36,704 nucleotides of DNA. Source: Sphingobacteriaceae bacterium. GTDB lineage: Bacteria; Bacteroidota; Bacteroidia; B-17B0; Aurantibacillaceae. The translations under genes were made by a program, and so were the position numbers. Shown here piece by piece: positions 1 through 36,704 of this stretch (position 1 is its first letter; the number at the start of each line of letters is the position of its first letter). The stretch covers positions 1-36,704 of the forward strand of contig JAHEYE010000024.1 of the NCBI GenBank assembly GCA_023251695.1, written 5' to 3'. The notes below the pieces were generated by a model. That model was not told where the DNA came from and did no database searches. It saw nothing but the letters and a program-made list of their open reading frames with translations.

Positions 1-1
1 G

Positions 2-3000
2 AAAATTTTTACCGTTTTACTGATGTGTGCTGCAAGCGCTGTTATCGCGATGGGTTTTTTCAGTAATTTTTTTACAAGAGAAGCAGATTTTATTATTAAT
101 AAAGGCGACAGCTATGAAAGGCTTTGGAAACGGGTAGACAGCTGCCAGAATAAAGGCTTAACCGAATCGGCATTAAAAATTGTAGAAGTAATTTATTCTA
201 AATCCAAGGCCGACAATAATGCGGCTCAATTTGTAAAAGCGGTATTACACCGTATGAAGTTTGAGGCTTATAAAGAAGAGTTTTCTTTAGAGAAATCCAT
301 TATCAAATTACGTGATGAGGCTAATGCCGCTAAATATCCCATTAAGCCCGTGCTTCATAGTATTTTGGCTGATGCTTATTGGCAGTATTTCCAAAACAAC
401 CGTTGGAAATTTTATAACCGGAGCACCGTAGTAAATTTCAACAATGATGACATCACCACTTGGGATCTGAAAACCATCACCGATGCAACCATAAAAAATT
501 ATAAGCTTTCTCTGGAAAGGCCCGATAGTTTAAAACGCACCAAAATTGATATTTATGATGCTGTAATTGAAAAAGGAACAACAGAATGCCGGAAATGGCG
601 ACCAACACTTTACGATTTCCTTGCACACCGCGCGCTTGCTTTTTTCATGGGACAAGAACCCGACATTTCACGCCCCGCCAACAGGTTTACAGTTAACGAT
701 GAAATTTATTTAAAAGCTTATCCTGAATTTTTAACTGCAGATATAAAAAATCCATCCGATAGCCTGGAAACAAAATATTATGCTTTGAAATTAATGCAGG
801 ATGTCATCCGTTTTCATCAAAACGACAACAATCCGGATGCCTTAATAGATGTTGAATTATTGCGGCTCGATTATGTTCACAGTCATTCTCAAAACGCTAA
901 AAAAGATACGCTCTATTTTAATTCGTTAAAAGGATTACAGGGAAAGTTTTCTGCGAGTCCGCGTGTAACCGAGATCGATCACCGCATGGCCAATTGGTAT
1001 TTGCAAAAAGCAAATCAATACAATCCATTAGAAGGGGATAATTACAAATGGTACAAAAAAACTGCTAAAGAAATTTGTCAGCAAGCCATTAAAAAGTTTC
1101 CGGAATCTTATGGGGCTAAAGAATGCCAAAACACGATTGCTTCCATTGAAGCAAAAAGCATGAATTTGGTTGTGGAAGAGGTGAATGAACCAAATAAACC
1201 CTTCCGCGCCATGTTGGCCTCTGCTAACATCAATAAATTATATTTTAAGCTTGTTAAAACGACCCATATTGAATTAAGGAAATTATACAGGAATTATTAT
1301 AGCGACAAGCTTTATAATAAACTTAATTCGTTTCCTACCGTTAAAGCCTTTGAACAGGAAATTCCGAATGATGGCGATTACCAAAGTCATAATTTAGAAA
1401 TAAAAATTCCTGAATTACCCGCAGGTTATTACGTTTTAATTTCTTCCTTAAATCCTGATTTTAAATATGAAAGCAACCTGACTTCTTATGCTCAGGTTAT
1501 TTCCTCCGATATCACCACTATTGAAAGAAGGAAAGAAGATGGCTCTTATGATTTCTATACCCTTAACCGCCAAACAGGTGACCCTCTAAAAAACGTGAAC
1601 GTACAGGTTTGGCACGAAAAATATTCTTATGTAACACGCGAATACGAAATTAAAAAGGGAGAATTAAAAAAGTCGGATGAAAAAGGATATTTTAATATCA
1701 GTTATAATAAAGACGAAGACCGTTCTTTCTTTGTAGAAATAATTAACGGTACAGATTCATACTTCAACAATAACAGTTATTATACCTACAAACCTTACAC
1801 TAACGATTATACAACAGTCCGCTCTTTTATTTTCACCGACCGTGCCATTTACCGTCCGGGACAAACAGTTTATTTTAAATCGATTGTTCTCGAGGGGAAA
1901 AATAATGACAACTATAAAATAAAAACCAATTATCCGGTTACTCTTACTTTTTTTGATGTGAATTATCAAAAAGTTTCTTCGTTGGATTTAACCACAAACG
2001 AATACGGAACCGTAAGCGGTTCGTTTGTTGCGCCGCAAGGAGTGCTCAATGGACAAATGAGAATCACCGATAACCACGGACAGGCGTATTTCTCTGTTGA
2101 AGATTACAAACGCCCGAAGTTTGAAACGAATTTCAATCCTGTAAAAGGTTCTTACAAAATAAATGATGAAATAATTGTTACCGGTATCGCAAAAGCTTAC
2201 GCCGGCAATGTAATAGATGGCGCAAAAGTAAATTACCGTGTTATCCGTCAGATCAATTATCCATATTGGTACTGGTGGTATCGTCCGTATTACAGTTCGG
2301 GCGGGGAAGCTGAAATTACAAACGGCGAAACTATTACTAATGACACCGGCGCCTACATTATTAAATTCAAAGCGCTGCCCGATGAAAGCGTTTCAAAAAC
2401 AAGTCAGGCCACTTACCAATACAGAATAATGGCCGACGTAGTTGATATTAATGGCGAAACACACAATACAGAAACTTATGCAACAGTGGGTTATCAGGCT
2501 TTAAAATTAAATGTTAACGGAGATGACATTGTGGATCAAAACAAAATGAATCCTTTTAATATCACAACTTACAATTTAAATGGTGTGGCTGAAGCAACCA
2601 AGGGAACATTTACTGTTTACAAATTAAAACAGCCTGAAAGGGTTTTCAGGAACCGTTTATGGGCCCAACCCGACAGGCATTCGCTAAATAAAGAGGAGTA
2701 TTACAAAACCTTTTCGACAGATTTATATGCCGACGAGCTAAACAAATACAAATGGGAAAAAGAAAATAAAGTTGCAGAGAAGGCTTTTGATACAGGCACA
2801 AAAACAGAATATGATCTAGCAGCAGAATTAAAAAATCTTAAGCCGGGTGTTTATATTATTGAAGCTGTTTGTAAAGATAAATTCGGTGAGGAAGTAAAAG
2901 CCTTCAATTACTTTACATTATTTAATCAGGACAATACAAACATTCCGGAACAAACACCTGATTGGTTCTATTTCCCGAAAACAAAAGCTGAACCGGGCGA

Positions 3001-6000
3001 AAAAGTTTCTTACATATTACACTCTGCTTATCCTAATGCAAATTACATGTTTGAGTTAGAACATCAGGGAAAAGCTCTAACTACAAAAACGCTGAGTTGT
3101 GCCATGCAACCAAATGAAATTGCAGTTGAAGAAGCTTATCGTGGAAATTTTGCCTTTCATACTACATTCATTAAAAATAACCGCTTCTATCATCACAGTA
3201 ATGTTGTTACAGTTCCGTACACCAATAAAGAACTGGATATTGAATTCCAGACTTTCAGAAATAAATTATTACCAGGGCAACAGGAGGAATGGAAATTAAT
3301 TATTAAAGACAAAAAAGGTGATAAAGCTGCTGCTGAATTAATGGCGGGAATGTATGATGCTTCGCTGGATGCATTCGCTGCGAACAGTTGGTATATGAGT
3401 GTTTACAATACTTATTACGCCAGATTAAATTGGACTTCAGGTGTTGGTCACCAAAATAATTCAACCGAGTTCCATAATTTAAGCAACAATTATGTTTCTG
3501 TTCCTTCGCGTTATTACGATTATCTGAATTATTTCGGATTGTATTTTTACAGTAATTACTATTACAAGGGCGGGCGGGAATATGATTCTTATTCGGATGG
3601 TGCCTATCCGGCAACTGAAGCATCGGGTAATTTAAAGTTAGACGAAGTTTCCGTAACTAAATCATCCCCTTCTCCTAAAAAATCAATGCGTGCTGAAGAA
3701 AAGTCGAAGGACAATAAAAACATGGCGGACAAAGAGCAGGCTGAAGTTACAACAGCTTTTACAGGATCGGGGGAGGGTGCAGGTAATGGCCCCGCCGGAG
3801 GTAAAGACGGTCAGAAAGGCAAAGAATTAGGAAGTGTAAAAGCAAGAAGTAATTTTAATGAGACTGCATTTTTCTTCCCGCATTTGGAAACAAACGAAAA
3901 AGGTGAAACCGTAATTAAGTTTACTGTTCCTGAGAGTTTAACCAAATGGAAAGTAATGGGACTCGCGCATACGAAAGATCTGAAGATAGGTCAGTTTACG
4001 AAAGAAGTCGTAACGCAAAAAGAATTGATGGTTATGCCAAACGTACCGCGTTTTTTCCGTGAAGGTGATAAAATGACTTTTATTTCTAAAATTTCAAATT
4101 TATCCGATGCCGATATGAAAGGTTCTGCTGAATTAAAATTATATGATGCTTTAACCGAACAAGAGATTTCGCACAAAATGATTGAGGCCATGCATGGTGA
4201 ATTCCCAACCATTGGTTACCGTGAATTTGCCGTGAAAAAAGGATTAAGCACTACTATCGAATGGAACATTGCTATACCTGAAGGATACGGCGCGATTAAA
4301 TATAAAATTGTAGCTAAGGCAGGAAATTTCAGTGACGGTGAAGAAATGGCGATTCCGGTTTTAACTAACCGTATGTTAGTTACCGAAAGTATGCCCCTAC
4401 CTATCAGAAGCAATCAAACCAAGGAATTTGATTTTGTGAAATTCGGAAATCAAAATAATAATTCAACAACCTTAAAAAATCATTCCTACACTTTAGAGTT
4501 TACTGCAAATCCCGCTTGGTATGCCGTTCAGGCTCTTCCTTATTTAATGGAATATCCATATGAATGCGCTGAGCAAACCTTTGCAAGATATTATGCAAAC
4601 AGTTTGTCTTCTTATGTAGTAAACTCTAAGCCGAAAATTAAGGCTGTGTTTGAAGCCTGGAAAACATCTAGTCCGGATGCGTTTTTATCTAATCTCGAAA
4701 AAAATCAGGAACTAAAAGCTTTAATGTTAGAAGAAACGCCTTGGGTATTACAATCGAAAAACGAAAGCGAAAATAAAAAGCGTGTTGGTTTATTATTCGA
4801 TTTAAACAAAATGGCGAATGAACAAGCCCGTGCATTTAAAAAATTACAAAAAGCGCAAACTTCAAATGGCGGCTTCTGGTGGTTTGAGGGCGGACCTGAT
4901 GATTGGTACATTACGCAACACATTGCCTCCGGTTTTGGTCACCTTGATAAATTAGGGGTGATAAAAGCACGCGAAAATAGTGAGGTTTGGAACATGGTAA
5001 CTAATGCTGTACAATATTGCGACAACCGTATGCACGAAGAATATGAATGGTTGAAAAAACATGCTCCAAAATACAAAACCGAAAACCATTTGAGTTACAT
5101 GGCCGTTCAGTATTTGTACATGCGCAGTTTCTTCAAAGATGTTACTCTTTCTAGCAGAAACAAAGAACACTTTGATTACTATAAAAAGCAAGAGCAAACT
5201 TACTGGCTTCAAAACGGAAGATTTATGCAAGGTATGATTGCTTTAAGTTTACACCGTTATGAAGATAAAGTGATTCCAAAAGATATTTTAAAATCGTTGA
5301 AAGAAAATTCTTTGAACAGTGAAGAAATGGGCATGTACTGGAAAGAAAATTACGGTTACTACTGGTACGAAGCGCCAATAGAAATGCAGGCCTTAATGAT
5401 TGAAGCATTTGATGAAGTGAACAACGACACAAAAGCGGTTGATGATCTGAAAACCTGGCTAATCAAGAGTAAACAAACACAGCATTGGGGAACAACACGT
5501 TCAACCACTGAAGCGGTTTATGCTTTATTACTGAAAGGAACAGATTGGTTAGCAACAGAACCGAATGTTGAAATTACTGTCGGGGATATTGTATTGGATC
5601 CTAAAAATGATAAAAACCTAAACGCAGAACCGGGAACAGGCTACTTTAAAAAAGTCTGGAATGGTTCGGATATCAAAACCTCCATGAGCAAAATTAAAGT
5701 CGCGAAAAAAGATCAGGGGGTAAGCTACGGCGCTGTTTACTGGCAATATTTTGAGCAGTTAGATAAAATTACACCTCACGAAACGCCACTGAAAATTAAG
5801 AAACAATTGTTCTTACAAAAAAACACAGCCGGCGGTCCGGTTATTGAACCAATAACTGCTGCCACCAAATTAAAACTCGGTGATAAAATAAAAGTGAGAA
5901 TTGAATTGCGCGTTGACCGTGATATGAATTATGTGCATATGAAAGACATGCGAGCAGCAGGTTTTGAGCCAACAAATGTTTTTAGTGGTTACAGATGGCA

Positions 6001-6211
6001 GGATGGTTTGGGTTATTATGAAAGCACAAGGGATGCTGCTACTAACTTCTTCTTCTCTTACCTCAATAAAGGAACTTATGTATTCGAGTACCCATTAGTG
6101 GTGAATCATTATGGTGATTTTAGCAATGGAATAACCACAATTCAATGTATGTATGCCCCTGAGTTTACAAGTCATAGCGAGGGTATAAGGGTTAAAGTGG
6201 CTAAAAACTAA
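2..6211 (+). CDS. alpha-2-macroglobulin family protein, thioester-containing (5' end probably just outside the window)
   Basis: Single 6.2-kb ORF. The frame stays open from nt 2 (K-I-F-T-V-L-L before the first ATG at 23) and reads like the middle of a signal peptide, so the true start is likely upstream of the window. Thioester motif C-A-E-Q (YPYECAEQT) lies at 4565-4576. The block RSNFNETAFFFP follows a ~90-aa low-complexity segment. Size and beta-rich MG-like architecture are typical of bacterial A2M. Confidence 0.9.
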   Translation, partial: KIFTVLLMCAASAVIAMGFFSNFFTREADFIINKGDSYERLWKRVDSCQNKGLTESALKIVEVIYSKSKADNNAAQFVKAVLHRMKFEAYKEEFSLEKSIIKLRDEANAAKYPIKPVLHSILADAYWQYFQNNRWKFYNRSTVVNFNNDDITTWDLKTITDATIKNYKLSLERPDSLKRTKIDIYDAVIEKGTTECRKWRPTLYDFLAHRALAFFMGQEPDISRPANRFTVNDEIYLKAYPEFLTADIKNPSDSLETKYYALKLMQDVIRFHQNDNNPDALIDVELLRLDYVHSHSQNAKKDTLYFNSLKGLQGKFSASPRVTEIDHRMANWYLQKANQYNPLEGDNYKWYKKTAKEICQQAIKKFPESYGAKECQNTIASIEAKSMNLVVEEVNEPNKPFRAMLASANINKLYFKLVKTTHIELRKLYRNYYSDKLYNKLNSFPTVKAFEQEIPNDGDYQSHNLEIKIPELPAGYYVLISSLNPDFKYESNLTSYAQVISSDITTIERRKEDGSYDFYTLNRQTGDPLKNVNVQVWHEKYSYVTREYEIKKGELKKSDEKGYFNISYNKDEDRSFFVEIINGTDSYFNNNSYYTYKPYTNDYTTVRSFIFTDRAIYRPGQTVYFKSIVLEGKNNDNYKIKTNYPVTLTFFDVNYQKVSSLDLTTNEYGTVSGSFVAPQGVLNGQMRITDNHGQAYFSVEDYKRPKFETNFNPVKGSYKINDEIIVTGIAKAYAGNVIDGAKVNYRVIRQINYPYWYWWYRPYYSSGGEAEITNGETITNDTGAYIIKFKALPDESVSKTSQATYQYRIMADVVDINGETHNTETYATVGYQALKLNVNGDDIVDQNKMNPFNITTYNLNGVAEATKGTFTVYKLKQPERVFRNRLWAQPDRHSLNKEEYYKTFSTDLYADELNKYKWEKENKVAEKAFDTGTKTEYDLAAELKNLKPGVYIIEAVCKDKFGEEVKAFNYFTLFNQDNTNIPEQTPDWFYFPKTKAEPGEKVSYILHSAYPNANYMFELEHQGKALTTKTLSCAMQPNEIAVEEAYRGNFAFHTTFIKNNRFYHHSNVVTVPYTNKELDIEFQTFRNKLLPGQQEEWKLIIKDKKGDKAAAELMAGMYDASLDAFAANSWYMSVYNTYYARLNWTSGVGHQNNSTEFHNLSNNYVSVPSRYYDYLNYFGLYFYSNYYYKGGREYDSYSDGAYPATEASGNLKLDEVSVTKSSPSPKKSMRAEEKSKDNKNMADKEQAEVTTAFTGSGEGAGNGPAGGKDGQKGKELGSVKARSNFNETAFFFPHLETNEKGETVIKFTVPESLTKWKVMGLAHTKDLKIGQFTKEVVTQKELMVMPNVPRFFREGDKMTFISKISNLSDADMKGSAELKLYDALTEQEISHKMIEAMHGEFPTIGYREFAVKKGLSTTIEWNIAIPEGYGAIKYKIVAKAGNFSDGEEMAIPVLTNRMLVTESMPLPIRSNQTKEFDFVKFGNQNNNSTTLKNHSYTLEFTANPAWYAVQALPYLMEYPYECAEQTFARYYANSLSSYVVNSKPKIKAVFEAWKTSSPDAFLSNLEKNQELKALMLEETPWVLQSKNESENKKRVGLLFDLNKMANEQARAFKKLQKAQTSNGGFWWFEGGPDDWYITQHIASGFGHLDKLGVIKARENSEVWNMVTNAVQYCDNRMHEEYEWLKKHAPKYKTENHLSYMAVQYLYMRSFFKDVTLSSRNKEHFDYYKKQEQTYWLQNGRFMQGMIALSLHRYEDKVIPKDILKSLKENSLNSEEMGMYWKENYGYYWYEAPIEMQALMIEAFDEVNNDTKAVDDLKTWLIKSKQTQHWGTTRSTTEAVYALLLKGTDWLATEPNVEITVGDIVLDPKNDKNLNAEPGTGYFKKVWNGSDIKTSMSKIKVAKKDQGVSYGAVYWQYFEQLDKITPHETPLKIKKQLFLQKNTAGGPVIEPITAATKLKLGDKIKVRIELRVDRDMNYVHMKDMRAAGFEPTNVFSGYRWQDGLGYYESTRDAATNFFFSYLNKGTYVFEYPLVVNHYGDFSNGITTIQCMYAPEFTSHSEGIRVKVAKN

Positions 6212-6219
6212 TTTATTAT

Positions 6220-6250
6220 ACGGCGGATATCAATACATCCGCCGTTTTTA
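6220..6250 (+). terminator. Rho-independent terminator after the A2M gene
   Basis: Perfect 9-bp stem ACGGCGGAT (6220-6228) / ATCCGCCGT (6237-6245) with an 8-nt loop, followed by a T-run (6245-6249). It begins 9 nt after the stop codon. Confidence 0.75.
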
Positions 6251-6274
6251 TATCCAAAATTCTTGGCTTTAATG

Positions 6275-6282
6275 TATATTTG
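6275..6282 (+). promoter_or_regulatory. candidate Bacteroidota -7 box (TATATTTG) for the GH16/MBOAT operon
   Basis: Exact match to TAnnTTTG, 14 nt upstream of ATG 6297. No well-spaced -33 TTG was seen (the nearest TTG at 6263-6265 is too close). Confidence 0.3.
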
Positions 6283-6296
6283 TTATCCATTAAGGT

Positions 6297-8333
6297 ATGT
6301 TACACCAAATTCATTTAAAACTTATTTTAGTATCCATTACGATGATTTTCTATTCTTGTGGAAGCAGCAACTTTGAAGTGGGAAATTTTGATCCGATAAG
6401 CAACTATCTTAAAAAGGATAATGACACTTTATATAATATTACTACAGACCTGAGCGATGCTGTACTAAGCGGTATCGAAATTCCAACCAAACAACAAACC
6501 GCTTCAGGGTATTTCGTTTTTACTTTTAAAGTCAAGAATAATTCAGCAGACATAAAAAAATATTATTATAAAATCTTCTACGAAAACGTTTCTTACAAGT
6601 TCAATGATACTTCAAAATACGCCCAGGAAAATTTTTACGGTAGTTGGGAAAATGGCTATTATACTTTTAAAGCAACTAAAATTCTTGAGCCCGGGGAAGA
6701 GTCTCTTATTACAGATAGTTTTAAAATTGCCGGAAATCCGCGAAACGAAACAAAATATTTTGGTGCCGATCCCAAAAAATATATTGCCATAGATGATTCC
6801 ATAAACTCGAAAATGGATGTTGTCAGATCAGTTCCCAGTTGGATGAAAACGTGTATAGAAAAAGCAAAAGAGCTTGGAACAACGCTTGATGAGCAAATTT
6901 ATTTAAATGCTGTTTGGGGAATAAATTATGAAAAGCAAAGGCTGAAAGTAAACAACAATAGATGGAAAAGAAACCCGCGAATGGGCATTTATGAATTTAT
7001 GCTCGTTTTAACCTCAACTGAAGATATAGGTAAAATACCAACAGCCATTCACGACATTCAAAAGACGGATTCATTGGGAAAATTTATGAACCCTTTTGGT
7101 TACTTTATTTTTAAAGAAGGCAAAAATCTCCCCAACACATTTGTATTACGCTCTTCAAAAAAAATAAAACTAAGTTCTGAATTGGATCTTGGTTCCGGAA
7201 TTTTCATTGACAAACTTGCAATTAATAAATCACAATTTTCCCTCGATGCTTTAAATGCTACTTGTAATAATTCTCCTTCGCTATATGAAAAAGCACAATT
7301 CGTTCAGTATTTTCATAACATTGATAAAAACTTCACAGTATATAATGTTCCTGAAATTCGGGATGTAACCGGAGAAAATTTTACTAAGTCAGAATATGAG
7401 GGTTTAATGACAAAATATTCTGATAAAAACAAACGCACAAAATTATTTGTGAGTACTTCAGATTGTCCGTGTAAAACAGTAATGTCAAATGCGAAAACCA
7501 AAACACTTAAAATAACCGTTCCGGCAAATGAATCAGGAAAATTAAAAAAAGAGCATGTAGGGCTTTCTTCTAGAATTGGATTTACTTATGGGAAATTCAG
7601 GGCTAAAATTAAATTTCCCGAAATGCTCAGCAAGGATAATGTCTGGAACGGTATTACTAATGCATTTTGGTTATTGTTTCAGGAAGATGCAGAATGGAAT
7701 CTAAGACGTAACTGTGATGCAAAAATAGGGTACATACCGAGGTCAGAACCCGATAATGAAACCGCTCTCGGAAAATCAAAGAGAACACTCGCCTATTCTG
7801 AAATTGATTTTGAAATTGTAAAAGAGTCGCAATACTGGCCAAAGACTTCTTATAAAAACGGGGCCGCGGTTTATAAAACAGATCATGCAGCAAATAATCA
7901 TGACGTAATGGTAACCTGTACTAATTGGGACATGGCTTGTCAGGAACCAAAGCTGTTTAGTTTTGGTGCTAAAGATTTTAAAATTGATAATAACAACTAC
8001 ACCTTACATCGGTGGAATCCTTATTACAGAGCCCTCTCTGCTAAAATTCCAGTAAATCATGACGAGTTGTTTAAAGCGCCTTATTATTATTTTGAAATTG
8101 AGTGGTTACCGGAAAAAATTATTTGGAGAATTGGTCCTGAAAAAGAAAAAATGCATGTTATTTGTGTAATGGATGCTTCCATGTCGGCTATACCAAATAA
8201 CCAAATGATGTTAATGTTTACGCAGGAATGGCATAATGAAGAGTGGTGGCCAACGGCTCCCTATAGACAAAACTTCATTCCTTTTCCAAAAAAAGATTTA
8301 ATAGGAGAAATATTAGAAATTGATATTGAATAA
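6297..8333 (+). CDS. lipoprotein with C-terminal glycoside hydrolase family 16 (ConA-like glucanase) domain; N-terminal ~400 aa unassigned
   Basis: Lipoprotein-type signal (ITMIFYSC21GSS). The C-terminal ~260 aa carry GH16 blocks: GFTYGKFRAKIKFP, NAFWLL, the catalytic motif E-I-D-F-E (7800-7814), YYFEIEWLPEKIIWRIG and MMLMFTQEW. Confidence 0.75.
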   Translation: MLHQIHLKLILVSITMIFYSCGSSNFEVGNFDPISNYLKKDNDTLYNITTDLSDAVLSGIEIPTKQQTASGYFVFTFKVKNNSADIKKYYYKIFYENVSYKFNDTSKYAQENFYGSWENGYYTFKATKILEPGEESLITDSFKIAGNPRNETKYFGADPKKYIAIDDSINSKMDVVRSVPSWMKTCIEKAKELGTTLDEQIYLNAVWGINYEKQRLKVNNNRWKRNPRMGIYEFMLVLTSTEDIGKIPTAIHDIQKTDSLGKFMNPFGYFIFKEGKNLPNTFVLRSSKKIKLSSELDLGSGIFIDKLAINKSQFSLDALNATCNNSPSLYEKAQFVQYFHNIDKNFTVYNVPEIRDVTGENFTKSEYEGLMTKYSDKNKRTKLFVSTSDCPCKTVMSNAKTKTLKITVPANESGKLKKEHVGLSSRIGFTYGKFRAKIKFPEMLSKDNVWNGITNAFWLLFQEDAEWNLRRNCDAKIGYIPRSEPDNETALGKSKRTLAYSEIDFEIVKESQYWPKTSYKNGAAVYKTDHAANNHDVMVTCTNWDMACQEPKLFSFGAKDFKIDNNNYTLHRWNPYYRALSAKIPVNHDELFKAPYYYFEIEWLPEKIIWRIGPEKEKMHVICVMDASMSAIPNNQMMLMFTQEWHNEEWWPTAPYRQNFIPFPKKDLIGEILEIDIE

Positions 8334-8335
8334 CT

Positions 8336-9763
8336 ATGATTTTTAGCAGTGTTATATTTTTGGTTTATTTTTTACCGGTTTTTTTAGCCTTGTATTTTCT
8401 TACACCAACAAGATTTAAAAATGTTGTTTTATTGCTTTCCAGTATTTTCTTTTATGCATGGGGGGCGCCTCTGTTTATTTTTGCAATACTGGCAACAACA
8501 ACAGTAGATTTTTATTTTGTAAAGTTACTGTCAGGGGCGCAAAACGAAAAGAAGAAAAAAGCGTTTTTGGTCCTTTCGCTTTGCTTAAACGTTGGTATGC
8601 TCTTTTATTTTAAGTACTGCAATTTTTTTATTGAGAATTTCAATACCCTCCTTGGAAATTTCGGTGTAAAAGAAGTTGGCTGGACTAAGGTCATATTGCC
8701 AATCGGCATTTCATTTTATACATTCGAAAGTATAACTTACGTGGTTGATGTATACAGAAGAGTTCACAAACCGCTAAACAATTTTTTCCAATACCAACTA
8801 TACATTATTTTATTTCCAAAATTAATTGCGGGACCGATTATCCGGTATCACGATATAGCCGATCAAATTACCGACCGAAGTAATAACGACAACATTGACA
8901 ATAAACTAACAGGATTCCATAGGTTTTGTATTGGGCTCGCTAAAAAAGTAATGATTGCAAACGTTATGGCTTTAAAAGCTGATGAAATTTTCGGATTGCC
9001 TTCAGAATCTTTAAGTACATCGATGGCATGGATAGGGATGTTAGCTTATACTTTTCAGATATATTTTGATTTCTCAGGATATTCCGATATGGCCATTGGT
9101 ATTGGAAAAATGCTAGGTTTTAAATTTCCTGAAAACTTTGATAATCCATATACCTCAAAAAGTATAACTGAATTTTGGAGACGATGGCATATGACACTGG
9201 GAAGTTGGATGAAAAACTATTTATACATTCCATTAGGAGGAAACAAAGTAAATTCAAAAACAAAATTGTATTTTAATTTATGGCTTGTATTCCTTCTGTC
9301 TGGGTTTTGGCATGGAGCGGCTTGGACCTTTATTATCTGGGGGATTTATCACGGAATGTGGCTGGTACTTGAGCGGGTTTTTCTTAGTAAAGTATATGAA
9401 AAAATCGGTGGTTTTGTTTCTACTGTAACTTGTTTTTTACTTGTAGCCATAGGATGGGTTTTTTTCAGGGCAGAAAAAACAACTGATGCTTTATTATTCG
9501 TAAAAAAACTTTTTTTATTCGACTTTCAACTGCCCCCTCGTTTTTTGGACAATGAGTTTTTATTTTTTGGGGCTCTTGCTTTAATTTTCTCTTTTTTTAC
9601 CAGTTTTAAAGTTGGACGTTCAATCCAAAATAAAGTCTATTTTTCATATTACGGAATAAGTGGTACCCTCATAGCAACTCTTCTGGCATGTATATTATTT
9701 ACCCTGTCATTAGCTTCAATTACTTCCTCTGGTTTTAATCCGTTTATTTATTTTAGGTTTTAA
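8336..9763 (+). CDS. MBOAT family O-acyltransferase (AlgI/PatA/DltB-like)
   Basis: Multi-pass membrane protein. MBOAT blocks WRRWHMTLGSWMKNYLYIPLGGN and FLLSGFWHGAAW are present (conserved His326 at 9311-9313). It starts 2 nt after the GH16 stop. Confidence 0.9.
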   Translation: MIFSSVIFLVYFLPVFLALYFLTPTRFKNVVLLLSSIFFYAWGAPLFIFAILATTTVDFYFVKLLSGAQNEKKKKAFLVLSLCLNVGMLFYFKYCNFFIENFNTLLGNFGVKEVGWTKVILPIGISFYTFESITYVVDVYRRVHKPLNNFFQYQLYIILFPKLIAGPIIRYHDIADQITDRSNNDNIDNKLTGFHRFCIGLAKKVMIANVMALKADEIFGLPSESLSTSMAWIGMLAYTFQIYFDFSGYSDMAIGIGKMLGFKFPENFDNPYTSKSITEFWRRWHMTLGSWMKNYLYIPLGGNKVNSKTKLYFNLWLVFLLSGFWHGAAWTFIIWGIYHGMWLVLERVFLSKVYEKIGGFVSTVTCFLLVAIGWVFFRAEKTTDALLFVKKLFLFDFQLPPRFLDNEFLFFGALALIFSFFTSFKVGRSIQNKVYFSYYGISGTLIATLLACILFTLSLASITSSGFNPFIYFRF

Positions 9764-11241
9764 TGTTTCAATCTAAATTAATATATCACCGGTTTTTCTT
9801 TGTGGGCATCCTTGTTTTTTTATTCGTTCCTCTTTTGCAAAACACTTTTTATTTTAAGTGGATTCAACCACTTAAAGGTGCTTATCAACACATAGATGAT
9901 ATAGGTCTGACAAAAGATAATTGGCTTGAGGGAGCTTACCAGTTACGTAAAGAAGAATATCTCGATAATACTTTTGGCTTCAGAAATTACTATGTTCGGC
10001 TTAATAACCAAATCAATCTTTCCTTATTCAGAAAGTCAAACGTAAAAAAAGTAGTAGTTGGAAAAGGCGGTTTTTTATATGAAGATGATTACATAAATGC
10101 GTATTATGGTAACAACTTCGTTGGTAAAGAAAAGCTTGGGGAGCGTTTTAATAAATTAAAAATTGTTCAGAATTTACTTCTTGATCAGGGTATTTTACTC
10201 GAAGTTGTATTTGCCCCCGGAAAAGCTTCCTTTTATCCTGAATTCATTCCAGATAACTGGAGGTCAGAAAAAAAACTGAGCAACTACCAATATTGCCGGA
10301 AATTGTGTGATGAAATGGGTATTGATTACATAGACTTCAACGCGTGGTTTCTTAAAGAAAAAGGCATTTCCCCTTACGACCTTTATCCTAAAACTGGAAT
10401 TCATTGGAGCAACTATGGAGCCTTGCTTGCAATTGATTCTTTAAAATCACACATCGAAAAAAGAACTAAAATGAAGCTTCGGGAATTTGTTATAGATAAT
10501 GTAAGTTTTTCCGATTCATTACTTAGTCCGGATAATGATATTGGCGAATCCATGAATCTTGTTTATGATATTCCGGTTTTACCAATGCCTTATGCGAATT
10601 ATCATTGGATTGAGAACGAAAATGCGATGAAACCAAGTGCATTATTTATTGGTGACAGTTATTTTTGGAATATTTATTATCAGGGGTTCACAAATAATTT
10701 TTTTACAGATTGTAAATTTTGGTATTATAATAAAACTATTTATCCTGAAAGTGTACCTGAACGTGAAGTAAAAAAACTTGATCTAAGAAAAGAACTTTCC
10801 GGCTACAAGGTTGTAGTTTTAATGGCTACCGAAAGTAACATTCATGATATCGGATGGGGATTTATTGAGAATGTTTATGAAATATTTAAACAAGAAATCA
10901 AATCTGCATTCCGTAAAAGTGTCTATTTGAAAGACCTTGTACGCGAAATACATTCTTCTCCCGGATACATGTCTGAAATCAAGAAAAAAGCTACAGCTAA
11001 CAATATTCCATTTGAAACACAGATTCAAATGGATGCTGAATATATTTACCGCCGGGATTTTTCATCAGCTGAAATCGTCACTCTTACAGAGAAGAATAAA
11101 GAAAGAATCAGGAACACCCCTGAATGGATGGGCCAGATAAAAAAGAAAGCCAAAGAAAAGAACATGACGGAAGATGAGATGATAGAGCTGGACGCTAAAT
11201 ACATTTATGTAACGGAACAAAGAGATAAATTACAAAACTAA
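9763..11241 (+). CDS. membrane-anchored AlgJ/AlgX-type (SGNH-like) putative O-acetyltransferase/esterase, paralog 1
   Basis: N-terminal single TM segment (FFFVGILVFLFVPLL). Blocks resemble the AlgJ/AlgX family: VVGKGGFLYE, VFAPGKASFYPEFIP, YPKTGIHWSNYGA and FIGDSYFW. The ATG overlaps the MBOAT stop (TAATG at 9761-9765). Family call is from remembered motifs, not a search. Confidence 0.6.
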   Translation: MFQSKLIYHRFFFVGILVFLFVPLLQNTFYFKWIQPLKGAYQHIDDIGLTKDNWLEGAYQLRKEEYLDNTFGFRNYYVRLNNQINLSLFRKSNVKKVVVGKGGFLYEDDYINAYYGNNFVGKEKLGERFNKLKIVQNLLLDQGILLEVVFAPGKASFYPEFIPDNWRSEKKLSNYQYCRKLCDEMGIDYIDFNAWFLKEKGISPYDLYPKTGIHWSNYGALLAIDSLKSHIEKRTKMKLREFVIDNVSFSDSLLSPDNDIGESMNLVYDIPVLPMPYANYHWIENENAMKPSALFIGDSYFWNIYYQGFTNNFFTDCKFWYYNKTIYPESVPEREVKKLDLRKELSGYKVVVLMATESNIHDIGWGFIENVYEIFKQEIKSAFRKSVYLKDLVREIHSSPGYMSEIKKKATANNIPFETQIQMDAEYIYRRDFSSAEIVTLTEKNKERIRNTPEWMGQIKKKAKEKNMTEDEMIELDAKYIYVTEQRDKLQN

Positions 11242-11266
11242 GACTGAAAAAAATTAAAATGTTATT

Positions 11267-12727
11267 TTGCTGATGCTTTTTTTAAAGAATCATATTAAAC
11301 ACATGTTATTACTCGGATTACTTATCCCGTTTTTGCTTATTTATTTTCAGCAAATAAAACCATTTACAGGACTTAAACCTTTAAAAGGTTATTTTATTCC
11401 TAAATCTTATTCCACTTTTAACGTTGATTCGTGGTTTAGCGGAACATATCAATCAACTACCGATGAGTATATTAAAGAAGAATTTGGGTTCAGAAACGCT
11501 TTTGTTCGTTTGCACAATCAACTGAGCTTTTGGTTTTTTGGAAAAGCAAATTTAGATGAAATTATTATTGGCAAAGAAAACTATCTTTTTGAAGAACCTT
11601 ATATTGATGCTTTAAAAAGAAAAGAGCCTCCGGATTTTAAAGGATTGAATGATACGCTTCAGTTAATAAAACGATTACAAGATACTTTAAAGCTGTTGGG
11701 AAAAGAAATGATTATTGTTTTAGCCCCAAGCAAAGCACGAATATACTCGGAATATATTCCTGATGATTATAAACCGCTAAATGAAGAGAATTCATATTAC
11801 AATTTTTATTGCAAGGCGCTTAGTAATTACCGTATACAGTACATTGATTTTAATTCTCTTTTTTTAAAAAAGAAAAGTACATCTAAATATTTGTTGTTTC
11901 CGAAATTGGGAATACACTGGAGCAGGCTTGAAGCAGTTTTCGCCGCAGATAGTATGTTCAAATATCTGGCATGGAAGTCAAATTGTAATTTACCAAAATT
12001 AGAAATAAGTGATATAAAAGAGATTGATACATTGCAGATGCCAGATAATGATATTATTGAAAGCATGAATCTTTTATTCTTTCCAGATTTTGATAAAATG
12101 GCGTATCCGTTAAAAATTAAGATTGATTCTGAAAATAAGTCTAAGCGAAATTTGATGGTGATATCCGATAGTTATTGGTGGGATATTTATTCCAGAGGTA
12201 TACCAAAAGACATTTTTGAGAACAATGAATTCTTGTATTATAATAATCAGTTGTTCGGTAATAATTATATGGGAGACACTGACCCAAAAAAAATTGACAT
12301 TAAGAGGCATATATTAAATGCTGATCATATTATTTTATTATTCACCGAACCTAATTTAGATAGATTGGGGTTTGGCTTTATTGGAAGCGCTTTAAGCGCA
12401 ATGAAAAGGAATATCCAACCAACTAATGCCGAATTAAAAGATATTATTGATGCTATAAAAAACAATAAAGAGTGGTGTCAAAACATAGCCGAAAAGTCAA
12501 TCATTAATAATATAAGTGCTGACTCAATGATGACAATTGACGCAATGTGGTATTTTCAGCGGGAGGGTCCCTTAAAAAAAGAATTATTTATTAATGATGT
12601 GAAATCTTTGATTAAATCCAATCCAGTATGGATTAAAAATGTCCATGCGAAAGCCAAACAAAGAGGATTAAGCATTGATTCCATGATGACTTTAGACGCT
12701 ATTTGGTATATCCAACAACAAAAATAA
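11267..12727 (+). CDS. membrane-anchored AlgJ/AlgX-type (SGNH-like) protein, paralog 2
   Basis: Collinear block-by-block similarity to the previous ORF: EFGFRNAFVRLHNQ, IIGKENYLFE, VLAPSKARIYSEYIP, FPKLGIHWS, MPDNDIIESMNL and VISDSYWW. The start is TTG 11267 or in-frame ATG 11273. Confidence 0.6.
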   Translation: MLMLFLKNHIKHMLLLGLLIPFLLIYFQQIKPFTGLKPLKGYFIPKSYSTFNVDSWFSGTYQSTTDEYIKEEFGFRNAFVRLHNQLSFWFFGKANLDEIIIGKENYLFEEPYIDALKRKEPPDFKGLNDTLQLIKRLQDTLKLLGKEMIIVLAPSKARIYSEYIPDDYKPLNEENSYYNFYCKALSNYRIQYIDFNSLFLKKKSTSKYLLFPKLGIHWSRLEAVFAADSMFKYLAWKSNCNLPKLEISDIKEIDTLQMPDNDIIESMNLLFFPDFDKMAYPLKIKIDSENKSKRNLMVISDSYWWDIYSRGIPKDIFENNEFLYYNNQLFGNNYMGDTDPKKIDIKRHILNADHIILLFTEPNLDRLGFGFIGSALSAMKRNIQPTNAELKDIIDAIKNNKEWCQNIAEKSIINNISADSMMTIDAMWYFQREGPLKKELFINDVKSLIKSNPVWIKNVHAKAKQRGLSIDSMMTLDAIWYIQQQK

Positions 12728-12812
12728 CCCCCACTACTCCTTTAACAAATCTTGTCTTATAACTCATAATTTACACTCTGTTTTTGCGTTAAAAACCTTA
12801 GATTTTTTGTAT

Positions 12813-12820
12813 TATCTTTG
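12813..12820 (+). promoter_or_regulatory. candidate -7 box (TATCTTTG) abutting the dxs start
   Basis: Exact TAnnTTTG match ending 5 nt before ATG 12826. The -33 element is unclear (TTTG at 12783-12786 gives a long 26-nt spacer). Confidence 0.3.
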
Positions 12821-12825
12821 TATTG

Positions 12826-14775
12826 ATGGAATTTGTAAAAGGATCAGGGGTTATTCCCGGCGAATTATTGGCCCAAGTTAACAGCCCTGACGACCTAAAA
12901 AAACTTAGCGAAGATCAACTCGAGCAATTCTGCAGTGAATTACGCCAGTTTATTATCGATATCGTTTCTGTAAAAGGCGGTCACTTCGGCGCTTCTTTAG
13001 GTGTGGTTGAATTAACTACCGCCCTACATTATATTTTTAATACCCCTTACGACCAATTAGTTTGGGACGTAGGTCATCAAGCATACGGACATAAAATTAT
13101 TACCGGTCGCCGTGATATTTTTCACACTAACAGAATTTACAAAGGCATTAGTGGTTTTCCGAAACGCAGCGAAAGTGTTTATGATACTTTTGGTGTCGGG
13201 CACTCCTCTACTTCGGTTGGTGCTGCTTTAGGTATGGCAGTTGCTTCTAAATACAAAGGCTTAAAAGACAAACATCACATTGCTGTTATTGGCGACGGTG
13301 CAATGACTGCGGGTATGGCCTTCGAAGCTTTAAATCATGCCGGTGTTGAAAAAGCAAACTTACTCGTTGTATTGAATGATAATTGCATGAGTATCGACCC
13401 CAACGTTGGCGCCTTGAAAGAATACCTAACGGACATCACCACTTCTCATACTTATAACCACATGAAAGATGAAGTGTGGAACATGTTAGGTAAATTAAGC
13501 ACTTTCGGAAAAAGCGCGCAGGATATTGTTTCGAAAGTTCAGGCTTCCATAAAAACATCTTTGCTTAAACAAAGTAATTTATTTGAGTCTTTACAATTCA
13601 GATACTTCGGTCCTGTTGACGGACATGATGTTGTTCGTTTAACAAAAGTATTAGCCGATTTAAAAGATATTCCCGGGCCAAAAATTTTGCATGTTCTTAC
13701 TAAAAAAGGGAAAGGTTATAAATTTTCTGAAGAAGGAAATGAAACTACATGGCACGCCCCCGGATTATTTAATAAAGAAACTGGGGAAATAATTAAAGTA
13801 GTTCCAAAAGAACCTCAGCCGCCGAAATATCAGGATGTATTTGGTCACACCATTGTTGAATTAGCCGAGAAGAATGAAAAAATAATGGGAATAACTCCTG
13901 CTATGCCCTCAGGTTGTTCTTTGAACATTATGATGAAAGCAATGCCTAATCGTGCGTTTGATGTTGGTATTGCAGAACAACATGCCGTTACTTTTAGTGC
14001 GGGCTTAGCAACACAAGGATTAATTCCGTTTTGTAATATTTATTCCTCATTCATGCAGCGCGCCTACGATCAAGTTGTGCATGATGTTGCTTTACAAAAA
14101 TTAAAAGTGATATTTTGTTTAGACCGCGGTGGTTTAGCCGGGGCTGACGGCCCAACACATCATGGAGCATTTGATATTCCCTATTTTCGCTGCATTCCTA
14201 ATATGATTGTGAGCGCCCCAATGAATGAAGAGGAATTAAGAAATTTAATGTATACCGCTCAATTAGATGAAACTTCAGGTCCTTTTAGTATCCGTTATCC
14301 GAGAGGAAATGGTGTAATGGTGAACTGGAAAACTCCTTTCACAAAAATCGAAATTGGTAAAGGAAGAAAAATTAAAGATGGAAAAGACATTGCCATTTTG
14401 TCTTTAGGACATCCCGGGAATTTAGTTGCTGAAGCCATTTCAAATCTTGAAAAAGAAAATATTTCTCCTGCTCATTATGATTTGCGTTTTGCGAAACCAA
14501 TTGATGAGGCTTTATTGCACGAAGTGTTTTCTAAATACAAAAAAGTAATTACCGTTGAAGATGGAACAATTATCGGTGGAATTGGCTCAGCTGTATTAGA
14601 GTTTATGGGCGATCATGGTTATTCAGCTGAAGTAAAACGCCTAGGTATTCCTGATCATTTTATTGAACACGGCGAACAAAAAGAATTGTACGAAGAATGT
14701 GGTTTCTCTCCAAAGCAAATTGTCGGAACAGTTGTTGAATTGATTTCTGAAAAGAAAAATTCTAAAGTTTCCTAA
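12826..14775 (+). CDS. dxs: 1-deoxy-D-xylulose-5-phosphate synthase
   Basis: Full-length match to Dxs hallmarks: GGHFGASLGVVELTTALHYIFNTPYDQLVWDVGHQAYGHKIITGRRD, the TPP-binding GDGAMTAGMAFEALN, and transketolase-like C-terminal domains. The ORF track starts at TTG 12823; ATG 12826 is the next codon. Confidence 0.95.
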   Translation: MEFVKGSGVIPGELLAQVNSPDDLKKLSEDQLEQFCSELRQFIIDIVSVKGGHFGASLGVVELTTALHYIFNTPYDQLVWDVGHQAYGHKIITGRRDIFHTNRIYKGISGFPKRSESVYDTFGVGHSSTSVGAALGMAVASKYKGLKDKHHIAVIGDGAMTAGMAFEALNHAGVEKANLLVVLNDNCMSIDPNVGALKEYLTDITTSHTYNHMKDEVWNMLGKLSTFGKSAQDIVSKVQASIKTSLLKQSNLFESLQFRYFGPVDGHDVVRLTKVLADLKDIPGPKILHVLTKKGKGYKFSEEGNETTWHAPGLFNKETGEIIKVVPKEPQPPKYQDVFGHTIVELAEKNEKIMGITPAMPSGCSLNIMMKAMPNRAFDVGIAEQHAVTFSAGLATQGLIPFCNIYSSFMQRAYDQVVHDVALQKLKVIFCLDRGGLAGADGPTHHGAFDIPYFRCIPNMIVSAPMNEEELRNLMYTAQLDETSGPFSIRYPRGNGVMVNWKTPFTKIEIGKGRKIKDGKDIAILSLGHPGNLVAEAISNLEKENISPAHYDLRFAKPIDEALLHEVFSKYKKVITVEDGTIIGGIGSAVLEFMGDHGYSAEVKRLGIPDHFIEHGEQKELYEECGFSPKQIVGTVVELISEKKNSKVS

Positions 14776-15410
14776 ACCAAAAACGGATTGTTTAATTTCT
14801 CGAAACCTATTGTCGTAGGTTGTCCGTGGCCATTATACACTTTTATGTCATCTCCCAAGGGAAATAAATTTTGTTTAATTGAATTTATTAGAGTTTCGTG
14901 ATCTCCTCCCGGCAAATCCGTACGGCCGATACTTCCATAAAATAAAACATCACCAGCAATTACAAATTTTTGTTCCTTACAATAAAACGTAATACTGCCC
15001 GGTGAGTGTCCCGGCGTGAAAATCATTTCCATTTTGCTTTTTCCAAACCAAATTGTTTCGCCTTCTTTCAAAAAGACTTTTGGCAAAGGCGATTCTTCAC
15101 AGGGTAAACCATACATGTCCGCTACTTGTTTGTGTCTTTCTACGTAAGGCAAATCCTCTTTGTGAACTTCAGGTAAAAATCCCCAGGTGTCAAAAACAAA
15201 ACGGTTCCCGCTGATGTGATCGATGTGTGCATGCGTTAACAACAAACGTTTCAGTTGCAAATTATTTTGTGTGATAAAATTTTTCAATTGAAGATGTTCT
15301 GCGGTTGAACAGTTGCCCGGATCTATAATAACGGCTTCCAAAGTTTCATCCCACAACAAATAAGTATTCTCCTGAAAAGGCCCGAAAACAAAAAATTTTA
15401 CTTGGATCAT
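14772..15410 (-). CDS. MBL-fold metallo-hydrolase (glyoxalase II-like)
   Basis: Metallo-beta-lactamase motif LTHAHIDHISG, plus the downstream HSPGS and GDVLF...GRTD blocks. Confidence 0.85.
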   Translation of the reverse strand: MIQVKFFVFGPFQENTYLLWDETLEAVIIDPGNCSTAEHLQLKNFITQNNLQLKRLLLTHAHIDHISGNRFVFDTWGFLPEVHKEDLPYVERHKQVADMYGLPCEESPLPKVFLKEGETIWFGKSKMEMIFTPGHSPGSITFYCKEQKFVIAGDVLFYGSIGRTDLPGGDHETLINSIKQNLFPLGDDIKVYNGHGQPTTIGFEKLNNPFLV

Positions 15411-15556
15411 TTTCCTGTTCTTTTTTGAGCAACGAAATTAACGAATTACGGCTTTCTTAAGAATGATAAGAGCGTGTTTTATAGATTAATATTAAATTAC
15501 TGATTATCAGCAGTATATATCTACTTCTTTAACACTTTTTTCAGTAATAAATTGCC

Positions 15557-15564
15557 TATTTTTG
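15557..15564 (+). promoter_or_regulatory. candidate -7 box (TATTTTTG) upstream of the outer-membrane barrel gene
   Basis: Exact TAnnTTTG match 14 nt upstream of in-frame TTG 15579. It lies inside the longest ORF (15552), which argues for the shorter start. Confidence 0.3.
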
Positions 15565-15578
15565 CGTTTTATTATTTC

Positions 15579-16400
15579 TTGAAACGCCTCATAATCATAT
15601 TTTTAGCTTTACTTGTTTTTGGCCAAGCCAAATCGCAGTCGAGCCGCCGTAATTTTAAACAGCACGAAATAGGAATCTTTCTTGGCGGTTCTTATTACTT
15701 AGGTGATCTGAATCCGGGTAAACACTTTTTTTTGAGTCAACCCGCCGGTGGGGTTTTTTACCGTTTTACACCTAATTTCCGTTATGCTTTCAGGGGCGGT
15801 TTAAATTTGGGAAGTGTTATGGGTGATGATTCGCAAAGCGAAGATTATGATCAACGCAAACGTAACCTCAATTTCAAATCACGGATTAACGAGTGTTATG
15901 CCCTGGCAGAATTTAATTTTTTAGAATACCGGATTAGCAACGACAAACATAAATTTTCTTTTTTTCTTTTTGCAGGTATTAATGTTTTCAACTTCCGTCC
16001 ATTAGGTAATTTAGGTGGCGGACAATGGGAATCACTAAGGGAATTAAACACAGAGGGCCGATCTAAAAAATACAAACTCTGGCAAATCGGAATTCCATTT
16101 GGCTGCGGAATAAAATTAAACGTTGCTAAAAAAGTTGGAATTGGTCTCGAATGGGGGCCTAGAAAAACATTTACAGATTACATCGATGATGTAAGCAAAA
16201 CTTATCCCAATCCCTCAATTAATCCTCCCAACGGTGCGCTTGGAATGGCATTTTCTAACAGGACAAAAGATGGTGGTGGCGAAATAAATTCGCAACGCGG
16301 CAACCCACGTACTAAAGACTGGTATGTGTTTTTTGGTCTCACATTAAACATAAAACTTAGTCTTGCACCTGAGCCTTGTTACGCAACAGGATTCGATTAA
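15579..16400 (+). CDS. small outer-membrane beta-barrel protein (DUF6089-like)
   Basis: From TTG 15579 the N-terminus reads MKRLIIIFLALLVFGQAKSQ, a clean signal peptide. The GGSYYLGDLNP motif and alternating beta-strand pattern follow. The longest ORF starts at TTG 15552, and there is no in-frame ATG before about residue 89. The DUF number is from memory. Confidence 0.6.
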   Translation: MKRLIIIFLALLVFGQAKSQSSRRNFKQHEIGIFLGGSYYLGDLNPGKHFFLSQPAGGVFYRFTPNFRYAFRGGLNLGSVMGDDSQSEDYDQRKRNLNFKSRINECYALAEFNFLEYRISNDKHKFSFFLFAGINVFNFRPLGNLGGGQWESLRELNTEGRSKKYKLWQIGIPFGCGIKLNVAKKVGIGLEWGPRKTFTDYIDDVSKTYPNPSINPPNGALGMAFSNRTKDGGGEINSQRGNPRTKDWYVFFGLTLNIKLSLAPEPCYATGFD

Positions 16401-16474
16401 TCATAAAATTTATTAAAACCCAGTAAATACCCGGCAAAATACGTCTCATTAGAGGGGGTTTAACCGTTTTTTGT

Positions 16475-16482
16475 TAAATTTG
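16475..16482 (+). promoter_or_regulatory. candidate -7 box (TAAATTTG) upstream of uppS
   Basis: Exact TAnnTTTG match 21 nt upstream of ATG 16504. No clear -33 element. Confidence 0.25.
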
Positions 16483-16503
16483 CCCGCCTTGCAAAGCATA
16501 TAA

Positions 16504-17244
16504 ATGACCAACTTAAATAAAGAGAAAATACCTCAGCATATCGCTATTATTATGGATGGTAACGGACGCTGGGCTAAGCAACAAGGTGAAGATCGTATTT
16601 TTGGCCATCACGAAGGTGTTAACTCAGTGAGGGAAATTGTTGAAGCTGCCGGTGAAGTTGGAGTCAAATATTTAACGCTCTACGCTTTCAGTACTGAAAA
16701 CTGGAACCGTCCGAAAGAAGAAGTGGATGCTTTGATGGAATTACTGGTGGCTACAATTACAATGGAAACTCCCCAATTGCACAAGAATGGCGTTAAACTG
16801 GAAGCAATAGGAGATTTGAAAAGTTTACCGGTAAGTTGCTTTAACGAATTACAGGAATCCATCAATACAACAAAAAACAATAAAGGCCTCACGTTAATCC
16901 TTGCCTTAAGCTATTCTTCGAAGTGGGAAATCATTAACAGTGTTAAAGAAATTGCAGTGAAAGTTGCCGAAGGGAAATTAAAACCAAACGATATTACGGA
17001 AGAAACCATTGCTTCACATTTATGTACTACAAAATATCCCGATCCTGAATTGATGATCCGCACCAGCGGTGAGCATCGCATCAGTAATTTTTTACTTTGG
17101 CAATTGGCTTATGCCGAATTTTATTTCACTGATACGCTTTGGCCGGATTTCAGGAAAAAGGAATTTTACGAAGCTATTCATGCCTACCAATCGCGCGAAA
17201 GACGCTTTGGAAAAACAAGCGAACAGATAAGCCATTCAGAATGA
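16504..17244 (+). CDS. uppS: isoprenyl transferase (undecaprenyl diphosphate synthase)
   Basis: HIAIIMDGNGRWA, YLTLYAFSTENWNRP, IRTSGEHRISNFLLWQLAYAEFYF and ERRFG motifs. Confidence 0.95.
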   Translation: MTNLNKEKIPQHIAIIMDGNGRWAKQQGEDRIFGHHEGVNSVREIVEAAGEVGVKYLTLYAFSTENWNRPKEEVDALMELLVATITMETPQLHKNGVKLEAIGDLKSLPVSCFNELQESINTTKNNKGLTLILALSYSSKWEIINSVKEIAVKVAEGKLKPNDITEETIASHLCTTKYPDPELMIRTSGEHRISNFLLWQLAYAEFYFTDTLWPDFRKKEFYEAIHAYQSRERRFGKTSEQISHSE

Positions 17245-19790
17245 ATATAAAGTTTAGCTACATATTTTTATTTTGTCTGCTTTCGGCATCGGCTATGTTT
17301 TCACAAAAAGACACCGCATCATCACTAAATTACGCCGCACCTAAGGAATTTACAATTGGTGGCATTGAAGTAAGCGGTGCTAATTTTACAGATAAAAATG
17401 TAATCAAACTTTTATCCGGACTCGTTGCCGGCGACAAAATAAAAATTCCAGGTGATAAAACTTCTGATGCTATTAAAGCCCTGTGGAAACAAGGTTTGTT
17501 TGAGAATATTATTATTTATCAGGATAAAATAATAGGAAATGATGTTTTCCTAAGAATTGACATAACGGAGCGACCACGTTTATCGAAATTTTCCTTCAGG
17601 GGAAAGGTCCGCAAGAATGAAGCCGATGAGATAAGGGCGAAAATAAGATTGGTGCGTGAAAAAGTAGTAACCGATTACGCTTTGGGTTTTGTTCAAAACA
17701 CAGTGCGTGATTATTTTGTGAATAAAGGTTTTTACAACGCAAAAGTTAGCATTACACAAGAGGCCGACCGTACCACAAAAACACCGCACACTATTTTATA
17801 CATCAACGTAAGCCGCGGCAAAAAAGTGAGGATAAAAAATCTAAGCTTCCATGGCAATGAGCAGCTCGCCAGCTGGAAATTACGCCGCAAAATGGAAGAC
17901 AGTAAACCGTTCCGTTTTTACAATCCATTTAATTCAGGAAAATATTTAGAAGATAATCTCGACAAAGATTTACCGGCCGTTATTGCAAAATATAACAGTA
18001 AAGGTTATCGCGACGCACGTGTCATTCGGGATACCGTAACTTTTGTAAACCGTAAACGCGTGAACATTGATGTGTTTTTAGAAGAAGGTCACAAATTTTA
18101 TTTTGGTAAGTTTAAATGGTTCGGAAATACAAAATACAGAAGCGGTCAGCTAGATACAATTTTGAATATAAAATCGGGTGAAATTTTCGACCAAAGTCAT
18201 CTCGATCAAAAATTATTTAATAACCCGAATGGATTTGATATTTCCTCGCTTTATATGGATGATGGCTATTTATTTTATCAGGTAAATCCGCAAGAAGCAA
18301 ACATTCATAACGATACAATTGATTTCGATATTCACATGTATGAAGGCAAACAGGCCATCATTAATAAAGTTACTGTGAAGGGTAACGACAAAACCAACGA
18401 CCATGTAATCTATAGGGAAATCAGAACAAGGCCCGGACAATTATTCCGTCGTTCAGACATTATGCGAACCATCCGAGAATTATCGCAGTTGGGTTATTTT
18501 GATCCTGAAAAAATGGTCCCGGTGCCTATACCGAACCCCGCTGAAGGAACCGTTGATATTGAATATAGTGTAGAAGAAAAACCAAACGACCAGATTACGC
18601 TTTCGGGTGGCTGGGGCGGCGGTCGCTTAATTGGTACCCTTGGTGTTACGTTCAATAATTTCTCGATGCGAAATTTCTTTAAAAAAGAATACTGGAAACC
18701 GCTTCCCACAGGAGATGGTCAGCGTTTCAGTGTGCAGGCGCAAACGAATGGTTTGTATTATCAGTCGTATAATATTTCGTTTACTGAGCCTTGGCTTGGT
18801 GGTAAAAAACCAAACTCACTAACGGTTTCCGCCTTTCACTCAACCTTCTCTAACGGCGTAAAAAATAAAGTTAAAATTGATGGCGAAAAAGTATTGAATC
18901 CTCTAAGAAGTACGATGAACATCTGGGGCGGATCTTTAGGATTTGGCAAACGTTTAAAGTGGCCGGATGATTATTTTCAAATGTACACCAGCTTAAGCTA
19001 TAATTATTACGATCTATATAAATATCCATATTTTATTTTATCAACTGGCTATGCCAACGATGTTAATTTGGGTGTAAATATTTCCCGCAATTCGGTTGAT
19101 GCGCCTATCTATCCAAAAAACGGTTCTAATTTTGTTTTTCATGGTCAGTGGACGCCGCCTTATTCATCGTTTAACGGAAAAGATTATGCAATTTCCAACG
19201 CGCAGCAACGTTATAAATTTATCGAATATCACAAATATAAATTTACAGCCGAGTGGTTTACACAATTAACCAACAAACGCGCAGCCGAAGGAAAGGAAGC
19301 AAGAAACCTTGTGCTAAGAACCAAAGTTGGTTTTGGTTTCTTAACCTATTACAATAAAGATGTGGGCATCTCTCCGTTCGAACGCTTTTATTTGGGAGGT
19401 AGTGGATTAAGCGGTTATCAAAACTTCGTTGCCCGCGAAATTATCGGACTACGTGGTTATACTGACAATTCCTTATCCTCTGCATTAGGCGACCCAATTT
19501 GTTCGCGTTACACAATGGAATTAAGGTTCCCTGTAACATTGAACCCACAGGCAACTATATTTGTTTTAGGCTTTGCAGAGGCTGGAAATTCATGGTCCAA
19601 TTACAAACAATACAATCCGTTTCAGGTAAAGCGTAGCGCAGGATTTGGTCTGCGTGTGTTTTTACCAATGTTCGGATTATTGGGTGTTGACTATGGATGG
19701 GGATTTGATAATGTGCCGGGAAACTCGGGAATTGGAAACGGAAAAGGGCAATTCCATTTCACTATTGGCGGACAGCTTGGTGAGATGTAA
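17241..19790 (+). CDS. bamA: outer membrane protein assembly factor BamA
   Basis: Signal peptide MNIKFSYIFLFCLLSASAMFSQ from ATG 17241 (ATGA overlap with the uppS stop). POTRA-like repeats are followed by a C-terminal Omp85 barrel (RFYLGG..., GFGLRVFLPMFGLLGVDYGWGFD). The upstream 34 codons of the longest ORF overlap uppS and are rejected. Confidence 0.9.
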   Translation: MNIKFSYIFLFCLLSASAMFSQKDTASSLNYAAPKEFTIGGIEVSGANFTDKNVIKLLSGLVAGDKIKIPGDKTSDAIKALWKQGLFENIIIYQDKIIGNDVFLRIDITERPRLSKFSFRGKVRKNEADEIRAKIRLVREKVVTDYALGFVQNTVRDYFVNKGFYNAKVSITQEADRTTKTPHTILYINVSRGKKVRIKNLSFHGNEQLASWKLRRKMEDSKPFRFYNPFNSGKYLEDNLDKDLPAVIAKYNSKGYRDARVIRDTVTFVNRKRVNIDVFLEEGHKFYFGKFKWFGNTKYRSGQLDTILNIKSGEIFDQSHLDQKLFNNPNGFDISSLYMDDGYLFYQVNPQEANIHNDTIDFDIHMYEGKQAIINKVTVKGNDKTNDHVIYREIRTRPGQLFRRSDIMRTIRELSQLGYFDPEKMVPVPIPNPAEGTVDIEYSVEEKPNDQITLSGGWGGGRLIGTLGVTFNNFSMRNFFKKEYWKPLPTGDGQRFSVQAQTNGLYYQSYNISFTEPWLGGKKPNSLTVSAFHSTFSNGVKNKVKIDGEKVLNPLRSTMNIWGGSLGFGKRLKWPDDYFQMYTSLSYNYYDLYKYPYFILSTGYANDVNLGVNISRNSVDAPIYPKNGSNFVFHGQWTPPYSSFNGKDYAISNAQQRYKFIEYHKYKFTAEWFTQLTNKRAAEGKEARNLVLRTKVGFGFLTYYNKDVGISPFERFYLGGSGLSGYQNFVAREIIGLRGYTDNSLSSALGDPICSRYTMELRFPVTLNPQATIFVLGFAEAGNSWSNYKQYNPFQVKRSAGFGLRVFLPMFGLLGVDYGWGFDNVPGNSGIGNGKGQFHFTIGGQLGEM

Positions 19791-19867
19791 TGTAAAAAAT
19801 GTTAATTTGAAGGAATTCCGTATCTTGGCACAGCTTATGATTGCTTAATAATTAAAAACAATAAAAG

Positions 19868-20386
19868 ATGAAAAAGATTATTTCGGTTTTAGCGATTGTA
19901 GCATTAAGTAGTTTTGCTCTTAAGGCTCAAAAAATCGGTTATGTTGATACCGATTATATCCTCACTAGTATTCCTGAATATAAGGCAGCACAGGGGGAAA
20001 TTGATAAATTATCGGTGGATTGGCAAAAGGAAGTTGAGGCCAAATACACTGAGATTGATAAACTCTATAAAGCTTATCAGGCCGATGCTATTTTATTGAC
20101 CGATGATATGAAGAAAAAACGCGAGAACGAAATTATCAATAAAGAAAAGGAAGTAAAAGAATTACAAAAACAACGTTTTGGGGTTGACGGGGAATTATTC
20201 AAGAAGCGTCAGGAAATGGTAAAACCACTTCAGGATAAAATCTATAACGCGGTTAAAGCTGTTGCTGAACGCGGTGGTTTAGCTATCATTTTAGATAAAG
20301 CGGGACAAGTATCGATTCTTTACGCTAATACAAAATACGATAAGAGTGAAGATGTACTGACCTATATGGGATATAATAAAAAATAA
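19868..20386 (+). CDS. OmpH/Skp family periplasmic chaperone (copy 1)
   Basis: Signal peptide, then QKIGYVDTDYIL and a long K/E-rich coiled region. The position immediately after bamA is canonical. Confidence 0.8.
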   Translation: MKKIISVLAIVALSSFALKAQKIGYVDTDYILTSIPEYKAAQGEIDKLSVDWQKEVEAKYTEIDKLYKAYQADAILLTDDMKKKRENEIINKEKEVKELQKQRFGVDGELFKKRQEMVKPLQDKIYNAVKAVAERGGLAIILDKAGQVSILYANTKYDKSEDVLTYMGYNKK

Positions 20387-20403
20387 AACAGCAATTAACA
20401 GAT

Positions 20404-20982
20404 ATGAAAACAACAATGAAAAAGGCGGCCCTTGTATTTTTTGCGGTTGCGGCCTTTATGGCGAATGCTCAAAAAGTAGCGCATCTGCATTTGGATTCTT
20501 TGTCCAACCTGATGCCTGAAACTAAAACAGCAAAGGGCGTTGCTGAGGCTTATTTCAATGATTTGAAAAAAACAGTTTCTTCAATGGAAGAAGAGTTTCA
20601 GAAAAAATATAACGACTACCTGCAAAATGAAGCCACGATGAACGATTTGGTAAAAAAAACAAAGCAGGATGAATTGCAGTCGCTACAAACCCGCATTCAG
20701 GATTTTAATCAGCAAGCTCAGGCGGATTATCAGAAAAAATCGGCTGAGTTAACCGCTCCAATTATGGAGAAAGCCAAAAAAGCCATAGAAGCTGTTGCAA
20801 AAGAAAATGGTTATAAATATGTTTTGGACACTAGTGCAGGAAACGTTTTGTATTCGGAAGCAAGTGAAGATATTCTGTTAACGGTAAAAAAGAAATTGGA
20901 TTCAATGCCACTGGCGAATATTCCCGGAGCAAATCCTGAAAAACCAAAAACTAATCCCGGCCCCGCAAAAGGAGGCAAATAA
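20404..20982 (+). CDS. OmpH/Skp family periplasmic chaperone (copy 2)
   Basis: Signal peptide, coiled-coil body, GYKYVLDTS block and a Pro/Lys-rich tail ending GGK. Confidence 0.8.
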   Translation: MKTTMKKAALVFFAVAAFMANAQKVAHLHLDSLSNLMPETKTAKGVAEAYFNDLKKTVSSMEEEFQKKYNDYLQNEATMNDLVKKTKQDELQSLQTRIQDFNQQAQADYQKKSAELTAPIMEKAKKAIEAVAKENGYKYVLDTSAGNVLYSEASEDILLTVKKKLDSMPLANIPGANPEKPKTNPGPAKGGK

Positions 20983-21004
20983 TAATTTTATAAAAAATTA
21001 AAAA

Positions 21005-21601
21005 ATGAATAAGACATTAATAAAAATAGTATCGGTTGCCTTGTTTACATTAGGAAGTTTTTCTTTTGCAAGTGCACAAAAAATGGCTCATATAGAACTA
21101 GATTCGTTAGTAAGCATGATGCCCGAAACCAAAACTGCTAAAGATGTGGCACAAGCCTATTGGAAAGATTTGGAAAAAACGGTTATCAGTATGGATAATG
21201 AATTTCAAACCAAATACAACGATTACCTGAGTGCTCAGGCAACCATGAGCGAATTGATAAAAAAAACAAAAGAAGATGAATTGCAGTCATTGCAAAGACG
21301 TATTGAAGATTTTAAACAGCAGGCTCAAATGGATTACCAAAAAAAATCGGCTGAACTTACGGCTCCTATCATGGAGAAAGCCAAAAAGGGTATTGAAGCA
21401 GTATCTAAAGAAGGCGGATACAAGTATGTTCTTGACACCAGTACGGGTAATATTCTTTATTCCGATCCTGCAGATGATATTTTGATGGCAGTGAAAAAGA
21501 AACTTGACTCGATGCCTTTAGCTACGATTCCGGGTGCCGGTGCAACCGAAAAGCCAAAAACAAATACACCAAAGACAACACCAAAAACCGGCGGTAAATA
21601 A
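21005..21601 (+). CDS. OmpH/Skp family periplasmic chaperone (copy 3, recent paralog of copy 2)
   Basis: About 70% aa identity to copy 2 by eye, including the identical run DYQKKSAELTAPIMEKAKK. Confidence 0.8.
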   Translation: MNKTLIKIVSVALFTLGSFSFASAQKMAHIELDSLVSMMPETKTAKDVAQAYWKDLEKTVISMDNEFQTKYNDYLSAQATMSELIKKTKEDELQSLQRRIEDFKQQAQMDYQKKSAELTAPIMEKAKKGIEAVSKEGGYKYVLDTSTGNILYSDPADDILMAVKKKLDSMPLATIPGAGATEKPKTNTPKTTPKTGGK

Positions 21602-21620
21602 CATTTATTATATTATTACA

Positions 21621-21651
21621 AAAACCCTCCCTGTTAAGCGGAGGGTTTTTT
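21621..21651 (+). terminator. Rho-independent terminator after the bamA-skp array
   Basis: AAAA, then stem CCCTCC (21625-21630) / GGAGGG (21640-21645) with a 9-nt loop, followed by T6 (21646-21651). Confidence 0.7.
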
Positions 21652-21666
21652 ATTTGTATATTTATC

Positions 21667-22014
21667 GTGCTGAAAACTGTTTTTAAAATAATTATTTCAC
21701 TTGCTTTTTTTATTTCCTGTAAAGGAGAAAGAAAAGAAAACCAAATTCCTGACAATGTTTTGGATATGGAAAAATTCAGCGATGTTATTGTAGATTTTTC
21801 TCTTGCTGAATCGGCTGCAGGTATTAACATTGTTAGTACGCCCGGACAAAGAATTGATACCGTATATGCTTTTAATCCTTTACTAGATAATAATGTGAAG
21901 CGCGTTACGTTTGATACAACGCTTTATTTTTATAGTCACCACCCGAAATTGTTTAAAGAAGTTTATTTGCTGGCACTCGAGAAGCTAAGCCGAATTCAGG
22001 CTTCGCATAAATAG
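21667..22014 (+). CDS. small lipoprotein (DUF4296-like)
   Basis: GTG start. Lipobox FFISC, then VLDMEKFSDVIVDFSLAESA, typical of the remembered DUF4296 pattern. The first in-frame ATG would delete the signal peptide. Confidence 0.5.
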   Translation: MLKTVFKIIISLAFFISCKGERKENQIPDNVLDMEKFSDVIVDFSLAESAAGINIVSTPGQRIDTVYAFNPLLDNNVKRVTFDTTLYFYSHHPKLFKEVYLLALEKLSRIQASHK

Positions 22015-22015
22015 A

Positions 22016-23347
22016 TTATTTTCCGCGCAGCAACCAATCGGCTGGATCCATTGTTTTCTGACCTTTCCAGATTTGGAGATTTAATGAAGATTTTCCTTCA
22101 TCTTCGTTATGTAAAACAGTACCGATACTTTGTTTCAAGATTACTTTCTCTCCTGTTTTCACGCTTACATCACTAATGTTAGAGTACACGCTTAAGTATT
22201 CACCATGACGGATAATGACAAGTTTTCCTCCAGTTGGTGAAATTGATATAGCTGTTACTTCTCCTTCAAATACGGCACGGGCCTGAGCGCCCATCGAAGA
22301 ACAAATTTCAACACCATTGTTAAACATCATAAATCCTTTTATGGCCGGATGTTCGTGTTCGCCATAGGGCTCGCATATATATCCTTTGGTCACAGGCCAT
22401 GGTAATTTTCCCCGGTTATTCGCAAAATCATTACTCAGTTCCACCGCCTCTTCGCTTAATTCGGGGATAACCTGATTATTTTTCACTTCTTTATTGTCTT
22501 TTATTTTTTTAGGATTCTTCTTTTCAGGCGCTTTTTTAGCTGCAACTGCTGCGGCCTCTTTTGCCGCTTCATCCGCTTTACGTTTTATTTCATCAGCAAT
22601 CAATTTTTTAATCGCCAACTGTAAATTTTCGGCGTCGCGTTTTTTCTTTTCCAATTCATCTTTAAGTTGTTTTTCCTTTTGCTGAAGTTCAGTTAATACA
22701 ATTTCCTGGCCTTCTTTTTCTTTATTCAGATTTCCCTTTTCTTCCTCTTCACTTCCCAACAAAACATTTTTTTCATGCCGCTTTTCTTTCAGCTCATTTA
22801 TTTTTACAATTAAAAGCGCCTGCGCATTCATAATCTCCTCTGCTTGTTTCTTTCTGAATTGGGAGTACTGCTGGAAATATTTTAAACGCATATACGCCTG
22901 GTTAAAATCGCCTGACGCAAAAATAAAAACCAGTCTGCTATATGAATCGCGATTCCGCTCAGCGAAATAAATCATGCGGGCATAGTCATCTTTCAGTTTA
23001 GTTAAATTTTCCTTTAACTTATCAATTTCTTTCTCGTTGCGTTTAATCCCCTTGTTCAGCTGATGGATCTCCGCCATAATAGTACTTATTAACTCCTCGC
23101 GGATACTTATTTTTTTATTGATAGCGACAAGCTGATTAAGGGAAGCCTTTTTCCCAACTTTAGTTTCGCTCAGTAATGAATTGATTTCGTTGATCTCCTC
23201 GTTCAGTTTTTTCTTTTTATTCTCAAGGGTTTGTTTTGTTTGAGGTGGCTTGGTTTGCGAAAACCCATTAGAAAAATAAACCCAACAAAAAACCAACAAA
23301 ATCCAAACAGGCTTTGCACTATGGTTTTTTAACTGGAATAGGCTCAT
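22016..23347 (-). CDS. EnvC-like murein hydrolase activator (coiled coil + degenerate LytM/M23 domain)
   Basis: Signal peptide, a ~280-aa K/E-rich coiled coil, and a C-terminal M23 fold (LPWPV...GVEI...VIIRHGEYLSVYSN...LNLQIW). All the zinc-ligand positions are substituted. Confidence 0.8.
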   Translation of the reverse strand: MSLFQLKNHSAKPVWILLVFCWVYFSNGFSQTKPPQTKQTLENKKKKLNEEINEINSLLSETKVGKKASLNQLVAINKKISIREELISTIMAEIHQLNKGIKRNEKEIDKLKENLTKLKDDYARMIYFAERNRDSYSRLVFIFASGDFNQAYMRLKYFQQYSQFRKKQAEEIMNAQALLIVKINELKEKRHEKNVLLGSEEEEKGNLNKEKEGQEIVLTELQQKEKQLKDELEKKKRDAENLQLAIKKLIADEIKRKADEAAKEAAAVAAKKAPEKKNPKKIKDNKEVKNNQVIPELSEEAVELSNDFANNRGKLPWPVTKGYICEPYGEHEHPAIKGFMMFNNGVEICSSMGAQARAVFEGEVTAISISPTGGKLVIIRHGEYLSVYSNISDVSVKTGEKVILKQSIGTVLHNEDEGKSSLNLQIWKGQKTMDPADWLLRGK

Positions 23348-24203
23348 ACTTTGTCGGTATGTTTATGCTAATCTTTTGTGGTACATTTTTCTCAACACGA
23401 ACATAGTCAATTTTAAGGCTCACTTTCTTCTCCGCTACTATGTCAATATTAACATGGCGTGGTGCATAAACCGAGTCGGTTTTAGCAGGGTACTTTTCAT
23501 AGCTCGCTGTAAACGTACGGTTTGTTTCTATATCAATAAACTCATTCCTAAGTATTTTAAACGACTCAGGGTCGAGCGTCATTACCTGTAGCGATTTTTT
23601 TGGTTCCTGCCCCTGGTTAATTTTTCTCAATCTTCTCTTTCTTTCTGTACTTAGTAAATAACGGCAATTTTGCCGGTCGGTTACAGGCTTTAACTTATCA
23701 TCATCGTCATGAAACTCGGCGCTATTTCCAAACAAAACGGCTTGTAATAAATCAAAATCCAAATCAGCATGCAGTAATTCGTTAATATAATTAAAATCGC
23801 CCCTGAAATATTGCTTTTTAGGGTATACGACCATTTTAACTGAATCCCGAGTTATTAAAACCTTTGCCACTTCAATTCCCAATAAATACTGAATAGAAAC
23901 AAGCATGGCGCTGTCTTTTCTAATCCTCACTTTGATATCGAAACTTTCTTCTTTGCCATCGATAACCGATTCAACATTTGCTTTTGCATACATCCAATTG
24001 TAGGTCAATTCGTTTTCCTTAATGTATTTTGACAAGGCTTTCGAGTTTTTGAAGTCGAGCTTACAACGGTCGTTTGTGGTATCAATTACAGCAACGTTCT
24101 GATTTTTATTTTTCTGTGATTTGCGTTTTGTTTTGCAGGCATTGAACGAAAATAAAATAAAAAAACAGGCAAGCAGATAGATATGTAGTTGTTTCTTATT
24201 CAC
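23319..24203 (-). CDS. lipoprotein (DUF4292-like)
   Basis: Lipobox SFNAC23. Size and position between the TPR protein and the M23-like protein match a cluster I remember as conserved in Bacteroidota. The DUF assignment is from memory only. Confidence 0.5.
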   Translation of the reverse strand: MNKKQLHIYLLACFFILFSFNACKTKRKSQKNKNQNVAVIDTTNDRCKLDFKNSKALSKYIKENELTYNWMYAKANVESVIDGKEESFDIKVRIRKDSAMLVSIQYLLGIEVAKVLITRDSVKMVVYPKKQYFRGDFNYINELLHADLDFDLLQAVLFGNSAEFHDDDDKLKPVTDRQNCRYLLSTERKRRLRKINQGQEPKKSLQVMTLDPESFKILRNEFIDIETNRTFTASYEKYPAKTDSVYAPRHVNIDIVAEKKVSLKIDYVRVEKNVPQKISINIPTKYEPIPVKKP

Positions 24204-25941
24204 CTAATTTTTTTGTGCTTATTTTTTTTAATAAAGATTCGGAGCTGCCTCCTGCTTCATTCGATTTCTTCCAGTACTTTAATGCTTCTTCCGGTTTACC
24301 CAACCTAAACAAAACATCCCCGTAATGTTCTAAAATAAGCTGACGTTTCGGGGCCAGTTTAACAGCTCTCACCAACCACTCTTCTGATTCGGCATATTTG
24401 GCCTGCTGAAATAAGATCCAACCGTAGGTATCGATATAAGATGCGTTTTCACGGACCAGATCATTGCTACGCTTTGAGAGTTTTTCTGCCCGGTCCAATT
24501 TTTCCTTCCGCATTGAAAGATAATAAGCGTAATTATTCAATACATAGGCATCGTCAGGATTAATTTTCAATGCATCATCGTATGCTTTGTCAGATTTATC
24601 ATATTCTTCTAAAAAACTGTAAACGTCACCAAGGTTCGTATAAAAATTCAACATTAAACTTTTGTCTTCAAAAACAAATTCTAGTCCATCATAAAAAGAC
24701 TGGGCTGACTTTTTGTAGTTGCGCATCTGCCGGTTGGCGACACCATTAAAATAATAGGGTTGCGCCTGGTTAGGAAATAATTCCATGGCCTCATCACTAT
24801 GTTTTTCAAGTGAATCAAATTTTTGCAAATACGATTCAAGACTTAAAAATTCATCCCAAACATGATAGGATGTTTTGGTGTACTTTGAAGCAAGATAATA
24901 CTGAAGATACGCTTCATCTAATTTTTTATCGCTCGCCAAAAAACGGGCATAATACGCGTGTGCTTCTGAAGAGGTGGGATTTACTTTTAAAACAACATCA
25001 CATAACTCGAAAGCTTTTGGTAGAAACTCAGGAAAGCGTTCAGAGACTTCCAAATAAAACTGAAGGTATTTAACTTTTACTTCTACTTCTAAATCAGGAT
25101 TAGCTAAAGCCGTTTTCAGTTCGCTGTGTGATTCTTCAGCTTTACCTTGTTCTTTGTAATATTCCGCCATTACCAGATGAACTCTAGGATTTCCCGGATC
25201 CATAACAAGCAATTTATCGTAAATTCCTTTTGCTTGCGAAAAATCATTCATGTCTTCGTAATGCTCTGCGAGATATAAATAATAACGGGGCTCCTGAGGA
25301 TTTAACTCGATCATTTTCATTAACTCAGCTTCTGCGTCACTAAATCGTCTTAACTGTTTTAATAATTTTATTTTGTTAAGCGTGATGATCTCTTCTTTAC
25401 CGTAACGCTTTTCCAGATCATCATAGATTTTGAATGCCTTACTGAAATTCTTACTCATCGCGTAATCGTAGGCCATTGCTTCAAGTAAATCACTTCTTTC
25501 CGGAAAATTTTTAATTAATTTTTCATATGCCTCTGCAGCCCCCGCGAAATCTTTTTTCAAATGAAGCACTTCAATATAGGCTAAATGATACCACTGATTT
25601 TTTTGATCGATTTCGATGGCTTCTTTCGCCATCTTAGCTGCTTCGTCAAGCCTATTTGTCAAGGGCAAAAGTTTCGATAGTTCGTATTTCACAGCTGCAT
25701 TCTGCGAGTCATATTTTAAACATTCCCTGAATAAACGTTCAGCAGCTTCGGGCTTGCCTGCAATTTTTTCACGGCAAGCTTCAATGTAGGTTGCTTCTAA
25801 AATAATTCTGGTTTTTTCATCAAAACCTGTTTTTGCGGCGGTATTCGCGGTTACATTTGCTGAAGTTTTGCATGACACAAAACTAAGCGCGTAAAAAAAT
25901 AAACCGCAACAAAAAAGAGAGTATGAAATTGCTTTATACAA
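24196..25941 (-). CDS. tetratricopeptide-repeat lipoprotein
   Basis: Lipobox SFVSC, followed by many 34-aa TPR-like units (A..Y..A/L...P patterns throughout). Confidence 0.8.
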   Translation of the reverse strand: MYKAISYSLFCCGLFFYALSFVSCKTSANVTANTAAKTGFDEKTRIILEATYIEACREKIAGKPEAAERLFRECLKYDSQNAAVKYELSKLLPLTNRLDEAAKMAKEAIEIDQKNQWYHLAYIEVLHLKKDFAGAAEAYEKLIKNFPERSDLLEAMAYDYAMSKNFSKAFKIYDDLEKRYGKEEIITLNKIKLLKQLRRFSDAEAELMKMIELNPQEPRYYLYLAEHYEDMNDFSQAKGIYDKLLVMDPGNPRVHLVMAEYYKEQGKAEESHSELKTALANPDLEVEVKVKYLQFYLEVSERFPEFLPKAFELCDVVLKVNPTSSEAHAYYARFLASDKKLDEAYLQYYLASKYTKTSYHVWDEFLSLESYLQKFDSLEKHSDEAMELFPNQAQPYYFNGVANRQMRNYKKSAQSFYDGLEFVFEDKSLMLNFYTNLGDVYSFLEEYDKSDKAYDDALKINPDDAYVLNNYAYYLSMRKEKLDRAEKLSKRSNDLVRENASYIDTYGWILFQQAKYAESEEWLVRAVKLAPKRQLILEHYGDVLFRLGKPEEALKYWKKSNEAGGSSESLLKKISTKKLGE

Positions 25942-26944
25942 TAATTTGCGTGTAATCGCTTATGCTTAAATCTAAATGTTTTCCTTTTACTTCCGCGCCT
26001 TCGCCAATCATGCTGTTACTAACATTCGCATGAATCAATTTGGCTGCGGGCTGGATGATTGAGTTTTTAATGATGCTTGTATCTATTATGGTGTTTGCGC
26101 CAACACTAACATGCGGCCCCACAATAGAATTTGATATGCGTACGCTATCACCAATAAAGCAGGGCTCAATAATAATACTATTATTTACCTCAACATTTTT
26201 TCCGCGCAAAAATGCTTTACCCTTATCAAATTCTAATACCCGTTGGTTTGTATAAACTGTTGCGTCTTTATTCCCGCAATCCAACCACTCTGTTACTTTA
26301 CCGGGTTCGAATTTTATTCCCTTGGCTTTCATGTTTTCCAAAGCATTGGTTAATTGAAATTCTCCTTTTTCAGTAATATTATTATCCAATAAATACTTGA
26401 GTTCGCTTTTCAAATTATCACCATCTTTGAAATAATAAATTCCTATAATTGCCAAATCACTTACAAAATCAACCGGCTTTTCCACAAAATCTGTAATCAC
26501 TCCTTTGTTATCTAATTTAACGACACCGAACTGACGCGGGTCTTCAATTTTTTGCACCCATATAACACCTTCTTTATTGGTGTCCATTACAAAATCTGCT
26601 TTAAAAAGTGTATCGGCAAAAGCTACAACTGTTTTCCCGGTAATTGATTTTTCGGCACACATGATGGCGTGTGCAGTGCCTAATGCTTTATCCTGATAAT
26701 ATATGCTTCCCCTCGCGCCTTGTCCTTCGGCAATTTTAATAAGATTACTTTCGGTCTCCTTTCCATAATCGCTGCCAATAACAAAAGCAATTTCCTCAAC
26801 TTTTTGTCCACACACTTTTGTAATGTCTTCAACCAGTCGTTGTACAATTGGTTTTCCGCCTACGGGTATGAGCGGCTTGGCCAGCGTTAAGGTATGCGGA
26901 CGCATCCGCTTTCCTTTACCTGCCATTGGAATAATAATACGCAT
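25934..26944 (-). CDS. sugar-phosphate nucleotidyltransferase with C-terminal left-handed beta-helix
   Basis: N-terminal MRIIIPMAGKGKRMRP...KPLIPVGGKPI signature of NTP_transferase. The C-terminus has hexapeptide-like repeats (IGDSVRISNSIVGPHVSVGANTIID). Confidence 0.8.
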   Translation of the reverse strand: MRIIIPMAGKGKRMRPHTLTLAKPLIPVGGKPIVQRLVEDITKVCGQKVEEIAFVIGSDYGKETESNLIKIAEGQGARGSIYYQDKALGTAHAIMCAEKSITGKTVVAFADTLFKADFVMDTNKEGVIWVQKIEDPRQFGVVKLDNKGVITDFVEKPVDFVSDLAIIGIYYFKDGDNLKSELKYLLDNNITEKGEFQLTNALENMKAKGIKFEPGKVTEWLDCGNKDATVYTNQRVLEFDKGKAFLRGKNVEVNNSIIIEPCFIGDSVRISNSIVGPHVSVGANTIIDTSIIKNSIIQPAAKLIHANVSNSMIGEGAEVKGKHLDLSISDYTQIIV

Positions 26945-26967
26945 AAAATAACTAAATCAATTGATTA

Positions 26968-26975
26968 CAAATTTA
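26968..26975 (-). promoter_or_regulatory. candidate -7 box (TAAATTTG on the minus strand) for the nucleotidyltransferase-TPR-DUF4292-EnvC operon
   Basis: Plus-strand CAAATTTA is the reverse complement of TAAATTTG. It lies 23 nt upstream of the minus-strand ATG at 26944. Confidence 0.3.
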
Positions 26976-26999
26976 ACAGAATTATCGGGAAAATGAAGG

Positions 27000-27707
27000 C
27001 TAATATTCGTTAAACGCTTCTAAAAAAACCATCGGTTCAAGGGCTTCCTTCACATCAAAATCACCTATTTTTGTACGGCACAATTTTGTGAGGTGAGCGC
27101 CACTATTAAGAGCTAATCCAAGGTCGCGGGCAATGCTGCGAATATAGGTTCCTTTAGAGCATACGATACTAAAATCAATTTCAGGCAATTCAAATCGTGT
27201 AATTTCAAACTTAATAATTTCTATTGGGCGTGATTTTAATTCGGCAGTACCGCCATCACGCGCAATATCATAAGCGCGCTTTCCGTTTACCATAACCGCA
27301 CTGAATAATGGCGGAACCTGTTCTTGTTTTCCGATGAAACTTTTTACAGCATCAGAAATTAATTGCTCTGTAATGTGTTCAGTAGGAAAAGTTTTATCAA
27401 TTGGTTTTTCCAAATCATAACAAGGCGTTGTGGCACCAATAAAAAATGTTCCGGTGTACTCTTTTTTTAAATCTTGAAAACTTTGAATTTCTTTTGTTTT
27501 TTTCCCCGTGCAAACAATTAATAATCCCGTAGCCAAAGGGTCCAAGGTTCCGGCATGACCGATTTTTAAATGAACATGTTTTCCATCAATCAATAATGAA
27601 TTGTGTTTTTTTAATCCGTGTTTTAATTTGTTTACCGCCTGAAAGGAAGTCCAACCCAAGGGTTTATTAATGAGTAGTATTTCGCCCTGATAAAAATTGC
27701 GCATCAC
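27000..27707 (-). CDS. truB: tRNA pseudouridine(55) synthase
   Basis: [19 protein letters not shown] catalytic-Asp motif and overall TruB length and blocks. Confidence 0.95.
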
Positions 27708-28498
27708 ACAATAGTTAAAGGAATATTCATTAAGAAAAGAATAATTAGAATGCCTCCTATAATAATTCTATACCATCCAAAAACTTTAAATCCATTCTTG
27801 TTCAGCATGCCGATAAAAAATTTTATGGCTAAAATGGCCACTATAAATGCAATCACGTTTCCAAAGATCAGCAATGAAATTTCATGCGAATCCAGTGTCA
27901 ATCCTTCTTTATAAAAATCAAGCAATTTTTTAGCAGTAGCAGCAAACATGGTTGGAACGGCCAGGAAAAAAGAAAATTCTGCTGCATTTTTTCTCGTTAA
28001 TTTTTGCGTCATACCACCAATAATAGTTGCGCCGCTTCTGCTAATGCCCGGAAACAAAGCAATGCACTGAAAAGCGCCAATTTTTAAAGCTTTTAACAGC
28101 GTAATGTCTTCTTCCTTTTCAAGTGCATTTCCTGAAAACCATTTATCAACAAATAATAAAATAACACCTCCGAAAAATAATGCGATGGCAACACCGAAAA
28201 CATTTTCTAGTGCCGAATCAATATAATCGCCTAATAAAAATCCCGCAATAGCTGCGGGAATAAAAGCAATAATTAATTTAAGGTAAAAATTTACTGACTT
28301 TAAAAAGCGTTTAAAATAAATCACCACAACCGATAAAATAGCTCCAAGCTGAATGGCTACTGTAAATAGTTTTACAAAAGGGGTGGCCTTTACACCTAAA
28401 AGAGCTGTCGCAATCATCATGTGACCTGTTGAAGAAACAGGTAAAAACTCTGTCAGGCCTTCAACAAGCGCAATAATAAAAGCTTCAAGAAATGACAT
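27704..28498 (-). CDS. uppP: undecaprenyl-diphosphate phosphatase
   Basis: [15 protein letters not shown] and [10 protein letters not shown] BacA/UppP motifs in an 8-TM-like profile. There is a 4-nt overlap with truB. Confidence 0.95.
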
Positions 28499-28511
28499 GT
28501 TTTTTTAGTGG

Positions 28512-28748
28512 TTATTTCGATGGTTCCTGATTTTGTTTAGGCCTCCACATTATTCCAACGATAATGGTAACAAATCCTAAAACGCACACCATTGGTGCAA
28601 CAGTAATACGGCGGGCATCAAAAATGGCGGGATTAAAAACATTAGGATCTTCACTACCCCCACCCATCATTAACAAATACCCCAATACGATTAGCCCTAA
28701 TCCTGCCAGGAAAATCAGATAATTTTGCTTCGAAAAAGTTGATTTCAT
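28512..28748 (-). CDS. small two-TM membrane protein (DUF3098-like)
   Basis: Two hydrophobic helices (YLIFLAGLGLIVLGYLLMM and VAPMVCVLGFVTIIVGIM). The likely start is ATG at 28748; the longest ORF begins at TTG 28757. The DUF number is from memory. Confidence 0.55.
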   Translation of the reverse strand: MKSTFSKQNYLIFLAGLGLIVLGYLLMMGGGSEDPNVFNPAIFDARRITVAPMVCVLGFVTIIVGIMWRPKQNQEPSK

Positions 28749-28754
28749 ACCCCG

Positions 28755-28762
28755 CAAATCTA
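28755..28762 (-). promoter_or_regulatory. candidate -7 box (TAGATTTG on the minus strand) abutting the DUF3098-like start
   Basis: Plus-strand CAAATCTA is the reverse complement of TAGATTTG. A TTG on the minus strand at 28786-28784 gives a 21-nt spacer. The box ends 6 nt before ATG 28748. Confidence 0.35.
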
Positions 28763-28853
28763 CTAAAATTATTGGCTTAAATCACAAGGCTTTTACGTTA
28801 AATTTTCGTAATATTGCTATTTACATTTTCCTTTTAAAAGGGCATCCATTTTT

Positions 28854-29942
28854 ATGTCAAAAGTCGCATTAATTACAGGAGTAACGGGTCAGGACGGCGC
28901 CTATTTAGCCGAATTTTTATTAGATAAGGGTTACCATGTGCATGGTGTTAAGCGTCGCAGTTCGCTTTTTAATACCGATAGGATTGATCACCTATATCAG
29001 GATCTGCATGAGAAGAACGTACAATTTAAGTTACATTATGGCGATTTAACCGACAGCACGAATCTTATACGTATTATTCAGGAAGTACAGCCTGATGAAA
29101 TTTATAATCTTGCTGCGCAATCACATGTAAAGGTAAGTTTTGAAACTCCCGAATATACAGCCAATGCGGACGCTATTGGTGCATTAAGAATTTTAGAGGC
29201 CATCCGTATTTTACGGTTGGAAAAGAAAACGCGTTTTTACCAGGCGGGAACTTCGGAAATGTTCGGTTTAGTTCAGGAAGTTCCACAAAAAGAAACAACG
29301 CCGTTTTATCCACGAAGCCCTTATGGTGTAGCTAAGGTTTACGCTTATTGGATAACTAAAAATTACCGTGAAGCTTATGGCATGTTCGCTTGTAACGGAA
29401 TTTTATTTAATCATGAAAGCCCGATAAGAGGCGAAACTTTTGTAACACGTAAGATCACAAGAGCAGCTGCAAAAATAAGTCTGGGCATGCAGGAGAAATT
29501 ATTTTTAGGGAATCTGGATGCAGAACGCGACTGGGGGCATGCACAGGATTACGTTGAGGGTATGTGGATGATGATGCAGCAAAAAACAGCAGATGATTAT
29601 ATTTTAGCAACCGGAATAAAAATTTCAGTACGAAAGTTTGTTGAGATGTCGTTTGCAGAAGTTGGTATTACTATTGAGTGGAAAGGTAAAGACGCAAACG
29701 AAAAAGGCCATAACAAAGCTACAGGAAAGATTGTCGTGGAGATTGATGAAAAATATTACCGTCCTGCTGAAGTTGATTTACTTGTCGGAGATCCCTCTAA
29801 AGCAAAAAAAGTTTTGGGATGGGAACCAAAACGTAACGTTGCGCAACTCTGCAAAGAAATGGTGGCAAGCGACCTCGAGTTATTCAAGCGCGATAAATAT
29901 TTGATTGAGGGCGGACATAAAGTTTTAAACTATAAAGAATAG
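28854..29942 (+). CDS. gmd: GDP-mannose 4,6-dehydratase
   Basis: [38 protein letters not shown] and [10 protein letters not shown] (the SDR Y-x3-K motif). Confidence 0.95.
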
Positions 29943-29946
29943 CCTG

Positions 29947-30888
29947 TTGGAGTTTTCTTCTAAAATATATATTGCCGGTCACAGGGGAATGGTTGGTTCA
30001 GCCATTTTACGCAATTTACAAAAACAAGGATTTACTAATATCATCACAAGAACTTCGGCTGAATTAGATTTAAGAAAGCAACAAGCTGTTGAAGGCTTTT
30101 TTGCTAAAGAAAAACCGGAATATGTTTTTTTGGCGGCAGCTAAAGTGGGCGGTATTCACGCAAATAATACTTATCGTGCCGATTTTATTTATGAAAATAT
30201 AATGATTCAAAACAATGTGATTCATTCTGCATTTGTAAATAAAGTCAAAAAATTAATGTTTCTTGGCTCTTCCTGCATTTATCCGAAACTGGCACCGCAA
30301 CCTTTAAAAGAAGAATATTTATTGTCGGGCTATCTGGAAGACACCAACGAGCCTTATGCTATTGCTAAAATTGCCGGTATAAAACTTTGTGAATCGTATA
30401 AACGGCAGTATGGTTGTGATTTTATAGCCGTGATGCCAACAAATCTTTACGGCCCTAATGATAATTACAATTTGAATAATTCACACGTTCTCCCTGCCTT
30501 GATCCGGAAATTTCACGACGCCAAAGAAACTAATGCTCCTCATATTGAGATGTGGGGAACCGGAAAAGCGATGCGTGAGTTTTTACATTCGGATGATATG
30601 GCAGATGCCTGTGTTTACCTGATGAAAAAATACAGCGGACAAAAAATAGTAAATATTGGTACAGGCACCGATTTAACTATTAATGATCTCGCTTTGCTTA
30701 TCAAAAAAATTGTTGGTTATGCCGGAGATATTAAGCATGATTTATCAAAACCTGATGGTACTCCGCGGAAATTAATGGATGTGGGTTTTTTGCACGGCCT
30801 TGGCTGGAAACACAAAATTGATCTTGAGTCCGGAATAAAAATGGTTTACGAAGATTTCAGGAAAAAAGAGGGAGTTAAGGTTTGGTAA
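29947..30888 (+). CDS. fcl: GDP-L-fucose synthase
   Basis: [15 protein letters not shown] Rossmann motif, GSSCIYPK and [12 protein letters not shown] start is forced, because the first in-frame ATG lies inside the G-x-x-G-x-x-G motif. Confidence 0.95.
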
Positions 30889-32471
30889 CTGTTAGATTAA
30901 ATTTTATATTATTATTTTTGAAATCATCCGGCTTAATATTTAGACTTTCGTTTTCAATTCTGTTTTTTACATTTTATGCTTCCAAAGCTCAGTTTTACAA
31001 TTTACCAAACGATTATTCTTTTTCCCTTTTAACAGAAAGAGGCCTGGCGCTGAAAGATTCTTCTGTACACTCCTCCGTAAAACCTTATATCCCTTTTTAC
31101 TCCGGAAAATATAAACACATTGCTGATACACACGCTGTTTTTAAATTCATTACTGAAGACCCTTTTTTGGATAGGGTTTTTCGTACACATCTTATTCTGG
31201 TTAACTCACAAGAAAAAAAATTTAATCTAAAGGTCGACCCGCTCCTGAATTTTGAGGTGGGACGCGATACCGAAGACACTTTGCAACGCCGGTTATATAC
31301 AAATACCCGCGGATTTATTGCCAGCGGCACAATTGGAAAAGATTTTTATTTTGAAACCATGCTGGCCGAAAACCAATCCATATTCCCGAATTATATCGAG
31401 ACTTACAACCGCGCAACGGGTATAGTACCGGGGCAAGGCCGCTGGAAAACATTTAAGTCACGGGGTTTCGATTATGCTTTTTCGTCAGGATTTTTTTCTT
31501 ATCAGCCTTGCCGTAACATTAATATACAGGCCGGACATGGTAAACAAAAAATCGGACAAGGTTACCGCTCCTTGTTTTTAAGCGATAATGCCTTTAATTA
31601 TCCTTATGTAAGATTAACACAGCAATATTTTAAGGGTAGAGTTCAATACACCAACATTTATGCGTCCTTAATGAATCTCATTTCGTCCAGCGAAAAAATT
31701 GTTCCCAATACGGAGCGCTTGTTTCAGAAAAAAGCTGCATCATTTCAACACCTCAGTATTAATTTTGCGAAATGGTTTAATCTCGGCTTTTTTCAGGGCA
31801 TGATTTGGCAAGTGGGTGACAAAAACAACGTTCAACATTTCGAATGGCAATATTTTAATCCCGTTATTTATACCAATCTTGGTTTTTACGGGTTAAATAA
31901 TAAAAATAATATTCTGGCGGGTGCCGAACTTAACCTAAAGATCAATAACCACATAAGTTTATATGCGCAAACAATTGTTGACGATCTAAGCAACACAAGG
32001 GTGGTTGGAAATGGTTTTGGATATCAGGCGGGCATAAAATATTTCGACGCTTTTAAAGTGAAAAATTTATTCCTCCAGGCCGAATACAATGAAGTTAGTG
32101 AGAGCGCTTATACAAGCCCCATTACAGATACTTCCAACCAGTCCTATTCGCATTACAACCAAAATATTGCTTATGCCCCGGGAAACGGAAAAGAACTCAC
32201 CGGAATACTGGACTATAAATTTAAACGCATTTGCTTTAATGCACGTTATAGTTACCAGTATGTTACCAACCTAAATAAAGAGTTTTATAACAATCAATAT
32301 GTGAATTTAAGATTAGGGTATACTGTTAATCCTGCTTACAATGCGAATATCAGTATCGGGCTTTTATACCGTATGCAGGATTATTTTGCAGCTGGATTAC
32401 AGGATAACAAAACAGCTTATGTATATTTAAGTTTTAAAACAAATTTATTTAACAGCTATTACGATTTTTAA
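30882..32471 (+). CDS. outer-membrane beta-barrel protein, Wzi (capsule assembly)/RemB-like, paralog A
   Basis: Signal peptide ending YASKA-Q. Conserved block [28 protein letters not shown], alternating beta pattern, and a C-terminal aromatic residue (...YYDF). A non-ATG start is forced (TTG 30882 or TTG 30918; the first in-frame ATG is codon 160). The family name is from memory. Confidence 0.5.
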
Positions 32472-33560
32472 ATGATACTACTGATATTAGTTTTTATTAC
32501 CGCTTTTGTTGTAGTGCTCTACTCTACCCCGGCTATTATTAAAGTGGCTATATTAAAAAATTTGATCGATCTCCCCTCTGAAGAACGCAAAATTCACAAG
32601 CGCGCTATTCCAACAATAGGCGGTATCATTATTTATGCCGCGACACTTTTTTCCTTTTCACTTTGGTATAGCATCGAGGACCTGCACGAATATGATTTGA
32701 TTGTGGAATCAGTAAAAGAATTTCAAATTCTTATTGCAACCAGTTTAGTGTTGTTCTTCGTCGGGGTTAAGGACGATATTATTGGAACTGCCCCGGTAAA
32801 AAAATTATTTGCTCATATTGTTGTCGGGCTGATTCTAATCTTAATGGGACACATCAAGATCACGGGATTGCATGGTGTATTTGGTATTGAAGAAATTCCG
32901 GATTGGGGAAGTATTTTCTTGTCACTGTTTACTTATATCGTTGTTGTTAATGCTATGAATTTAATTGACGGGGTAGATGGCTTAGCTGCAGGTGTCGGTT
33001 TTCTGGCTACAGTTTTTTTTGGCACCTGGTTTGTTTTTGCAAACGAATATACCTTAGCTTCATTATCCTTTGCGCTGTCAGGATCACTTTTAGGTTTTTT
33101 AGTTTTTAATTTTTCGCCGGCCAAAATATTTATGGGTGATTCCGGCTCACTGATAATCGGTATGTTTATTTACGTTTTAAGTGCCGAATTGATCGAATAT
33201 CCCGCCGACCGTCTTGACTCTTTTTGGGTAAACGTTTCAAATCCGGTTTTTGCAATTGCGGCTTTAATCTATCCGTTAACAGATACTCTGCGTGTTTTTG
33301 TAATACGTGCTATTAAAGGCCAATCACCATTCTCCGCCGATCGTAATCACTTACATCATCGTTTAATAGATTGCGGTTGTTCGCATGCTAAAACCGTTAT
33401 TATTATTTACCTATTCACTATAGTTACAGTTGGTATTTCTCTTATAAGTTATTACATCAACACCAGCCTGTCATTACTTACCGTAATGGCTTGCAGCGGA
33501 ATATTTATTTTATGGGTGTTAGTTACATACAAAGTAAAAACCAATAAAGTTGAAGGATAA
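32472..33560 (+). CDS. glycosyltransferase family 4 polyprenyl-phosphate HexNAc-1-phosphate transferase (MraY/WecA family)
   Basis: About 10 TM segments, plus the NAMNLIDGVDGLA and IFMGDSGSL signature motifs. The ATG directly follows the upstream stop (TAAATG). Confidence 0.9.
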   Translation: MILLILVFITAFVVVLYSTPAIIKVAILKNLIDLPSEERKIHKRAIPTIGGIIIYAATLFSFSLWYSIEDLHEYDLIVESVKEFQILIATSLVLFFVGVKDDIIGTAPVKKLFAHIVVGLILILMGHIKITGLHGVFGIEEIPDWGSIFLSLFTYIVVVNAMNLIDGVDGLAAGVGFLATVFFGTWFVFANEYTLASLSFALSGSLLGFLVFNFSPAKIFMGDSGSLIIGMFIYVLSAELIEYPADRLDSFWVNVSNPVFAIAALIYPLTDTLRVFVIRAIKGQSPFSADRNHLHHRLIDCGCSHAKTVIIIYLFTIVTVGISLISYYINTSLSLLTVMACSGIFILWVLVTYKVKTNKVEG

Positions 33561-35151
33561 GCTGCGCCTCATACTCATTCTTTTTTTGTTTTCTTTTGCC
33601 GTTGTTTTTTCTCAAAATGACCCTCAGGCGGAAAATATTTTTCTAAATCAGGAAACACAACAAGTAATTGATGAGTGGAATATAAAATATCCATCAACTG
33701 ATTTTCACAGCAGTTTCCGACCTTATTTGCTTTCTACACTTAATAGCTATAACGATTCTTGTTTGCCTTACAAACATTATCTCATTAAGAATTTTTTTCT
33801 GAGTAAAACATTAAACGAGGGGCCTCAAAAACGCAATCAATATAATTTTCAGTTCACTCCTGTTGTTGATTTACAAACCGGGTACGATGTCCTGTTAAAT
33901 AAAAACATAAATGAATTGGGTGGGGGTTTGCGGGCCAAACTAAATATTAATAATGATTTTACTATTGAGGGAACAGCTTTTGGGGCTAATGTCACCTATC
34001 CTTATTTTACAGATACATTGGTAAAACAGAAAATGCTTATTCCCGGTTCAGGAATGGCTTATAAGTCAGGAAATAATTCTTACAGTTATTCTAATTTCAT
34101 TGGTTATGCTTCATACGCTCCCAATAAAATTTTTAATTTTCAATTAGGCAATGGTAAACATTTTATTGGTGACGGATACCGTTCGCTTTTACTTTCGGAT
34201 GTTGCTGCTAATTACCCTTATTTCCGAATCAATGCAAATTTTTGGAACATTCAATACAGTGTCTGGTATACCTGGATGAAGGACGTTACTACGGCGAATG
34301 GAATTAAAAGTAAATTTCAGGATAAGTATGCAACCATGCATTATTTAAGCTGGAATATTGTTAAAGAACTTAATATTTCTGTTTTCGAAAATGTAATCTG
34401 GCAAGGAACTGACACCAACCACGCACGCGGTTTCGATCCGAATTATTTAAGTCCGGTTGTCTTTTACAGACCGCAAGAATATTCGCTTGGTTCGTCCGAT
34501 AACGCATTTATTGGATTAAATGTTTCTGCTAAGTTTTTTTCTTGCCTCAAACTATATGGACAAATTGCCTTAGACGAGTTTTATTTGAAAGAAATAAGAG
34601 CGCGTAAAGGTTGGTGGGCTAACAAGCAGGGCTTACAGGCCGGCTTAAAATACATAAATGTCTTTAAAATAAAAGGTTTGACTTTTCAGGCCGAGTATAA
34701 TGTGGTTCGGCCTTATACATACACGCATGGTTCTGTTCCGCAAAACTATGCGCATTACGGTCAGCCCCTTGCTCATCCCTTTGGTGCCAACTTTAAAGAA
34801 TATCTTGGTTTTTTATCGTACCGCAAAGGAAGATTCATGATTAGCGCACAAGGACTGTATTCGGAAATCGGAATCGATAGCACCTCAGCATCAAATGTAG
34901 GTCAAAATATTTTTCTTTCATACACAACCAGGCCCTATGAATACGGACATAAAGTCGGGCAGGGCGTGAAAACCACTCTTATGCAAAGCGATTTGCGTTT
35001 AACTTATTTTTTAGTTCCTAAAATGAACCTTAGAATAGAGTTAGGATATATTCAGCGGAGTTTTTTTGACGCCAGAGGATACGAATTACAGAATCCTTAC
35101 ATTTACTTCGGAGTAAAAACGAGCTTCTGGAATTTTTACCGCGATTATTAG
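33550..35151 (+). CDS. outer-membrane beta-barrel protein, Wzi/RemB-like, paralog B
   Basis: TTG start gives MKDKLRLILILFLFSFAVVFSQ. Block GNGKHFIGDGYRSLLLSDVAANYPYFRI is homologous to paralog A. GLQAGLKYINVFKIKGLTFQAEYN aligns with [24 protein letters not shown]. The protein ends ...FYRDY. Confidence 0.5.
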   Translation: MKDKLRLILILFLFSFAVVFSQNDPQAENIFLNQETQQVIDEWNIKYPSTDFHSSFRPYLLSTLNSYNDSCLPYKHYLIKNFFLSKTLNEGPQKRNQYNFQFTPVVDLQTGYDVLLNKNINELGGGLRAKLNINNDFTIEGTAFGANVTYPYFTDTLVKQKMLIPGSGMAYKSGNNSYSYSNFIGYASYAPNKIFNFQLGNGKHFIGDGYRSLLLSDVAANYPYFRINANFWNIQYSVWYTWMKDVTTANGIKSKFQDKYATMHYLSWNIVKELNISVFENVIWQGTDTNHARGFDPNYLSPVVFYRPQEYSLGSSDNAFIGLNVSAKFFSCLKLYGQIALDEFYLKEIRARKGWWANKQGLQAGLKYINVFKIKGLTFQAEYNVVRPYTYTHGSVPQNYAHYGQPLAHPFGANFKEYLGFLSYRKGRFMISAQGLYSEIGIDSTSASNVGQNIFLSYTTRPYEYGHKVGQGVKTTLMQSDLRLTYFLVPKMNLRIELGYIQRSFFDARGYELQNPYIYFGVKTSFWNFYRDY

Positions 35152-35864
35152 TTAAATAATTCCTTAAGGATATTATACGATTTGAGTTCGTTAAATCCTG
35201 CTACATGCATTTTATAGTAGGCAAGCATACATTCTAAAAGCAAATTTCTTTCGCTTCTTTTTAGAGGTTTACCAAGCAAATCGGCATCGAATATCTTAAG
35301 AAAGCTTTTTGATTGTTCCGCATCAAAACCTAAAGGGAAACTTAATGATAATCCGGTATACTGACCTTCGCGTGTATCAAAATATGAATTTTGATCGCTA
35401 TAATTATTGTGGGGTTCAAAGCCAAGGTATTTGCTCAGCTCAAACAAAAAACAAATATGAAAGTTGTTATAATCTGCTGTTGATTCGTTAAACCACTTGT
35501 ACGATGAGATAATGAAATCAAAAAGTAATTCGTTGGGATGTTGTTCCTTTATGCACTTAATTAATATTTCATTCAGAAACTGTGCTATGGTAAGTTTATC
35601 AAATTCCTTGCTTACATCATCACAAACATAAATCAAAGCCGATTCTGTTAACTGCTGAATTTCTTTATTAGGCTTAAGATGAAAGGTTAATTCAACTATT
35701 TGAAGTGGTAAGGTTCCGGCGGATTTAATTTTGGCTGTAGAAGATTTACCAGTGACTGCGCTGAAAGTAATCAGGCCTTGTTGTTTTGTAAATACTTTCA
35801 GAATTAATTTTTTGTCGCCGTACTTAATGTTTTGGAGAATTATGCCTTCGGTTTTAACGAGCAT
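35148..35864 (-). CDS. recO: DNA repair protein RecO
   Basis: From ATG 35864 the N-terminus is MLVKTEGIILQNIKYGDKKLILKVFTKQQGLITFSA, the typical RecO OB-fold N-terminus. The 25-codon upstream extension of the longest ORF overlaps the preceding gene and is rejected. Confidence 0.85.
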   Translation of the reverse strand: MLVKTEGIILQNIKYGDKKLILKVFTKQQGLITFSAVTGKSSTAKIKSAGTLPLQIVELTFHLKPNKEIQQLTESALIYVCDDVSKEFDKLTIAQFLNEILIKCIKEQHPNELLFDFIISSYKWFNESTADYNNFHICFLFELSKYLGFEPHNNYSDQNSYFDTREGQYTGLSLSFPLGFDAEQSKSFLKIFDADLLGKPLKRSERNLLLECMLAYYKMHVAGFNELKSYNILKELFN

Positions 35865-35865
35865 A

Positions 35866-36704
35866 TTAATTAAGCACAAGTATTTTTGCCAAGGCAGAAG
35901 TGCTGCCGTCAGATAAAGCACAGGAAGCAATATAAACACCGGGCGCGACTTTTTGTCCTTTAATATTTTTTAATCCCCAAACAATTTGCCCGCCTTGTGA
36001 TTTTGTTTCCCATACTAAATTTCCATTGATATCGGTGATTTTTACAACAGATTCATTTATCAATCCTTTCACGTAAACGTTTCCGGTATAGCCGGGTCTA
36101 ACCGGATTTGGATAAGCGTGAACGTCTTTATATTCATCTTCTCCTTTAATAATTTCGGTGCGATAAGATTGAATTCCCTGATCAGAGCCGATAAAAATGT
36201 CGCCTGTATTTTCATTATAAGCAATATCTTGCACCACATTTGAAAAGAGCGGACTATTTTCGGCTGTGAAATGATAAATTTCTTTTTGTCCATCAGGTGA
36301 AAAACAAAATACACCGGCGGCCTCTGTGCCAATCCATTTACGGTTGGCGCCATCAATTGCTATGGCTGTCACTTTTTGGGTTTCCAATAAAATCTGTACG
36401 TGATTATCCTGAGTAATGAGAATTTGTTGTGCATCATAATTAGCTCCGGTAAAAATATTTTCGGGAGTATAAAAAACCGCGACGCCTTTTGAGGTACCAA
36501 TCCAGATTTTTCCGTCCATGTCCTCTGCTATTGCAAATACATATGGGTCCGGTAATTTCCCCTGACCTTCGCTTAATGTTAGAAACTTGAAATTGCTTGG
36601 GCCAGGTGCTGAAAAGTTATTGTTTTTATAAACTGCTAAACCGGTTGCTGTTGCATAATTTACATTATTGTAAACGCCAACAACCCCACCGCTTCTTGGA
36701 AATG
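35866..36704 (-). CDS. secreted beta-propeller (two-component-regulator-propeller-like) protein with T9SS C-terminal sorting domain; 5' end outside the window (possibly PorZ-like)
   Basis: I translated the frame by hand and it stays open from the first ATG (36519) to the window edge. It contains Reg_prop-like repeats (DGKIWIGTSKGVAVF, ANRKWIGTEAAGVFCF, GDIFIGSDQGIQSY). The C-terminal ~80 aa, YPNPV...VKITDINGNLVW...VAPGVYI...KILVLN, are typical of a Por/T9SS CTD. Confidence 0.7.
   Translation of the reverse strand, partial: FPRSGGVVGVYNNVNYATATGLAVYKNNNFSAPGPSNFKFLTLSEGQGKLPDPYVFAIAEDMDGKIWIGTSKGVAVFYTPENIFTGANYDAQQILITQDNHVQILLETQKVTAIAIDGANRKWIGTEAAGVFCFSPDGQKEIYHFTAENSPLFSNVVQDIAYNENTGDIFIGSDQGIQSYRTEIIKGEDEYKDVHAYPNPVRPGYTGNVYVKGLINESVVKITDINGNLVWETKSQGGQIVWGLKNIKGQKVAPGVYIASCALSDGSTSALAKILVLN

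Follow-up and report, generated by a model that had tools for sequence, protein, structure and literature searches.

Within the window (the whole stretch of DNA analysed, 36,704 nucleotides), four genes, here named P1 to P4, run in the same direction on the forward strand ahead of dxs (Table 1). They encode a lipoprotein with a GH16 fold, an MBOAT membrane protein and two AlgJ-like paralogs. Reading the DNA confirmed the four co-directional open reading frames and the junctions given in a preliminary description of this locus: P1 and P2 are 2 nt apart (TAA-ct-ATG), P2 and P3 overlap by 1 nt at 9763 (TAATG), and P3 ends 25 nt before a TTG start codon (11267), or 31 nt before an ATG (11273). The gap of 95 nt between P4 and the dxs start at 12823 was likewise as described, and the strong terminator said to lie upstream is found as a hairpin with a T-run, which closes the upstream alpha-2-macroglobulin gene and sets the 5' boundary of the four-gene unit. 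A candidate -7 promoter element stands between this hairpin and P1; it matches TAnnTTTG, the consensus that Bayley et al. reportedly described for Bacteroidota in 2000.

The same description had called the unit uncharacterised and devoid of a synthase, an AlgF-like gene or an export component. Both points hold: homologues of its proteins bear the name 'hypothetical protein', and inside the four-gene unit we found no glycosyltransferase or synthase, no AlgF-like gene and no exporter. The remainder of the window consists of envelope housekeeping genes, with a Gmd/Fcl/WecA-like/Wzi-like cluster 16 kb from the unit. The suggested tie to a fucose glycan cluster (28854-35151) found no support: nothing connects the two.

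Table 1. Coordinates of genes, motifs and other features of the four-gene unit
Feature	Position	Strand	Details
Intrinsic-terminator-like hairpin	6220..6245	+	9 pairs, 6 G-C, then TTTTTAT
TATATTTG, candidate -7 promoter element	6275..6282	+	Consensus match only; 15 nt 5' of P1 start
P1, 678-aa lipoprotein	6297..8333	+	Signal peptide with lipobox Cys21; GH16-fold C-terminal domain, aa ~395-678
P1 module copy, aa 169-213	6801..6935	+	Inserted in N-terminal region
P1 GH16 catalytic motif ExDxE, E502-I-D504-F-E506	7800..7814	+	Beta-strand 501-508 in model
P2, 475-aa AlgI/PatA-type MBOAT	8336..9763	+	PF03062 E=1e-31
P2 His326 in WHG	9311..9313	+	Candidate for the universally conserved MBOAT catalytic histidine; role inferred from PMC12148441
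P2 FIYFRF (FxYxxF acyl-shuttle motif), aa 470-475	9743..9760	+	Tyr472 predicted acyl carrier
P3, 492-aa AlgJ-type SGNH-like, paralogue clade A	9763..11241	+	N-terminal membrane anchor, catalytic domain, two C-terminal modules
P3 G212-I-H214-W215	10396..10407	+	HMM alignment to AlgJ 4o8v; His214 predicted base
P3 GDSY	10651..10662	+	Ser299 predicted nucleophile
P3 module copy 1, aa 389-432	10927..11058	+	Helices pLDDT >90
P3 module copy 2, aa 443-485	11089..11217	+	
P4, 486-aa AlgJ-type, paralogue clade B	11267..12727	+	N-terminal anchor, two C-terminal modules; start TTG 11267 or ATG 11273
P4 GIHW, aa 215-218	11909-11920		
P4 SDSY, aa 300-303	12164-12175		
P4 module copy 1, aa 390-433	12434..12565	+	
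P4 module copy 2, aa 442-485	12590..12721	+	

Folds and catalytic motifs of the four proteins

The earlier assignment of P1 as a GH16-fold lipoprotein stands on fold and catalytic motif, but not on sequence score. P1 reaches 19.7 bits against the Pfam GH16 profile PF00722, under the cut-off of 22 (weak matches to this profile occur in 28 of 36 P1 homologues, best E=6e-6), and a profile of the P1 family retrieved no GH16 among PDB sequences. A Foldseek search of the PDB with the AlphaFold2 model of P1 (pLDDT 88) gave 145 matches at E<=0.001, the best 50 of which are all GH16 or GH16-like (top E about 5e-9, probability 1.0, target TM 0.5-0.64). The EIDFE motif is invariant in the 36 homologues and in a divergent set. 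On the model, the C-terminal domain clearly has the GH16 beta-jelly-roll fold in a very divergent form: it shares with the family a strand, ~105 residues into the domain, that bears the invariant ExDxE, but it is ~10-14% identical to solved members and is fused to a novel N-terminal region of ~370 aa, which carries a two-helix module and the invariant motifs ENFYGSWE, GNPRNE and NNRWKRNPRMG. P1 probably faces the periplasm rather than the surface, the one ground for this placement being that no acidic stretch follows Cys21.

P2 scores 110.9 bits against PF03062 (cut-off 27), and its closest solved structure is DltB (6bug, E=2e-29). The exact WHG string around the candidate histidine occurs in 25 of 73 related MBOATs, and the C-terminal FxYxxF in all 73 full-length MBOATs of related loci. 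This hexapeptide, with its invariant Tyr, marks the MBOAT of the PatA/PatB shuttle, which has been demonstrated by experiment (PMC12148441). By domain score, FxYxxF motif and an adjacent gene for an SGNH-type partner with a Ser nucleophile, P2 is an AlgI/PatA-type shuttle MBOAT; because the shuttle Tyr lies on P2 itself, an acyl-CoA donor is implied.

The Pfam profile search also bore out the family assigned to the two paralogs: P3 and P4 reach 50.7 and 51.3 bits against PF16822 (ALGX, cut-off 26.5), with matches that span only positions 1-135 of the 268 in the profile. They are 32% identical to each other over their full length (E=2e-81). In Foldseek, an AlphaFold2 model (pLDDT 89) matched nothing in the PDB significantly except AlgJ, AlgX and PatB1, the best match of P3 being AlgJ (4o8v, E=6.5e-10; PatB1, E about 4e-6). 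As modelled, P3 and P4 have the circularly permuted SGNH-like fold of the AlgJ/AlgX/PatB1 type.

Two signatures define AlgJ, PhiPhiPhiPxK and (R/K)TDTHW (PMC9487903). The first is present as VVFAPGK in P3 and IVLAPSK in P4, while the second is replaced by KTGIHW and KLGIHW. The position of the triad Asp is Gly in 86 of 89 relatives, and the His and Trp of the motif, like the Ser of (G/S)DSY, are invariant (89/89). Thus, in this AlgJ-like family the catalytic Asp is, by alignment, replaced by Gly, which we report as a new finding. Ser299 is taken as the nucleophile of P3 because of its position. Since the catalytic Asp is missing from the family (Gly212 in P3), activity of P3 and P4 is an assumption; a Ser-His dyad has precedent among SGNH enzymes.

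Gene neighbourhoods in Bacteroidota

In 76 of 81 Bacteroidota loci, whose contexts vary, an MBOAT gene lies directly upstream of an AlgJ-like gene, the median gap being 2 nt. A GH16-like gene is present in 12 of these 81 loci (~15%) and absent from about 85%, and a second adjacent AlgJ-like gene occurs in only a handful. The conserved core is therefore the MBOAT plus one AlgJ-like gene, not the four-gene unit. The expectation that the four genes co-occur held in part: the unit as such is not conserved, but the GH16-like gene accompanies acetylation genes beyond one lineage and in rearranged orders. In 26 fully flanked loci selected by P1, an acetylation pair lies within 5 kb of P1 in 15, in three gene orders; divergent lineages show MBOAT>AlgJ-like>P1 or a convergent arrangement, and the co-localisation spans lineages at 35-70% identity. 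The operon-like coupling noted at the outset is also seen elsewhere, with P1-to-MBOAT gaps that stay between -1 and 11 nt in 11 of 11 loci. No recurrent synthase was found across 160 loci. The recurrent neighbours of P1 or of the pair are GT2, PMT_2 and DUF2079 GT-C-like proteins, membrane sulfatase-fold transferases and module-bearing GDSL proteins.

P1 might instead be a glycanase for nutrient acquisition, with no more than synteny to tie it to the acetylation genes. Bacteroidota GH16 enzymes are typically catabolic, 6 of the 26 fully flanked loci have no partner gene at P1, and five loci have P1 ahead of a GH29 fucosidase gene, in housekeeping surroundings. We nevertheless regard this as very unlikely, given the lack of SusC/SusD genes nearby, the consistent translational coupling of P1 to the MBOAT, the three gene orders across diverged lineages, and a module common to P1, AlgJ-like and GT-C-like proteins.

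How should two paralogs behind a single MBOAT be read? The preliminary description had likened them to PatA-PatB-Ape1, one paralog writing and the other erasing acetyl groups, and AlgJ and AlgX are indeed weakly esterase-active in vitro (PMC9487903). The analogy breaks down at the fold: PatB and Ape1 belong to the canonical SGNH proteins, but P3 and P4 are both AlgJ-type, a fold whose characterised members are all transferases (PMC9487903). Moreover, every family-invariant residue is retained in both, the close relatives L002-L006 lack the second paralog, and the three AlgJ-like paralogue clades are freely combined among loci. Loci with two AlgJ-like genes often supply a separate MBOAT for each of them (L009, L098, L136), as two transferases, but not an esterase, would require, and in two others (L097, L107) a clade-B-like copy directly follows an MBOAT. 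A division into writer and eraser thus appears highly improbable. A related candidate, a PatB/Ape1-type transferase paired with a CE3-type esterase, was rejected, both paralogs being AlgJ-type and the GDSL Pfam match of P3 standing at E=0.19.

The adjacency of P3 and P4 and their shared MBOAT would also suit a relay, in which one paralog does no more than accept the acetyl group from the MBOAT, while its partner places that group on the polymer, as alginate requires AlgJ and then AlgX (PMC9487903). However, a single AlgJ-like gene suffices in most Bacteroidota loci, and P3 and P4 are built alike (anchor, catalytic domain, two modules), neither with an AlgX-type carbohydrate-binding domain; we consider such a relay quite improbable.

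A two-helix module common to P1, P3 and P4

P1, P3 and P4 share a two-helix module of ~45 residues that has no Pfam or NCBIfam match. An HMM seeded with the P3 and P4 copies alone matches the module of P1 (i-E 4e-6), and one built from AlgJ-like copies alone matches 86 of 86 full-length P1 homologues, with a median i-E of 1.5e-11; relatives of P1 carry 0, 1 or 2 copies at the P1 insertion site. The module is present in 863 protein clusters, and the 70 long matches comprise 61 AlgJ-like proteins, 8 polytopic GT-C-like proteins and 1 P1-like protein. In other Bacteroidota, GT-C-like glycosyltransferases and GDSL-type proteins carry it as a fusion, and standalone module lipoproteins exist. Judged from these sequences, the module is one not described before and also marks further sugar-modifying enzymes of the Bacteroidota envelope. 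We infer that it gathers the enzymes that carry it on one polymer or complex.

A bolder and rather doubtful proposal is that the module marks an unrecognised, Bacteroidota-wide pathway in which a distinct glycopolymer of the envelope is built and decorated on the periplasmic side. If so, the logic of the pathway would be comparable to that of lipoteichoic acid or secondary cell wall polymers, its enzyme set would include a GT2 polyprenol-phosphate sugar synthase, GT-C-like transferases, a sulfatase-fold transferase, MBOAT/AlgJ-like acetyltransferases and a GH16-like remodeller, and the module would be a polymer-binding address tag, the functional analogue of SLH or cell-wall-binding repeats.

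Proposed function and known acylation systems

P1 to P4 form one real operon, which most likely modifies an envelope glycan where the inner membrane faces the periplasm, combining acetylation with trimming. We give a probability of roughly 0.6 to the whole reading, in which the operon acetylates and cuts one envelope glycan, its enzymes being gathered on one polymer or complex by the module. P2 would load Tyr472 of FIYFRF with an acyl group, which is most likely acetyl drawn from acetyl-CoA; P3 (Ser299/His214) and P4 (Ser302/His217) would move this group from Tyr472 to sugar hydroxyls, probably differing in position or acceptor. P1, with its intact ExDxE centre, would hydrolyse or transglycosylate the same beta-linked glycan that P2 to P4 modify. 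Rather than a synthase-dependent exopolysaccharide with its genes close by, this target would be a glycan of the envelope that is produced or decorated elsewhere; candidates are an LPS glycan or an O-glycan of proteins, a polymer whose decorations come from polyprenol-phosphate sugars, and peptidoglycan.

The pair might also be the Bacteroidota counterpart of PatA/PatB, O-acetylating peptidoglycan for control of lysozyme and autolysins, with P1 and the module acting on the sacculus or binding it. Like the pat genes, the pair has no synthase close by and occurs on its own in housekeeping surroundings that vary from locus to locus; the gene ahead of the operon in this lineage encodes a bacterial alpha-2-macroglobulin, which is a defence protein of the periplasm, and MurF-Alr fusions adjoin in 5 loci. 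Peptidoglycan O-acetylation is documented in Bacteroides, but the Bacteroides and Porphyromonas OAP clusters use an Ape1-type canonical SGNH protein, not an AlgJ-type one (PMC1199599). Several genomes or loci hold at least two distinct MBOAT/AlgJ-like pairs (L030, L056, L059; L018 and L034 belong to one MAG), a pattern easier to reconcile with variable glycans than with a single invariant wall, and the recurrent GT2 and GT-C-like neighbours are foreign to known peptidoglycan chemistry. We know of no GH16 that cuts peptidoglycan, and consider peptidoglycan as the specific target unlikely.

The preferred reading, acetylation and trimming of one envelope glycan, can be placed among four known systems. 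With PatA/PatB/Ape1 (Neisseria, Campylobacter; OAP in Bacteroides) the operon shares an MBOAT with an FxYxxF Tyr shuttle that feeds a periplasmic Ser-nucleophile enzyme, in a stand-alone cluster without a synthase; it differs in that PatB and Ape1 are non-permuted, and P4 is a paralogous protein of transferase type, not an Ape1-type esterase. Firmicutes lipoteichoic acid decoration (DltB/DltD/DltX, CsbB/YfhO, LtaS) likewise joins an MBOAT, DltB, the closest solved structure to P2, with an SGNH-like protein, and related loci here add a GT2 polyprenol-phosphate sugar synthase with a GT-C-like transferase, and a membrane sulfatase-fold transferase. This likeness is one of gene sets only: DltA, DltC and DltX are missing here, and the shuttle Tyr is on the MBOAT itself. 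To our knowledge, Bacteroidota are not known to have a polymer of the teichoic-acid kind.

The PatA1/PatB1 and PatA2/PatB2 pairs of the Bacillus cereus/anthracis secondary cell wall polysaccharide also combine an MBOAT with an AlgX-like (DHHW) partner, act on a wall-associated polymer synthesised from genes elsewhere, and occur as several pairs per genome. In contrast to P3 and P4, the Gram-positive PatB1 combines TDHHW and KDS motifs, a complete triad and a beta-sandwich cap (PMC9487903), with no associated hydrolase or shared module. The AlgI/AlgJ/AlgX/AlgF system of Pseudomonas alginate has in common with the operon an MBOAT with circularly permuted SGNH-like proteins, and P3 and P4 have the AlgJ-like N-terminal anchor and PhiPhiPhiPxK. 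The differences are that the operon lacks a synthase, AlgF and an AlgX-type CBM, that P3 and P4 have Gly for the Asp of (R/K)TDTHW and carry C-terminal two-helix modules absent from AlgJ and AlgX, and that a GH16-fold lipoprotein takes the place of alginate's lyase.

The operon and its surroundings

Four co-directional ORFs, encoding in succession a lipoprotein with a predicted GH16 fold (P1), an MBOAT (P2) and two AlgJ-type paralogs (P3 and P4), make up the operon. The DNA bears out the preliminary description of their junctions: P1 and P2 are joined by TAA-ct-ATG and P2 and P3 by TAATG, and 25 nt separate P3 from the TTG start of P4 (31 nt up to the next ATG). The putative promoter element upstream of P1 was assigned by the Bacteroidota -7 consensus. 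Downstream, dxs follows after 95 nt, with no terminator-like site in the gap.

Positions in the window of the operon genes and the features upstream of them
Feature	Position	Strand	Description
Bacterial alpha-2-macroglobulin gene	23-6211		2062 aa; MG2, A2M and bMG10 domains
Hairpin	6220-6245		9 pairs and a T-run; end of alpha-2-macroglobulin gene
TATATTTG	6275-6282		match to Bacteroidota -7 element; consensus match only
P1	6297-8333	+	ORF, 678 aa
P2	8336-9763	+	ORF, 475 aa
P3	9763-11241	+	ORF, 492 aa
P4	11267-12727	+	ORF, 486 aa

In enterobacteria, alpha-2-macroglobulin is paired with PBP1C. The position of the alpha-2-macroglobulin gene directly upstream of the operon could hint at a theme of envelope defence. 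Within the window's clade this arrangement is also found in loci L001-L004, L006, L009, L019, L104, L117 and L132, though not in L007 or L008.

The remaining genes of the window serve envelope or housekeeping functions: an MBL-fold protein, DUF6089, UppS, BamA, three Skp/OmpH paralogs, an M23 peptidase, DUF4292, a TPR protein, a nucleotidyltransferase, TruB, UppP, Gmd, Fcl, two Wzi-like proteins, a WecA-like GT4 and RecO. No polysaccharide synthase or exporter is found among them, and no Rfam family reaches threshold anywhere in the window. The OmpH/Skp paralogs (172, 192 and 198 aa) lie in tandem 3' of BamA, at 19868-21601. The called TTG start of BamA (17139) is probably wrong, because it falls about 105 nt inside UppS, which ends at 17244. 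At 28854-35151, the GDP-fucose synthesis genes Gmd and Fcl are followed by two paralogous proteins of ~530 aa, one with a weak Wzi match, that flank the WecA-like GT4. It had been proposed that the fucose-containing glycan encoded here might be the substrate of the operon; we dropped the link, since the cluster is 16 kb away with housekeeping genes between and no supporting synteny.

Catalytic features of the four proteins

P2 is an MBOAT (PF03062, E=1e-31) whose C-terminus, FIYFRF, is an FxYxxF acyl-shuttle motif, and (N/S)PFIYFRF ends all 73 of 73 full-length MBOATs from related loci. In PatA, the Tyr of this motif has been shown experimentally to be auto-acetylated from acetyl-CoA and then to pass the acetyl on to PatB (PMC12148441). 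The nearest solved structure to P2 is DltB, and in NCBIfam P2 matches DltB below threshold only (171 bits against a cut-off of 375). D-alanylation was nevertheless rejected, because DltA, DltC and DltX are absent and the shuttle Tyr is located on the MBOAT itself.

P3 and P4, which are 32% identical across their full length and have one hydrophobic N-terminal anchor each, both match ALGX (PF16822) above threshold, in keeping with the family proposed for them. NCBIfam returned nothing for P3, and a single-sequence search of the PDB gave no match at E≤10. The AlphaFold2 model of P3 (pLDDT 89), compared with the PDB, matches significantly only AlgJ (4o8v, E=6.5e-10), AlgX and Bacillus PatB1. AlgJ carries two signature motifs, PhiPhiPhiPxK and (R/K)TDTHW (PMC9487903). 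The first is kept in the present family, while the second reads KTGIHW in P3; the position of the catalytic Asp is occupied by Gly in 86 of 89 relatives. His214, Trp215, Ser299 and Asn265 (P3 numbering) are invariant among relatives, and all family-invariant residues are kept in both P3 and P4. Thus the family is AlgJ-like by fold and by its predicted nucleophile and base, and departs from AlgJ in a single defining trait, the triad Asp.

P1 has a lipoprotein-type N-terminus (…MIFYSC21) whose Cys is kept in at least 90% of homologues. In its model (pLDDT 88, pTM 0.88) the C-terminal ~290 residues form a GH16 jelly-roll, and the best 50 Foldseek matches listed are all GH16 or GH16-like (E about 5e-9), including lichenases, laminarinases, carrageenases, agarases, XETs and Crh5. 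The segment EIDFE (aa 502-506), located on a strand of the model, fits the GH16 catalytic motif ExDxE and is invariant in 36 homologues and in a more divergent set. The lipoprotein N-terminus and the fold that had been described for P1 were thus confirmed, but not GH16 membership by sequence, where P1 scores 19.7 bits against a cut-off of 22 (weak GH16 matches occur in 28 of the 36 homologues). No Pfam or NCBIfam family is above threshold for P1. Because a single-sequence PDB search returned nothing at E≤10 and a family profile searched against the PDB found no GH16, P1 is a putative GH16 member, assigned by fold and motif alone. Its first ~370 residues match no Pfam family and are novel, with the invariant motifs ENFYGSWE, GNPRNE and NNRWKRNPRMG.

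Gene linkage and the shared module

The four genes had been proposed as one candidate glycan O-acetylation module. Among 81 loci selected by the AlgJ-like gene (80 genome loci and the window), the MBOAT lies immediately upstream of that gene in 76, and the gap between them has a median of 2 nt. The loci come from Flavobacteriales, Bacteroidales, Saprospiraceae, Sphingobacteriales and other Bacteroidota MAGs, and apart from the pair their contexts are unrelated. The Sphingobacteriaceae isolate GCA_002319075.1 also has the pair. P1 occurs in 12 of them, directly upstream of the MBOAT each time (gap -1 to 11 nt); in L079 a P1-like gene, 33% identical, and a reversed AlgJ-like/MBOAT pair are 7 kb apart. 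The conserved core is therefore the two-gene MBOAT/AlgJ-like pair, and the four-gene unit did not hold up across neighbourhoods. Typical Bacteroidota-type pairs in loci labelled Akkermansia, Clostridia, Hydrocarboniphaga or Methylacidiphilales MAGs (L028, L051, L057, L071) are probably mis-binned contigs and not true occurrences outside the phylum. A family of 1230-1470-aa proteins lies immediately 5' of the MBOAT in L026, L034, L053, L054, L059, L061 and L070 (e.g. L026:1176-5126), where the AlgJ-like genes encode 536-592 residues with up to four of the modules described below counted.

A second set, 80 metagenome loci fetched with a divergent P1 relative, includes 26 with 5 kb on each side of P1. 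MBOAT or AlgJ-like genes lie within 5 kb of P1 in 15 of the 26, in three arrangements (P1>MBOAT>AlgJ-like, MBOAT>AlgJ-like>P1, and convergent); in five the only partners are GT2, GT-C-like, sulfatase-fold or module-bearing genes, and six have none of these partners. P1 and the acetylation pair are thus often linked, whatever the gene order, though not obligatorily.

Neighbour clustering over 160 loci was used to look for a recurring synthase or exporter from which the substrate could be named, and found none; only GT2, GT-C-like and sulfatase-fold proteins recur, along with lineage-specific housekeeping synteny. The repeated additions are GT2 transferases of the polyprenol-phosphate-sugar type, PMT_2/DUF2079 GT-C-like proteins and membrane sulfatase-fold (LtaS/EptA-like) proteins. 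A ~810-aa membrane protein with a Sulfatase (LtaS/EptA-like) domain lies a few genes from P1 homologues in L128, L138, L146, L147, L150, L154 and L156 (e.g. L156:8746-11175), accompanied by a GT2 with two C-terminal TM helices and a ~800-aa polytopic protein. In one subclade (L106, L116, L131, L145, L158; e.g. L106:12015-13745), no MBOAT lies next to the P1 homologues, and the gene downstream of them on the same strand encodes a PA14-domain GH29 alpha-L-fucosidase, amid conserved housekeeping genes (YchF, ComM-like); the adjacency could reflect fucose in the P1 substrate or lineage synteny only.

In the P1-bearing lineage, a neighbour-joining tree separates three old AlgJ-like clades, A (P3), B (P4) and C. 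Clade A occurs alone in L002-L006, A with B in the window, L001, L007 and L132, and C with A in L010; L009 has the order MBOAT-C-MBOAT-A, L098 and L136 carry tandem MBOAT/AlgJ-like pairs, and in L097 and L107 an MBOAT lies directly 5' of a clade-B-like gene. It had been suggested that P3 and P4 are a writer and an eraser of acetyl groups, like PatB and Ape1. Because the clades combine freely and have their own MBOATs in L009, L098 and L136, the combinations fit two transferases of differing specificity and do not fit that pairing; moreover, PatB and Ape1 belong to a different SGNH branch.

P3 and P4 each end in two copies of a ~45-residue helix-turn-helix module (consensus IKEIINRIRNDPEWMKDIKEKAKEKNISLDEMIRLDAEYLYEQEK), with helices at pLDDT above 90, for which there is no Pfam or NCBIfam model. 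An HMM seeded from these four copies only finds one copy in P1 (aa 173-209, i-E 4e-6), a match widened by a later HMM to aa 169-213. When 1718 ORFs were searched with an HMM built from AlgJ-like copies only, the module was found in all 86 of 86 full-length P1-family ORFs (median i-E 1.5e-11). P1 relatives carry 0, 1 or 2 copies at one site, indicating that in P1 the module is an inserted unit.

When 1.84 billion representative proteins were searched, the module turned up in 863 clusters. Its 70 long matches comprise 61 AlgJ-like proteins, 8 polytopic membrane proteins, of which two have PMT_2, and 1 P1-like protein. In the loci examined it also stands at the end of DUF2079 proteins, several polytopic GT-C-like membrane protein families and GDSL-type proteins. 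Three small lipoproteins from this search (P0251, P0254 and P0260; 147-183 aa) consist of a lipoprotein signal and 2-3 tandem copies, with nothing else. In L099, which has no MBOAT, two membrane-anchored GDSL-type (canonical SGNH-like) proteins ending in the module (4020-5267, minus strand; 7465-8931, plus strand) adjoin a P1 homologue, a GT2 and polytopic membrane proteins.

Proposed mechanism and relation to known systems

By homology to tested systems, acyl-CoA would load Tyr472 of P2, from which the acyl group would pass to Ser299 of P3 or Ser302 of P4 and then, on the periplasmic side, to a hydroxyl group of a glycan. Gene linkage and the shared module suggest that P1 may act on this glycan too, by cleavage or transglycosylation, and that the module may target P1, P3 and P4 to one polymer or one complex. 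We favour as substrate a glycan decorated at the periplasmic face, because there is no synthase, contexts vary, genomes carry multiple pairs, and GT2, GT-C and sulfatase genes are neighbours; it could be LPS, a protein O-glycan or some other polymer. Peptidoglycan is a serious rival to such a glycan.

Overall, what the preliminary description observed was confirmed, and its interpretation was supported in part. MBOAT-SGNH pairs are the general bacterial route for acylating envelope polymers, a modification that controls resistance to lysozyme, recognition by the immune system and turnover of the polymers. Our search of the literature on MBOAT, AlgX or AlgJ in Bacteroidetes, Flavobacterium and Bacteroidota found no study of the P1-P4 system. 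The shared domain offers a handle for finding the target polymer and for listing its enzymes. Should the target be an envelope polymer not described before, or the modification a general one of glycans in this abundant phylum, a missing piece of Bacteroidota envelope biology would be added. The system is of the MBOAT-SGNH type, and Bacteroidota carry a large, so far uncharacterised branch of this machinery that is unusual in three respects: its catalytic centre is altered, with Gly where the triad has Asp; a divergent enzyme of GH16 fold is coupled to it; and an appended domain, not described before, is common to putative acetyltransferases, glycosyltransferases and a glycanase.

Follow-up and report, generated by a model that had tools for sequence, protein, structure and literature searches.

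The SLH domain, which has about 55 amino acids and is mostly helical, is found at the termini of exported enzymes and surface proteins, singly or as a short tandem array, and adjacent copies pack together to form a single unit for binding a glycopolymer of the cell wall. The AlgX protein of Pseudomonas carries a carbohydrate-binding module that is a beta-sandwich and is present in one copy; AlgJ and AlgX are the subject of PMC4148444. In the PatA-PatB model, contact is made via the SGNH domain and the C-terminal hexapeptide of the MBOAT protein (PMC12148441). The window, i.e. the whole stretch of 36,704 nucleotides of a Sphingobacteriaceae bacterium that was analysed here, contains two AlgJ/AlgX-like genes, for which the original prediction had described an unassigned motif of 34 amino acids, present twice at the C-terminus of each product. 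These tails carry what is very probably a real, unnamed and portable module located outside the cytoplasm, and the module belongs to a large unnamed domain family, so far found in Bacteroidota only.

The operon and its module copies

The genes and module copies concerned are given below. The bit scores and i-E values of the four terminal copies were obtained against the six-frame translation of the window with a profile of units from other organisms only, the window rows having been taken out so that the test is not circular.

6297..8333, + strand, host gene for a 678-aa predicted lipoprotein, GH16-like, signal peptide ...IFYSC
6783..6938, + strand, fifth module copy, internal in the GH16-like lipoprotein (aa ~170-213), core match 6801-6932
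8336..9763, + strand, MBOAT gene (AlgI/PatA/DltB-like), Pfam MBOAT 1e-31, product ending in FIYFRF, module-free
9763..11241, + strand, host gene for AlgJ/AlgX-like SGNH protein 1 (AlgJ1), Pfam ALGX 2.5e-13
10909..11064, + strand, module copy 1 of AlgJ-like paralog 1 (aa 383-434), R1a plus the preceding helix, 54.3 bits, i-E 2e-16, three helices in AF2
11068..11223, + strand, module copy 2 of AlgJ-like paralog 1 (aa 436-487), R1b plus the preceding helix, 73.3 bits, i-E 3e-22
11267..12727, + strand, host gene for AlgJ/AlgX-like SGNH protein 2 (AlgJ2), Pfam ALGX 1.7e-13
12416..12571, + strand, module copy 1 of AlgJ-like paralog 2, R2a plus the preceding helix, 47.0 bits, i-E 4e-14
12572..12724, + strand, module copy 2 of AlgJ-like paralog 2, R2b plus the preceding helix, 53.0 bits, i-E 6e-16

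The SGNH genes lie immediately downstream of the MBOAT gene, and both products have an N-terminal membrane anchor, then the catalytic domain and then two modules. Judged from their sequences, both paralogs are members of the AlgX/AlgJ-type SGNH acyltransferase family: ALGX (PF16822) scores 50.7 and 51.3 bits for them against a cut-off of 26.5, and both have the GIHW and DS motifs, which are at least 95% conserved in 117 homologues. Full-length AlgJ1 has no relative among the PDB sequences at E ≤ 0.01. The C-terminal hexapeptide of the window MBOAT, FIYFRF, matches the acyl-Tyr shuttle motif of PatA, which reads FIYANF in NgPatA (PMC12148441). Both marks of an MBOAT-SGNH relay, a C-terminal F-x-Y-x-x-F and an adjoining SGNH partner, are present in the operon. 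The upstream lipoprotein gives a weak match to Pfam Glyco_hydro_16 in its C-terminal region (E 6e-4, below the gathering score), and a search of this protein against the PDB sequences found no relative.

The four 34-aa segments R1a (10957-11058), R1b (11116-11217), R2a (12464-12565) and R2b (12620-12721) translate exactly as predicted. However, four is not the total that it had been taken for, since a fifth copy (22.1–22.6 bits, i-E ~2e-6 to 2.6e-6) is present in ORF 6297-8333. This copy is kept in the GH16-like orthologues of all six related MAG loci with the whole gene, a count outside which stands a seventh locus (L005), where the contig end cuts the gene; moreover, the GH16-like orthologue representatives P0237 and P0263 have two module copies at the same site. 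Three adjoining genes of the operon bear the module, as they do at those related MAG loci where these genes are complete.

Length, signature and predicted fold of the unit

The four repeated segments are real and score far above chance: among 400 residue shuffles per unit the maximum against the non-window profile was 12.2 bits. In addition, a profile of only the two AlgJ1 units recovers the two units of AlgJ2 as well (i-E 1e-4 to 4e-4). The protein identity between the copies is only 15–29%, which rules out a recent DNA duplication as their source. The length of 34 amino acids does not hold, the actual unit being about 52 amino acids with three helices, as the original prediction had itself suspected in considering a true unit of about 50. 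The gaps of 19 and 18 amino acids between the segments have the lengths described, but they are not linkers, since each gap is helix 1 of the unit that follows; the units succeed one another directly, with a period of 52–53 amino acids.

Across 105 aligned units with less than 70% identity, I14, W20, K27, A28, D42 and A43 are each at least 90% conserved, the Ile at position 14 in helix 1 reaching 98%, and M38 and Y45 are conserved at about 89%; the conserved signature is I..PxW..I..KA...NIS.(D/E)EM..LDA.Y.Y. Charged residues make up 36% of the module, and the net charge is about zero. A D-S-M sequence was considered as a conserved O-glycosylation site; it occurs at one fixed position, yet in 24 of the 105 units, and is no defining feature. 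In the AF2 model of the AlgJ1 tail (54-sequence alignment; pLDDT 95.5, pTM 0.85) the two units form six helices packed as one compact domain, with three helices per unit, in agreement with the helical nature that had been expected. The module is thus modelled as an autonomously folding three-helix unit of about 52 residues. The residue conservation, which spans four orders, and the pLDDT of 95 rule out a low-complexity or lineage-specific extension, and the description as a discrete appended module is upheld.

Searches of Pfam and NCBIfam with the tails and with the 105 single units gave no significant match, and at most 4 of the 105 units matched any single family, all at noise level. The unit profile met only a chance match among the PDB sequences (E 0.27); Foldseek found nothing at E ≤ 1e-3, either with the high-confidence model against PDB and BFVD or with the single-sequence model. 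The literature searched, including the MBOAT-SGNH paper (PMC12148441), describes no such tail. The claim that the module is unassigned therefore stands against Pfam, NCBIfam, PDB and Foldseek (PDB, BFVD), and so does its distinction from LysM, SPOR, TPR, Sel1 and PG-binding domains, none of which was matched in Pfam or NCBIfam. TPR and Sel1 repeats are two-helix units of 34–36 amino acids; they were rejected, as neither matched the tails or the 105 units even at E ≤ 10 and the module has three helices and its longer period. LysM, SPOR, PG_binding_1 and SLH were rejected for want of any Pfam, PDB sequence or Foldseek (E ≤ 1e-3) match. The T9SS sorting domain is a single C-terminal beta-sandwich of about 80 amino acids on Sec-exported cargo. 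Its family (Por_Secre_tail) does not match the tails, while the module is helical and tandem, lies internally in the GH16-like protein and occurs on multi-pass inner-membrane proteins. A DNA-binding ribbon-helix-helix (RHH) domain (RHH_1/CopG) appeared below threshold only (best E 0.0033, in 2 of 105 units), and DNA binding is impossible for an exported module.

Host proteins and what they imply for function

Homologues of the first AlgJ-like protein generally keep the tail, so the general absence that the original prediction had allowed for is not the case: 118 of the 120 have one to three copies (39 of the 120 a single unit), and P0071 and P0075 have none. Protein length follows the copy number among orthologues with 0, 1, 2 or 3 copies; those of AlgJ2 have 0, 2 or 3, and there is none on the second AlgJ gene of locus L007. 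Beyond these proteins, an exhaustive profile search found the module in 1,466 protein clusters at E ≤ 1e-3, of which 500 reach E ≤ 1e-10; the highest number of copies per protein is five. Host types were read from the best 150 of the 1,466 matches, and among these AlgJ-like proteins account for 61 of 149 representatives. The further hosts in the same best 150 are Wzy_C proteins with TPR repeats, PMT_2 (GT-C) proteins, GH16-like lipoproteins, 13 other multi-pass membrane proteins and 19 stand-alone lipoproteins with a lipobox, some stand-alone lipoproteins having two copies. One unnamed partner matches the NCBIfam family 'cell surface glycopolymer formation protein', and the named carriers are all from Bacteroidota. 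The suggested restriction of the module to this system has thus to be given up, as no fewer than five further types of protein carry it, and stand-alone lipoproteins besides.

The module stands after the periplasmic SGNH domain of N-anchored proteins, within lipoproteins, and after the last TM of multi-pass proteins, and these positions strongly suggest that its place of action is extracytoplasmic, either periplasmic or on the cell surface. GT2 genes adjoin three module carriers. The neighbourhoods of the stand-alone lipoproteins are heterogeneous and mostly housekeeping rather than glycan loci. At ten other, non-AlgJ carrier loci there is one module-bearing gene each, and none of the ten has an MBOAT neighbour.

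The tail could touch the MBOAT on its periplasmic side, or else the active site of the SGNH domain, and so couple acyl transfer, for which its presence on both SGNH partners of one operon's MBOAT and its retention in 118 homologues would speak. However, the module also sits on Wzy_C, PMT_2 and other multi-pass proteins and on GH16-like and stand-alone lipoproteins, including the ten loci without an MBOAT neighbour, and this spread over unrelated hosts argues against docking to MBOAT periplasmic loops, as had been proposed, as a general role. Moreover, it is absent from the two AlgJ homologues and the second AlgJ gene mentioned above, and the published PatA-PatB contact involves no tail (PMC12148441). 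We regard such docking or regulation of catalysis as highly improbable.

Binding of the membrane or of lipid carriers (polyprenyl-phosphate intermediates), or a purely structural spacer, is improbable too. Wzy_C and GT-C proteins, which are among the hosts, use polyprenyl-phosphate-linked substrates, most hosts are membrane-bound and the module is rich in charged residues; but lipid-linked donors are not used by the AlgJ-like and GH16-like hosts, and what the model predicts is a globular, compact helical bundle rather than an amphipathic surface helix. With a net charge of about zero, nothing favours an anionic polymer or a lipid as the ligand. As for a spacer, a terminal element cannot space anything, and the residue conservation over four orders exceeds what a spacer needs.

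Protein-protein assembly has to be weighed as well, in which units would pair within a chain in two-unit proteins and between chains where the count is one or odd, so that envelope glycan enzymes oligomerise or co-assemble. In this operon the GH16-like lipoprotein would join both AlgJ-like proteins, and two-unit lipoproteins would serve as adaptors. Since two consecutive units co-pack into a single domain in AF2 (pTM 0.85), a lone unit may have an unsatisfied packing surface, and lone units are found in 39 of the AlgJ homologues and in the GH16-like protein. The module on three adjoining gene products points the same way, as do the Wzy_C hosts, in which genuine TPR repeats, which mediate protein interactions, were detected upstream of the modules. 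Faint, non-significant echoes of RHH proteins, which are obligate dimers of paired helical hairpins, would also fit, but the similarity is below every significance threshold. Furthermore, close orthologues vary freely between 0 and 5 copies, which one would not usually expect of an interface for specific docking, and the ten other loci with one carrier gene each indicate that co-assembly of neighbouring products is not general. On balance we consider assembly rather unlikely, yet it is the chief rival of glycopolymer binding.

Proposed glycopolymer binding and comparison with known modules

Enzymes and lipoproteins concerned with cell-surface sugars probably have in the module a common unit for binding or docking. 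What it binds may be an envelope glycopolymer, and this tentative reading, of a non-catalytic binder, is the favoured one and comes close to an even chance in our judgement. One to five tandem copies are attached to enzymes that make or modify envelope glycans at the outer face of the inner membrane, such as MBOAT-coupled AlgJ-like acyltransferases, Wzy_C ligase/polymerase-like proteins, GT-C glycosyltransferases and the GH16-like lipoprotein, and the varying copy number would set the avidity, as in SLH, LysM, SPOR and carbohydrate-binding modules. The ligand may be the common acceptor of the enzymes, or it may be scaffold material, for instance the cell wall. In the operon, the MBOAT would hand the acyl group via its C-terminal Tyr motif to both SGNH proteins, while the AlgJ tails and the single copy of the GH16-like lipoprotein would keep all three enzymes on one polymer.

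The copy number of 0–3 among orthologues is consistent with an accessory, avidity-like part, the glycan context consists of the GT2 neighbours of three carriers and the three module genes of the operon, and the MBOAT-SGNH relay motifs are intact. On the other side, no similarity in sequence or structure to known carbohydrate- or wall-binding modules was found, and the most conserved residues need not form a binding site: W20, I24, K27-A28, M38, L41-D42-A43 and Y45 lie on faces of the helices that would fit a core of the fold with a salt bridge between K and D. In addition, an anchoring module would be superfluous for integral membrane hosts, and the mostly housekeeping surroundings of the stand-alone lipoproteins do not suit a glycan ligand.

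In a broader and rather doubtful reading, the module would be a new fold and a Bacteroidota-wide 'address tag' that gathers unrelated glycan enzymes (acyltransferases, GT-C transferases, Wzy_C ligases and a hydrolase) and adaptor lipoproteins at shared assembly sites in the periplasm or at the outer side of the inner membrane, either by recognition of a phylum-specific envelope glycoconjugate or by protein-protein pairing. The envelope glycans of Bacteroidota (capsules, LPS/LOS, O-glycoproteins and wall modifications) affect gut colonisation, phage sensitivity and immune recognition, and to our knowledge it is poorly understood how the periplasmic-side glycan enzymes of this phylum find their substrates. 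The ligand or partner of the module, once known, would inform on many enzymes together. The module is a candidate for a new domain-family entry, with a gain in annotation for more than 1,000 'hypothetical' protein clusters, and its practical impact is moderate pending identification of the ligand.

Compared with described domains, the sole recurring resemblance is to RHH (Arc/CopG), and it is not significant (Pfam E 0.003–0.15; Foldseek E > 1, TM ~0.3): helix 2, loop and helix 3 resemble the paired RHH helices and the two-unit packing recalls the RHH dimer, but where RHH has its N-terminal beta-strand the module has helix 1 in AF2. PG_binding_1, LysM and SPOR are likewise small non-catalytic modules in variable copy number on periplasmic envelope enzymes, and PG_binding_1 is also a three-helix unit; however, neither sequence nor fold matches and the conserved signature is different. 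SLH is alike in size, helicity, tandem terminal copies and joint packing. It differs in that neither Pfam SLH nor, in Foldseek, any SLH structure matches the module, and SLH occurs mainly in Firmicutes, Cyanobacteria and similar groups, whereas the module is from Bacteroidota with mostly inner-membrane enzymes as hosts. Although the module is all-helical, tandem and common to unrelated enzymes, unlike the C-terminal carbohydrate-binding module of AlgX, the latter is likewise non-catalytic and follows an AlgX/AlgJ-type SGNH domain in MBOAT-dependent acetylation, and it is the functional analogy underlying the explanation by glycopolymer binding.

Repeat units in the window and their predicted fold

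The four segments of 34 aa at the C-termini of two adjacent AlgJ-like paralogs are encoded exactly as originally reported, but the extent of the repeat has to be revised. An HMM built from four extended units showed that the stretch of 18-19 aa taken as a linker is in fact the start of the following unit, and that units of about 52 residues directly abut. The genes concerned (coordinates on the forward strand) are as follows.

6297-8333, forward strand: GH16-like lipoprotein, with one unit (R0)
8336-9763, forward strand: MBOAT protein
9763-11241, forward strand: AlgJ-like protein 1 (AlgJ1), 492 aa, with units R1a and R1b
11267-12727, forward strand: AlgJ-like protein 2 (AlgJ2), 486 aa, with units R2a and R2b

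Both AlgJ-like proteins have an N-terminal hydrophobic anchor and match Pfam ALGX (AlgX/AlgJ SGNH-like) at about aa 97-236 (E = 2.5e-13 for AlgJ1 and 1.7e-13 for AlgJ2). Circularity was avoided by running a profile made only from units of other organisms on the six frames of the window, which recovered the four copies at 47-73 bits (i-E 4e-14 to 3e-22); the maximum in the shuffle control was 12.2 bits (400 shuffles per unit). The same scan found a fifth copy in the upstream GH16-like lipoprotein (aa ~170-213, 22 bits, i-E 2.6e-6), and no segment beyond these five scored across the 36.7-kb window. Position 45 occurs in two flavours, D-A-x-Y in R1a and R1b and (D/N)-A-x-W in R2a, R2b and R0, so that the copy in the GH16-like protein is nearer to those of AlgJ2 than to those of AlgJ1.

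Alignment of 105 units with less than 70% identity gave the signature I14, (T)P18-x-W20, I/V24, K27-A28, N32-I-S, (D/E)36-E-M38, L41-D42-A43, Y/W45 and Y47, in which I14, W20, K27, A28, D42 and A43 are each conserved at 90% or more. Charged residues make up 36% of the units, with a net charge of about zero. AlphaFold2, given the two-unit tail and an alignment of 54 sequences, predicted six helices, three per unit (~16-19, 13-14 and 16-22 residues), with a mean pLDDT of 95.5 and a pTM of 0.85; the latter value is high and implies that two consecutive units would make a single compact domain. The 34-aa motif covers helices 2 and 3 together with the loop between them. In both units of AlgJ2 helix 3 starts with D-S-M (12521-12529 and 12677-12685), a match to the sequon of general O-glycosylation in Bacteroidota, D-(S/T)-(A/I/L/V/M/T), and some module copies may themselves be glycosylated. 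The sequon lies at this position in 24 of the 105 units and was rejected as a defining feature of the module.

Family size, host proteins and probable location

The motif had been described as unassigned, and this was borne out. The tails matched no Pfam-A or NCBIfam model, the 105 units scanned singly at E<=10 gave only noise (any one family being matched by at most four units), and no PDB sequence relative of the unit profile was found. Foldseek comparison of the confident model with PDB and BFVD returned nothing at E<=1e-3 (best TM ~0.3-0.4). Thus the modelled fold is without a detectable structural neighbour in PDB/BFVD, which we do not call a new fold, as Foldseek performs poorly on helical domains of this small size. 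The sole recurring echo, in sub-threshold Pfam matches and in the top Foldseek rows, was ribbon-helix-helix/CopG, never significant; unlike that fold, the module has a helix at the strand position and is exported.

An exhaustive HMMER search with the 105-unit profile against 1.84 billion representative proteins matched 1,466 clusters at E<=1e-3, 500 at E<=1e-10 and 22 at E<=1e-30, with at most five copies per protein. Contrary to the original suggestion, the module is therefore not specific to this system, since its hosts are of many kinds.

Host classes among the 149 listed representatives (out of 1,466 clusters)
AlgJ-like: 61
Small proteins without a detected lipobox, or fragments: 37
Small stand-alone lipoproteins (signal peptide and lipobox Cys, usually two copies): 19
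Other multi-pass membrane proteins without a Pfam hit: 13
Others: 9
Wzy_C group (four confirmed Wzy_C plus TPR): 6
PMT_2 (GT-C): 2
Orthologues of the window's GH16-like lipoprotein (two internal copies): 2

All source-named carriers are Bacteroidota (Bacteroidales, Cytophagales, Sphingobacteriales/Sphingobacteriaceae and Flavobacteriales), and without exception they are annotated as 'hypothetical' or after the partner domain. An unnamed partner of the multi-pass type matches the NCBIfam family 'cell surface glycopolymer formation protein'. A polyprenyl-phosphate-sugar synthase is usually paired with a GT-C transferase, and the GT2 genes alongside three carriers would fit such a pairing.

In proteins with an N-terminal anchor the module comes after the periplasmic SGNH domain; it also occurs inside lipoproteins and, by a crude hydropathy count, lies beyond the last predicted TM segment in multi-pass hosts. 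From these placements we infer that it acts outside the cytoplasm. In many stand-alone two-module lipoproteins (P0144, P0137, P0149, P0169, P0176 and P0186) the lipobox Cys is directly followed by an acidic or Ser/Asn-rich stretch, as in C-DDVQDKEEDE and C-SDNENIEN. Such stretches are similar to the surface-export signal of Bacteroidota lipoproteins, so some of these proteins may be at the cell surface rather than periplasmic.

The predicted acylation operon and its conservation

The MBOAT protein ends in ...NPFIYFRF (9743-9763). PatA-type MBOATs have been shown to use a C-terminal acyl-Tyr shuttle hexapeptide, FIYANF in N. gonorrhoeae PatA (PMC12148441), and FIYFRF fits it. Since the GIHW and DS motifs are also kept in both SGNH paralogs, an acyl relay of the canonical type, from the MBOAT through the SGNH proteins to a periplasmic polymer, is expected from the sequences. 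The 678-aa GH16-like predicted lipoprotein has a weak, sub-threshold GH16 match confined to aa 402-464 and no PDB sequence relative was found for it; most of it, including aa ~25-165 before the module, is without an assigned family.

Gene order is kept in seven related Bacteroidota MAG loci: A2M, GH16-like (one copy), MBOAT, AlgJ1 (two copies), optional AlgJ2 and Dxs, where the second AlgJ-like gene is missing or has 0, 2 or 3 copies. Among 120 AlgJ1 homologues, 78 have two copies, 39 one, one three and two none, and protein length follows copy number. An alpha-2-macroglobulin gene (23-6211; 2,062 aa; MG2, A2M and bMG10 domains) lies directly upstream of 6297-12727, and adjoins the GH16-like/MBOAT/AlgJ genes in the five related loci with long enough flank (L001-L004 and L006), a conserved linkage of a protease-trap protein with a glycan-acylation operon. 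Downstream, a housekeeping envelope cluster (16504-21601) encodes UppS (undecaprenyl diphosphate synthase), a BamA-like POTRA protein and three tandem OmpH/Skp paralogs (19868-20386, 20404-20982 and 21005-21601) in place of the usual one.

Possible roles and comparison with known modules

The module is portable, accessory, conserved and well folded, most probably extracytoplasmic, and common to envelope-glycan enzymes. Docking to the MBOAT, proposed originally, is very improbable as a general role, because most host types are found without an MBOAT in their vicinity and the tail itself is absent from some orthologues. The main rival, rather unlikely, is that units on different proteins pair and so assemble the enzymes: two units pack together in the model, lone units occur and this operon has three module-bearing neighbours, yet copy number varies freely and such neighbours are absent at ten other loci. 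Our tentative best guess, by analogy, is that the module binds an envelope glycopolymer. The acyl group would pass from the MBOAT via the SGNH proteins to the periplasmic polymer, and the modules would keep both transferases and the GH16-like lipoprotein on the acylated polymer.

The observation thus holds, and it is extended to a 52-aa unit, a fifth copy and a family of over 1,400 clusters, which is a good candidate for a family entry of its own. SLH, LysM, SPOR and CBMs are avidity-based polymer-binding modules, and glycopolymer binding is preferred because the present module resembles them in its variable copy number among close orthologues, its terminal tandem arrays and its stand-alone forms. 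The domain family is thus undescribed but of a familiar sort, that of accessory modules attached to envelope enzymes, rather than a new type of system.
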